A DNA stretch of 63,806 bases, the filler included, from Collodictyon triciliatum (taxonomy: Eukaryota): the NCBI GenBank assembly GCA_043381765.1. It is 6 parts of 6 records of this genome, joined end to end, with 100 filler letters (N's around TTAATTAATTAA, not from the genome) between each part and the next. Parts side by side here need not be neighbours in the genome. Positions count along the whole stretch, not along the records: positions 1 to 18,904 come from JBHJMP010001327.1; 5 more parts are not named here. One strand, written 5' to 3'. Under the pieces are notes generated by a model that was not told the origin of the DNA, did no database searches, and was given only the letters and a program-made list of their open reading frames with translations. The position numbers and the translations under genes are program-made. Below, piece after piece: positions 1-63,806 of this stretch (positions are counted from its first letter, which is position 1; each line of letters opens with the position of its first letter).

Positions 1-98
1 ATTATTATCATTATTATTATCATTATTATTATCATTATTATTATCATTATTATTATCATTATTATTATCATTATTATTATCATTATTATTATTATTAT
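1..98. repeat. (ATTATTATC)n microsatellite
   Basis: Directly visible 9-mer tandem repeat at the window start. Confidence 0.95.
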
Positions 99-134
99 TT
101 ACGCTTTTTGTATGGATTTATCGAACTCGTAGCT

Positions 135-1011
135 ATGCCATCTACGATCGGCGTTCCTACCAATGTGGAAAAAGTTGCAACAGCTAAGGTAAGGCTGGGA
201 AAAGATCCAACAAAATGTGTGAAAAAACTTAAGTGGTATTTACTTATCAGAGCGAAGATGGAAAAGCAGTATGGCAAGCAGATTCCTTTTCTCTCCTTAA
301 TAAACTTGGTACTGGGTAAGGACTATCACCTTTATTTATGAAGAGAAAGTTGCTATTGTTTTGGGTTTTGTTTTCTGTTTTTTGGTTTTTTGTTTTCGGT
401 TTTTTGCTTTCGGTTTTTTGTTTTCGGTTTTTTTGTTTTCGGTTTTTTTGTTTTCGGTTTTTTGTTTTCTGTTTTTGTTCTCGGTTTTTTGTTCTCGGTT
501 TTTTGTTTTTTGTTTTTTGTTCTCGGTTTTTTGTTTTTTGTTTTTTGTTTTTTGTTTTTTGTTTTTTGTAACTATTTATCGCCGATATGTTCGGTGTGAA
601 ATTTTGTACATATGTCATCACTCAGAAAAAATCACGAGATACTTTTCGTTATTTAGTGCTTATGGAGAAGTCTATCGCGCCAGATTGGTTGACAGCCCAA
701 TGGAGTTTGCTATTAAGGTATATTAAGTAATAAATAATAGTCAAGTGATTCAGTTGCACATAAAAATAGATCTTTATATGTTCATTAGCCCCTATATCTT
801 GGTCAATTTTTGGGTAAGAAGTAATCCTTTTAATATCTCTGGTTATTTTTATTTTATGTGTTTATTTATGCATTTATTTGATATTTTGAAGGTGGTAGAT
901 GGTCGCAGAGACTTAACGAATGTTAAAAAAGAGATCGATCTCCTAATCATTTGTATTCATCCGAATATCGTTCAATGCTTTGGGTGTGCATTTAAAGATG
1001 ATTTCTTATGG
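135..1011 (+). CDS. Ste20-like Ser/Thr kinase, 5' part (exons 135-188, 251-315, 657-717, 892-1011; continues into gap)
   Basis: GT-AG splicing gives MPSTIGVPTNVEKVATAK-SEDGKAVWQADSFSLLNKLGTG-AYGEVYRAR...FAIK-VVDG...KKEIDLL..CIHPNIVQCFG...LW, i.e. kinase subdomains I-V. Confidence 0.8.
360..568. repeat. Intronic (TTTTTG/TTTTCGG)n simple repeat
   Basis: Visible; lies within kinase intron 2 and explains the overlapping F/K-rich ORFs. Confidence 0.9.
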
Positions 1012-1277
1012 GTTTGTTTGAATTTATATTGAATTTACATTCCAACTCACGCATCTTCAGTTTTTCTCTTTTTTTCNNNNNNNNNNNNNNNNNNNNNNNN
1101 NNNNNNNNNNNNNNNNNNNNNNNNNNNNNNNNNNNNNNNNNNNNNNNNNNNNNNNNNNNNTTTTTTCTTTTTTTCTTTTTTTCTTTTTCTTTTTGAAAAA
1201 AATTATGAGAATCATGCCCCATTATGTAATGTTATGATAAGTACCACCGCACCAATATCAATCTCTTTACAATCCAG

Positions 1278-2268
1278 TGAAGGGCCCAAATCGTCCTCTC
1301 GAACCGCGTCTGCTGCCACATCCACCTCGCCGGCCAACTCGAGCACAAAAAAGCCTGCAGCAGGACCTGTGCAAGCAACACCCGCCGTGGCCAATCTGTT
1401 GGACTTCTCCGACCCGGTTGCATCGGCACCCAAGGCGCAGAAACAGCCGCAGCAAGCACCCGAAGACTTCTTCGCTGCCGTTCAAACAAAACCGGCCAAT
1501 CAAGAAGCCTCATTCTTTGACCCGTTTGCGTCCCAACCGGCCCAGGCTCCCTCTGGTGCCTCGCTGGTCGATGAGTTTGCCAACTTGCGGGTTACCTCAT
1601 CAAATGCCCCGCAGGCATTCGATCCTTTTGGCCCATCAACATACACGCCGTTTTATATGCAACAACAGCAACAACAACAGCCGGACTTTTTTGCGAACAC
1701 AGGAAGCCAGTCATTTTCCTCTGCCCCCCTTGAAAAGGTATTATAGTATGTATCCTGTTAAAACCCTCCGACACGTCAATATTTTACACATAGAAGAAAA
1801 CGAATATGAATGAGCTTTATCAATTTTTTTTATTATGGATCATCCTAGTTTTTTAAATCAATTATCCATTTATCCATTTATTGTATTTCATCCCTCACAT
1901 TCCAAAATCTACCAACTGGGTGCCAGAAAAACGACGGGTTATCCACGCTGCTTAGCACACATGCAAATCTCGTGGACCTGACTCGCCTGGACTCGAAGAA
2001 AAGTCAGCCCACTACCTCAAGCACCCCATCTTCCTCAGTTACCATGTCTTTGTCAGGAAAGCCAATCAACACACAACCACCCATGGCCCAAGCGAATGCA
2101 TACAAAGCCCCAGCATCCACACAATCGTACCAATCCACATATAAGGGACCCGACCCATTCTCCACAATCGACCCGCTGAAGGCTAATCCCCAGCAAAACT
2201 CGGCTGCGCCGGCCTTCTTTGATCCATTTGCATCCAAGCCTTCTGGTGGTTTTGACCCGTTTGCATAA
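1278..2268 (+). CDS. 3' exons of a low-complexity endocytic-adaptor-like protein (epsin/ArfGAP-type tail); exons ~1278-1737 and 1927-2268
   Basis: Multiple DPF/FDPF motifs, LLDF clathrin-box-like motif, LVDL motif; in-frame phase-0 intron 1738-1926; TAA stop. Confidence 0.65.
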
Positions 2269-2500
2269 GAACCCTGACCAGTCGCATACCACGATCAAAT
2301 ACAAATGAATGATACATTCAAAATAATTTCTTTTTTCTTCCATCCACATGGCCTTCCTAGTTTTATTTTTTCATCCGAGTATGTGCTTCTTTGCTTTATT
2401 ATCCGCTTTTCCATTCAAAAGCATTCTTTTTCTCGCATGTGAACGCGATGCGATATTTGGAGGAAAGAAAGAAAGAACTCGATGAGAAAGCGCGGTGGTT

Positions 2501-4180
2501 TTATGGGATGTACTGTCTTTGGACGCTCGTGTTTGATGTAGCAGCTTGAAGGAATTCGTGTATCGCATCGTTGACAGCATGTGGTTTCTCTTCATGAATC
2601 ATGTGTGTCGTGGCTGGTAGGATGAGAAGCTGTGCTCTTTGAAAGGACCGCAGCATTCGGACAGTGTGCTCGATTCGGATGCACTCATCATCCCCAGCTA
2701 TCAAAAGTACCGGTTGTGTAATTTGTCTGATGTCCGCTTCAGTCCACCGCGGTTCGGTGGTCCAAAGCTGTTTGAGTTTCGGACAAACTTGTGTGATGAA
2801 ATAGGATGGGTCATTCCGCGGGTTTAATTGCCGCATCAACTGGAGAGGACCTGTGGTATTCAAGTATATCGAACATGTTTAAATTATGGTGGCTGGGTCA
2901 TATAGTAATCAATTTTTCTATTCGCCTACTGTTTCAAAGACAGGTGTGACGATAAAAAAAAACTTATATGGTCAGGAGTACTAGATACAATACCAAACTC
3001 TGAGTTTGCTCTTTTATTTATTTTATTTTTTTTTGGTTGTTCGTTGTTCGTTGTTTGTTTGTTTGTTTGTATGTTTGTTTGTATGTTTGTTTGATTTGCA
3101 TGTTTTGGATAAAAAAAAATTTTTTTAAAAAAAAGACAAACTATATCGACAGAATAACATTTCAAGGCCAAAGGTATATAATCGTGCTCATTAATAGAAA
3201 AAAGGAAAGAAAAACGAACGTGCCTCCTCCCAGTAGTTTAGTCCAATCACTCTCAGAGGAGCATTCTTGTAGCTCTTGCAGAAACTTGGGTTCCAACCCA
3301 TCCCTATGTCGGGTAAGACATCATGTTATTTTGCGCATATGTTGGCATGGAGAGGGATGGTGAGCAACGAGTCTAAAGTTTTTTTCTGTGCTACTGAAAA
3401 ACACTATGGTACATTACATTTTTTTTCATAGGCTCTTGAATATTATCTGAAAGAGAATGTAAAATCTTTATATTTATACCATTAGTCTATTATATAGGTG
3501 AATTATTGAATCGCATTGGGTATATGTATTGAGGAATCCACCTACGTATGAAAGTTTGCCCCTATCAAAACAAGAGACTTGCATAAACCAGCATTGTGCA
3601 TGGCTAAATGAATTCCAATAATAGCGCCATCGCTCCAGCCAATAACATGGACATGATTAATCTATTTGGGATTGAGGATGTTATTATAATACGTTTTCTT
3701 GATTATGAAGATCATGATTATTAGTTTACCAAGAAGGAGAAAAGTCAGCCGAAATAAATTTAATGTATGTGAGTGAATATAAAAAAGGACATTTTCAAAT
3801 TTATGATAGCTATATGCCTGTAGATAATGAAGTAGATTCGCTACATCCGCAGCAAGAACATCATAAGAGAATGGTACTGCCCTAGAGAAAAGAAAAGAAA
3901 AGAAAAGAAAAGAAAAGAGAGATAAATAATCGAACAACTCATCACATCACTTTTAGAGCACTGGCGTCAGGAGCCACAGGCCCAACCTCACATCATCGCT
4001 TCTACCATGCCCGCGAGTCTCATACGCTACAACGCGGAATGAGTGCCTCAGTCTATCGGCCATCAAAGAGAATGTGGCTATTGTGCTCCCGCCGCCATGG
4101 AGAAGTAGAACTGTCTCGCTGTGGTGGGTGCCGCTTTCCTCGTAGTAGACTCGCAATGGCCCGATCGATGCGTGTGGCAT
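2501..4180 (-). CDS. Alpha/beta-fold hydrolase (BPHL/valacyclovirase-like GWSDG), 5 exons
   Basis: LLLHGGG oxyanion motif, RGHGRS, HVIGWSDGA nucleophile elbow, LLIAGDDE and ATTHMI catalytic Asp/His; exons splice in frame, two probably via GC donors. Confidence 0.88.
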
Positions 4181-4688
4181 GTCTCCCTCAGCGATTCTAT
4201 TAGGCGCAATTCATACATGACTCCCCAGGTTGTGGCAACTTGTTCCAGGGCAAACCGCGCGTGCGAAACGCCAAAGCCAAGGCCAGGACTTGTGTGGCGG
4301 CTCCGCTATGTGCGCGCCCAACAGAAATGTAAGATTGCGGCAAGTGTGTGACAGTCCAAAAAAGAAAAGAAAAGAAAAGAAAAGAATTCTGGACAATCTG
4401 CATCAACCGCGAGGCTCTCAAACTCACAACAGCCTATTAAAATAAATGGCTTCCTTGACATTGCACAATCTACTATGCCAAAGATATTTATTTTATTTGG
4501 TTTGACTTTTATTCTGCGTCCAATGAAGTATCTTCCAGGAAAAAGCGAACCGGCCTGCCGGAAAAAAATATTTTTAAGGACTCAATTATTGATTGTTAAT
4601 TATAATTTGGAAATACTGGATACGCTTAAAAATAAATAGCTTCATTAATTAAGCTTAACTCACTTGATTTTGAAGAAATATCATCATC

Positions 4689-7600
4689 TTAATCATCACC
4701 ATTCTCATCATCATTCTCATCTTCATCGTCATCGTCATCTTCATTCTCATCTTCATTCTCATCTTCTTCATCTTCATCATCATCATCATCTTCATCTTCA
4801 TCATCATCATCATCATCGTCATCTTCATTCTCATCTTCATTCTCATCTTCATCATCATCGTCATCGTCATCGTCATCGTCTTCAGTAGCTTTCTCTCTCC
4901 ACTCTACAGCTTTCTCAATGTCAATCTCAACGCCCCATCCATTCTTAAAGCACTCAGCAACAGCAGCAACAGCCCGTGGATATTTGTACTCTTCTCCTGT
5001 CATTTTACCCAAACTATCCCTAACTGTCTGTTTCATTTCGGCCAGTTCTTTCAAAACATGGAAGGCCATCTTTGAACCTTGTTGTGCTACTCGTTTCAAC
5101 TCTTCGAAATCTAATGACAGTCTTGGAAATGCAATGTGTCTCCAGAGATGGGATCTTTTTGTGTCCTTTTCAACAATCCATCCGTTTTCATAGCACTCAG
5201 CCATCGTATGGGCCTGAAGCTTTGTAAACTGGCCTCGCTTGCAATGAGAAACAAAGTCTGAATCAATAGAAATAGCGCCGATTGAAATTAAAAGGGATTT
5301 GTTGAATTGACTCAATCCTTTGATATTTCTGATTCGAATACATCCACCTTCCAATTTTCTTGGACCGATAATCTGGGCTGTCTTCACATCTTGAATTTTA
5401 TTCGTATCCAACAAGTTTATCACATCGCTTGTTTGGTTGAATACTGCGATGACTTCACCTGGTTTATCTTTCTTGATGAGATATTTTCCTTGTTTGTATG
5501 TCAACTCTGAAGTTTCTAGTCTGTGTCTTTGTTTTCTGGTGGCCATATCCCAAATACATACTGTTTTATCATCACTTGCAGAGGCTAACCAACTCTCACC
5601 ATTCGGCCCTTGGACACTACAAAGGATGTTGACACTGGCTGTATGCCCTTTTAATTTTTTGATTTCGCTTTCGGCGTCTACATCCCAAATACGTATTGTT
5701 TTATCATCACTTGCGGAGGCTAACCAACTCTCACCATTCGGCCCTTGGACACTACAAACACTCATGATGCAGCTCATGTGACCATCTAGTATTTTGAGTT
5801 GCTCCCCTGAATCAACATCCCAAATGAATATGAGATTTTCTCCACTTCCACCACCCGAGGCTAACCAATTTTCTCCATTTGGTCCTTGAATACTGCAAAT
5901 ACACATGATATAACTCATATGTCCATCTAAAGTCTTGATTTCTTCTCCTGTGATTGTGTCCCAAATACGGATTGCATTATCAAAACCTCCAGAAGCCAAC
6001 AAATTTTCTCCATTCGGCCCTGTAAAACTGCAAAGACTAGTGACACCATCAGCGTGACCATCTAGTTTTTTGGTTTGGTTTCCTGTGGCAACATCCCAAA
6101 GACGTATTGTTTCATCTCCACCTCCAGAAGCCAGCCAGTGTTCTCCACTCGGTCCTTGGATACTACAAACACTAGTGAAATAATTTGTATGCCCCTCTAA
6201 TGTTTTGATTTGGTTTCTGGTGACTATATCCCAAATACGTATTGTTTTATCATTACTTCCAGAGGCCAACCAGTTCTCACCATTCGGCCCTTGGATACTG
6301 CAAACTCTTTTGGTGCATTGTGCGTGGCCCTGAAGCGTTTTGATATGATTTTTTGAGGTCATGTCCCAGATACGTATTGTCCCACAATTTTTGCTTGTAT
6401 AATGACCGTTACCGCTTCCAGAAGCCAGCCAGCTTTCACCATTCGGTCCCTGAATATTGCAAATACTACAGACTTCGTCTGTATGTCTTTCAAATATTTT
6501 AATTTGATTCCCTGTGGCTACATCCCAAAGACGTACAGTTTTATCTTCACTTCCAGAAGCCAACCAATTTTCACCATTCGGTCCTTGGACACTGCAAAGA
6601 CACTTAATTTTATTTGTATGGCCTTCTAATGAAGCTATATGTTCTCCTGTGTCTACGTCCCAAATACTTATTGTTTTATCTTCACTTCCAGAGGCCAACC
6701 AATTTTCACCATTCGGTCCTTGGACACTACAAACACACTCAATATTATTTTTATGTCCATCTAGTGTTTTGATCTGATTGCCTGTGGTTACATCCCATAT
6801 GTGTATTGTTTTTTCCTTGACCTTAAGCCCATGAGAAGAAGTGCCTCCAGAAGCTAACCAATTTTCACCGTTTGGTCCTTGAATACTACAAACACCTCTG
6901 ACACTAGCATTTCTATGGCCTTCTAATTTTTTGATTTGTTTTCCTGTGGCTATATCCCAAATACGTATTGTATTATCAGCACTTCCAGAAGCCAGCCACT
7001 GTTCATTACTCGGCCCTTGAATACTGCAAATACTATAAATAGCGCTTGTATGGCCTTTCATGATTTTGATTTGCTTTCCTGTGGCTAAATTCCAAATAAT
7101 TATTGTACTATCCAAACTTCCAGAAGCCAGCCAACGTTCTCCATTTGGTCCTTGAATACTACAAACACTTTTGATACCCTCAGTGTGGCCCTCCAATGTT
7201 TTGATTTGATTTTTTGTGGCTATGTCCCAGATGTGTAATTCGTTATCATCAATACCTCCATATACCAGCCAATTTTCACCATTTGGTCCTTGAATATTGC
7301 AGACACTGCTAATATATCTGGAATGACTTTCTAGCTTATAATGAGGAATTCCAAATTCAGATGTGTTCATATTTGTCTCATCAAAGATACAATCACCAAG
7401 CGCTGAATTTGTGAAATTAACGCCACTCAAGTCGGCACCAGTGAGATTGGCACCATCTAGTATTGCATTGCTGAGATTTGCATTCGGAATTTTAATCTTT
7501 GATAAGTCCATTCCACCAAATGAAACGTTCATGAAATTCAAAAGTGTGATTGCATTAGATGCAGCCTTTGATTTGCTCTCATCACTTTGCGACATGTACA

Positions 7601-10600
7601 CAATCCTGAATAATGATGCCATTATCTGCTCACGATTCCATTCTTCATCCAGTCTTGCATCATCGAGAGTTTCACTGATGAATTCTTTGACTCTTGTAAA
7701 CTCCGCGGGCTCCTTATTGATCTCTATTTTTTCTGCATAGTAAGATAGGTATTCGCATGAGTTTAATGTTCTGGGGTGAACCCATCCAAGTTTATCTACA
7801 AATCTGTTTCTCATATCAGTCCAGAATTCGATTGCCTCATCATATAGCTTATTTTCTTTGCAGTATCTATTTGCTGTCTCACATGCTACCGAGCAGTCCC
7901 AGTTTTCATAGGATGACTTCTCAGCATGTCTAACAGCAGCAGTCTTGTAAAGAAGAATGGTTACTTCATGCTCCATTTTTTCTTCTATCAGCTTTGCGAT
8001 TCTTGTGCATTGTGGACCGTCTTTCAACGAAAAAATTGTCTTTGTCTGATTCCTTGTAATTGTTGCCTTTTGAAAGCAATCAACGCACTGAGCAGAGCTA
8101 AATAAAGAGATTTAAATATTTTTTTTCTTTTTCGTGTTCATCTCTTGTATGAATGAACTTTTCAACACTGAATTGAATAAGGGGGAACGAATTAACTGTT
8201 TAATATTTCCTAATTAGCTAACCAATTACCTCTGTAGTTCAAAATTTGTTCTGCCAACATTCTCGAGGGATGTCGCATAATCCACATGTTTTTCTCCCAG
8301 TGTCCTCTTGCGAATATCGAGAGTCTTTGTGTATGCCTCCAACGCACTCTTAAAGCTAAAATTAAAATATCAAATTTGAATGTAGTATAGAAAAAAATGA
8401 GATATCAAAGTCTCTTCCAATAGGGCACTGCAGCATAGATATACAGTACTATTGATAAATGGATGCATTTGTATTTTTACTCTTTCAAATCATGGCAGAT
8501 GCCTCCAATAAGCTCATAGCAATTGACTACATTTGGATGATTTTCACCAAGTCCATAAATGTAAATATCCAGTGATTGCTTCAGTAAGGATAGGGCTTCA
8601 GTTTTCCTACATGGCATGATATATTTAATTATTTGAGATTTTGGCTCAAATTAAAAAATGGTCGAAAAGCCTTCGTTCTAACTTTCCACTGGCGAGATGA
8701 ACATTCGCGATAAACTGAATGGTTGAAGCAACAGATGCATGATTGGCTCCCAATGATTTCTCCATGATAGACTTTGCTTTTTCGTAGTTCTCAATAGACT
8801 CTTTGTACCTTGGGTATATAATCAATTGAGTCCATTCAAAGAATAAAAATAAAAAAAATAAAAAATATACCAAAGTTTAGATTTATCAAACAAATTACTT
8901 TTTCCCTGCCAGAGAGACATGGCCATAGTTCTGGTACGATGTTGCCACAAGAGGATGCTCGTTTCCAACTTTCTTTTGGCGGATTTCCATGGCCTTTGTG
9001 TATTCAGCCAAAGCTTGCTCAATCCTAGATATAAAAGCATTAGCATATTTGTCATATAGAGTGACTTGACCTGACTGAAACTTTAACTATCTGAACGATT
9101 ACCTTGATTGCTTCACATAGATATCACCGAAGCGGTCATACGACTGAGCTATTTGCAGGTCATTCTCACCCATCAGTTCAATTCTCAGGTTCAATGATTT
9201 CTTGTATTCGTCAAGAGCCTCATCAACCCTATAATTTAGATATTGGTTGAGTGTACATTCCTTTTTGTTGAATTAATTTTTTAAAATCTAGGATGCCTTT
9301 CTCCCTTACTTGTTTTGAAGCTGATATATGAATCCCATTTCCTCGTGAATCGTAGCAATTCTCAGGTTATTATATTCATTTGGTTCAATAGACTCCAGAC
9401 ATTTCTTGTAATGAACCATGGATTCGGTCCAACTGTTGGATTGTGCGTTTTAAAAAAGATATAAAATAGCTGATTATCACATTTTCATTCCTCTTTTTGG
9501 AATTATAATTAAATTTTATGATACTTTCTTCTTTATTTTTCTCTTATTAATTTTTATATTTTTTTTTTACTTTTGGAGGTTCTTGTATACACGGCCAAGA
9601 TTCAAGTAGTCAGCAGCTTTTGCATCTATAAATAAATTTTGATCATTTATACGTTCACTCATTCGTGGTTTTTTTTTGTATAAATATTTAGAGGGTGAAT
9701 AAAATACCTTCTCTTTGATGCTTTCCAAGGCGTATATTAATAACTGACAACAAAAACGAGTTCTCAAAAGATTCCAAGAAAAATTCAACTAATAAATCTC
9801 CCACCTTATTGGTAGCCTAAAATAGATATTTTCAGCGAGTTGTTTCCAATAATGTTACGTTACATGATAAAAAAAAATGCAAAAATAGAAAATTATATAC
9901 ATTCGCCAGAGTTCCATAAACTTCCTTGTAGTTCGCTGCTCCACTTGCGTTGATTGCTCTCCAGCATGTGAAAAATTCGTAGCGATAACGACCGCCAAGC
10001 ATGGTGCTGATTACCTATGAAAAATGAATTAGTGCATATTGACATAATACCTCATAAACAAAAAATACACCAGTCCTAATTTTTAGAACATAAAGACGTT
10101 TACGTGTGTTTGTTTCATATATTCGGCAAGCAAGTCGAATGAATTTCCTTTCAAGAGTTGGTAACATATCTCAGCGGCAAGCTCTTCATCTACATCAACA
10201 GCCTCGGAATACTGCCCAAACAACCATTTTCCGTATTTTTCATGTGATTTTACCATTTCTTGGTTTGTAGAGAAGTAGACTTTTTCGGTGGTCTCCAAAA
10301 GCAGTTGATGGAAGTACATGTATCTATTGAATCCTCAAATTAATAAGTTTTCTTTAAATTAACTAATATTCAGTTATTGTTTTCTTTAGAAAAAATATTT
10401 GAATTAACCTTCCATTTCGCACAAATAGTGACTCGATGAGAGTAAAGAAGAAAGATTTCCTGTGTTAATTGTTTAAAATTATTGATAAAAGAAACATCTG
10501 CAGCGTCAAGAAAAGATATGAAAATCCTATAGTTGAGGGAAATAATTGAACCATTCAGTCAGCTCGAATCTTGCGCCAATCATGTCTTTCATGTACTTGT

Positions 10601-13600
10601 CCAAGTCACTCTCACTCAAGCCGATGCGAGAAACAAAGAGAACCTTCATTGAAGTGGCAACATACTCGACGCCTGATAGTTATGTTGTAAGGATATCGAT
10701 GCACCGTAGGGGAAAAATAGAACAGAGAACAAAAGAATTAATAAATGAATTCATTAAACCCTTTACCTTCTCTATCGAACTTCAGTTTCCAGCGCCGAAT
10801 GATGAGAGTGTAAAGCTCAAGTACACCATTTGTTGAAAGTAGTGTGACCAATTCATCATCTAGTTTCTCATAAACACCGAAAACCCTGACCTCATCCAGA
10901 ACAATGCGGAGATAGAGGGGATGGTCTATATATGTTAGATGATAGGAGTTTAATTAAATGATGTTATATTGGCAGAAAAATGAATGTGTGATAGATTCTT
11001 TATTATGTCACTTGGCTCACCAGTGTCTTCCAGGTCGTGCAGAATCATTCCCACTTGCTTTTCGCTCAGAGTTTTGTCGTAGCGGGTTAGAAATGATTCA
11101 ACACCATCCTCTACCTCACCCTTGGTCAACTTGGCAACAGGAATCGGTTCCAATCCACTCTGTACAGCAACCTTTGGAAATCAATCATTTAATTGTGAGT
11201 TCAATCAAGTTTGTAAAACAAATTCTATGAAAATGTGAAGTTTAAAAGGAATATTTGGGGAAAAAACACTAGGTAATAAAGTACCTTGCAAGATTCATGG
11301 GTGTGAATGGTTGAAACAACGATAGTAACATTAGTTGGTGTTTCTTTGGGTAACCAAGTCAGCAAGTGCGGAGCTAGTGTTCCTTGTGACGGATGGATTT
11401 GATTGGTGATACCGATGAGAAAGACAAAGTTCTTGTCCCTAAAAAAAGAAAAGAAAAATTAGATGAATATGGTAATTAGATATAATAAGGTATAAAAATC
11501 TTCAAAAGCTATCATCTTGGTATGGATAATACGTGTTTCTTTCTTGAATCTCTTTAAGCAGGCCCTGGACTCCATCTTTTTCGTATTCTAGAAGTAAAAT
11601 TAAGAGCAACATAAGTCACTAATTTGATGATATTTGAATGTGCAAAATTCATAAAACGATAGAATAAAAATATAAAAATTCGTAGTCAATAGCACAGTTA
11701 CCAGCTCCCTGCTTCTTTTGCCCAATAAAATCAGCAGATTTTATCACTAAAGTCCAAAAGCGAGTCGAAATACTATAAAAAAAAATCATTAGGAAAATGT
11801 TGTACATAAAAAAAATAAAGCACTAATATTAAGTCAAGTGTATAAACCTTTCCACATAGTTGCTGAGGTTGGTGCACCCAACAAAATGGAAAAAGACATT
11901 CAGTCCAGGGTGATTCCTTCCTTCCAGGTCTCTCGCAGCAGCAGCCATGAGCGATGACTTTCCAATACCTGACTCGGCAGCAAGAATGATGATTTTGGAC
12001 TTGTCCACATTGAGCTGGTTCATAGCCTGATGTAAAAAAGAGCCAAATACAACCTTAACAAATCATTTTTAACATTTCTGTTGGTGAATTTCATTTTAAT
12101 TTACTTGCTCCGTGATTGTCCTTAGAAGCTCCTTTCTTCCACCAAACCCAGCGAGGCGATGCATCTTAAACTGGTGCTGCGCTTGGTCTTCAGGGTCTCT
12201 CACCTTTTTTTTATGTAATTTGTTAATTCTTATATAATCAATAAAGTCGATTAACAGCTACACAATAAATTGATGTCCAGTTTTACGATTTGATTCCCAA
12301 AGTCACGCTCGATGGCATAGGCGAGGTGGTAAGTCACAAAGTCCGAATACTCCTTCGCTCCTTTGTAGATAACATGCCCGAACTTGGCCTTGACTTTTCT
12401 CTTCAATTCATTCTGTCTTTTGCGCTGAAAAAAATTTGTAAAATAAACAAATAATTCAATTGGAATTCTTGCACAGTGCAATATTGATTGGTAAGAAATA
12501 TGTTTGTCATGTTTACAGCTTCTTCGCCTTCGGCTTGAAACAGATTCCTTTCTCCCTCGCTTTTTGCATGCTCGACAGCATATTGCTCATCACGAAGGTA
12601 AAAGAAGGCGCGGCTGCATGCTGGTTTCCCAATCAGACATGCATATTGAATCTAAGAAAGCATTTTGATTATTATAATAATTTTATTTTATATGTGCATA
12701 CTTGAAGCAGATATCGAAATATGTAGAATTATTTCACCTCATATTCAGTCACACTCAACCCAGGCATTTCATTGATGAAAGGGAAACGGCTATTGGTCTC
12801 ACTTCGCCATTCCACCCAAATATCCTCCATGGTAGCACCAGGCTTGGTTTTCATGAGTTCCTTGAGGCGACCTTGCTTGTTAAGCTCGGTTTTGTCTTGG
12901 TCAGGAACCCATCCATAACGCGCACCAAGGGAGCACACAAAGTATGGGCATTTTCCGATGGAATCCAGACAGCGAATCACAACCTGTGACAAAAATGAAT
13001 CTGAGGTGCTTTTGTTCTAGAGTACAAGGAAATTGACGCTATATAGGTTCTTTACAAATACTCTCAAAAATTACCCATCCTTCACTACTGTCTTCCGATG
13101 TCAGTCCCCAGCGCAAATCTATAAAGACAAGCTCTAATCCCTTCGATTTTGCAAGTCTCTTTAGTCTGTTTTTTTAGGTAATAATATTTAGCAAGGATTA
13201 TAGCCTTATCGAACCTTCAAAATACATGAACATATCAAATAGAAAATTATTTGGACTCACTCAGGGGCTCCGTTCTTGAAAAACTCGTCTCTTTCTTGCT
13301 GCATGTCGCGGAAAGTCGAAGAAAGAAAAACACGGATGACGCGCTCATCAAAGAAGACAAGCGGCAATGGTGTGGACGTCTCGTATCTTTGTGGGGCTGG
13401 ATTCCACTTCTTGTATTGCCTCTCCTTCAGGTCTTCACGAGCAAGCTTCATCTAATTAGAATGCAAAATTATTTGTCTTGATTGATCGAATTTTACATAA
13501 TTATGTAATAGTCGGCCTTATTATGTTATAGTACTACCTTGTCAAGAAGAATGCAAGTGCGAATGAGTACGACAGACCCTTTCTCGTCCAGGTCAAATCC

Positions 13601-13878
13601 TGTTAATGAAAAACCAATAATTAAAAATTAAAAAAATCGCCTTCGTTATAATACTGAATATTCCAATAGATATGAAAAATTGGAAGCAATTACGCCCTTA
13701 CCTTGAAACGGGAACGGGGCCTTCGCTCTTTCGTAGAGTGCCTTGGCAATTTCGTACCTCTCACGGCATTTTTTCTATAGTTGAACATTTTCATTTCTTT
13801 TCAATGAATTTCACTTTTCTTACATGAATTACTAGAGTTAAGAGAAGAAGAAAGAAAGAAGAAAGAAGAAAGAAGAAA

Positions 13879-13959
<81 letters not shown>

Positions 13960-14113
13960 AGGAGTTATTACACCCAAAGCTCCTAAGTGGTTCACACTTT
14001 TTCCGATAAGATACCAGATAATTCCATCGAGCAAATCTAGGGGAAGGGGTTCATCAGCAATTTCTAGAAATGTAAANNNNNNNNNNNNNNNNNNNNNNNN
14101 NNNNNNNNNNNNN

Positions 14114-14189
<76 letters not shown>

Positions 14190-14715
14190 CCATTATGGAA
14201 AGATTGACCATACCTGCATAATGGACTTGAGCATCAACAGCCTCAAACCCCACATTCAACTTCAGAAACCAATCAACAATGAGTTTTTGATTCTCTTCAA
14301 TAAGAACCTCTTCCTTGATGGCTTTATCGCTGGTAGGAATAAATGATTAATTACCAATCAAAGAAAAAATAAAGAAAGTTGAAAATTATCAAATTATCAA
14401 AATAGTAGTTAAAATCTTACGCAAACAAGCGGGAATGGTAGCTTCCCAAGGACTTCCCGGTGACCATTTCAATCAGCATGGTCAAAAAGAACCCGTCCAC
14501 AAAGTCGTTATGGATGTTCATCGCCTTGAGCTCAATTTTTTCCAGGTGATAGTTCACCCACTCGAGGACAGCCTGCGCTCAGTATTTGACTTTAGTAATC
14601 AAATACTTTCAATTGATAAAACTTTTTAAAAAATGAACATGTTTATATGTAGTCATACTTGGTCAATGGTGACCATGCTAGTGTTGGTCTCGGTGCTTGT
14701 TTTGGTTGCAGACAT
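4689..14715 (-). CDS. NLR-like STAND protein: CH domain - DUF4062-like - P-loop NTPase - TPRs - pentapeptide - 13 WD40 - Sel1-like - acidic tail (~31 exons)
   Basis: Spliced by hand from the ATG at 14715: AVLEWVNYHL..FVDGFFL..LIEMVTGK (CH); RVFLSSTFRDMQQER..DLRWG..LGARYGW (DUF4062/TEP1-type); AAESGIGKSS (Walker A); HPLYLRIVLDEVRVFG; kinesin-light-chain-type TPRs. Last TPR exon (ends 8230, phase 2) joins the acceptor at 8097 in frame with the 1112-aa ORF. One junction near 9630-9760 is unresolved. Confidence 0.82.
4692..4882 (-). repeat. Coding (GAT/GAA/GAG/AAT) repeat encoding a ~60-aa D/E/N acidic tail
   Basis: Visible triplet repeat in frame at the end of the 1112-aa ORF. Confidence 0.9.
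5545..7335 (-). repeat. 13 highly similar WD40 repeats, ~135-bp unit
   Basis: Recurrent GHxxxI/VxxV/ICSI/VQGPNGExWLASGxxDxTIRIWD with obvious nucleotide-level similarity. Confidence 0.95.
13845..13960. repeat. Intronic (AAAG)n microsatellite
   Basis: Visible. Confidence 0.9.
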
Positions 14716-15399
14716 GTTTTCAATATTCCTATAATTCACATAAGTCGCTTAAAAATGATTGAATACAACAATTGTAAACTATGCTCATGTATTTAAAGCT
14801 TCTGCTAATCCAACTGTTTGTTACGTTTTCATGACTAGAGATCTTATTCATTTTTATATATAAACGAAATTGTGTCCCAAGTTTTATATATTTATATAGT
14901 GGTTTTCTGTAAACTCGAAGCTAATGTAATATATCATCAACTTTAAATAGAATGTTTCCTAAAGAAATAATTCCTCTTTGTCGAAAAATAGTGGTCATGC
15001 ATAAAAGGATTTCTCATTCGCTTATCATGTGAAAAAAATCGTTTGTATACATCTTTTAAAGAACGGTTTAGTTGAGAGTGGCTTCTATTTAATTTTTTAA
15101 AACTCTTTAAAGAAAACGCCTTAAGATTTGGTATCCGCGATTCACATGATTCTAAGATCGATCATAGATGCAGGTAATCAATACGATAGTGCATTCTTCT
15201 ACGGTTTGCCGATACTGATTTGGTACTTTTCCTAATCAGCAGAAATAAATTTTTATTTGTATATACTAATTATTTAATATGGAAATATGATTATATCCAC
15301 TTAGTGTTTACAGATATCTTCACCCTGAGCATCACATCCTTAACGGACTAAGAAAAAAAATAAGACTTTGCTCAAATTCAGTGATAGTACACATTCGCT

Positions 15400-18300
15400 G
15401 TAGCTGCCTTGTGGACGTATCTGAATATACGAAATTTTGAAGAAAGATACTATGAGAAAATATCGTGTGCATGGACTCTCCAAGATTAATGCTAAGGTCC
15501 TCATTCGTCAGCCAAAAAGTTAGCCTATGTAGTCATTGGCAAGTTTCTATAAGTACAGCCTTGATATGGCTTTCAAAATACTTTTTTTTTTTTTTTGCTG
15601 TGTTTATATAAAGGGACATAAATCAGGAAATTTATCAAAATAACCTTGCAAGATTATCTTTACAGAACAGAACTTAAATCCCTCCTAGTAAGAAAGAATA
15701 AAACATTCATCCAACCAAACTTTAAAATCAGTATCACGTGCGTTATCCTTAACCATTTTCCGCTTCTGTTCGAATTAGTGAAATGTACCTCGCATATGAC
15801 CTCTGCATTCTGGTGTAATGGCAAACTCACTGCATTTATGCCATTTTTGATTCCCAAATGTATATCCATAAAATACCTCCTAAAAATGAGAGAAAATCCT
15901 TTGCCTCTTGACATAAGACTCGCTGGGTCCTTCCACCCAAATTCGGTAGATTGAGTCACAGAGCTATCATCCCACTTGAAGCCAGATGATATATGCGTGG
16001 ATAAAATGAGCTGCCTTGTGACCCATTCTGTCTGTGGGAGTCGTTAATCTCCTTAGTGATGCATAACAGAATTTCGAAACGCATGGTCTGTTACTGAGTC
16101 CTGAGGGGGGGGGTGGGTGCTTTCGTCTCTCTTAATTGCCTTCGCGGAGGTTTTTGTTGACCCGGTCGTGGCAATAGTGGATGCTCCTATATCTACGGAT
16201 TTAGTTGTGGCTGGTGGTTCAGAGTACATCCTTTAGAATTTTGGTGTTGCCGCTTCCCTCTGGGTTTGCGCACGTTTAGCTTGTGCCTCCGCCATAGAAA
16301 GGTGTGTTTTCTGGTGTGATTTTCAGGTTCGCGTTCTCCACTTTTAGGATTGGGAATGAATTTTAAACTTGCTGGGTTCCTCCTTTACATTTTTCTGCTT
16401 TTTCTCTATTTATANNNNNNNNNNNNNNNNNNNNNNNNNNNNNNNNNNNNNNNNNNNNNNNNNNNNNNNNNNNNNNNNNNNNNNNNNNNNNNNNNNNNNN
16501 NNNNNNNNNNNNNNNNNNNNNNNNNNNNNNNNNNNNNNNNNNNNNNNNNNNNNNNNNNNNNNNNNNNNNNNNNNNNNNNNNNNNNNNNNNNNNNNNNNNN
16601 NNNNNNNNNNNNNNNNNNNNNNNNNNNNNNNNNNNNNNNNNNNNNNNNNNNNNNNNNNNNNNNNNNNNNNNNNNNNNNNNNNNNNNNNNNNNNNNNNNNN
16701 NNNNNNNNNNNNNNNNNNNNNNNNNNNNNNNNNNNNNNNNNNNNNNNNNNNNNNNNNNNNNNNNNNNNNNNNNNNNNNNNNNNNNNNNNNNNNNNNNNNN
16801 NNNNNNNNNNNNNNNNNNNNNNNNNNNNNNNNNNNNNNNNNNNNNNNNNNNNNNNNNNNNNNNNNNNNNNNNNNNNNNNNNNNNNNNNNNNNNNNNNNNN
16901 NNNNNNNNNNNNNNNNNNNNNNNNNNNNNNNNNNNNNNNNNNNNNNNNNNNNNNNNNNNNNNNNNNNNNNNNNNNNNNNNNNNNNNNNNNNNNNNNNNNN
17001 NNNNNNNNNNNNNNNNNNNNNNNNNNNNNNNNNNNNNNNNNNNNNNNNNNNNNNNNNNNNNNNNNNNNNNNNNNNNNNNNNNNNNNNNNNNNNNNNNNNN
17101 NNNNNNNNNNNNNNNNNNNNNNNNNNNNNNNNNNNNNNNNNNNNNNNNNNNNNNNNNNNNNNNNNNNNNNNNNNNNNNNNNNNNNNNNNNNNNNNNNNNN
17201 NNNNNNNNNNNNNNNNNNNNNNNGGGGCGCTAATTTAATTTTTGCTACTCACGGTAGTCTAGACCGAGATGTGGAGCTAGGGTTCGCTGTTGCTACACTT
17301 GGCACAGGCATCTTCTTCCCATGCGTTTTTTCATATAAGGAACTGTGTCTTGGTCTGTCGTTTGGGTAGTCTAAGGTGATGCGCATTTTCCAAGGTATCA
17401 CTTGCTTTCCCTGGAAAACCCTTTTGAGAGGAATTTCCTGATATAGTAGTGGTAATGAATTGGGGTGCTGGTTTTTCTTCCTCCATGGCCTCGGTGGGTG
17501 TGCCCGGGGGGTTGAACTTGTCTTTGCCTACTGAATTGCGCGGATTGTGTAAGTGTTTGCCCTGATGATTGCCTTGTTTGGTCTTCTCTTTACGTTTGGG
17601 GCGAGGTATGAAGGGAAGGCGGAATCCTTGTAGGTTTGTATTCTTATTTGGTACTTTGGGTAGTTCTGATGCCGGAAACTTGACCAGCGTATCTTTAGTC
17701 CAGACTTGTCCTCGGCTTCCTAGTAAGCTAAGATAGGCGAGAATGTTGCTTTTCAGGCCTCTTCGATGTCGCCCTTGGTGAAGCCTGAGGGGGGATATCG
17801 CTGATAACAGCGGAGCGAAGGGGTGGCCTCTCTTGGTTCAGGCGAAAAAAGCGGCCAAGTATTTTAATCTCCTCCGTCTTGGCAAACTCCTCCGTTTTTT
17901 TTTTTTTTTTGGTGTGGAAAAGCTACCGTGTATCCTTAGATTGAACGCAGAGTTGGATAATGACGTTTTCTTCGTCGCCCTTGAGTTTATTTATGACTTG
18001 GGTGAGTTCTTTCTTTGGTTGATTGCGGTTATGGTAATTCTAGGGGCAGCTTGTGCTAACCTCGAGGGCGGACGTAGCAGCCGGGTCCGTGCAGATTCTG
18101 CTCCTGGGTTCCCTTTGGTCAGTGCGGCAGAAGAGCCCTGGTAGAGCGATGCGTTCGATTCTCGTGCGTCCGGCTTGGTCGTGGTGATCCGTCCAAGGAA
18201 ATGAGATTCGTGCTACGGCCAAATAAGCGCTCGTCAGCGTTTCAACCGGAACCTTACAACTCAGAAATATCGTTACTGAGTAAACCCCATTCCAACGCGT

Positions 18301-18650
18301 AGTTCCTGATCCGACTGCCTCTGCTTGTGAGGACATTGAAGCGCCCTGCTCGATTATCCATGACCGCCCACACCCGCGTACCCTGCCGCTGATTGTCGTG
18401 CGAAACCCCAACCCGTCCCCACCGAGACACGCCAAAACAGGGCGGCCGACGCGAAGGATTCGAGGGAAAAAAAGGGAGGGCCGTTTTGGGAAATTTGACA
18501 TGCAAGACCACACGACACACGAGGCAGCGCAAGTGAAAACGTCCATTGGAAAAACAGGCGAACAAGCAGCACCAGCCAGAATGGTCAGTTATATTCCAGA
18601 TATAGAAAGTACGATTCTTTCCCGATCCTGGATTTTAGCGTCTTCCATAT
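15400..18650 (-). mobile_element. Decayed non-LTR retrotransposon: K/P-rich ORF1 remnant plus APE endonuclease remnant; RT not seen
   Basis: From the ATG at 16084, degenerate APE motifs occur in order across frameshifts: ILLCITKEINDSHR (cf. I..NxxGlNd), HAYIIWLQV (cf. DIIxLQE), SRGKGFSLIFR (cf. GVAIL), VICEVHFTNS (cf. vYaPN), VI/TDFK (cf. GDFN). The upstream intronless, GC-richer, stop-interrupted frame ends in TAA 6 nt before this ATG. Boundaries are approximate. Confidence 0.6.
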
Positions 18651-18948
18651 CCGTGCTTCGCTGTGGGGCGAGAGGTGCGGTACTAGCATTATATTTGTAG
18701 GTGCTATCATGAAAATATGTACCGTATATACGAGTCGAATTTAATTTTATATTCCAGATTTGGTGAATATTCCTGCTGAGCGTGAGCCTGCCATCACCCA
18801 ACAAGATTCGCCTTTGCTTCAGATTTGCGAGGGAAAAAAAAGAGAAACACACCACACCATTGAGAAAAGACTTTATTTTTGGCAGACAACTAAGGTTACT
18901 AAGANNNNNNNNNNNNNNNNNNNNNNNNNNNNNNNNNNNNNNNNNNNN

Positions 18949-18960
18949 TTAATTAATTAA
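18949..18960. other. Artificial contig linker TTAATTAATTAA (six-frame stops) between N runs
   Basis: The identical 12-mer flanked by N runs occurs five times in the window. Confidence 0.97.
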
Positions 18961-19020
18961 NNNNNNNNNNNNNNNNNNNNNNNNNNNNNNNNNNNNNNNN
19001 NNNNTTATTTTTTTTATAAT

Positions 19021-19053
<33 letters not shown>

Positions 19054-19187
19054 CGTTTGTTTTGTTTTTTTCCTTTTTTTTTTTTTCGTTTTTCGTTATT
19101 CAATATTCTTTCATTTGTTGTTTGGTATATTTGAACGTCTGTTTCTCTCTCAGTTTTGAAATCAGCCGAGTTTGCGTACAAGCCCAC

Positions 19188-19470
19188 CTTTTCCGTTCCC
19201 TCTGGACTCGTGGTGGCCAGCTTTTGAAGACTCGTTGGAGAAATAGAGGATGTCGTTCTGGCCGATCAAGTCGATGTCTGTGATCTCCGTCCCGTCCTTG
19301 TTGAACGCTTTGGTGGCGGACCCCATTCCGAGCTTCTGTGCGCCCTGCACAAGCAGATGAGCCAGATTCCACGAGTTGGGCACGACCAGATCTTTTCCTT
19401 TGGAAGTGTCGCCCATGCGGTGGATGGTGATGGAGCGCCCTTCGTCAAACCCAAACTCTTCAAAGTCCAT
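19188..19470 (-). CDS. First exon of a KHA-domain (KCTD9 N-terminus-like) protein, truncated by contig end
   Basis: SITIHRMG..KGKDLVVP..LAHLLVQGAQKLG..ATKAFNKDGTEITDIDLIGQNDILYFS fits the KHA pattern; candidate GT donor near 19187. Confidence 0.7.
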
Positions 19471-20812
19471 GGGCCTGCCTTTCAGGATCGTGGGGGGAAA
19501 TACAGAAGCCTCGTGAGAAAAAAGAAACTGCGCCCTCAGCTGTGAGAAGAAAAAAGAGTGGCTCTTTGCCCGAGGAGTATAGCCCGAATCGTCGCCACTT
19601 CGCGTTTCCAAATGTTGTCCCGTTTATCTCTTTCCAACGCCCAAGAACAAAAAAACGAGGACAGGATAACGGTGACGATGAAAAAAATGAAGAAATCAGA
19701 AAGAAAAAAAAGAGTATTGCAGAAAGCGAGCCCTCCTTCAATCCTGAGCTTTCTTCTCGAATGACACGGTAGTTAAGGACAAGCATCTAAATCCGCCTTC
19801 CAGCCAAGATATTTGCAATCTCTCGATGCCTCAACCACGTGCGACTGCGAAGCCTTGCAAAGTCTGGTAGGCAGTCGTCTGGTGGCGCCGTGTGATTCAG
19901 GCCTTCCGATTGGACAAACGGACAACTCCAATTTTGGTTTGGCACGGATCGCAATACCGGGGACACAAGGGCACAGGGGACAGTGGCTGCAGGGCGGAAG
20001 GCGAAGGCGAATCCGTTGTGTTTTCCAAAATTGGAATTTTCGTTTGTTCTTTAATGCCTCATCGTTTCTGGAATATATTATAATATATAATTTTGAAAGC
20101 CTCATATTCTGCTTTACTTCGCTAACGCATGTAATTACTCATCGTGTACGTGATATTGGGTGAGTAGGGTTGATTTTGGTGCCTTTGAGTGGTTCCGTAC
20201 AAAATAATCCAAAGGAAGGAGTATTTCAATGAATATTTGCAAGGGAATTGTCACGCTTGGGGCGCTTGTATGATTGCTTGCCTTTGCGCATGGCCGAAAC
20301 GCGAACTCACAACAACGCAGCACCCGCGTTATCCACCCTGTTGGCCTTTAACACACTCCATTCATTACACCGAAAAAGAGCTATCATGCGTGCTTGTTGG
20401 TATCGCTTATCCATCTCCATTGATATCTCTTTCGGATCGAGCCGCCTTCTTTCAAATAACCTTCTCCATAGTGAAACCTCCGCACAAATAAATCGTGTGG
20501 AGCCACCCTTCTCCTGACACACAGATCAATACTGAGTTTTACCTCGCTTTGTGTTCGCAACGCGTAAAGCCTTACTTTTTCTCCTCTTACAACTACTTGA
20601 GTCTCCACTTTCTTGATCGTTTCCTCTATTTTCTCTTCCAACACGCAAAACCAGCACCCGAAAAACAAACAAAAAAAAACCGGATCTATTTCCTGTGAGC
20701 CTTGGCCACTGTATTACAACGAACGATGAAAAGTATCTTTCGTTAACTAAAAGAGGAACTCCTCCTTTATAGATCAAGGAAGAAGCGTAACGGCTACAGT
20801 ACTGGTTATCTC

Positions 20813-23570
20813 ATGAGCCAGGGTGCAGAGGAGCTCAACAACGTTGCTCGCTCAATCATGGCGATCCGGACCATGGCTGAGTCAGCCACCGAAGTGGGAG
20901 ACTTCCCTCGGTATGAAGGGTATTTGTCAAAGTACGCAAACTTCCTCAAGGGTTGGCAAACTAGATTCTTTGTCCTAGAGACGGGCGTCCTCTATTATTT
21001 TAGCGACTACGAGACGCCGTCCAGCAGGGGGAGCATCAACCTGCAAACAGCCGTCATCACGATATCCACCAGCGACCTGCTGCGTTTTGATATCGACAGC
21101 GGCTCGCAGGTCTTCCATCTGAAGGCCCGCACAGCACAAGAGCGCCGCAAATGGATTTCATACCTTCGACGACACAAGGAAGTCCTGAGCAAACTTGCTC
21201 GCCGGGGCTCAACAGACCCTTCGGGAAATCCATCAGGGAAAGAGACGTCTGGGTCAAAAAGCGGCTCGGAGGGGATGGCTGGAATCCCTCATTGGGCGAT
21301 GCCAGACGGTGCGCGTTTAGTCAAGGTCCAGACAGATGTTTTTGCCAAAGAACTCGCCGAGCTTATCCAGACACTTAACCGAATGAGCCTTCGAAAGAAT
21401 TCAGATCCAGATCACAAAGAAGAGAGCGACAGCCTGCCAAAAGAGCAACACGGAAAAGAAAAGCAGAAGGAAAAAGGAAAAGGAAAAGAAAAAGACAAGG
21501 AAAAGGAAAAGGAAAAGGAAAAGGAAGACGCAGACCAAAATGGAGATGCACAGGATAGTTCTCCTCTGGTAGATGGGGTGTCAAAGCCTATCCGACAAAA
21601 AGGGAAAGTCGAAAAAAAAGGGGACAAAATTATAGTCGATCAAGTTTACCTGGATGAAATCTATGAAAAGATTAACCGGGTCAATATTGCACACTGCGGA
21701 TTGCAGGATTCCACTACAAAGTGCATAGGTGGAATGCTCGAAGGAGAACAGCAATTGAAAAAGAAAATTAGTGACTTAGAAGAAAGATTAAAGCAAATTG
21801 GGTCTCAAACAGGGGAAACGATTGCAGGACCTCAACCAACAAATGAAAGAGTTCTTCGTTGGACCGAAAGCGTCCCTGTTGATTCATTCTCTGAGATTGG
21901 CACTGACGTGTTCTACGATGCTATGGATGGGGATGGTACTATGCGCTCTGAGGAATCTGGCAGCGTAGGGGAGTTGGAGTTTGAAGACACTTTGACAGAG
22001 CCTGCTCCAGAGACAAAGTCACCTTCGGTGAAAAAGGTGACTCTCAATCTCTCCCCTACAAAGTTTGGCGGAGAACAATCAGATGGCGGAAGTACGGTAC
22101 AGATGAAAGCTCAGAGTACTTCACCACGTGGAACACCTGGACATGTCAACTCTCCACAACAAAACCAACAATCAAATATACCAAACCAACATGGGGCATC
22201 AAGTGCGGATACATCACTCTCAATGCCGATATCTCTGTCCACAACACCAACTAGAATCATCTCATCTATGTTTATTCCCAAAGACGCCCCTAAGAGCTGG
22301 CAAAGAAGACTTTCACTCCCATCCGACCGCCCTGCTGCCAAAGAAATTAACTTGTGGAATATTTTCAAAGATTCTGTTGGAAAAGATTTGACTAAAATCA
22401 CCATCCCCACTGTATTTTGCGAACCTATCACATTCCTCCAACGCATGGCAGAGGATTTGGAGTACTCTGACTTGGTAGACACAGCACTCGACATCACTGA
22501 CCCTTACCTTCGATTGGCATATGTCAGTGTCTTTTCTGTTTCAAATTATGCATCTACCTCCGGTCGGTTGTTCAAGCCTCTCAATCCTCTCTTGTTTGAG
22601 ACTTACGAGTGCATTCGACCAGACAAGGGGATATTGTTTATCGGTGAGCAAGTCAGTCACCATCCACCAGTTGGAGCAGCCTACTGCATGTCTGACAAAG
22701 GTTGGTGGATGAATTTTGATTCACCCATATCCAGCAAATTTTGGGGCAAAAGCATGGAGATCCACCCTCTGGGGATTTTCCACTTGCACATGGACAAAAC
22801 GGGTGAGCACTACTCGTGGAACAAGGCTGTGACAGTGGTAAACAATATCATCCTCAGCAATAGGTGGGTTGACCACTCAGGGTCTGTGCGAGTTAATAAC
22901 CACAAGACGGGCGACTATTGTGTCATAAACTTCATCCGAAAAGGCTGGTTCTCTGGAGCCTCGTATGATATTGCCGGAGAAGTCTTTGATGCTGAGGGAA
23001 ACTCCCACTATGAACTTATGGGGACATGGAATGAGTCGATTTCGTTCCGGCCGTCCAAATCCAATACAAAATGGACGTTGATGTGGCAAGCGAACGTGAG
23101 ACCTCCACACAGCAAGGAACAGTATTGCTTCACATCGTACACGATGCAGTTGAATGAAATCGACCCGATATCCAAGGCAAATCTTTGTCCGACAGATACG
23201 CGTTTCAGGCCAGACATTCGAATTCTGGAGGAGGGAAACATGGAACAGTCAAGTAACACTCACTTCCCACCTAATTTGGGGGTTTTTTTTTTAGATAAGA
23301 ATACCTGTATAAAATGAAAATGGCACACAAACTATTGTTAATTTATCGACACCTTACAAATTGGCAGATGCAGAGAAGGCTCGACTAGAGGATAAGCAGC
23401 GTTCTAATCGCAAGGAGCGAGAGAAGAACGGACTTCCAGCCACCGACCCAATATGGTTCGAATACCGGTATGACGAGGACAGCAAGTCGGAGGGATGGGC
23501 CTACAAAGGGGGATACTTCGAGACGCGTTTGCGAGGCGACTGGGGCTCCAATGTCCCTGACTTATACTAA
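20813..23570 (+). CDS. Oxysterol-binding protein-related protein (PH - FFAT - ORD); exons 20813-23252 and 23368-23570
   Basis: PH domain (YEGYLSKYANFLKGWQTRFFVL), FFAT-like DVFYDAMD, EQVSHHPP signature, PTDTRFRPD; phase-1 GT-AG intron gives EQSNAEKARLE. Confidence 0.95.
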
Positions 23571-24624
23571 TATGTGGAACTCACATATGGAGCGACGACT
23601 CCTCGCACACCATGAAAACCCTCATAACCTAACAAGAAGAAAAAAAAAAAGGAAAAAGGATATTAAAAAAAGAAAGATTGAAAAAGATAACCCAATCATT
23701 TCCTCACTTTTAAGCGTACTCCCACATCCGTGATACTTTTATGCTTACTATCAAGATGGTTCTCTTTCTTTTTAATCTGGATACAACCAACTCGATAAAA
23801 GTCTCTCGCCGTTTCAATTGCGATGGCAGAACCAGCGGTGGAAATGGCACCCTCCAAGCCACTTTGTTGCGGTGGCCCAACAAACCTCCGCAGGAAACCC
23901 ACCCGAATCGGCAGTGAGAAAGTGGTGAATCAATTCCAGATAAGTAAAGCAACCGCCAACTTTGATCACACGAGTCACAGAAAACTGCAGCGGACTCGGC
24001 GCTTGTTGGAGACCCAAGGCAAAGTAGCGCGGAGTGCGGTTGGGTTGTCTTTGCGGACAGAAACAAATCTCCGTGGAGAGTGATATGTGGATGCAGAGCA
24101 AACTACGTGGGGCCAAATATATCACATGCGATCTATTATTATTGCTCTGCTTAGGCATAAGTCAGCACCAAGAAAGAAGAACAGAAGAAAGAAAAACAAA
24201 GAAAAGGAAACAAGCAAGAGGTGTGACGGCACAGAGATGAGTCTGCGGCCGGAACCAGCAGAGCGCAGCCCACAGCACGCTGGCGGTAATGGTCTATTCA
24301 AAGCACATCTCTTCAACACTCGTCTAAAATCTTTTTATTTTTACCTGGTGAAGTATTATTCACCCAGCCTTGCCTCGACGATGGGTATAAATCTAACAAC
24401 GCTCTGTATATGTTTCGAACTCTCTATGTACTCATCATGCAATACGCTGGTACAATCACCTTGAATGGCTATCACACATAGAACGACAGATACTGGAAAA
24501 AGTGAGATATTTATTTATGCCAAAAATATTGGAATGAGAGCCCTTTTTTTTCTTATTTTTTCTTTTTCGTGTTTTTTTTCGTATTTTTCTTCTTTTATTC
24601 TCTTCTTTTTGTTTTTGTTTTTCT

Positions 24625-24725
24625 TATTATTATTAGTATTATTAGTTTTATTAGTATTATTAGTATTATTAGTATTATTAGTATTATTAGTATTATTAGT
24701 TTTATTAGTATTAGTATTAGTATCA
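24625..24725. repeat. (TATTAGTAT)n simple repeat
   Basis: Visible. Confidence 0.85.
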
Positions 24726-24779
24726 GTGCTGTTCTTGTTCTTGTTCCTATAATCATCGCCATCAATCAACCACCCATTT

Positions 24780-27700
24780 ATGGACGAGTTATCGCTGGTT
24801 GAAATCCCATCTAGATTGAATATTCCATTTGTTCAGATACTCAAGGGAAACCGCCCGAAAACCCTTCCACCTGTCAATACGGGAAAGAAAGCGCTGGTCT
24901 CGAAGAAACAGTATGATAAATTATTTGATTTTTGTGTACTTGTGTGTGATTGTGATTGTGATTGTGATTGTGATTGTGATTGTGATTGTGATTGTGATTG
25001 TGATTGTGATTGTGATTGTTATCTTTTTGCATGAAACATGAAAATATTGATAACGATATGGATAACGAGAGAGGAGGAGCAATCGAAGGTTGATAATCGC
25101 ATAACGCTACAACGCATAAATAAATAGTATTTAAGACATTTCTTTCTATCCGTTTAGACCACCATCTCCAACAAAAAAGGCGAATTTAAGGGGTGCCTAT
25201 TCAGAAAATCCTACTGAAGCCACAGCAGAACTTCATGGATATATAAAGAGTGCAGTGTTTGATATGTCACTGTTCACGCCAATTACAGCTGAAATTGATA
25301 AACTAGAAGTTTCCATCAAAGAGAAAAAATTGAATGACCAAGTAATTAAATATATCAGCCCTAAATCCATTATTTAGTCTTTCCCCTTTTCCCCTTTTTC
25401 CCTTTTCTTTTTATTCTGCTCCTTGCATAACTGATTTATTACGTGCGTTGGATGCAAATGAAATAGGCCCTGGATGTTGCACGTGAGCATTTACAGAGAT
25501 TGGAAGAAACAACAACCACATTAGATGAAATAAACGATCGTATTGCTAGGTAACCAAGAGCATTCAATTATTGAAAGTCTGATTTAAATAAAGTCGCACC
25601 TGTTATAGACACTAACCAGAATGGATATTGAAATAGGGTATTCTTGTCGTTTGACCGAGATGATGATGACCCATTTGGGAACGAACTTGACCCTGATGAC
25701 CCAACCTCTTTTCTGGCCGGGAGTGACCGCTGGGAGACAATAGAAAGAAGCAAAAGTGCTCTTTAATGATTTCTTCCGAAACAATCATATGAGTAACCAA
25801 TCAAAATTTGAGGACACGGGCTTTTAATAACGAATCCTCCAAAATACCACACTGAATGAATAATAGAAACTTTAATTACCATAAATTATCAATTCATACA
25901 TTTTATTGACACAATATTATTTTTAAAAACAGAGCTCATAAATGACATGCTAGTCGGCTACGAAAAGCAAATAGGTGACAGTGAAGGATTACTGGAAGCG
26001 ATACAGAATTGGTAAGTCTTGGTACGAATTGCCATATTTCGTTATTACCTAGCCTTGTAATTCATGAGGGTTTATTGCACGAGAACTTTCATTCTGATTG
26101 AAAGGAATAATCACAAAATAATCATTCTAAAATGCAGGTTTGTAGTCATGAATAACTTTGTGGAGAGTATTGTAGAAGAGGAAGAGTATGCACTTTCTCA
26201 AATTTCACTTCAAGAGGAAAATTCCAGGAAACCAAAAAATGTACGCAAGTGTTGTCCCTATCATATGTTCGCTTATTATTATTTTATTATTTTAAAAAAA
26301 ACTACTACAAAGAAATAATATACATAGCTTGATTATTTAACTACACTCTATTGGAACCGAAGGTATTGACAGAGGAACTCTCGAGCTCTTCCTCTGTTTT
26401 TGAAAACATATCATTATCAGCAAAAGCAGCGCGTGAAAAGATTCAAAGGCTTCATACCCAAATAGTGGACCGTAAGTCAATTGAAAGCAAGAGCGATTTT
26501 AAGTGGTCTACTTACAATAACTTGCAGACGAAGCAAAAAGGTCAACACTAATATGTGTGTTTTGATATGTAGAATGCTACAGTAGCCTATATGGGAAAGA
26601 AAAAGGACCAGACTCTGAAAATTCTAGGTATTTTACCTCATAGCGAAATCTTCCTAGTCGAGTCATTGTAATTTTTTTTATATACTTATTAGGCCTTTTC
26701 ATAATCATCCTATCTTTAGGGAATTACAAAAAATGATTCAACAAGCAAACACTGTTATTGAAAAACAAAATGCTGAGTTAAAGGGTGTGGTTTCAGTTAT
26801 TTGTTGCTAGATTTATTCCACATGAGTGAAAACCCAACGAAAACATTTAAAGCAAGATAAAGAACAAACCCCCTCCTATCAAGCCAACGTGATTAAACAT
26901 GCATATGTTATTTTCTATCCATATTGCACCAGAAAAGGGAAAAAGGCTTTTAGAATCTGAGGCCAAAGTGACATATCTCTCTCATATGTTGGATAAAAAG
27001 AGGATAGACCTCCGGGACATTCAGCAAAGAGAAGTATATGAAGTAGACCGACTGAAGAAGGAGCTTGCATCAGCAAATCGTCGGGGGCAAGATAGAGAAG
27101 TACGCATAAAAACTACTATTCATAATTTCAACATTCTGCTATCATTTGATAATGCCTACCATTATCCTTAATATTATACTTTCATTGTCAAAAACTTAGA
27201 ATGTGGCAAAAACTGATGCTGATTCGAACAAGGTATACTTACATATGTATTATTTGGGCATATAGATGCTCTTTTCATAATATTCCCGTTAACTTATCTA
27301 GGGAGGTGCTACCCCCAAAAGCCAAGCCCTAGATTTTGCTAATAGCAAGGTAGCGGGATTTATATGCATATATATGTATATTTTTTTATCTGAAATAAGG
27401 AAATATACGATTCTGTTAAGTATATAAAAATGGATCACTTGTTGGGTTAAAATCGCTTAACTATCTCACAGATGAGAGATTCATTTGCAAACTTCCCAGC
27501 CTTCTCACCACAAAGTGAAATGGCCGAGTCTATGTCACAAGGGATAGAGTAAGACTTTTTAGAAAAAGAAGAGAAGCATACACTCATGAGGAAGAAAACT
27601 CTCTTCTTTTTTTTTTCTAATACAAAATGAGGCGACATAGTATTTTCTTTTTCTTTTTCTTTTTCTTTTTCTTTTTTTTGAAAAAAAGGGGGTTTATAAT

Positions 27701-30700
27701 CGAATCGTGGATTATTTCAAACCTTGAACAAATGGATATTGGCATGCATATCATTAAAATATGAGAGTTTCGGGGAATAGAGGCGTATTATGTAAACTTC
27801 TCTAAATCACTTTGCCTTTTTTTTTTTTTTGCAGGACTTGGGCTGATAAGAGTGAGATAAACGGCACAGGAAAAATAGGGATGCCCTACTTCAGTGGTCT
27901 TAAATTTAATATTGAAATACTCATTATCCATCTTCAATTTTTGTTAGCGTCCCTCAATTTTTCGCTAGTTCACTGAAAATATACCAAACTCGGGATTGAT
28001 CAATACGTAGGTGATCCATCAAAAAGAATGTCCGAACTAGAAGTTTTAGTTCAAGAACTCAGAGTCCAAAAACAGAGTCTGATCATCCAAAACCAGTCGC
28101 TTATGTCTCAATCCGAAGCACAAATTCAATCACTAAGGGCCCAACTGATAGCAGGTTTGGCACTGCGCAGCATCCTTGCATATTTCGAGATGCCATATGA
28201 TCATAAATTGAACTGTTGTATAACTACATACTGCGGCCGACTAATAGCTGAAAGAGCTGCCAGAAAACAAAAGTTGGCCCAGCAGAAAATGTACGAAGAC
28301 CATGCAAAAAACCTCTTTGACAAATATAGGACAGAGGTATGCTGGTTTCAGACTATTTACATATCATTTATAATAGTCAATTGTTGCATTTTGGAGGTAT
28401 CGAATAATGACTTTGAATTTTATATTTTTAACACAAAATCATTCGACATGTATTTTCTAGTTCATGGCCGAGTATGAAACACAAAAGCTAATAAATGAGA
28501 GGGAAAAAACTCTCATTAGAGGGGAGTATGAAATGATTGTAATAAAACTAGTTGACCGGCTGAAAATGGTTTCCTTACTTTTTTTTTACTACTATTTATT
28601 CTAATTTACCTTTTGATATTTCATGCTGACCACTCCATACAAACAAACAAACAAAAAACATGCAAAATATGTCGGTTTCATTTGCGCATATCCTTTGCCA
28701 ACATCTCTTACTAGCCCATTAACATTATACAAGGTTGAAGGTACCGAACAGAATGCCATGGATTTATTAAAGTCATACAACGGAAAGTTTTTATTGAAAT
28801 CATTTGATAAAACAGACGAAATATCGAAGGTAGACCGTCACAAAATATATCAAAGTAACACAGTTAATTTATGTTCGGAATTCAAATTGAAAATGCTCTG
28901 AATTTACTTTTTTATTTTAAATACAAAGTTTTTTAACATACCAAAATAGATTGTCCAAGGAATCACTTCAGCAATCGAGAAAAGACAAAAAGTAGTACCA
29001 AAATATAAATATAATTGAATTATGATCAGTTTTTAAGTAATGATATTGGTATCCTGACCACTGAGGGCGTATTATTGATAGGATTTTAAACAGTACAAGA
29101 CGTCTGTCAATAAAGATGCACTGGTAAGTTCCGTTGAATTCTTTTCAATGCACGTTAAGACATTTCCTAAAATAATAATAATAATAATAATAATTATCTT
29201 CAACGATATTGAATTCAATTAATTTTCCATAGTCATCCGCATTCAATCAAATATAATCTCATTCATATAATACAGAAAGGACCTGATTTGTCCAAGCTTG
29301 GAAAATCTGTTTCTCAGGAACAATTTGCAGAGCTTCAACAAGATAATAGAGATAAACTTGCCTATCTGGAGAAAGAACTGAGCAAGAAGCCAGGTTTCGA
29401 TTTCAAATTTCTATGGGCATAACCTTACTTTACCAAGAATACTACTCATCCATATACACCTAACTGGGTCCTTACCCTTCGATTATGGAATTATAGCGGA
29501 CCCTAAATTGATTGACCTGATAAACAAAGCGACCGACGAACCTCCTGTAGTTAAGAAGAAAAATCGAAGGGCATCGGTAAGATATCAATTCTCGATTAAG
29601 TTTTCGGATGATTTATGAACCTTTCGATAACGGCATGATGAATCTATTAGTTAACACTTTCCTCCCCAAATCTCAGGTTGCTGTTGAACCCCGGCAGATG
29701 CGCTCCAGCTCCTCTTTTAAGATACCGCCCAGCAGTTCAGCGATTTCCTTTGAAGGGATCGTAGAAAATCCTGGAGATTCCAACATCATTGCTGAGCCAA
29801 TTAAAAAATCTTCTTCGAAATTGCAGAATTTGTCTGAGATCCCTTCTAATGCCGAGTTGTCACAAATGCCACCATCTCGTAAAGTTGTGAGAGAAAAAGG
29901 CTTATGGACCGAAGAAAAGGCTTCTGATAATGATATAACAAGTGAAGAGCAAAAAGGAAAGGAAGTCACTAAAGAGCCACATCTGGAAAAATCTAGTGTT
30001 TTATCAAAAACTGTTCAAGATGGGGCAGCTGGCAAATCTCCAGCACCAAACATTCCAAACGAGGAGAGCTCTCCCTCACTTGGAAAGACACCCATCGAAA
30101 AATCGAGGGTAATACAGGGGGGTTCCAAAGAAGCTAGAAGAAGGTCTGTTGTGAAGACTGGAGCAGGTGCAGCAAGTAGTCCCAAATTACAGGGGAGTGT
30201 ACCCAACTCGATTTCAAGGGACTCCATCTCCCGGTCACTGCCATCCAATATTCAAGGTTCCCAAAAAGATTCATCAAAATCACATCTGGAGTCCTCTGCA
30301 GGTCTCGCTGGACTCTCTGACCCTCCTCAACAAACTGATTACGTAGCTCTGGATGAACAAAAAGCTGCCTTTGGTGAACAAAGTGAAAGGCGTGCTCCTG
30401 ATACACCAACCTTACGACATGAGACAAATAAAGCAAACGCTATACCTAACTCGGCGGAGCCGATGTCCAGAAAAGATCCGCTCCCATTCAGTTCAGCTAC
30501 CAAGTATGCGGATGAAGTAAACACAGCATTAACAACACCGAAGACCACAGAGGTAAACGATTACGAAACTCCGGTAAGGTCAGCTGCAGTATCATCAGAG
30601 AATTCCGTAAGGGGCGATTCCAGAGGAATTTCACCGAGCCGTGAATTCAAGAGTAAGAGCAGTGACATCGCGCATGAAAGTTCCCATGAAAGTTTGACCG

Positions 30701-33700
30701 AAGAATACGAAGGCCGGAATTCGGAGCGTGTATTGGGCAGTCAAAATGAAGCTGTCAATCGTGATGCAAGAAAAGACTCTGAGAGAGAATCTCCTGAAAG
30801 CGAAGAAATATATAGTGAAGAGGAAAGTAATTACGAAGTTGTTTTTGAAGACAATGTGCAAGAACCCAAATATGAAGGCGACAAGGATTTACCCCAAATT
30901 AACTTAAGTACCACAAAAGAGATGGAAACAGAAGATGATGCAGGGGAGGAATTGTCACCCACAAGCTCTGGTATATCTCTCAGCGAAAGACTTGTACCGA
31001 AGTCACCGAATCAAGAGAGAATCTCTACCTCAAGTCCCCATTCAAATAGACCACTCTCAAAAAGCGCTACGGATAGCCCTACAAAGTCTCCAATAAAGGT
31101 CTCTTTTCTTCGTTTGGGTTAAACTTCAATCAATATAACATGACAATTGTCCAAAAATTGTCATGTTATGTGATTTCTTACAATTATAAAATGATTTCTC
31201 AATAATTCTTTTCTGTGTTACCTCAGGTAAGGACAACTGGGAGCACTGACGAAAGAATTTCACGTCTCACACAACTTCTGACAAAATCTAAGGTGAAATT
31301 GTGATTTACTCTGCCATTCCCATTTTTCATTTTGGTTATCTTTGTTTCAAAAGTGTAATTTTTTATCAATATTTTTTTAAAAAAAAACTTCAGTCTATGA
31401 ATGAGAGTCTTCAATCCGAATTGGAGAAAGTCACCAGAGTGTACCAAGAGAGTATTCAAAAAAGTTTGTTTTGCCCACTTATATTCTTTACCAGAGAATT
31501 TTCAAGAAAAATAAACTCTAAAAATACATAAATAGTTGATTTATTGCAACAGTTATTGAAGCAAAAGCAATTATCAGCAGAGATTTCAAAATCGAGAGAT
31601 TCTACGCCTATTGTCCCTCAGGTAATTACAATCATGATACCAAAGCTGCAAATTATATATCGACATTCCTCTACTTATTATTATTATGATTATGATTCAA
31701 AACGTGAGTTGAGTTGTCGAAAACTAAATCTCTTTACTTCGAAAAACAGGTCGACGAAACGTCCATTCTAAAAGAGAAGCTAGCATCATTAGAGTATGGC
31801 TATTTATAACATTATCAAGTTATTAAATTTGGGTGCCATGTTCAAGTCATCAAGCCCCTCGATGATTGTCTAACTCTTTTTCTTCTTTTTTTTTCCACTT
31901 TATTCCATTCAATTGATTGCTATTTCTTAAAATAAATACTAACATGACTACACTAGGGTCAAGCTGGAAACAAAATCAAACGAACTATTTAAAACACAAG
32001 AAAAATTGTTGCAATTAAGTAGTCAACCTTTAGCGAAGGTATGAGTGTAACCATTTCAGAATTAAAACCAAGCGATGGGCATTTATATCAGCCAAATCCA
32101 GACTTCTTTAAACAAGATGAAAATGGCATTAGATCTCAACATTCGATAGCCCGTCTCCCAATCTTCCTAATTCACATGGAATATCATTACTGCGCGTTTG
32201 AACTAATTTAATTGGATAAAATATGTTCATTTTGTCTTATCCTTAGATTACAGACTTAACTACATCGTAATTTGCGAATAGAAAGATGAAGTTACACATG
32301 ATGTCGGTGAGCCTGAACAACAACAACGGGTCGACCCGGTAAAAGAGATATATGAAGAGCGCATTTCTTCGCTGGTGCATGACCATGTTTCCATGTCATC
32401 AATACATTTTGAGAGGTAACAACACCCTCTCAATGTCAATTCACGTTCCTTGGTTATAAACCCTCACCTCCATTTCTATTGGCATTTTTATTTACTTATT
32501 TTCTATTTACATATGTACATTTATTATCAAAATAGAGTCAGAGACATGTACATTCGCTTCCAAAAGTTTTGCTCAGAAAATTTCGTATCATTACACAATT
32601 TCTGGGAAGGTTTGCCGGACGTGCCCAACGCAACTCAAGTATGGCTTTGCCCACTTCATATATGCCAGTTTTGAAATGTTATGAGTTGAGTTTACCTTAT
32701 TCCACAGAATGTGGAAAGAAGCGTGGGTGATATACTAAATCATTCAGCTACGCTACTTGATGCTTCCCTGGAGAAGTTTTGCCAGACACTTTTGGTATTT
32801 ACCTATGAATATTTTTTTACTCCAAATGTAATAGAAAATATATTATTGCACGGCATATATTAATATTTGTCTAACTAAATGAGATGATACGTTTACATAT
32901 CAACTAGGCCGAGAAGGCAGCCAATGAGCTGTCCATTAACGAATCGAATTCTCATAATCAACAACTGCAATCGCTCCTTAATATTTCCAAGCAAGCTNNN
33001 NNNNNNNNNNNNNNNNNNNNNNNNNNNNNNNNNNNNNNNNNNNNNNNNNNNNNNNNNNNNNNNNNNNNNNNNNNNNNNNNNNNNNNNNNNNNNNNNNNNN
33101 NNNNNNNNNNNNNNNNNNNNNNNNNNNNNNNNNNNNNNNNNNNNNNNNNNNNNNNNNNNNNNNNNNNNNNNNNNNNNNNNNNNNNNNNNNNNNNNNNNNN
33201 NNNNNNNNNNNNNNNNNNNNNNNNNNNNNNNNNNNNNNNNNNNNNNNNNNNNNNNNNNNNNNNNNNNNNNNNNNNNNNNNNNNNNNNNNNNNNNNNNNNN
33301 NNNNNNNNNNNNNNNNNNNNNNNNNNNNNNNNNNNNNNNNNNNNNNNNNNNNNNNNNNNNNNNNNNNNNNNNNNNNNNNNNNNNNNNNNNNNNNNNNNNN
33401 NNNNNNNNNNNNNNNNNNNNNNNNNNNNNNNNNNNNNNNNNNNNNNNNNNNNNNNNNNNNNNNNNNNNNNNNNNNNNNNNNNNNNNNNNNNNNNNNNNNN
33501 NNNNNNNNNNNNNNNNNNNNNNNNNNNNNNNNNNNNNNNNNNNNNNNNNNNNNNNNNNNNNNNNNNNNNNNNNNNNNNNNNNNNNNNNNNNNNNNNNNNN
33601 NNNNNNNNNNNNNNNNNNNNNNNNNNNNNNNNNNNNNNNNNNNNNNNNNNNNNNNNNNNNNNNNNNNNNNNNNNNNNNNNNNNNNNNNNNNNNNNNNNNN

Positions 33701-36700
33701 NNNNNNNNNNNNNNNNNNNNNNNNNNNNNNNNNNNNNNNNNNNNNNNNNNNNNNNNNNNNNNNNNNNNNNNNNNNNNNNNNNNNNNNNNNNNNNNNNNNN
33801 NNNNNNNNNNNNNNNNNNNNNNNNNNNNNNNNNNNNNNNNNNNNNNNNNNNNNNNNNNNNNNNNNNNNNNNNNNNNNNNNNNNNNNNNNNNNNNNNNNNN
33901 NNNNNNNNNTGAAAGACATGAAACAGCAAATTCATCAGTATGTGGAGCGCAACGCGCAATTAGAACAAGAGTTGCAACAGAATATGAGAAGCATGTTGGG
34001 AGAACAGTTAGGGAATCGACTGAGACAAGGAAGCGGTATCCATGTTATTTCTTCAAATCCGGAAGATTTGCATCAGTATACTAAACTACCGCCAGCGGTA
34101 ATGACCTTTGGGTTATCGTCAAACTTGCGTCAAATGGATACTGAGTCGGAAGAGGTCGGTTATGCGGTGATGTTTCTTTCGAATGTGCAATTAGTGATTT
34201 GTTCTCTCCTTAACTGACAAGTTTTTTAACGTATTTATCTCGTGCATGGTATTCGCACTTGATAGAGCCTTGTTAATCACTGACTTTTGCAACTGTAGAG
34301 CGAACTGGTAGAGAATGGGACACAAACGGAACACATTATGGTGAGAAAAAAAAAATCCATATTAATCAGAATTCAAAAATCATACAAATGGTGTGACCCT
34401 ATGAGTAAAAATAGGTCAATATTGAGAATGAAACCATCCCAGCTGACATTAGCACGGCCATCAGGTACTAGATACTTTTCGATCGAAAACATACAAAAAA
34501 AAAAGCTCTATAACATGCAATTATGAATGATATTCTAACCCAAAACTAATCCTTGTGCCATATGTACATACAACCAGCTACCTGAATGCCAGAAACTCGG
34601 TGTCCTCTGCCAGTTCCCATAACTCAAACACAGCACTCGAAGGCTCTCAATATATGACTAAAGTTGTAGGCAAGCCTTTGGAAGCTAATGAGAACGACTC
34701 TCTTGAAACTTCACAGAATAGTGACATCCTTAGTGCTCACAGAAAAGAAGTAATAAACTCATTGGCTTTGATTTTGATTTATAATCGATGAATTTATTCA
34801 ATTTTTTTGGGCCGATATAGCTAGAGAAGGCTTACAAGGAAGTCGGAAGGCTTGTTTCTATAATGCGGGAAAAAGATCGATATGTGGATGAGAAAGATAG
34901 GGTAATTGATTGAATTGCAAGTCAAAAAAAAAAAACAGTTTTCATATACGAACACATCAATATAATGACTTTTCTTAATTAAAATCTGTAATTAGAAAAT
35001 AAGTGCATTAGAAGATGCGATGAAACAAAATGCATTAATTATTCAGCATCTGGAGAAAAAAATGATTGAGCTTACAACAATCGAGCTTCCGAAGTATTTC
35101 GATTGCTGCCTATCAAAGACATATATACACTAATGTAGAACCGGATATGCCAAACTCGAATATTCATCTTTCTGTATTAATGTCTTTTTTTTTTTTTTTT
35201 TTTTTTTCTTTTTATTTTTTTTTTTTTTTTTTTTTTTATTCTTCCTTTCAATTTTGTGCAGGATAGTGGAGATTCTGTATTAATGTCTTAATGTATTTAT
35301 TTTCTGTCGTCATTTAAGGCCTGAGCCTACACGCTTCCCGGCCCTTGGTGACAGGCCACCCACACAAGGACCACCGAGTCCAGTCTCACACTCCCAAACA
35401 AATCCAAATCGCCCTTCGATAAGAAGCTCAAAAAGTGGGCAGCAAGTGAGGGATTCGACTATCCCGTCGTCTCCAAGCCCAAAACCTATGGGTAGTGCAC
35501 CATCTCAACAAACATCAACTGCTCCTCCACAACTCCATCAGAATGCCAATGGGAAGCCTTCCTCTCCACAGAGCGCAGAAAAAGCGGAGTTGGAGAAACG
35601 ATTGAAAGAGGTGTGTGCCTTGATGCTTACCATTTGGTTAATCAATCGTCTCATTCAGCAATTTCTTTTGGATAATTTCATGAATAGAAAATATTTAGAT
35701 CAGAATACTTTCGCTTAATACTTATTTTGTTCCATCATCCCCTCAGTATGAAAAAGTTATCTCTCAGATGAAAGATATCATCAAGGCTTACGAACCAGCT
35801 ATTAAACATGATAAATTCCGCAGCTCTCATCATAATTTAGAAAATGGCGGAAAGGTATGTAGTTTAAAATTACATTTTATCTCAGACTTCTTATATCCTT
35901 CCTAATTGACAAAAATAAAAATAAAAAATCATTCGTCTTGATAAACCTAATTCCTTATTTGCTCCTTTTCTTCGCGATTTTTTCTTTTCTTTTTCCTTTG
36001 TCCTATTGAATGTATTTTTCATGTTCTGAACTTTTATGCAGGCTCATGGAGAAAATATAGCTCCACTTATCGGCCATCATATCGGTCCATCCTCAGTATT
36101 TTTTCTTTTTTCTTTTTTCTTTTTTCTTTTTTCTTTTTTCTTTTTTCTTTTTTCTTTTTTCTTTTTTCTTTTTTCTTTTTTCTTTTTTCTTTTTCTTTTT
36201 CTTTTTCTTTTTCTTTTTCTTTTTCTTTTTCTTTTCTATTCAATTTGTAGACGTTGTGACGGGGGACCATACACATGTGTAGTTGAACTGAATATATATG
36301 AGTGCACTTCTTTTTTCGATATGGAATAACATTGTGCTCTCTCGAAAGAAGAGAAACTATTTCAGCTACGGTAAAGTATGAATAGTAAAGTAATACTAAT
36401 TTTGATAACGATTTCCTTGTTCTTTCACATATTCAGAATATCTCGGAGAATACACCTACAATCGTTGATTATATGGCCCGAGATCAACACCTGCGACAAG
36501 CGAAAGTCATTAGTGCTATCAACGAATTTAATCAATCCCATCTTACACAAACGGAAGAGGAGGGAAACTCCCGAATTAATGCTTACAGATGGCCCACATC
36601 TGCATAACATGACACTAAAGAGAAAATTATTCTTAGGTTGCGTCCACTTTTAAAGTACTGGAATATCGACACAAGTCGCGACGTCTAGAAGGTAGATTAC

Positions 36701-37759
36701 CACCTCGTGTTGTGCTATGAAGATATACCATTCATTAATTTCGCTACCTAAAGTTGACTAAATCTGATAATTTTCAGAAAGCATCAAAAACCCCAAAAAA
36801 GATGAGAAATTTGATACACTTATCAAATTGTTAAAGGTGATATTGTACTATGAAAACCACGAGAATATTTATATGATTTTTCTTGGCATATTCATGTTTA
36901 TTTAATTTTTACATGGACATGACACCTGTCTTAGCGCAATATGGAGGTGAAAAGAAGATGGGAAAATCGACGCCAAGAACTAAGTGCTGAGAGAACTAAA
37001 AACTTGGAACTCATTTTGCTGGGGTAAATCTCATCAATAATTGATTAAGTATCGATCACTTTTAAATTATTTTTTTTTCTAGAGTGAAAGGGATTAAGAT
37101 ATATGAGGAGAATTTTATTTCNNNNNNNNNNNNNNNNNNNNNNNNNNNNNNNNNNNNNNNNNNNNNNNNNNNNNNNNNNNNNNNNNNNNNNNNNNNNNNN
37201 NNNNNNNNNNNNNNNNNNNNNNNNNNNNNNNNNNNNNNNNNNNNNNNNNNNNNNNNNNNNNNNNNNNNNNNNNNNNNNNNNNNNNNNNNNNNNNNNNNNN
37301 NNNNNNNNNNNNNNNNNNNNNNNNNNNNNNNNNNNNNNNNNNNNNNNNNNNNNNNNNNNNNNNNNNNNNNNNNNNNNNNNNNNNNNNNNNNNNNNNNNNN
37401 NNNNNNNNNNNNNNNNNNNNNNNNNNNNNNNNNNNNNNNNNNNNNNNNNNNNNNNNNNNNNNNNNNNNNNNNNNNNNNNNNNNNNNNNNNNNNNNNNNNN
37501 NNNNNNNNNNNNNNNNNNNNNNNNNNNNNNNNNNNNNNNNNNNNNNNNNNNNNNNNNNNNNNNNNNNNNNNNNNNNNNNNNNNNNNNNNNNNNNNNNNNN
37601 NNNNNNNNNNNNNNNNNCATTTTGCACCAATAGCTGAGCTCAAGCCCGATGGTGCATGAGATTCCAAGGGCAAATATCTCACGAAGCTCTGACATCCCTA
37701 ACGCTGCCACTGCACTTTCCACAAAGGCACAAGAGAATGTGAAGAGTTATATCAAATAA
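24780..37759 (+). CDS. Large many-exon coiled-coil/low-complexity protein of unknown family; may be more than one gene; spans two gaps
   Basis: Chain of short GT-AG exons with heptad-like content (e.g. MSELEVLVQELRVQKQSL, LEKAYKEVGRL) and one ~1.4-kb S/E/K-rich exon at ~29678-31098; ends are uncertain. Confidence 0.55.
24945..25018. repeat. Intronic (TGTGAT)n
   Basis: Visible. Confidence 0.9.
35170..35289 (-). mobile_element. Short poly(A)-tailed insertion flanked by 17-bp direct repeats (candidate target-site duplication) within an intron
   Basis: TTCTGTATTAATGTCTT at 35170-35186 and 35273-35289 brackets a poly-T tract plus ~35 nt of unique sequence. Confidence 0.6.
36098..36236. repeat. 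(CTTTTT)n simple repeat
   Basis: Visible. Confidence 0.9.
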
Positions 37760-37777
37760 ACCCACTAACCCAACCGT

Positions 37778-37853
<76 letters not shown>

Positions 37854-37897
37854 NNNNNNNNNNNNNNNNNNNNNNNNNNNNNNNNNNNNNNNNNNNN

Positions 37898-37909
37898 TTA
37901 ATTAATTAA
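37898..37909. other. Artificial contig linker
   Basis: TTAATTAATTAA between N runs. Confidence 0.97.
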
Positions 37910-37953
37910 NNNNNNNNNNNNNNNNNNNNNNNNNNNNNNNNNNNNNNNNNNNN

Positions 37954-38063
37954 AAAACAATAAAACAATAAAACAATAAAACAATAAAACAATAAAACAA
38001 TAAAACAATAAAACAATAAAACAATAAAACAATAAAACAATAAAACAATAAAACAATAAAACA
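37954..38063. repeat. (AAAACAAT)n at contig start
   Basis: Visible. Confidence 0.9.
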
Positions 38064-38131
38064 AGATACCAAAGAAAAATGAATCAAACGATAATCCAGA
38101 CATGCTCTTTTCTTTTTCGAAAGGTAATAAA

Positions 38132-47177
<9,046 letters not shown>

Positions 47178-47608
47178 TATATTTTCGCTCGCAATGTCTT
47201 TATGTACACATAAGAACATTTTTACGTTCTTTGCTTCTATAACGGTGACACCTGAGGTAAATAAAAAAAAATAAGATAAAAAAAAAAAGCGAGCAAACAT
47301 GTTATACATTTTTATAGGATTTATTTTTCAGCGTAAATGAAATGGGAATTAATCCCTCATAGAAATTAAGAAAAGGGAAATGAAAAAGAAAAGTATGAGG
47401 CTAAGTTTCACACGTATAAACTGGGGAGTTATCAAGACATTGAAGTGTTTGCACAGTAGAGTAGATTCGCTATGATAAACACAAGGCGAACGCCATTCAC
47501 CACAAATCCATCCAAAAGGCAAAGTGACAGGAAACAAAACCATCTCTCTCTTTTTTTTTTTTTCTTCTTTTATCTTCGACAAAGTCCGAAACCACCGCCA
47601 ACATTTGC

Positions 47609-50600
47609 TTACAAGCGGGCAATAAACTTGCGCAGCTTTTCAAGACGCTGCGTGTCTTTGGCCAGCTCTTTCTTAAAGACAGCCACCTCTTCCATCACAA
47701 TCTGACGGGCTTCTTGGTCCCCACGGTCGGCTGCATTCGTGAACAAGTCCAAAGCCTTTGCAACGTCCCTGGAGACTCCTTCGCCATTGAAAAACCGCAG
47801 GCCCAAACCACACAGCGCCGCCGGATATTGCTGTTTGGCTGCGGCCTGGTACCACCTGACGCAAAGCTCCATACTCCGCTCCACGTGCAGGCCGTTTCGA
47901 TAGCAAAAACCAATCATGTACTGAGCCGACGCCAATCCACGCTTGGCCAGTTGTTCCACCAAGCGGAAGGCAAAGCGACTTCCACGCTCCACAAGAACAC
48001 TCAGCGCGTGTGATGCCTCCTCCAAATCTGCGTCCCACCCACGCCAATCGAGAACGGACCCGGCGTGGTACCACAGTATTCCGAGTGGATGGCCTGGGAC
48101 ACACAGCTCATGAAACAAGCCCATCACCTCGGCCTCCAGTTTTGCTTTAGACTCTGTGACAAACTTGGACTCTCCCTCCGACTGTGGGTGTGACTCGGTG
48201 GTTAGAATCAAGGTCAGGATTCCTAGGGCTGCCATGTTTCCGTCACGCGCATAGTTGAGCATCACTCGGGCAGCTTCGTATGGATTCTTTGGCCCGAAGC
48301 CACATCCTGTGCAACACGCCCACGCGTACACTGCTATGAAGGCGAGTCTCTGGCTCTTGGCCATCTCGAAAAAATGCACGGTGGCTGGTGTGTATTGGTG
48401 TTGGGCGGCAGTTCGCAGAAGGCCTCCAATGTCTCCGGCCTTGACAAACCAATAAACTGCCTCTGTAAAATCACCCTTAGTGATTAGTGTTTGTCCGTAG
48501 TATCGGGCCTGTTCTGGTCGACACCAAGCCGCTTCTTTCATGTCCTTGTATAGATCAGCCATGGGTGGTGTCGGCATTTCCACAACATCGTCGCTTACCG
48601 CTCCTGAGCGGTACAATAATCTCTGCGCGTCTGGAGAAATGACTGTAGCTGAGTTCATCTTGGCCAACGAGCATCTGAATCGTCGTTTTCCAGAAAATTG
48701 ATGAACGATTTTGGGAACAGGGATATCTATGCGCAGGCCAGGAACAGGGAACCCAACTTCTGTCTGGGGATCAACATACAAGGCGGGCGCCGAGCCTCGG
48801 ATTTGGTCGATTCCGCAGTCAAGAACAGTTATCACACCATCAGACCCTCCTACAGCCATCCACAGATTCCCTGAATTCCAAAATGTCAGCGAAAGACACC
48901 TCAGCTCGCTCTGAAAGGGTCCTATTCGCTGGACTTCGTGCCCTGAAACCATGTCCCACCACCGTGCAGTCCGATCTTTACTGCATGATACAAGAAAGAC
49001 AGCCTCTGAGTGGAACCGAAACCATGACAACTTACTAACATCATGTGCGTGAGTTTCGCAGATAAAGTAAATAACTCCGGTGTAAATGTCCCAAACACGG
49101 ATGGTGTTGTCTTGACTCGCTGATGCTACAAGGTACTCGCCATCGGGGCCTCTAAGACTGATCACATCGAGGATGACATCGCTATGCCCGATGAAAATCC
49201 GAACCTCCTCACCAGAGTATATATCCCATAGGCGAACTGTTTCATCCTGGGTTCCAGTTGCGAGCCACAGAGCGTCCTGCTCACCTTTTACAAAGCTCAT
49301 GCACAAAATATTCGATTTATTGCCAACCACGGTTGACTGTAGAATATGGCCATCTTTTGCGTCCCATACATAAAACAACCCATCGAGTCCGCCCGTTGCA
49401 ACCAGTGTATGTCCATCCCAAGTTCTTTCAGAACAAACTGATTTAACTTCGTCTGTATGGTCATGTTTTTCCATTATTACCCGATAGTCTTGAAGCCGAA
49501 ACATACGAACCAATCCATCGTTGTAAGACACAGCTAGACATCTGTCATCTTCTTGGTTGAATTCTACCACGCACACAGCCAGGGGTTTCCGTTGATCTCT
49601 ATGCATCCAAGCTAAAGTTCCGTTATGAAGGCTCCATATGCGAACAGTAGAGTCATCCCCACAGCTCACCATTAAATTGTGTTTTCCCTCGCTATCCTTC
49701 CATGGGATGAAAAGCACGCAGTTGACCGGTCCTATGTGTCCGATATTCGATTCAAAATGGAGCTGATTGGAGAATGAATGGAACTGAACTTCTCCAGATA
49801 TCCCAGCGCAGGCAAAATAAGGTGTATTCTTCATCAATACTGGGTCTGACAATGACGATACACCGTCTTCCTGCACATGAAAGACATTTTTGCACTTTGC
49901 TGATGACCACTCCCACTCACGAACAGTGCCATCCTCGCTTGCTGATAACACGACAAGTTCACCTAGGGCATTTGCAATCACCTTCACACAGACTACATCC
50001 TTTGTGTGGCCATAAAAAATGCGCTCATCTTTTTGGTTTTGTACATTCCATGAGCGTACAGCTCCATCGCCACTTCCAGAAAATACAAGAAAGGTATTCG
50101 TATGATATTCTACTATACAATCCAAAGTGCGAATTTCATCATAATGTCCCCGAAACACACATACCTCGCGCAACATTGTTAAATCCCAGATTCGGACGGT
50201 TCGATCGCTCCCTCCTGAGGCCACAAAAATATGTTTTTCAGGGCTCATCCAAACTGACAAAGCAAGAACAGCACCCAAGTGGCCTTTCAGAGTTCCCTTA
50301 ATTTTCAGAGAAAATGGGTCGACAACTTGAATAAGCCCATCCTCACCAGCGGAGACTATGATCGGTGATTGAGGAAGTAAGCGAACTGTTTCAACAGCTC
50401 GGATGGCGCCTTGATGCACATCAATGATTATCGATGGTTGCCGCTCGTGATCTCTCCAAACACTCACAGTGCCCTCTTCAGAGCCGATGGTGACAGACAA
50501 CAAATGTTTCTCCTCGTCGACAGATTTTTTTGGCAATGACAGGCTTCCGATTGTTATATTAGTTGCCTGTGTTGCAACACCAGTTTTCATTTCATAAACT

Positions 50601-53600
50601 ATAGATGAATCACCTAAATCCCATACCGATATCACGCCGTCTGTAGAAACACATATCAGGCGATCGTGTTCTGAGATGTGGCTATATAGTTTTAAGGTCA
50701 AGATTCGGCGAGGCGGCTGACTGTATAAAGGGGAAAGAAGACCGAAATCGATTCCCTCCATGTTTGCGTTACAAAAATTGGACTCTGTTATCCCAACGCA
50801 ATTCATGAGGCAGTTTCTGAGGTCTGCTTGCCTGAAATCAGAGCCTTCAAATAATCCATTCGACAGGTCTGCACCCTGAATTCGAACCCCCTTTAGGTCT
50901 TGCCCAGAAAAACTGACTCCAGCCAGGTTGAGGATTGTTATTGCTTCAGATCCATAGTTTGAATTACTTGACATACTCTTGGAATCATGCACAGTGGACA
51001 TCAATTGTTCTCTGTAGGCCAGGTCAACCGATGCTCTGGAAATAAGCCTTGATAAGTGATGTCGGCGCTTGTAGAAAGCCTTCATGTGGGTATTTGCTTC
51101 TTTCATCTGCTTATTCCACGTTCGAGTGACAGATTTTCGATTCGAGTATATTGGCCTATTACAAGATATTGGGCGGGCCAAAGGCAGTAACATCTCATGA
51201 GACAAAGTTTCACATTCATCTAAAAAGTAATGGTATAATACTTTGTGTGTAAATTCGTAGCAATCCTTGCTCGTTTCTGTTACAAAAGATAGGCGACGAA
51301 TCCAAGTGGACGATGCATCTAACCCAGTAAGAATGGAGAGAATCTCATCGTGGGCACTATTGCTATCATCTGATGGCAAAGGGAGAACAAGCGATTTGCC
51401 ATTCATACTCTTAATTGTTTTGGCTAATGCTGCACAAAATCTAAATGTACCGGATACTATGTCCGTATCCGACTCTTTTTTGAGCATATGGTACGATTCA
51501 CAATCAATTTCTTTACTCAAGGTATCCTCTAAGTAGACTTTCAGTATATTGCAGAGTTTTTGGTTACGATTTGTGTTCTCAGGCGACGAAAGTGCTGTTT
51601 TAGAATAAATTTCAGGGTATTGGTTCGCGAACACTCTAAGAAATTCTGGACAAAAAGACAGTGATTGGAGTTGGTGAAGTTGATCCAAGCTTTGTTCATA
51701 TTCATCAACGGAATTCCATCCTTTTCTCTGCTCAGTAATTTCTCTCTTTCCATTCTTGCACTCGATATATGTAGAAAAAAACGACAGTCTCTGCTCACGG
51801 GTAAATGATGACAGTTGAAAGAACGGTACATCATCGATTAGATTGCCATTCAGCTTCGCAAGAGATGCTTTTATTTTTTGTATTTGATTCCAATTCTCTG
51901 ACCTAGATAGTAAAACTAACTGTGTATTCCACCCATCGATGTGCTCTGATAATTGTTCCATGATATGGTTTTGATTATGCTCATCACATTGGTCCATAAT
52001 GATGATAAACCGCCAGCTTTCCTTCTTCATGAGGCTGATCTGAGCATCAGAGAATGGCATGGAATAATTAAAATCGCCATTTTTGGGGCTTTCTCGAAGG
52101 AGATAATCCATCATGTTTACTTTTTTTGGGACAGAAGATATAGACGTGTATAGTGGGATGGCTCTGGTGGTCGGATAAATATTCCAAAGATTTTTTAGCA
52201 GGGAATGCGCTAGAATTGTTTTTCCAGCACCTCTTGAGCCAATTATAAGAAAGTAGCGGTTTTGAGAATCTTGCAAAGAAGTTGACAGAAATTCTTGCGC
52301 GTCATAAATCTTTTGCGTTTCTGGACTGTACATGTCTAGAGGAATATATGTTTCAAGAAGTGAGTGAAAGTAACGGCTGTATATCGGATGCGTGGCCATG
52401 TCGGCTATGATTTGTTCGACAGTCTCCTTTTGAAATCCGCTGCGATCAAACAGATTGTTTCTGGGTTCATCAACGGGTTTGGTCTCTCTTACAACCATCA
52501 TATGTTGAATTGACCGGGCCTTATTTTGCAAATTCTTGTGTTGGAAGTATTTTTTTGAAGACAACACATCTAGAGTCTCCCATAGATGTCTTTTTTCTGC
52601 TGACTTTTTGGACCACTCGAATAAATGCCAAATAGAGTCGCAAATATGGTGAGCTAGTATCACGGGGACATGATTATCTAGTATTTTCTCAATAAAAATC
52701 AATACTGAAGATGGCTGAATTCGAAGGTAAAGACGGATTGAAAACAGACTGATATACCACATGCGCCTACGAGTTGAGTCACTATGATTTCTCAAAAGAC
52801 TGCTAATCATGGCATCTATAGTACATATTGACTTTTCATCAAGTGGTTGATTGTAAGTCAAGGATTTATCGTTAAAAATCACGCCGACATAAGACAAAAT
52901 TGATTGAAATAAGCCAACATCACTGGTCAGGTAGAAAAGACTCTGCAGGAAAAATTCTCGCCTACATTTGAGCTGAAATAACTCTGGTGGATCTACTTCC
53001 ACACTACTTTCATTTAAGATTGAGTTTCTCCATGCAAACTGCACCTGGTTTTGTATTGTTTCTAGTTTATCATGAGGAACATGGAAATCTCCATGAGTGG
53101 CTAGATGGAACAGAATATTCGAGCTTGTTATCAAAATTGATTTTTCATCAGAGCTATCATCAGCTAATACCGATGGGGTTGATGCAAAGAGGGCCAGGGT
53201 GATGTCTCTCTGGACAGATGGTGATATGAAGCCAAAACTAGCATTTTGAAGGATGTATAGAACCAAGCCCCATAACTTGGTAGAAGACACAGAATTCGTC
53301 CTTATTTTGCTTACCAAGGAGCTCAGGAGAAAATTCAGTACATCATCGTGCTTTATATGCGCTATCTGACTCAGTTCATCCAACATATCTTCTGACATGT
53401 TCATTTCGCAGCTAGCGATGAACAAACAACGGAGCACACGGCGGAGGGTGACCTCGAATTTTTCTTGATTTGATTCGTATGATGGTAGGATATTGACTAA
53501 ATCGGCTATGGATTTCATCTCACTCGGCTCCTTGATTACGTGAGTGACCGAATCCCTGAAATTTGGAGATGCAGGGCGGCTAATCATGCATTGTGGGAGG

Positions 53601-54205
53601 TTTTCTGTTGGTTGGGGGCCGACTTTTGTGGACTGATTTTTGTCTTGCGTGGCTTGTATGGCACTCTTTGATGCGGGCTGTATTAGCTCTGCATTACTCT
53701 TTGAGGAACCCTCGTCGCCTGTGCTCTGGGTAATCGGGACTACTTGCGATTTTCTTGAACGATTTTTGCTGGCTCCACATCCACCTCCCAATAGAACCAC
53801 CCGATGTGAAAAAGAAGCCTCGAGTTTGCATTCCCCTTCTGCCACATTGCGAATAATCGCTCCTATATGATATCCATCGTCTGAATGTTTTTGGCTCTCG
53901 TAGCGGTGCATTTTCTTTGGTTGTGCCGTAGCAAGAATATCAAAAAGGCTGATTCCCGAACTCAAAATAATCTGTGTGACCGGAGAGAAGTGTTGGAGTT
54001 GAGAGCTCTGGAAACTTTCTTCAGAAAATAGTGGCTCTGCAAAAAAAGCCACATGTGTGGTGCCATGCATTCCTTCTGTTTGTTTTGGTGATAAACTATT
54101 GTAGTTTTCGATAACATATAATCTATGTGACTCGCAGTGGACATTGACAGGGATTGCGGTAGGGATATTTGGAGCGTGCTTAGGACAATATATTGCTGAC
54201 TCCAT
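47609..54205 (-). CDS. NACHT - pentapeptide - WD40 - Sel1-like repeat protein (NLR-like), 2198-aa uninterrupted ORF
   Basis: ETYIPL pre-NACHT motif, Walker A FLIIGSRGAGKT, Walker B FIIIMDQCDE, YEFTHKVLYHYF, AITILN..FSGQDLKGVRIQGADLS pentapeptides, multiple GH..WD repeats, Sel1 repeats (AQYMIGFCYRNG; ALCGLGLRFFNGEGV). Confidence 0.93.
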   Translation of the reverse strand: MESAIYCPKHAPNIPTAIPVNVHCESHRLYVIENYNSLSPKQTEGMHGTTHVAFFAEPLFSEESFQSSQLQHFSPVTQIILSSGISLFDILATAQPKKMHRYESQKHSDDGYHIGAIIRNVAEGECKLEASFSHRVVLLGGGCGASKNRSRKSQVVPITQSTGDEGSSKSNAELIQPASKSAIQATQDKNQSTKVGPQPTENLPQCMISRPASPNFRDSVTHVIKEPSEMKSIADLVNILPSYESNQEKFEVTLRRVLRCLFIASCEMNMSEDMLDELSQIAHIKHDDVLNFLLSSLVSKIRTNSVSSTKLWGLVLYILQNASFGFISPSVQRDITLALFASTPSVLADDSSDEKSILITSSNILFHLATHGDFHVPHDKLETIQNQVQFAWRNSILNESSVEVDPPELFQLKCRREFFLQSLFYLTSDVGLFQSILSYVGVIFNDKSLTYNQPLDEKSICTIDAMISSLLRNHSDSTRRRMWYISLFSIRLYLRIQPSSVLIFIEKILDNHVPVILAHHICDSIWHLFEWSKKSAEKRHLWETLDVLSSKKYFQHKNLQNKARSIQHMMVVRETKPVDEPRNNLFDRSGFQKETVEQIIADMATHPIYSRYFHSLLETYIPLDMYSPETQKIYDAQEFLSTSLQDSQNRYFLIIGSRGAGKTILAHSLLKNLWNIYPTTRAIPLYTSISSVPKKVNMMDYLLRESPKNGDFNYSMPFSDAQISLMKKESWRFIIIMDQCDEHNQNHIMEQLSEHIDGWNTQLVLLSRSENWNQIQKIKASLAKLNGNLIDDVPFFQLSSFTREQRLSFFSTYIECKNGKREITEQRKGWNSVDEYEQSLDQLHQLQSLSFCPEFLRVFANQYPEIYSKTALSSPENTNRNQKLCNILKVYLEDTLSKEIDCESYHMLKKESDTDIVSGTFRFCAALAKTIKSMNGKSLVLPLPSDDSNSAHDEILSILTGLDASSTWIRRLSFVTETSKDCYEFTHKVLYHYFLDECETLSHEMLLPLARPISCNRPIYSNRKSVTRTWNKQMKEANTHMKAFYKRRHHLSRLISRASVDLAYREQLMSTVHDSKSMSSNSNYGSEAITILNLAGVSFSGQDLKGVRIQGADLSNGLFEGSDFRQADLRNCLMNCVGITESNFCNANMEGIDFGLLSPLYSQPPRRILTLKLYSHISEHDRLICVSTDGVISVWDLGDSSIVYEMKTGVATQATNITIGSLSLPKKSVDEEKHLLSVTIGSEEGTVSVWRDHERQPSIIIDVHQGAIRAVETVRLLPQSPIIVSAGEDGLIQVVDPFSLKIKGTLKGHLGAVLALSVWMSPEKHIFVASGGSDRTVRIWDLTMLREVCVFRGHYDEIRTLDCIVEYHTNTFLVFSGSGDGAVRSWNVQNQKDERIFYGHTKDVVCVKVIANALGELVVLSASEDGTVREWEWSSAKCKNVFHVQEDGVSSLSDPVLMKNTPYFACAGISGEVQFHSFSNQLHFESNIGHIGPVNCVLFIPWKDSEGKHNLMVSCGDDSTVRIWSLHNGTLAWMHRDQRKPLAVCVVEFNQEDDRCLAVSYNDGLVRMFRLQDYRVIMEKHDHTDEVKSVCSERTWDGHTLVATGGLDGLFYVWDAKDGHILQSTVVGNKSNILCMSFVKGEQDALWLATGTQDETVRLWDIYSGEEVRIFIGHSDVILDVISLRGPDGEYLVASASQDNTIRVWDIYTGVIYFICETHAHDVSKLSWFRFHSEAVFLVSCSKDRTARWWDMVSGHEVQRIGPFQSELRCLSLTFWNSGNLWMAVGGSDGVITVLDCGIDQIRGSAPALYVDPQTEVGFPVPGLRIDIPVPKIVHQFSGKRRFRCSLAKMNSATVISPDAQRLLYRSGAVSDDVVEMPTPPMADLYKDMKEAAWCRPEQARYYGQTLITKGDFTEAVYWFVKAGDIGGLLRTAAQHQYTPATVHFFEMAKSQRLAFIAVYAWACCTGCGFGPKNPYEAARVMLNYARDGNMAALGILTLILTTESHPQSEGESKFVTESKAKLEAEVMGLFHELCVPGHPLGILWYHAGSVLDWRGWDADLEEASHALSVLVERGSRFAFRLVEQLAKRGLASAQYMIGFCYRNGLHVERSMELCVRWYQAAAKQQYPAALCGLGLRFFNGEGVSRDVAKALDLFTNAADRGDQEARQIVMEEVAVFKKELAKDTQRLEKLRKFIARL

Positions 54206-54724
54206 ATCCTTCGTCTCTGTTGCGCCCTAATACGAGAGTTTTGGATCAGAGCACAACAGATTTTTGCACTTTCTTTGTTTTGATTTTGCTTTGTTTTTGC
54301 TTTGTTTTTGTATTTTTGTTTTGTTTTGTTCTTGTTCTTTTGCTTTGTTTTTGTATTGTGTCCTGATGCTTGTATTTTGTCCTGATGCTTGTGTTTTGCT
54401 TTGTGCTTTGTTTTTGCTTCTTTTTTTTGTTTTTTTGCTTTAACGGATATACGGTATATAAGGTAGCTTTGTCTACATGTGGAAAAGGGCAGAAGACATC
54501 ACTTGAGCCAGATCTACAAGAACGCAAGAGAAGCGTGAGTTTGTGGCGATTGATTCGCAGATATGTCGCTCCCACTCCCGCGCCCTTCTTTTTTTTGCGA
54601 CGGAATGCTTGGAGAGTTCATTACACAGCGCATAATCACGCATTCGTTTAAAGAAACTGTGATATTGTGTATGTCCATCATTTCATGCCGTTTATTTTTC
54701 ATTATATGGGCGTATTTCGTGAGT

Positions 54725-56223
54725 TTATGTGGCGTTAGAGCGGGAGATGCGATGTCGAGCAGCCTCTTGGCGCACTCGCGCTTCATAGTCTGACTTGGAT
54801 GTTCTATTCAACACGAATGATCAAAAGGACAGTTAAAGGATACTTTAATTCACCAGATATAGTTCATAAGTGTGGTATCCGTGAAAAGGCGATGACATAG
54901 ATGTCTCTGTTTTTCTAGCCAATGGAAAAACACTCATTGTGAAATATATCACATAGTATTTGGTTACCGAAGTAGGTCATATGGTTCCTTTTGAGCTGGG
55001 TCACCAAGGTTCGGATTGTCGAGCAAGTCTTGGATTCCAATAAGAATCTAGTTAAAGTGGAGCATTTTCGGCCTTAAGTTAGAAACACATTTAACAATTA
55101 GATGGCGAGCAATCATCACTGCAATGGGTAGTGCGTGCAACCTGTTTGATTGTGATGGCTGGCTTCCAGTCCTTCTCTTCATTCAGAATTGAAAGACAAA
55201 CAGTACCTGAGGGGAATACATTTGGGTGGAACAAGACAGTATCAAAGCGGCCTGGCGGAAAGAAAAGTCAATATCTGTGGAAATGGCTCGGCTGGGGGAA
55301 TGGAGTGTGAATGAAATCAGCCATATGTATATGCAGCACCGCAGGGAACATACTTTATATATTTCAACATAAAATGCGAGCATTTTCGGCATATGCGATT
55401 ATTATAATAATTATTAAAAAGAGACAATTAGTCGACTCTATCCACTCAATATAAATCACATAGACACTCTGCTCATTCGGTGGAACACTTCAGTGTAGAT
55501 AGCCAGAATTATAGATGGCATAAACAAATAAAATAAGATAGATAAATCATGGTAAATGCTAACATCACATACAACGCGGTGGTTTCGAGGGATAATCGTC
55601 ACTGAACTCCATCGTGAGCTTGTACTCGCCTCCCTCCCACGGAGTCTGCAAGCAGACAAAACGTTATTGTGAATGCAACAAACACAAGAAGCGTGCTTCC
55701 TCTTCTTCCAAAAAGAAAAAAAGAGTCAAAGAGGCCGCTATCCAGACTGCAGGAGACTCCACCAGAATAGGGAGGCTGCAGCTTTCACAGACACGGGGCA
55801 GCCTTCCCCGAGAGAAGCAAAAGAAAAAAGAAAAAGAAAAAGAAAAAGAAAAAGAAAAGAAGAAAAGAAAAGAAGAAAAGAAAAGAAGAAAAGAAAAGAA
55901 GAAAAGAAAAGAAAAGAAGAAAAGAAAAGGAAAGGAAAAGGAAAAATAAAAGAAAAAGAAAAAGAAAAAGAAAAATAAAAAGAAAAAGAAAAAGAAAAAG
56001 AAAAGAAAAGAAAAGAAAAGAAAAAGAACAAAGATAAAGAATACAAGGGGAGCAGTCTCGAGTGGGCGAGCCTTACGCCGTCCTTCCCAGGGATTCCACA
56101 TTCCCACTTCATGAGATCTGTTGCGCCGGAACCATCCACTTTTGGCCGTGCCCAGAAGCCGTGTGGGCGATCACGTCGCCAGTTGCGTCGCTCTTCCATG
56201 AGGCGGCCTCGTGCGATACTCAT
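54725..56223 (-). CDS. UBC9: SUMO-conjugating enzyme E2; exons 56223-56077, 55645-55573, 55251-55142, 55047-54968, 54803-54725
   Basis: Splices to [25 protein letters not shown]...[16 protein letters not shown]...[54 protein letters not shown]; diagnostic Ubc9 sequence with the catalytic Cys. Confidence 0.96.
55818..56030. repeat. (AAAAG/AAAAAG)n in UBC9 intron 1
   Basis: Visible. Confidence 0.9.
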
Positions 56224-56849
56224 GCGTGCAGATTTACAAGCGGGCTGTGTCGAGTGCAATGCGCGTCAGCCGTGCGGGCCGTTTCTCGGCGTAGTCCGAC
56301 ACCAAACAGCAAAGCATGTTTGTCGCAACGCGGAGACAACGAAAAACGTGAAAGTGGGTGAAAAGAAAGGAGAAACAAAGTCAATCAGCGCGGGTTTATT
56401 TGGTTCGTTGTCTGATTTGAATGTTCACAAAAAACAAAAATTGTTTAAACTTTATTCCTATTCATGTTTGTCAATATTCTCATATTTACCGCGTTTGTAG
56501 TATACATAATAAAATCATCAGATACAATTTGTGTAAAATGAGAATTAGATTATATTCTCCATATTTGTAAAACTTTTAAGGCATGGTTTGGCAAATAATG
56601 CCACCAGAAGCCATTTTTAGTATCCATGAATGGATGTTTGCGACAAGGCGCGTTCTTCGTTTTGTCTGGATGGGATTAAAGGCACGTCCCATAATCTCCA
56701 CCATTGAGACTATTCACACGTTTGATAGTTTCCTTTCATAATGACACAGCAAAATCAGGAAATCAAAAAACAAAACCAGGAAATCAAAAAACAAAACCAA
56801 AAAAANNNNNNNNNNNNNNNNNNNNNNNNNNNNNNNNNNNNNNNNNNNN

Positions 56850-56861
56850 TTAATTAATTAA
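56850..56861. other. Artificial contig linker
   Basis: TTAATTAATTAA between N runs. Confidence 0.97.
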
Positions 56862-56905
56862 NNNNNNNNNNNNNNNNNNNNNNNNNNNNNNNNNNNNNNN
56901 NNNNN

Positions 56906-56969
<64 letters not shown>

Positions 56970-57185
56970 AAAAAACAAAAAACAAAAAACAAAAAAACAA
57001 AAAACAAAAAACAAAAAACAAAAACCAAAAAACCAAAAAACCAAAAAACCAAAAAACCAAAAAACCAAAAAACCAAAAAACCAAAAAACCAAAAAACCAA
57101 AAAACAAAAAACCAAAAAACCAAAAAACCAAAAAACCAAAAAACCAAAAAACCAAAAAACCAAAAAACCAAAAAACCAAAAACCA
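56906..57185. repeat. Poly-A and (AAAAAACC)n at contig start
   Basis: Visible. Confidence 0.9.
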
Positions 57186-57715
57186 TGGTTGTTCAATTTA
57201 CAAGTTTTAGATTCATAGGGTATTTTCGATCAGCTATGCTCTGCGAAAGTCATGAATCTGACATATGATAGCCTTATTAAATAGACACATATAATCATTT
57301 GCTATTGTACGTGATGATTGTGCGACAACATCAGAATGATTGAAAACAAGTGCTGTATAGTTCGGTCACTCTGATACTCGTTTGTAAAAAAACTTATTCT
57401 ATTCTTTTATTAATATTCAAACATGAGAGATATGGAGACTTCCCGTGATCCCTCAGTGGCAATATGTGAACCCTCATGTTACACCGTGTTTCTTGTAAGA
57501 ATTATGATTATTTAACATGATAATCTCGGTGATATAAAGCTATCAATTTTCAAGTTAGGCATCTCACTTTTGAAAATGTGTTCTATACTGTTTATTGTAT
57601 CACATGATCTGATTCAATTATCAGCATTTTCCCTTTATTTGTATTCGTAAATGTTATATCTGGGTAAGTTGGAAACCGGGTTCAATTTTTTTTTTATGTG
57701 TGTGCAACTATACAG

Positions 57716-58879
57716 GGGGAGTCGTGGTTAGTTGACGTCACAGACACTAGTCATCCAAAACAAAAGGAGGTATTCCTCATTTTTTTAAATTTTTACTCTT
57801 TTGTCTATATAACTCATTCCTTGAAGTTGGAACATACGCACCTTTGAAGTGCATTTATTCATTAAAGAAAAAGAGTGAAATGGATTGAATCTGTAATTGA
57901 TTCAACAATTGTGCATTGGATGGATCCAACTCAAATTTCCTAAAAATTTATGTCAAAGTATTTTATGAATAAAAGGATATATCTTAAGCCCTATTTTGTA
58001 ATATATGAATATATCTTATTCTACCATGCAACTACGCTGCTTGTTTTTAATATATACTTGTGTACTTTTATCATGCGTCCAGTAAGTTCTATTATCCTGC
58101 GTGTACTCCTTCACTCACATATGATAAAAATTCTAATATTATCCAAATAATATTGTGAGCTAAGGTTCGATTCGAAGAAAATCATGGACCAAAGGCGAGC
58201 GTAGCTCTCGAATTGCCAGTTGATACTATCGATATTATAGAGACCGTACCACCCAAATCGCCGGTAACCCAACAACAAGCACTTTCGATAGGAAAAACAT
58301 CGCTACCATCAATTTTAAAGGTGAAGCAATTTCTTTAAACGAAATTATCTTATACATTTGTATTATCTTCATTATCATTTTATTGCTATATCATTATGAA
58401 TTTATTTATTATTGTGGTCATTATCATTAATATCACCCTTAATCGAATAAAGGAAAAAAAGTCATCATCACGATAGTTCCTTAGCGTCAAATATTTTATA
58501 CTAACATAAAAAATATTCATTAGGTTTCAAACACTTCTATATCAACCGACACCATTGAATCAGAGCCTATCGTGGACTGGAGTAATAACCACACTAGCGT
58601 ATTTTGGTACTTAAAGTCCAATAAAAAGCCATGACCATAACCACGTTTACGATATTAGAAACATTCATTTACAAGAAAATTATTTAAGCATTTTAAATTA
58701 TTTGAATCGAATAAAGGGAGAAAAAAAATACATGTGCTTAAGGTGGAATTTCTCTCATTTTCTTTTCGTATTGTCCCCAGGATACCTCCACCCCTCAACA
58801 CAAAACTTATTTATTGTCGACTCACACGTTTCAGAAAGGATGGAGATGCTGTTTACTATCTTCATCTAGATAATCCCGA
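57716..58879 (+). CDS. Internal exons of a tubby-like protein (partial)
   Basis: Exons ~57716-57769, 58165-58320, 58525-58606 and 58781-58879 splice to ...TSVFWIPPPLNTKLIYCRLTRFRKDGDAVYYLHLDNP, resembling the start of a tubby domain (P.P.....CRI.R.......Y.LHL). Confidence 0.6.
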
Positions 58880-58979
58880 GTAAGTGATATATATGTATAT
58901 CCCCCCCCCCCCCCCCCCCCCCCCTCCTTTTTTTTNNNNNNNNNNNNNNNNNNNNNNNNNNNNNNNNNNNNNNNNNNNN

Positions 58980-58991
58980 TTAATTAATTAA
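58980..58991. other. Artificial contig linker
   Basis: TTAATTAATTAA between N runs. Confidence 0.97.
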
Positions 58992-59091
58992 NNNNNNNNN
59001 NNNNNNNNNNNNNNNNNNNNNNNNNNNNNNNNNNNAAAAGAGATTTTTAAATTTCTAATGATTTTTAAGTTTTTTTTTTTTTTTTACTTAT

Positions 59092-60912
59092 TTATTCATA
59101 TGAGAGAGTTCTGCCTGACACTGGTTTTGTATCACGATTAGCTGATGCAGCGGGCTTTGCAACTTTGGTAGACACCACATATTGATTATTTATTTAAGAG
59201 TGGGATACATAAACAAAGCACACATTAAGGTCACATTGAGCGTTATGATTCAATTCAATTATTTTTTTTTCAAAAATATAAATAATTTCATGTTTTGCAT
59301 AAACGCGCAGTGGGGAAACTATGTAATACATTTTACGGCGCACAGCCGTATGCAAAACAACCAGAATTACAAACACAAAATCAAATCAAAAGGAAAAGAA
59401 GTGTAAATGTAAAAGAAAAGTAAACACAATTCACCCTTCGATTCGCTCTGCTCTGCTGCCACTAAAACTCTCAAATCAACAGGCATTGGAGGGGACTTGA
59501 AGTAAGCGTGGTCTAGAGCCTAAGTCATACAATTCAATTGCAAGCTAAGAAATAAGCATGTGATGAAGATGCCATATAAGTCATTTCCATATCCTAGTTT
59601 GTGTTGCTAAATTAAGCCCTAGACAGCACACACCTGGGGCGCTTTGATTCTTTCAACCGGGTCCAAACACAAAAATGAGGAGAGGATTTGAGCAGCCTAT
59701 TTTCCATTTACCCATGTATTAAGCAAATAGATATGTAAATTAAAAGAAAGGCAACAATAAATTTAGATACATATAGCCATGTTTTCCAACCTCTTTGTGT
59801 GGTATTTTAAAGTGCTGTGAAAAGTTTTTCCCAGGTCTTTGGGGGATATTCATCGATTTTGCAAGAGGTCCCAGGTTCTAAAGCCCAAAAATATTAATAT
59901 TTGTAATTTTATTTTGTTTACCAGTTATTAGGACACAGATAGATGCATATTACATGTAGTATAGAAAGCATTTTTTTTTTTTTAAAAAACGGTTCTTATT
60001 AAATTTGGAAATGCTCATCACATATGAAGAGCAAAAATGATGGCACAAACTTCAATAGCCTCGGGGTTCGGGGAGCCACACAGATCGAGAATGCTCATGA
60101 GATGGTTAAGGTCTGAAGTTGGCGTGAACACAAAGGATTTGAGGTACATCTCTGCCATCACGCACCCTAAGGCCCATATGTCCACTGCAGTACCATATGA
60201 TTTTGATGAGAAAAGCATCTCAGGGGCTCGATAATTCCTAAAATATTAAAACATTCACGCATTATGTGAGATTATAAAATCAACACTAGAACATGATTAA
60301 TATACTTGAATAATACACATAAAAGCAATATTCAATGTACATAAACATTAATACATGCATATTTTAGTATAAAAAGTTGGCAAAAATGGAGATTATGATT
60401 ATGATATGATATGAAAAAAAAATTGTATACGCAGTCGCGGCCTGGGGAGTGAGTTTCTGGTTCGGACTGGCAACAGATTTGGCCAAGCCAAAGTCAATCA
60501 ACTTAACAATACCATCCGCGGTAATCATAATGTTCCCAGGTTTGATATCCTTTTTTTTTTTTTTAATAGAAAACGTATATTTCTAATTGACATATGACTT
60601 ACGACTCAACTTGAATGAATTTAGAGTATCATGTGAAAAGAATTAGTTACAAATAGCTATTTTCGGATTGCGAGGTTGTTATCCAAATTTGCTGAATGAA
60701 ATGAAGGAGTTATGTCGAGGAGTTAATTTCCTTACGCGATGAACAATCATGCTCCTGTGGCAATATTCCAGACCCAAGAGAACCATCCGAACGATACTCT
60801 TGATCTCACCCGGATTCAAAACGCGAGGAGATGTGATGACATTGACAAGACAGACAGGAATGAATTCACACACCATATTAACATCTCCATTATGCACAAA
60901 AACTTCTCGCAC
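59092..60912 (-). CDS. Cyclin-dependent kinase, CDK7/CDK20-like (5'-partial, 7 exons seen)
   Basis: IVHR-DIKPGN, LIDFGLAKSVASPNQKLTPQAATA-NYRAPEMLF..SYGTAVDIWALGC, LCLDPVERI..ALDHAYF; ends TLSYE*. Confidence 0.85.
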
Positions 60913-61080
60913 CTGTTATTCAACATTATTGCGATGAAAAGCGCCAGATGAAAAATGTTTTTATATCATTATTGATAATTCATCGGCCGTCAAAAGACTT
61001 TCATCAGTTGAACGACGCAATTTAATACCGCAATACAGAGACGGTTAATATTGCACAAAAACGCACCTGCAAAAAAGAGA

Positions 61081-61163
<83 letters not shown>

Positions 61164-61260
61164 AAATAAAAAAAAGAGAATAAAAAAAAAGAGAATAAAA
61201 AAAAAAGAGAATAAAANNNNNNNNNNNNNNNNNNNNNNNNNNNNNNNNNNNNNNNNNNNN

Positions 61261-61272
61261 TTAATTAATTAA
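61261..61272. other. Artificial contig linker
   Basis: TTAATTAATTAA between N runs. Confidence 0.97.
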
Positions 61273-61412
61273 NNNNNNNNNNNNNNNNNNNNNNNNNNNN
61301 NNNNNNNNNNNNNNNNCCCCCCCCCCCCCCCCAAAAAAAAAAAAAAAAAAAAAAAAGGAAAAGAACCAAACACACATTATCTTTCGATAAGTAATTATTT
61401 ATTATTTTTTAG

Positions 61413-63064
61413 CCACTATTGCCCAGCGACAGCGAGAACATGACAGTCAACAAGACAATAGAGCGTATTGGAGGTGCATGCAATCAAGCCTCAAATTCTC
61501 GATTGAAATCATCATCAATATATACGGAAGGAAGCATTGAACAGGAGGACATGATGGTCGATTTTGACGAGCCTATTATGAGAGAAAAGAAGTCATGGGA
61601 AATAGATGAAAGTGAACTCATAATGGAAAAAAAGAGGATAGGGTCTGGATCATTTGGTTGTTTATACACGGCAACTTACAGGGTATTGTAATTCCATGCT
61701 GGTAGTATATCGTTTTATTAAGCTAATAATATCCTTCAAAACTCGCAATAATATTGCTTTATTTTCTCTGTAATTGTACAGTCCAAGAAAGTCGCTGTAA
61801 AGTGCTTAAGTCCAAATAGACCCATCAGCGATGATGCTTACATGTCATTTTTACACGAGGTTTCCATACTAAGGCAATAATTGAATTAATAGCACATAGC
61901 TCATTTATTAATTTACATAGCAGGTTGTGAGATGATATCAATAAATGTGTTAGAAAGTTTATTTGTTACCAACAAAGAGATGAAAAGAACACCATGTAAG
62001 TTCCTTATGAGAACAGAACTGATAAAACCATTCTAATTAATTAGGAGAATACACCACCCAAATATTGTTGAGTTCATTGGGGCTTCCACTGGAAGACCCA
62101 ACCCGTTGATGGTTTTTGAGCTTATTCAACCTGGAAATTTACGCACGATTCTACAGAATCATAGCATCTTCATTAGCACCAAAGAAAAGTTTGTATTTAA
62201 GAACCATAACTTTTTTTTTTGCGATAATGTTGTAATATTTTTTTTATATATATAATTGGTTGTAGGAAAAGAATTGTCGAGGGAATAATCAATGGGATGA
62301 ATTACTTGCACTCTTTAGACCCTATTATCTTGCACCGCGACCTCAAGTCGGAGAATATTCTGGTTCGACTTTTTACAAACGAATCCCTGCACGAACGAAA
62401 TAAATAATTCTACGTCTATCCGTACTGCTATCACTTTTATTACCATTACTTATCAGCATCAACATACAATAGGTTAATGAACAGTTCCAAAGCAAATTGT
62501 GCGATTTCGGCTTCGCAAAGATAAAGGAAAACAACAGGACCATGACAAAATGTGGCACTATGATATCTCAAGCACCAGAGGTTCGCTTTAGCACTCATCC
62601 ATAAGCCTTTTTCTTCCAAAAACAAAACAAAACAAAACAAAACAAAACAAAACAAAACAAAACAAAACAAAACAAAACAAAACAAAACAAAACAAAACAA
62701 AACAAAACAAAACAAAACAAAACAAAATGCTATTCGACAAAGTCATATGAACTTCAACATCGGTATGTTTTTAATTTTTTAGGTACTGAAGGGACTGCGC
62801 TACAATGAAAAAGCAGACGTATTTAGCTTCGGCATAATTCTGTGGGAAATAGAAGCCAGGGAAACTCCTTACATGGGAAAAGATCCCCTTACCTTGCAGT
62901 TTGAAGTTTTGCTTGGTCTCAGACCGGAAATAAGGATAGGCATGGATGAATCAATTGTTTCTGCCATGCGCAGATGTTGGAATGCAGACCCTGACGCCCG
63001 ACCAAGTTTCCATGATCTTGTAATAGGAGACATGGGCGGAGTTCGGCAATTGCATTCAATGTAA
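61413..63064 (+). CDS. Tyrosine-kinase-like (TKL/Raf-like) kinase, 3' part; exons ~61413-61682, 61782-61873, 62045-62188, 62266-62362, 62472-62580, 62783-63064
   Basis: WEIDESEL, IGSGSFG, VAVK, HPNIVEFIG, HRDLKSEN, CDFGFA, APE, KADVFSFGIILWE, CWNADPDARPSF. Confidence 0.92.
62618..62727. repeat. Intronic (AAAAC)n
   Basis: Visible. Confidence 0.95.
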
Positions 63065-63806
63065 AGAAAAGAATTTGATGGAAGAAGATTGTGTCTGAAA
63101 GGGTTTATCTGCTTGAATCAGCTCGAAACAAAAGCGCCGAATAAACAAATTCTAAGATATAAACTCTACATCTGATTCTCAATCAAGTTTCTCGAAACAT
63201 GCTGAGGGCTTTATCATTTGCAGCCAGTTCTTCTAGTTCCAACGCTGGCGCGGAAAACCCCCGAGTTGCATGTAAGTCTAGGACGACCCGTGTAAGGAAG
63301 CCGCCTGCAAGTCTGTCTGAGCGGACAGTATTTTTGCACGGGTCAAGCAAGTCGTTTACAGCAAGAACAAGGCTCGCAGACTCACAGGTGCGCTCGCCTC
63401 CTTCTTGGAAGCGAACGAACTTTGGGAAGAGTCATCCAATTGCGCTTACCGGACAGCGAAGGCCTTTGCCTGATCGCCTTCCTGCCTTACAGAAAACGCC
63501 CGAAAGCTTCTGGAGCTGAAGCAGGTAAGTTTGGGCGTCATTACGAACAGCTTCAGCAGAAGTAAACCAACAGAGACCTCGGTGATGCTCTACCATCTAC
63601 CACTGGACGTGTGGCCGCAACTCCTTCGTGAGGAGCTGAAGCCGTTCAGACCGACCCACGTGGACATAAAAAAAGGACAAAGGCTTCTTCACAGACACGG
63701 CCGNNNNNNNNNNNNNNNNNNNNNNNNNNNNNNNNNNNNNNNNNNNNNNNNNNNNNNNNNNNNNNNNNNNAAAGCGCATCCTCAAAGAGCGTCCGCCAGC
63801 CGCGAA

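Follow-up and report, generated by a model that had tools for sequence, protein, structure and literature searches.

A DUF4062-STAND gene of Collodictyon triciliatum with a composite TPR, pentapeptide, and WD40 repeat region, and its relatives in Diphylleia rotans

DUF4062 is described, in the accessible parts of two preprints (bioRxiv 10.64898/2026.05.01.722283 and 10.64898/2026.09.04.749371), as a TIR-like NADase found in phage defense and in human TEP1, with eukaryotic members that are mostly NLR-like; a catalytic-site role is reported there for glutamate E1008 of TEP1. According to the same portions of the DUF4062 preprint, human NWD1, NWD2, and NPHP3 share the domain but are without NADase activity in vitro. 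A DUF4062–NACHT core is followed by WD40 repeats in TEP1 and by TPRs in NPHP3-like proteins, and the view taken in the first-pass annotation of this locus, that such proteins and the NACHT–pentapeptide–WD40 proteins carry one repeat type each, is therefore loose. Fungal NLRs form receptor families with fast-changing, homogenized repeats that harbor variable positions, as stated in the accessible part of PMC4986451.

Here, we analyze a gene from the freshwater protist Collodictyon triciliatum; among the organisms sampled, Diphylleia rotans (CRuMs) is its closest relative. The window, that is, the whole stretch of DNA analyzed, comprises 63,806 nucleotides (filler included) from six joined parts of assembly GCA_043381765.1, and the gene lies in the first of these (JBHJMP010001327.1). 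D. rotans proteins are Trinity ORFs taken from EukProt (EP00002). The product carries DUF4062 on the N-terminal side of an NTPase, followed by four kinds of C-terminal superstructure-forming repeats (TPR_12, pentapeptide, WD40, and Sel1-like), and is a variant of the DUF4062(NIR)-STAND NLR-like proteins, not a new kind of system. Composite proteins of this type are already present, undescribed, in a public transcriptome; our literature searches returned no description of the architecture, although the supplementary tables of the preprints may list these proteins.

Gene model and domain organization

Positions 4689 to 14715 hold a real single protein-coding gene, read on the minus strand, with the features listed below.

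4689..14715, minus strand: complete model of 31 exons and 2350 aa, with which P0092, P0110, and P0112 of D. rotans are colinear
14659..14715, minus strand: exon 1 with the proposed ATG, candidate 5′ end, 19 aa
13972..14572, minus strand: CH (calponin-homology) domain, exons 2 to 4 (sub-threshold Pfam CH match in exon 2, E 2.5e-4)
12517..13451, minus strand: DUF4062 (NIR, TIR-like NADase family), exons 7 to 10 (Pfam, PDB, family alignment)
12738..12755, minus strand: motif S-V-T-E-Y-E (aa 355–360), candidate catalytic glutamate(s) of DUF4062 (alignment)
9708..12203, minus strand: STAND P-loop NTPase and helical/winged-helix region, exons 12 to 23 (Pfam, paralogue identity)
11955..11978, minus strand: Walker A, A-E-S-G-I-G-K-S (aa 501–508; G-I-G-K-S 504–508), identical in P0092 and P0110
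11399..11419, minus strand: Walker B position, L-I-G-I-T-N-Q (aa 593–599), aspartate absent, confirmed in the DNA
8230..9625, minus strand: KLC-type TPR array, exons 24 to 30 (Pfam TPR_12, custom HMM)
8098..8229, minus strand: intron 30, 132 nt, GT..AG, phase 2
7695..8097, minus strand: predicted TPR-like helical hairpins at the start of exon 31, aa 1215–1349 (AlphaFold2, fold search, phmmer)
7347..7694, minus strand: cassette head with helices, ‘A-I-T-L-L-N’ motif, and pentapeptide β-helix, aa ~1350–1465 (Pfam Pentapeptide E 3.9e-10, family profile, BLASTP)
5547..7358, minus strand: 13 WD40 blades with a period of 45 aa/135 nt (Pfam WD40 E 9.2e-97; TRF period 135, 71–77% matches)
4887..5546, minus strand: post-propeller region with a Sel1-like repeat (Pfam Sel1 29.0 bits versus a cut-off of 30.7), conserved in D. 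rotans homologues
4689..4886, minus strand: acidic tail, 65 aa, 88% D/E, and stop codon (translation)

Splicing from these coordinates gives a CDS of 7053 nt with zero internal stops, and all 30 introns (75–197 nt) are bounded by GT..AG. An automatic splice-chain model of 29 exons, in which introns had been read through as poly-F and N stretches, was replaced by this hand-checked 31-exon model. BLASTP of the spliced product against P0092, a 2619-aa transcript-derived protein of D. rotans, returns a single HSP (model 18–2142, P0092 187–2366; 46.6% identity over 2223 columns) that spans all 30 model junctions, in agreement with the earlier proposal of a ~31-exon gene ending in a WD40 ORF. The N letters are absent from 1161 to 14076, and the 8230/8097 junction is thus not an assembly join; the sole N run inside the gene (14077–14113) falls in intron 3. 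In each of two sequencing runs (X2 and X4), presumed to be RNA, contigs bridge 13451/13538 and 12203/12288, and those of X2 also bridge 12981(+2)/13073. The ends at these joints are CT..AC for 13451/13538 and 12981(+2)/13073 and CT..CG for 12203/12288, where one letter lies between the two sides. Since the contigs are only 90 to 95% like the window, they come from relatives or paralogues; five sequencing runs contain matching sequence at small shares (0.06–0.13), none of them listed as RNA. At the 5′ end, nothing in the homologues corresponds to exon 1 in the P0092 alignment, P0092 itself is longer than the model by ~165 N-terminal residues, and tblastn with the P0092 N-terminus found neither a further upstream exon nor an upstream CH exon.

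The full domain order is CH, DUF4062, NACHT-like P-loop NTPase, KLC-type TPRs, pentapeptide, 13 WD40 blades, Sel1-like end, and acidic tail. In P0092, the CH domain scores 43 bits at residues 191 to 277 (Pfam), and its PDB matches are α-actinin CH chains. DUF4062 (PF13271) reaches 21.3 and 23.2 bits on exons 7 and 9 alone, versus a cut-off of 24.7, and 42.5 bits in P0092, which is 73% identical to the window gene in this region; the DUF4062 domain of TEP1 (PDB 11gz_A) matches at E 3.7e-14. Both glutamates of the S-V-T-E-Y-E motif are kept in four of the four family members that cover it, and P0092, with the identical motif, aligns to S-V-T-E-M-E of the TEP1 chain in a weak second stretch (i-E 58). 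NADase catalysis by the window protein is nevertheless not assured, because NWD1, NWD2, and NPHP3 are inactive in vitro.

The NTPase is recognized on exon 13 by NPHP3_N, AAA_16, and NACHT (E 1e-3 to 3e-3) and in P0092 by NACHT (25.3 bits), nSTAND1 (24.5), and NPHP3_N (23.1), each just below its cut-off. For NPHP3_N (PF24883; cut-off 24.8), the values are 19.6 bits on exon 13 and 29.3 bits in P0111, a D. rotans paralogue. The Walker B aspartate missing from the window copy is kept in three of the three D. rotans paralogues that cover the column (P0092, P0110, and P0111; V/I-D-A-V-N-Q). As this residue is absent, the window copy may bind nucleotide and not hydrolyze it; judged from sequence, the loss could also mark an inactive or diverged copy. 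Toward the C terminus, the 13 WD40 blades, which probably form two propellers, share a mean pairwise identity of 56% (range 36–71%), with variable positions that follow G-H and lie in the G-S-x-D loop of the blade alignment. PADLOC (2023 version) reported no defense family, with matches to one repeat model and one TPR model only.

Exon 31 and the shared C-terminal cassette

Exons 26 to 30, all in phase 2, have a length of 126 nt and encode one 42-aa TPR per exon. Of six TPR exons searched, five match Pfam TPR_12 (E 4e-5 to 4e-7), and a custom HMM of exon-sized units finds six; an HMM built from these six detects no seventh unit in exon 31. An AlphaFold2 model of 7350 to 8096 (pLDDT 90.9) has six helices, paired, up to residue 123. 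Its best fold matches for the exon 31 start are the KLC1/KLC2 TPRs, with weak E values of 3e-3 to 3e-2, and phmmer with residues 66 to 119 gives weak matches to TPR_12-rich proteins. On the basis of the fold model and these weak phmmer matches, exon 31 is modeled as continuing the upstream TPR-like solenoid over its first ~135 residues.

The distal part of exon 31 resembles a second gene of the window:

47609..54226, minus strand: comparator gene P0091, one intronless ORF of 2205 codons encoding a NACHT-like NTPase, pentapeptide, WD40, and Sel1

Thus, a second family sharing the C-terminal cassette, as had been proposed, does exist, and one of its NACHT–pentapeptide–WD40–Sel1 members is found in the same window. 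BLASTP between the window gene and the P0091 type gives 26% identity over 759 columns (E 9e-65), starting at residue 130 of the exon 31 ORF (P0001). In a search of five sequences, a family profile matches P0091, P0070, and P0084 at E 2e-22 to 1.5e-20, with similarity that begins at model residues ~1350, ~1381, and ~1369, respectively, which correspond to window positions ~7694–7600. Upstream of model residue ~1340, where the TPRs intervene, BLASTP finds no similarity to NACHT–pentapeptide–WD40 proteins. A protein search with residues 1 to 270 of P0001 yielded 89 matches among 965 candidates, mainly bacterial pentapeptide proteins, with P0070 and P0084 as the useful ones. The cassette (helix, pentapeptide, and WD40) is also placed behind other NTPases and a kinase. 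By Atlas features, the clusters nearest to the NTPase–pentapeptide part of the P0091 type are bacterial, mostly cyanobacterial; this serves as a lead only, and gene transfer is not claimed.

The stop-to-stop ORF (8111..4689, minus strand) has 1140 codons with its first ATG at codon 46; the 1112-aa WD40 ORF of the first-pass annotation, counted from the TTG at 8027–8025 (codon 29), was correctly said to have no ATG start. If two genes were present, a DUF4062–NTPase–TPR gene would end at the in-frame TAA 8229–8227 and a pentapeptide–WD40–Sel1 gene would start at the codon 46 ATG (~7976). Retention of intron 30 does lead to an immediate stop at the donor GTAA, an ATG is available 45 codons into the long ORF, and no contig links 8230 to 8097 among the joints listed; the listing covers 15 of 41 contig joints, at a low depth that makes its absence uninformative either way. 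However, the splice sites and phase are intact: exon 30 closes with the donor CAG AG/GTAATT at 8230, exon 31 opens with the acceptor TTTAG/C TCT at 8097, and the junction is phase 2, as originally described. Moreover, the 45 codons preceding the codon 46 ATG and the 135 residues past the acceptor are kept in five read-through D. rotans transcripts, whose proteins (P0092, P0110, P0112, P0094, and P0093) are ungapped at the exon 30/31 column; the same 135 residues are predicted by AlphaFold2 to extend the TPR solenoid, and just ~250 nt would be available for a terminator and a promoter. A pair of genes is therefore hardly credible, and the single polypeptide that carries TPR and WD40 arrays behind a DUF4062–NTPase core is upheld. 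A recent graft unique to this gene, in which an intronless NACHT–pentapeptide–WD40 piece was added to an intron-rich TPR gene with a seam at intron 30/exon 31, draws on the abrupt shift from 3.6 kb of CDS with 30 introns to 3.4 kb without any, on the intronless family member 33 kb away in window coordinates, and on the shared cassette seen by BLASTP and the family profile. The suggested graft point (~7640) does lie close to where similarity begins, but this start falls ~135 residues into exon 31 and away from the intron, and the similarity to P0091 is just 26%. Nor does the graft fit the change in exon structure, as the exon 31 start appears to be TPR-like solenoid (pLDDT 90.9, weak KLC fold E values) and the window contains other long ORFs free of introns. 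In five Trinity genes of D. rotans, a single ORF runs from TPR through linker and pentapeptide to WD40 at 36 to 47% identity, so the fusion is older than the split from Diphylleia and not a chimera specific to this gene. This already weakened reading is in our judgment very unlikely. The finding of the architecture beyond this gene is the outcome that the first-pass annotation had itself named as weakening the graft idea. For reference, an OSBP orthologue is 59% identical between the two organisms.

Relatives in Diphylleia and proposed function

D. rotans encodes at least six paralogues; P0110 aligns over residues 20 to 2197 and P0112 over 611 to 2200, whereas P0111 has a TPR-only Pfam set. 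Identity among family members is 63 to 73% in DUF4062, 36 to 49% in the TPRs, and 25 to 50% in the WD region, and the NTPase is 53 to 72% identical among composite-tail members versus about 38 to 40% to P0111; conservation is found in the effector and NTPase, and variation in the sensor. Several D. rotans paralogues show the domain order of the window gene within a single mRNA, and on these sequence comparisons, the composite TPR–WD40 design defines an established family of genes rather than an isolated chimera. Both halves are complete in three sequences. Metagenome scans with the linker and exon 9 as queries gave 187 and 175 pattern matches, respectively, of which zero were confirmed.

Taken as a whole, these data are probably best explained by a single-gene STAND-type NLR-like protein of 2350 aa with a composite sensor that arose by old domain shuffling. 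The composite repeat region would, by analogy to Apaf-1, TEP1, and bacterial Avs, keep the NTPase closed and bind one or more ligands; ligand binding would then trigger nucleotide-dependent oligomerization, which would gather the N-terminal DUF4062 domains and switch on NAD+ hydrolysis as a cell-death or stress signal. From this analogy, we infer a putative role as an innate immune receptor. The shuffling event would precede the split from Diphylleia, an origin suggested by the presence of the cassette behind other NTPases and a kinase, and later diversification would have occurred mainly in the sensor part.

The same single gene might instead have no immune role and encode a constitutive cytoskeletal or flagellar scaffold, like NPHP3 in cilia, with a catalytically silent DUF4062. 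The CH domain at the N terminus is consistent with such a scaffold, as are the nearest named relatives outside Diphylleia (nephrocystin-3-like proteins and TEP1, ~25% identity), the inactivity of NPHP3, NWD1, and NWD2 as NADases in the accessible part of the preprint, and the loss of the Walker B aspartate in the window copy. We regard this as unlikely, however, given that all four members covering the glutamate motif retain it, that the six or more D. rotans paralogues combine fast-changing repeats with a conserved effector, and that homogenized WD blades with variable surface positions are a trait of fungal NLR receptor families (PMC4986451, accessible part). A bolder extension of the receptor model, which we hold to be possible but rather doubtful, is that diphylleid STAND receptors exchange whole sensor cassettes: an NADase-armed NPHP3-type TPR receptor would have captured the pentapeptide–WD40 cassette of an intronless, bacteria-like NACHT family that this genome still contains, thereby stacking three sensor folds, and the family would then have radiated, with the Walker-B-less copy acting as a non-hydrolyzing sensor or helper. 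If such exchange is real, it would give protists a counterpart of the paired or integrated-domain plant NLRs, with an effector that depletes NAD+. The gene and its Diphylleia relatives provide a concrete and well-supported genomic example of DUF4062 NLR-like proteins from CRuMs, a deep-branching eukaryotic group that has been little studied, and their unusual sensor, with TPR, pentapeptide, and WD40 stacked and a distal cassette common to other receptor-like genes, makes them a suitable case for studying the exchange of sensor modules between NLR-like receptors outside animals, plants, and fungi.

Comparison with known systems

The closest proteins are D. rotans P0092, P0110, P0112, P0094, and P0093, which share the domain order and are colinear over up to 2200 residues at 36 to 47% identity, the TPR-to-pentapeptide junction included. 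They differ in ~165 extra N-terminal residues (P0092), other blade numbers, a duplicated linker (P0093), and a Walker B aspartate where covered. In TEP1, DUF4062 likewise adjoins a NACHT-type NTPase, with WD40 propellers after it and ~25% identity in the core, but TPR, pentapeptide, Sel1, and CH parts are absent; TROVE, in turn, has no match in the exon translations or in residues 1 to 1103 of P0092, where a CH domain is found instead, unlike TEP1. Nephrocystin-3-like proteins (DUF4062, NPHP3_N/NACHT, TPR_12) share the core and a KLC-type TPR array (P0113 aligns to model residues 221–921 at 27%); however, they have no pentapeptide–WD40 cassette after the TPRs, and the window gene adds ~1000 residues of pentapeptide, WD40, and Sel1-like sequence. 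Conversely, the NACHT–pentapeptide–WD40 proteins, namely P0091 and P0070 (the latter with an added LRR array), share the ‘A-I-T-L-L-N’ helix, pentapeptide, and WD40, and P0091 also has Sel1 repeats, but a different NTPase lies directly upstream of their cassette, with no DUF4062 match and no TPR.

Apaf-1 and the bacterial Avs2 with a DUF4062 effector, as described in the accessible parts of the sources, resemble the working model in their effector, STAND NTPase, repeat sensor, and ligand-triggered oligomerization, but they are not relatives by any search run and have one repeat class each. Finally, fungal NLRs of the NWD/HET-E type also carry WD blades that are unusually alike within one protein and differ at few variable positions; the fungal NLRs with high internal conservation have other effectors, and their repeats are ~85% identical according to the accessible part of PMC4986451, versus a mean of 56% here.

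Gene structure and the exon 30/31 junction

The exon model was built by reading the minus strand downward from 15600, with a subsequent script check, and comprises 31 exons from an ATG at 14715 to a stop codon at 4689–4691, with a coding sequence of 7053 nt, a product of 2350 residues and no internal stop; all 30 introns have GT..AG ends and are 75 to 197 nt long. This bears out the first-pass annotation, which took the long WD40 ORF as the last exon of a gene of about 31 exons. That ORF (8111..4689, minus strand) spans 1140 codons stop to stop and has, as was claimed, no ATG at its head, the first being codon 46; the 1112 residues then ascribed to it are counted from a TTG at 8027–8025. Directly upstream lies the acceptor TTTAG/C (8098/8097) and, 132 nt further upstream, the donor CAG AG/GTAATT (8230/8229). 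Exons 26 to 30 are 126 nt apiece and of phase 2. A purely automatic splice chain for the gene was dropped, since introns were read through.

None of the five window joins, which are identical (N44, a 12-base six-frame stop spacer and N44), falls within the gene:
18905–19004, join
37854–37953, join
56806–56905, join
58936–59035, join
61217–61316, join

The sole N run within the gene (14077–14113) is in intron 3 and the joins lie elsewhere, so the exon 30/31 junction is not an assembly artefact. A T run of >80 bases in intron 3 (14114–14200), which adjoins the N gap, and a long CTTT-type microsatellite in intron 4 (13843–13970) are likely causes of that gap.

In an exon-by-exon Pfam analysis, exon 2 matches CH, exons 7 and 9 match DUF4062, exon 13 matches the P-loop NTPase models NPHP3_N, AAA_16 and NACHT, and all but one of the six submitted TPR exons match TPR_12; such short pieces give low scores. 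Exon 31 harbors pentapeptide repeats (E 3.9e-10), WD40 blades (E 9.2e-97) and a Sel1-like repeat at 29.0 bits against a cut-off of 30.7. Its 13 blades have a 45-residue period and a mean pairwise identity of 56%, varying at positions after G-H and within the G-S-x-D loop, and the last 65 residues of the product are 88% acidic.

Conserved domain order in Diphylleia rotans transcripts

When the opening 200 residues of exon 31 were run in a full HMMER scan against 1.84 billion representatives, just 12 proteins reached E <= 1e-3. The top three, P0092 (2619 residues), P0093 (2520) and P0094 (1219), are Trinity/TransDecoder ORFs from the D. rotans transcriptome in EukProt; each was matched deep within its length, and each contains both TPR_12 and WD40. 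Residues 18–2142 of the spliced model align with 187–2366 of P0092 in one BLASTP HSP (46.6% identity, 2223 columns) that spans every splice junction. Residues 1–1103 of P0092 match CH (43 bits) and DUF4062 (42.5 bits) above cut-offs, and NACHT (25.3), nSTAND1 (24.5) and NPHP3_N (23.1) each slightly under. A search with the P0092 core also gave P0110 (2401 residues) and the partial P0112 (1849), which have the same composite domain set and align with the model over 20–2197 and 611–2200, respectively, and P0111 (2314), which matches DUF4062, NPHP3_N and TPR only and aligns over 202–1119 only. In a joint alignment, the exon 30/31 column is gap-free in five D. rotans transcripts. Gene structure, domain order and the conservation of that order are observed directly, and the composite form is transcribed in this relative.

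Among these paralogues, P0093 has a doubled linker before the pentapeptide repeats, seen as an insertion of ~210 residues after the junction, and a very long WD region with low-complexity inserts; as its ORF lacks the NTPase, either the transcript is truncated or the paralogue consists of the sensor alone. The DUF4062, NPHP3_N and TPRs of P0111 reach residue ~1090, and the ~1200 residues that follow, with no Pfam match at E <= 1e-5, form a different C-terminal half where the pentapeptide-WD40 cassette would be.

Two coded runs, guessed to be RNA, supplied contigs that cross several introns of the model: 13451/13538 and 12203/12288 are joined in both runs, 12981(+2)/13073 in just one. At 13451/13538 and 12981(+2)/13073 the ends correspond to GT..AG on the minus strand; the listing for 12203/12288 gives CT..CG ends, with a single letter separating the two sides. 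As the contigs differ from the window by 5–10%, what these joins show is where introns lie in close relatives or paralogues; they do not show that this gene is expressed. No contig joining 8230/8097 was seen among the joints listed for the two runs.

The age of the composite form can be approached through a second ORF:
20747–23317, plus strand, 856-codon ORF with PH and oxysterol-binding domains

This ORF is by far most similar to a D. rotans protein (59% identity, E 8.5e-137), compared with 43–46% to animal OSBPL3. That puts the source close to Diphylleia; it is a relative, not D. rotans itself, and the composite architecture is therefore older than their split.

The shared cassette and the position of the seam

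The first-pass annotation held that the C-terminal half of a NACHT-pentapeptide-WD40 protein had been grafted onto an intron-rich DUF4062-NTPase-TPR gene, and that the abrupt change in exon structure fits such a graft. A protein of the former kind, P0091, is encoded in the window:
47609–54226, minus strand, single 2205-codon ORF without introns

The N-terminal ~640 residues of P0091 have no Pfam match; a NACHT-like NTPase follows (residues 655–821, scoring slightly under Pfam cut-offs), then pentapeptide repeats, WD40 blades and Sel1 repeats, the last of these clear at 67 bits. As a lead only, Atlas features place the NTPase-pentapeptide part of P0091 nearest to bacterial clusters, most of them cyanobacterial. 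The exon 31 protein (P0001) aligns with it from residue 130 (26% identity, 759 columns). A composite-family profile matches P0091 from model residue ~1350, P0084 (kinase, pentapeptide, WD40) from ~1369 and P0070 (NACHT, pentapeptide, WD40, then LRR) from ~1381. Since the composite family, P0091, P0084 and P0070 share the cassette, made up of a helix bearing a conserved motif, pentapeptide repeats and WD40 blades, there is good evidence for domain shuffling that placed it behind differing N-terminal modules. The same cassette head occurs in P0070 (2354 residues), which likewise combines two repeat classes in one STAND protein: NACHT at 568–717, pentapeptide at 986–1020 and WD40 at 1036–1209 are followed by a long LRR_6 array that extends to about 2000. 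Its cluster comprises six members, found on Logan and ENA contigs 10–54 kb in length.

The graft stands as a shared cassette, but not as a seam at an intron. In a fold prediction of high confidence (pLDDT 90.9, pTM 0.83), exon 31 starts with ~135 residues of paired helices, followed by a beta-helix; the helices most resemble kinesin light chain TPR domains, albeit weakly (E >= 3e-3, TM about 0.3), and the rest of the modelled region is matched by cyanobacterial pentapeptide proteins. The predicted fold thus puts the seam elsewhere than intron 30. A small HMM of exon-sized TPR units did not detect degenerate units at the exon 31 start. Identity to P0091 is low and D. rotans too has the composite form, which makes the fusion an old one.

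Putative function and comparison with known systems

Identity to the D. rotans relatives drops along the protein, from 63–73% in DUF4062 and 53–72% in the NTPase (about 40% to the TPR-only P0111) to 36–49% in the TPRs and 25–50% in the WD region. Receptor families show this combination of a conserved effector and a fast-changing sensor, as the available text on fungal NLRs describes (PMC4986451), and by analogy this gene fits the pattern. The Walker A motif is intact and the NTPase otherwise well conserved, but the Walker B site (11399–11419, minus strand) reads L-I-G-I-T-N-Q versus V/I-D-A-V-N-Q in P0092, P0110 and P0111, with glycine for the aspartate and the next two residues also changed; judging from these residues, this copy may bind nucleotide without hydrolysis, or may be drifting.

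According to the available text of two preprints, DUF4062 (renamed NIR) is a TIR-like NADase that bacterial defence systems, including an Avs2, use as effector; the human TEP1 domain is active via E1008, purified NWD1, NWD2 and NPHP3 are inactive, and in a EukProt survey most eukaryotic DUF4062 proteins are NLR-like with the domain N-terminal (bioRxiv 10.64898/2026.05.01.722283, 10.64898/2026.09.04.749371). P0092 shows similarity to the TEP1 domain of known structure (PDB 11gz_A; E 3.7e-14). An S-V-T-E-Y-E motif, identical in this gene and P0092, aligns with TEP1 S-V-T-E-M-E in a weak second stretch; either of its candidate glutamates may correspond to E1008. By analogy with Apaf-1, TEP1 and Avs, the repeats would lock the NTPase in a closed state and act as ligand sensors; the DUF4062 domains would be drawn together by oligomerisation, and NAD+ would then be cleaved. 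A non-immune scaffold is also possible, and the CH domain and the kinship to NPHP3 speak for it.

The composite proteins are already in a public transcriptome. Full-text searches of the literature yielded no description of them; the supplementary tables of the preprints (bioRxiv 10.64898/2026.05.01.722283, 10.64898/2026.09.04.749371), outside that search, may list them. Outside Diphylleia, the core of the model resembles, at ~25% identity, nephrocystin-3-like proteins, which are DUF4062-NACHT-TPR, and vertebrate TEP1, which is DUF4062-NACHT-WD40. The repeats of a fungal NLR class are about 85% identical in the available text (PMC4986451), well above the 56% found here.

Follow-up and report, generated by a model that had tools for sequence, protein, structure and literature searches.

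A predicted DUF4062-NACHT-WD40 protein of Collodictyon triciliatum with signs of old, weak concerted evolution among its WD40 blades

The window analyzed here is a stretch of 63,806 nucleotides from Collodictyon triciliatum (GenBank assembly GCA_043381765.1), joined from six parts of six records. Its minus strand carries a gene of about 2148 residues, and the WD40 array of this gene lies in the last exon, which is 3.4 kb long (Table 1). The gene model was obtained by a spliced-ORF search forced through five RNA-supported GT..AG introns, and exon borders other than the RNA-supported ones are approximate. The intron joints read CT..AC on the plus strand and were checked as GT..AG on the minus strand. 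The predicted protein is built in the order DUF4062, NACHT, helical region, TPR, linker, pentapeptide repeats, 14 WD40 blades, a conserved block, Sel1, and an acidic tail. No tRNA or Rfam family was found within the window, and PADLOC returned only a generic repeat model for the region.

Table 1. Features of the target gene and of a second family member, in window coordinates
Feature	Position	Strand	Basis and remarks
Whole coding region	4689..13451	-	25 exons, ~2148 aa; ATG at 13451-13449, stop at 4689-4691
RNA-supported introns	8607..8682, 9626-9707, 12204-12286, 12652-12737, 12984-13074, 13452-13537 (5' UTR)	-	Joints in run X1, X2, and X5 contigs
DUF4062 TIR-like domain	12738..13451 (exons 13261-13451, 13075-13156, 12738-12983)	-	Pfam PF13271, two ORF pieces in order
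P-loop exon (ESGIGKSS), NACHT-type NTPase	11878..12014	-	Pfam matches on ORF piece 11829-12062
TPR_12-type repeats, within a longer TPR stretch	8646..9086	-	Pfam PF13424, E 4.4e-7 and 1.7e-6
Pentapeptide repeats directly upstream of the WD40 array	7383..7484	-	Pfam PF00805, E 6.6e-10
13 clear WD40 units	5547..7358	-	Regex split, TRF, Pfam, repeat finder
R1	7224-7358	-	
R2	7089-7223	-	
R3	6954-7088	-	
R4	6792-6953	-	9-residue insertion after ASG (B-C loop)
R5	6657-6791	-	
R6	6522-6656	-	
R7	6363-6521	-	8-residue insertion after ASG (B-C loop)
R8	6228-6362	-	
R9	6093-6227	-	
R10	5958-6092	-	
R11	5817-5957	-	2-residue insertion after ASG (B-C loop)
R12	5682-5816	-	
R13	5547-5681	-	
R12 codons 21-45, one tract copy	5682..5756	-	72/75 nt identical to R13; candidate gene-conversion tract
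R13 codons 21-45, other tract copy	5547..5621	-	72/75 nt identical to R12
Degenerate 14th blade (MATRKQ...EVIAVFN)	5436..5546	-	Positionally kept relative to last blade of P0365
Conserved block 3' of the array (GG.I.I.N..GL..FNK.LL...GA.S.D.DF)	5247..5366	-	Likeness to P0365
Sel1 repeat	4878..4976	-	Pfam PF08238, E 1.3e-6, 29.1 bits (cut-off 30.7)
Asp/Glu-rich tail	4692..4877	-	Period-6 array 4680-4877
Second family member	47609..54226	-	Intronless ORF, 2205 aa

Among sampled organisms, the CRuMs flagellate Diphylleia rotans is the nearest relative of the source organism, a freshwater eukaryote, and the closest relatives of the target are three D. rotans transcripts, P0365 (EukProt EP00002, 2619 aa), P0366, and P0367, which surfaced only in an exhaustive phmmer search. 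The target aligns with P0365 as a single high-scoring pair (model positions 9-1940 to 348-2366, 45.5% identity, 1781 bits, 2064 columns), and each of the 24 upstream exons is covered to at least 86%, at identities of 27-82%. The two proteins are collinear from DUF4062 to the C-terminal block, with pentapeptide repeats before the array and the conserved block and a Sel1-like end after it. They share a 45-residue unit with the core GP(N/D)GE.WLASGS.DKTIRIWD and a near-identical consensus, and by alignment P0367 also has this unit. P0365 differs in an additional N-terminus of about 340 residues with a CH domain and in having 20 blades instead of 14, with an internal identity of 0.42 compared with 0.57 and interior units that are not matched by position. 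Among 140 of the best 150 matches from 1.84 billion representatives, several GP[NDS]GE loops occur only in P0365 (seven) and P0366 (six), the rest having at most one. The best match of OSBP is also from D. rotans (58%). Word-index protein searches with the array, run over proteins of near and of shorter length, gave only WD40 proteins at 25-44% identity, most of them bacterial. None of the metagenome contigs retrieved with the array (41 pattern matches, 68 by unit alignment) was confirmed, and no sequencing run contained half of the words of the region, the best reaching 0.28. Small word shares were seen in freshwater and subsurface metagenomes and are not taken as evidence of habitat.

The N-terminus has no HET match in Pfam and instead matches DUF4062. 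The PF13271 profile is hit by the target pieces over positions 1-18 at E 3.1e-4 and over 45-72 at E 7.3e-5; with introns dividing the domain, neither piece reaches the cut-off by itself. In P0365, to which the DUF4062 exons of the target are 49-82% identical, the domain obtains 42.4 bits, above the cut-off of 24.7. The motif SVTEYE closes the domain in both proteins and may be equivalent to the catalytic residue of DUF4062. The third DUF4062 exon retrieved nothing usable from the PDB by sequence search. DUF4062 adjoins the NTPase on its upstream side. The ORF piece with the P-loop matches AAA_16, NPHP3_N, and NACHT at E-values of 2e-4 to 3e-3, and P0365 covers positions 4-158 of the 167-position NACHT profile with 25.2 bits against a cut-off of 26.7. 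NACHT scores slightly below the Pfam gathering score in the target, in P0365, and in the paralog within the window (23.7 bits). C-terminal repeats of both kinds, WD40 and TPR, are present in the target, and TPR_12 reaches E 3.5e-40 in P0365. The pentapeptide stretch is kept in P0365 and in the paralog. The conserved block has no Pfam match and is 36% identical to P0365 over 142 residues (E 3e-27), and is also found in the C-terminus of P0366. In the Atlas, the clusters nearest to the C-terminus are Sel1 clusters at 0.80, a lead only.

This architecture supports the reading of the array as the sensor of an NLR-like STAND protein, and several known systems resemble it. APAF-1 is a STAND ATPase in which a pair of C-terminal WD40 propellers detects a protein ligand and controls oligomerization; unlike the target, it has NB-ARC in place of NACHT, a CARD effector, and mutually divergent blades. 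The best WD40 matches in the word-index search (28-41%) were bacterial and cyanobacterial STAND-(pentapeptide)-WD40 proteins (for example P0011, P0037, P0041, and P0043). Several of these combine nSTAND or NACHT, pentapeptide repeats, and long regular WD40 arrays of similar or higher internal identity, but they are prokaryotic, have units of 40-42 residues with an SPDG loop, and have neither the DUF4062-TPR front nor the Sel1 end. According to the available parts of two sources, DUF4062 is a TIR-like NADase that adjoins NACHT, together with WD40 or TPR repeats, in TEP1, NWD1, NWD2, and NPHP3 (10.64898/2026.05.01.722283, 10.64898/2026.09.21.753143). As in these human proteins, the TIR-like DUF4062 of the target immediately precedes a NACHT-type ATPase, and WD40 and/or TPR repeats come next. 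It differs from them in uniting TPR, pentapeptide, WD40, and Sel1 repeats in one chain, in having no TROVE/vWA, and in seemingly lying within a large, recently expanded paralog set.

The array spans positions 5436-7358 of the minus strand and comprises 13 units of 45 residues and a degenerate 14th. Units were cut by a regular expression from the translated ORF 4689..8111, and each of the 13 ends in [IL]W[DN]. The WD40 repeats that had been placed at 5545..7335 are thus real, with the upstream end displaced by about 25 nt. Pfam WD40 (PF00400) matches with E 6.4e-97 over 10 stretches, and several Pfam families at the propeller level also exceed their cut-offs. TRF reports a period of 135 with 71-77% matches, and an 80-nt core recurs in 13 copies, 64-79% identical to the reference and spaced by 135 nt with extras of +3 to +24 nt. 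The 14th blade is a probable WD40 blade; the alignment to P0365 from residue 2474 onwards begins exactly there. A PDB sequence search with the array gave only generic matches (FBXW7, the designed Tako8, PkwA, and WDR5). Fourteen blades in both the target and the paralog would fit 2 x 7, and the array therefore probably folds into two seven-bladed propellers. Residues C21, G25, P26, E29, L32, A33, and S34, as well as H13 and W44, are invariant in R2-R13, and the long conserved A-B loop QGPNGExW characterizes the family-specific 45-residue unit. Variability peaks in columns 16, 18, and 37, with eight different residues each among 12 units. The variable residues reported after GH (TEGIKS, TSAIYS, KNNIEC, TNKIKC, TDEVCS, AQCTKR, TNYFTS, ADGVTS, and MSYIMC) were recovered in the translated units, as were the insertions in one and the same loop of repeats 4, 7, and 11. 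The variable columns are those of the predicted D-A and B-C loops, which form the top face of WD40 propellers in general.

The second family member in the window has a helical N-terminus of no recognized type, NACHT, pentapeptide repeats, 14 mutually divergent WD40 blades, and Sel1. Atlas clusters nearest to this N-terminus are helical-repeat clusters at 0.85-0.88, again only as leads. Positional orthology between target units and paralog blades is weak (p 0.017) and driven by blade 12. All target units match this blade best, and the spread of one blade type was considered as an origin of the array and rejected, the unit type being, as the Diphylleia proteins showed, the consensus of the family. 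Contigs of run X1 match the target gene without any difference at 4890-5150, 5319-5516, and 5685-6002, and a polyA metatranscriptome contig shows one difference over 5729-5996, indicating that the gene is likely expressed. At 85% identity or more, 337 contigs of X1 and 377 of X2 lie on the gene, with a summed depth of 200-600 in the array and 5-60 elsewhere, and the target seems, from these contig counts, to belong to a large, recently expanded paralog set.

At the amino acid level the units are on average 56% identical, with a maximum of 71%, and at the nucleotide level 69% (55-81%); R5/R6 is the best pair at 81%, and R12/R13 reaches 76% overall. Across R2-R13 pairs, synonymous divergence amounts to 0.885 when all columns are taken and to 1.01 for the fixed core, and no pair falls below 0.395. 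A near-fixed core had been described as extending to the DNA level, and this description needs qualifying: R12/R13 are 96% identical over codons 21-45, but synonymous sites in the fixed core are scrambled across all R2-R13 pairs. These dS values do not support a recent homogenization of the repeat DNA. The scaffold is under purifying selection, the dN/dS of the fixed core being 0.10. In the variable columns dN/dS is 0.92, and 0.96 in the least saturated subset. Under M0, omega is 0.34 and the star-like unit tree has a length of 9.6 substitutions per codon. Model M2a adds nothing over M1a (2dlnL 0), although in simulations on the same tree this comparison detected an omega of 4 in 8 of 8, of 2.5 in 7 of 12, and of 2 in 6 of 12 data sets with false positives in 0 of 12, and the diversifying selection that had been proposed for the variable sites therefore finds no support. 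Nor is their pattern of variability special: variability per column correlates with that in 227 other WD40 proteins (Spearman 0.67), and on this sequence comparison the pattern is the generic WD40 one. The internal identity of the target ranks 92nd among 228 retrieved WD40 proteins (median 0.56). Identity of the units to their own consensus is 0.70-0.73 by our own calculation, which is not T-REKS, and 119 of the 228 proteins also reach at least 0.7.

R12 and R13 are identical at 72 of 75 nucleotides in codons 21-45 compared with 31 of 60 in codons 1-20, with synonymous differences of 1/21 versus 5/6 (Fisher p 4.3e-4, Bonferroni cut 6.4e-4), and are the sole pair that passes multiple-test correction for mosaic synonymous divergence. 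A partial-unit tandem duplication was rejected as the origin of this tract, because that model predicts that R13 and the 14th blade share their 5' halves, which they do not. The 3' halves of R5, R6, R8, R12, and R13 are 84-96% identical, and their pattern of similarity does not follow that of the 5' halves (Mantel r 0.07). A GENECONV-like run test gave a global p of 0.0125; the PHI recombination test on the units was not significant (p 0.5-0.9). The unit tree of the target and Diphylleia, which is built from 44 columns and has no strongly supported branch, requires 9 label changes, a number that none of 200 shuffles matched or undercut (mean of the shuffles 20.3), and the AU test does not reject R2-R13 as a monophyletic group (p 0.60). 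Unit identity is 0.570 within the target, 0.419 within P0365, and 0.459 between them (permutation p 0.0002). The gene-specific signal is modest, because the target units sit nearer a consensus common to both genes: the two consensus units are almost the same, and under a star model the identity between genes should be about sqrt(0.570 x 0.419) = 0.49. The first blades, T1 and Da1, pair, and the array aligns with P0365 on either flank, the degenerate last blade included, whereas the interior units show no positional signal at any offset (p 0.82). Between the conserved flanks lie 12 interior units in the target versus 18 in P0365, for totals of 14 and 20 blades. The case for concerted evolution consists of protein comparisons with one species. 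The idea of recombination-driven repeats is upheld in part, by the clustering of units by gene, the mosaic R12/R13 tract, and the absent positional signal, and is weakened by the PHI result and a dS near 1.

The HNWD genes of Podospora anserina (het-e, het-d, and het-r) are the system to which the array had been likened. Like the target, they encode NACHT-type STAND proteins with a C-terminal WD40 sensor, probably of two propellers, with residues that vary in the columns of the D-A and B-C loops, a greater likeness of units within a gene than between genes, and, in the accessible text of one source, a differentiated first unit (PMC13449251). As given in the available parts of the sources, HNWD repeats are 80-100% identical within a gene (PMC12222747, PMC13449251), four sites are under diversifying selection, and length is polymorphic among strains (PMC4986451, PMC12222747, PMC13449251). 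The 2014 rule for high internal conservation, in the accessible passages, is more than 85% identity over at least 100 residues (PMC4986451), and a looser rule is a T-REKS Psim of at least 0.7 (PMC13449251). The available text of PMC7159879 (eLife 2020) holds nothing specific on WD40 repeat identity. With maxima of 71% in amino acids and 81% in nucleotides, the target lies below both the 80-100% range and the 85% rule, and a HET-E-like high internal conservation finds no support by these two measures. The target also differs in its dS of about 1, in having no site class with omega above 1, in its DUF4062 rather than HET N-terminus, and in its 45-residue unit with a longer A-B loop.

A receptor that recombines actively in the manner of HET-E/HNWD, with shuffling within and between paralogs and diversifying selection on the top face, is therefore very unlikely for this gene. 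Clustering of units by gene, the different unit numbers of relatives, the R12/R13 tract, and the run test would agree with it, and the own-consensus identity stands right at the looser rule as worded in the available text (PMC13449251). The many related transcripts and their depth over the array also point this way, as do contigs that skip units or join back (5706>7254, 6312>6480, 6598>6914, 7035>6186, and others; at least 85% likeness). However, the sides of these joints are only 23-48 nt long and could stem from other paralogs or k-mer chimeras of the assembly, so that the joints were not counted as length polymorphism, and 258 of the 337 X1 contigs fit one place only. Synonymous divergence of this size in every pair argues against any recent homogenization of whole units, and the level of unit identity, the M2a and PHI results, the generic variable columns, and the ordinary rank of internal identity all speak against this reading. 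That the array is an artefact of collapsed repeat assembly or belongs to a dead gene is scarcely credible. Repeats are easily misassembled and the window contains 2845 N, but a stop-to-stop frame of 1140 codons is open, the 2148-residue model has no stop, no unit pair exceeds 81% nucleotide identity, which leaves the units distinct enough for unique assembly, several hundred bases of the array are matched without a difference by contigs (RNA or other) of independent runs, and the core is under purifying selection.

A more serious contender, although we consider it doubtful, holds that no exchange took place: an ancient array would keep its blades near one consensus through strong constraint on the scaffold and the QGPNGExW loop, its blades would differ because they make up a fixed, conserved surface for a partner, and the protein would be a housekeeping scaffold or regulator in the manner of NWD1 or NPHP3 rather than a diversifying receptor. 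The low core dN/dS with scrambled synonymous sites, the unit consensus common to the target and Diphylleia, the 14 blades of both genes in the window, and the generic variability are consistent with it, as is the PHI result, and the star model covers most of the identity pattern. This account is at odds with the unequal numbers of interior units between conserved flanks, with interior units that show no positional correspondence although the first and last blades kept theirs, with the R12/R13 tract beside a saturated 5' half, and with the 3' halves of R5, R6, R8, R12, and R13, whose likeness is decoupled from that of their 5' halves.

The explanation that we favor, and hold to be reasonably probable, is that the gene encodes a DUF4062(TeTIR)-NACHT STAND/NLR-like protein with a 14-blade WD40 sensor whose interior blades were amplified or homogenized within the gene, long ago and slowly. 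The interior blades would have arisen by in-gene amplification and/or homogenization once the target and the Diphylleia relative had separated, with unequal crossing-over or gene conversion as the mechanism, while the first and last blades kept their positional match to P0365. Exchange would have been old and slow, leaving most units near synonymous saturation since, with a few later short conversion tracts in the 3' halves of R5, R6, R8, R12, and R13. Purifying selection would keep the scaffold (dN/dS 0.10), and the positions that follow GH or surround the B-C-turn aspartate may drift almost neutrally (dN/dS about 0.9-1.0), individualizing blades as in WD40 propellers generally. By analogy with the family, a ligand on the propeller faces would relieve autoinhibition, the NACHT module would then oligomerize, and the clustered N-terminal TIR-like domains would cleave NAD+. 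The gene thus appears to be a further case of the known TeTIR/DUF4062-NACHT-WD40 proteins with old, weak concerted evolution, apparently without the ongoing reshuffling and positive selection of fungal HET-E genes, and the analogy with HET-E holds only in part.

A fixed core with variable loops is typical of most regular WD40 arrays and is by itself no evidence for a HET-E-like mechanism, for which synonymous divergence between units is a quick discriminator. A wider and quite unlikely possibility is that a CRuMs predator harbors a large, recently expanded TIR-like-NADase/NACHT family in which paralogs still acquire, lose, and convert blades, each within itself and with one another. In that case it would be a protist counterpart of the diversity generation of fungal HNWD genes, serving to sense prey, symbionts, or viruses; the target would be an older member with borderline internal conservation, and the family would also include truly near-identical arrays. 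Our literature search found no paper linking NACHT genes to the CRuMs lineage. The present gene places a complete TIR-like(DUF4062)-NACHT-repeat receptor, with signs of family expansion and blade turnover, in CRuMs, which branch off deeply, close to the base of Amorphea, and bears on how broadly unit exchange diversifies the sensor repeats of NLR-type proteins and on the age of the TEP1/NWD-type TIR-NACHT-WD40 architecture.

The WD40 array lies in a minus-strand, stop-to-stop frame of 1140 codons. Cutting the translation at the motif [IL]W[DN] gave 13 units (R1–R13), ten of them 45 aa in length; R4, R7, and R11 reach 54, 53, and 47 aa, the extra length coming from insertions after ASG, and R1 is missing the start of strand D. 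A period of 135 with 71–77% matches was found by TRF, an 80-nt core occurs in 13 copies that are 64–79% identical to the reference in a DNA repeat search, and Pfam WD40 matches the array with an E value of 6.4e-97. The 13-unit array reported by the first-pass annotation is therefore borne out by all four approaches, and the residues that it quoted agree with the translated units; its placement was right for the array itself but needed correcting in strand, which is minus, and by a few bases at the upstream border.

Minus-strand ORF pieces upstream of the array have Pfam matches to TPR_12, to an NACHT/NPHP3_N-type P-loop, and to DUF4062, the last on two pieces that follow the order of the profile; besides the array, the last exon encodes pentapeptide repeats along with one Sel1 repeat and an acidic tail. 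Joints in contigs from public sequencing runs, compared over 4400–13600, have CT..AC ends on the plus strand, indicating GT..AG introns of 76–91 nt on the minus strand, and these contigs include pieces identical to the window within the array. When a spliced-ORF search was required to use five contig-supported introns, it yielded a model of 2148 aa in 25 exons on the minus strand, spanning 4689–13451. The model aligns as a single HSP (45.5% identity, 2064 columns) with P0365, a collinear 2619-aa relative with 20 blades from Diphylleia rotans, a collodictyonid of the CRuMs clade, and all 24 of the 24 upstream exons align to it. P0365 carries a CH domain, DUF4062 above the Pfam cut-off, and NACHT just below it; its calponin-homology (CH) domain (residues 191–277, E 4e-11) sits in an N-terminal extension missing from our model. 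RNA contigs show a 5' exon upstream of the intron at 13452–13537, so the true start of the gene may be further upstream.

Two 2026 preprints show DUF4062 to be a TIR-like NADase; in human TEP1, NWD1, NWD2, and NPHP3, as well as in a few protists, it immediately precedes an NACHT ATPase that is accompanied by WD40 or TPR repeats (10.64898/2026.05.01.722283, 10.64898/2026.09.21.753143). The same DUF4062-NACHT-WD40/TPR layout makes the gene a member of the TEP1/NWD1/NWD2/NPHP3 family, although its tail, comprising TPR, pentapeptide, WD40, and Sel1 repeats, is unusually composite for that family. The array is the sensor of a DUF4062(TeTIR)-NACHT STAND protein from a protist that is probably related to CRuMs. 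By analogy with other STAND sensors, a ligand would bind the WD40 propellers, NACHT oligomerization would follow, and the output would be that of a TIR-like NADase. Introns are unevenly spread, with the first ~1012 codons divided among 24 short exons and the last 3.4 kb (linker, pentapeptide, WD40, and Sel1) free of introns, as is the whole of a second family member in the window. The best WD40 matches outside the family are bacterial STAND proteins, some combining pentapeptide and WD40 repeats. A C-terminal module of bacterial origin, or intron loss by homogenization, may be the source of the uneven introns. Past the last blade, a block with the pattern GG.I.I.N..GL..FNK.LL...GA.S.D.DF..HC is common to the gene, P0365, and a further D. 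rotans transcript, P0366, and matched no Pfam family. The acidic tail consists of ~60 residues, nearly all Asp and Glu with some Asn, is encoded by a GAT/GAA-type period-3/6 repeat, and was not found at the C-termini of the Diphylleia relatives compared.

Positions of the features discussed, counted along the window
Feature	Position	Strand	Remarks
N runs	about 1090-1170, 14070-14106, 16410-17230, 32990-33900, 37110-37640		2845 N in total
Alpha/beta-hydrolase gene	2504-4210	-	just downstream of the NLR-like target gene
Stop-to-stop frame holding the array	4689-8111	-	
Acidic C-terminal tail	4692-4877	-	
Conserved block past the last blade	5247-5366	-	
Degenerate 14th unit	5436-5546	-	directly after R13
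Piece with KHA potassium-channel dimerization domain	19165-19623	-	E 1.7e-11
Oxysterol-binding protein with PH domain	20747-23314	+	E 4.8e-110
Second, distant family member	47609-54226	-	intronless single ORF, 2205 aa

The units are on average 56% identical in amino acids (36–71% between pairs) and 69% in nucleotides (55–81%). In the relevant sections of the published work, the repeats of HNWD genes, the Podospora anserina het-e/het-d/het-r type, are 80–100% identical to one another (PMC12222747, PMC13449251), and high internal conservation was defined in 2014 as >85% over 100 aa (PMC4986451). The mean of 56% lies below both values, which removes the HET-E-like high internal conservation proposed earlier and leaves the array a non-member of the HNWD class by strict criteria. 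A looser rule from 2026, as worded in the section concerned, is Psim >= 0.7 (PMC13449251); by our own calculation the units have an identity of 0.70–0.73 to their own consensus, which is marginal to this threshold. In a set of 228 search-retrieved WD40 proteins of 6 or more units each, which is biased to regular arrays, the mean internal identity of the target (0.58) ranks 92 against a median of 0.56, and 119 of the 228 have an identity to their own consensus of at least 0.7. This comparison shows that such a level of internal identity is common among WD40 arrays.

The pattern of variable positions is likewise that of WD40 proteins in general, and not the special one originally suggested. The per-column identity between blades follows the profile averaged over 227 further WD40 proteins with several blades (Spearman correlation 0.67, p 1e-6) and also that of P0365 (0.66), and the least conserved columns are the same in the generic profile and in the target, namely the three after GH and the residues flanking the B-C-turn aspartate. 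Going by what is established about the WD40 fold, we take the variable columns to lie in the D-A and B-C loops, which make up its top face, and the conserved stretch QGPNGExW to be the A-B loop, which would lie on the other side of the propeller.

The synonymous divergence among R2–R13 is high, with dS of 0.885 over all columns (Nei-Gojobori), the smallest pairwise value being 0.395 for R5/R6, and the unit tree is star-like with branch support of at most 80. In the fixed core (columns 21–35) dS is 1.01, dN 0.099, and dN/dS 0.10 by the same method, and glycine, proline, leucine, and alanine codons vary freely from unit to unit; with these values the likeness of the core at the DNA level is not accounted for by homogenization. 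Across the eight most variable columns dN/dS is 0.92, with columns 37 and 39 by themselves, two codons only, reaching 1.57; in the subset with least saturation (pS 0.30), the 3' halves of R5, R6, R8, R12, and R13, it is 0.96 for the variable columns and 0.10 for the rest. M1a places 61% of sites at omega 0.18 and the remainder at omega 1, and M2a in our own codon-site-model implementation gained no class with omega >1 (2dlnL 0). In simulations, recombination-free and with the same tree taken as given, selection was detected in 8/8 sets at omega 4, 7/12 at omega 2.5, and 6/12 at omega 2, with 0/12 false positives. The null result together with this power makes strong, sustained positive selection unlikely, and the diversifying selection put forward earlier is not upheld, although mild or episodic positive selection may have acted on the units. 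Purifying selection acts on the scaffold, and change at the loop positions is close to neutral.

Several observations point to exchange or turnover of units within the array. R12 and R13 are identical at 72 of 75 nt in codons 21–45 but at 31 of 60 in codons 1–20, and among codons for the same amino acid synonymous differences number 1/21 and 5/6, respectively, a contrast (Fisher p 4.3e-4) that passes the Bonferroni cut of 6.4e-4 for 78 pairs. A run test for exchanged tracts gave a global p of 0.0125, and the PHI test for recombination among units was not significant. The 3' halves of R5, R6, R8, R12, and R13 are 84–96% identical and their 5' halves 47–70%, the similarity matrices of the two halves being uncorrelated (r 0.07). 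In the comparison with P0365, which is protein-level and covers one species only, the upstream flank and first blade align at 41% with one gap and the downstream flank aligns at 36% starting at the degenerate last blade, yet 12 units lie between these flanks in the target and 18 in P0365, with no positional correspondence at any offset (p 0.82). Units that are conserved at the edges and unmatched in the interior form the pattern that unequal exchange yields. A 44-unit tree clusters by protein, with 9 label changes against 20.3 in shuffles (0/200 as low); one weakly supported group takes in 12 of the 13 target units, and T1, the R1 unit, has the first P0365 blade as its partner. Unit identity is 0.570 within the target and 0.459 between the two genes (p 0.0002). 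A model in which both genes share a consensus predicts ~0.49 between genes, and because the target units are nearer to that consensus, much of the identity pattern is explained in this way. The recombination-driven array of the first-pass annotation therefore stands in part: the R12/R13 tract and the 12 versus 18 units speak for within-gene homogenization or turnover, whereas a dS of 0.885 speaks against its being recent. Judged from these alignments, the interior blades appear to have been turned over or homogenized within the gene slowly and mostly long ago.

Elsewhere in the window, the best match of the oxysterol-binding protein gene is to D. rotans (58%), followed by animal ORP3 (~45%). 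Taken with the D. rotans transcripts that share the WD40 unit type, this makes the source organism probably a relative of the D. rotans lineage. Repeats left masked or unassembled account for the N runs, which are bordered by purine/pyrimidine-rich microsatellites such as AAAAG and CTTTCTTT. The second family member has an NACHT match of 23.7 bits (below cut-off), a pentapeptide region, a WD40 array whose 14 blades diverge from one another, and two or more Sel1 repeats. Its N-terminus of 650 aa matches no Pfam family, with Atlas leads to helical repeats only, and DUF4062 is absent from the protein, indicating that the family swaps N-terminal modules.

Among the matches listed from a search of 1.84 billion representatives, only three D. 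rotans transcripts share the WD40 unit type of the target, and close paralogs were not found in the protein collections or metagenome contigs searched. Two public sequencing runs, X1 and X2, contain 337 and 377 contigs, respectively, that match the gene at >=85% identity, most at 85–95%, and their summed depth is much greater in the array than in the rest of the gene. The runs come from one study, are labeled as different organisms, and both contain pieces identical to the window. The contig matches suggest that many close paralogs of the gene are present in the source organism or organisms. Closer paralogs of the family showing active unit exchange would, if true, be the more novel possibility.
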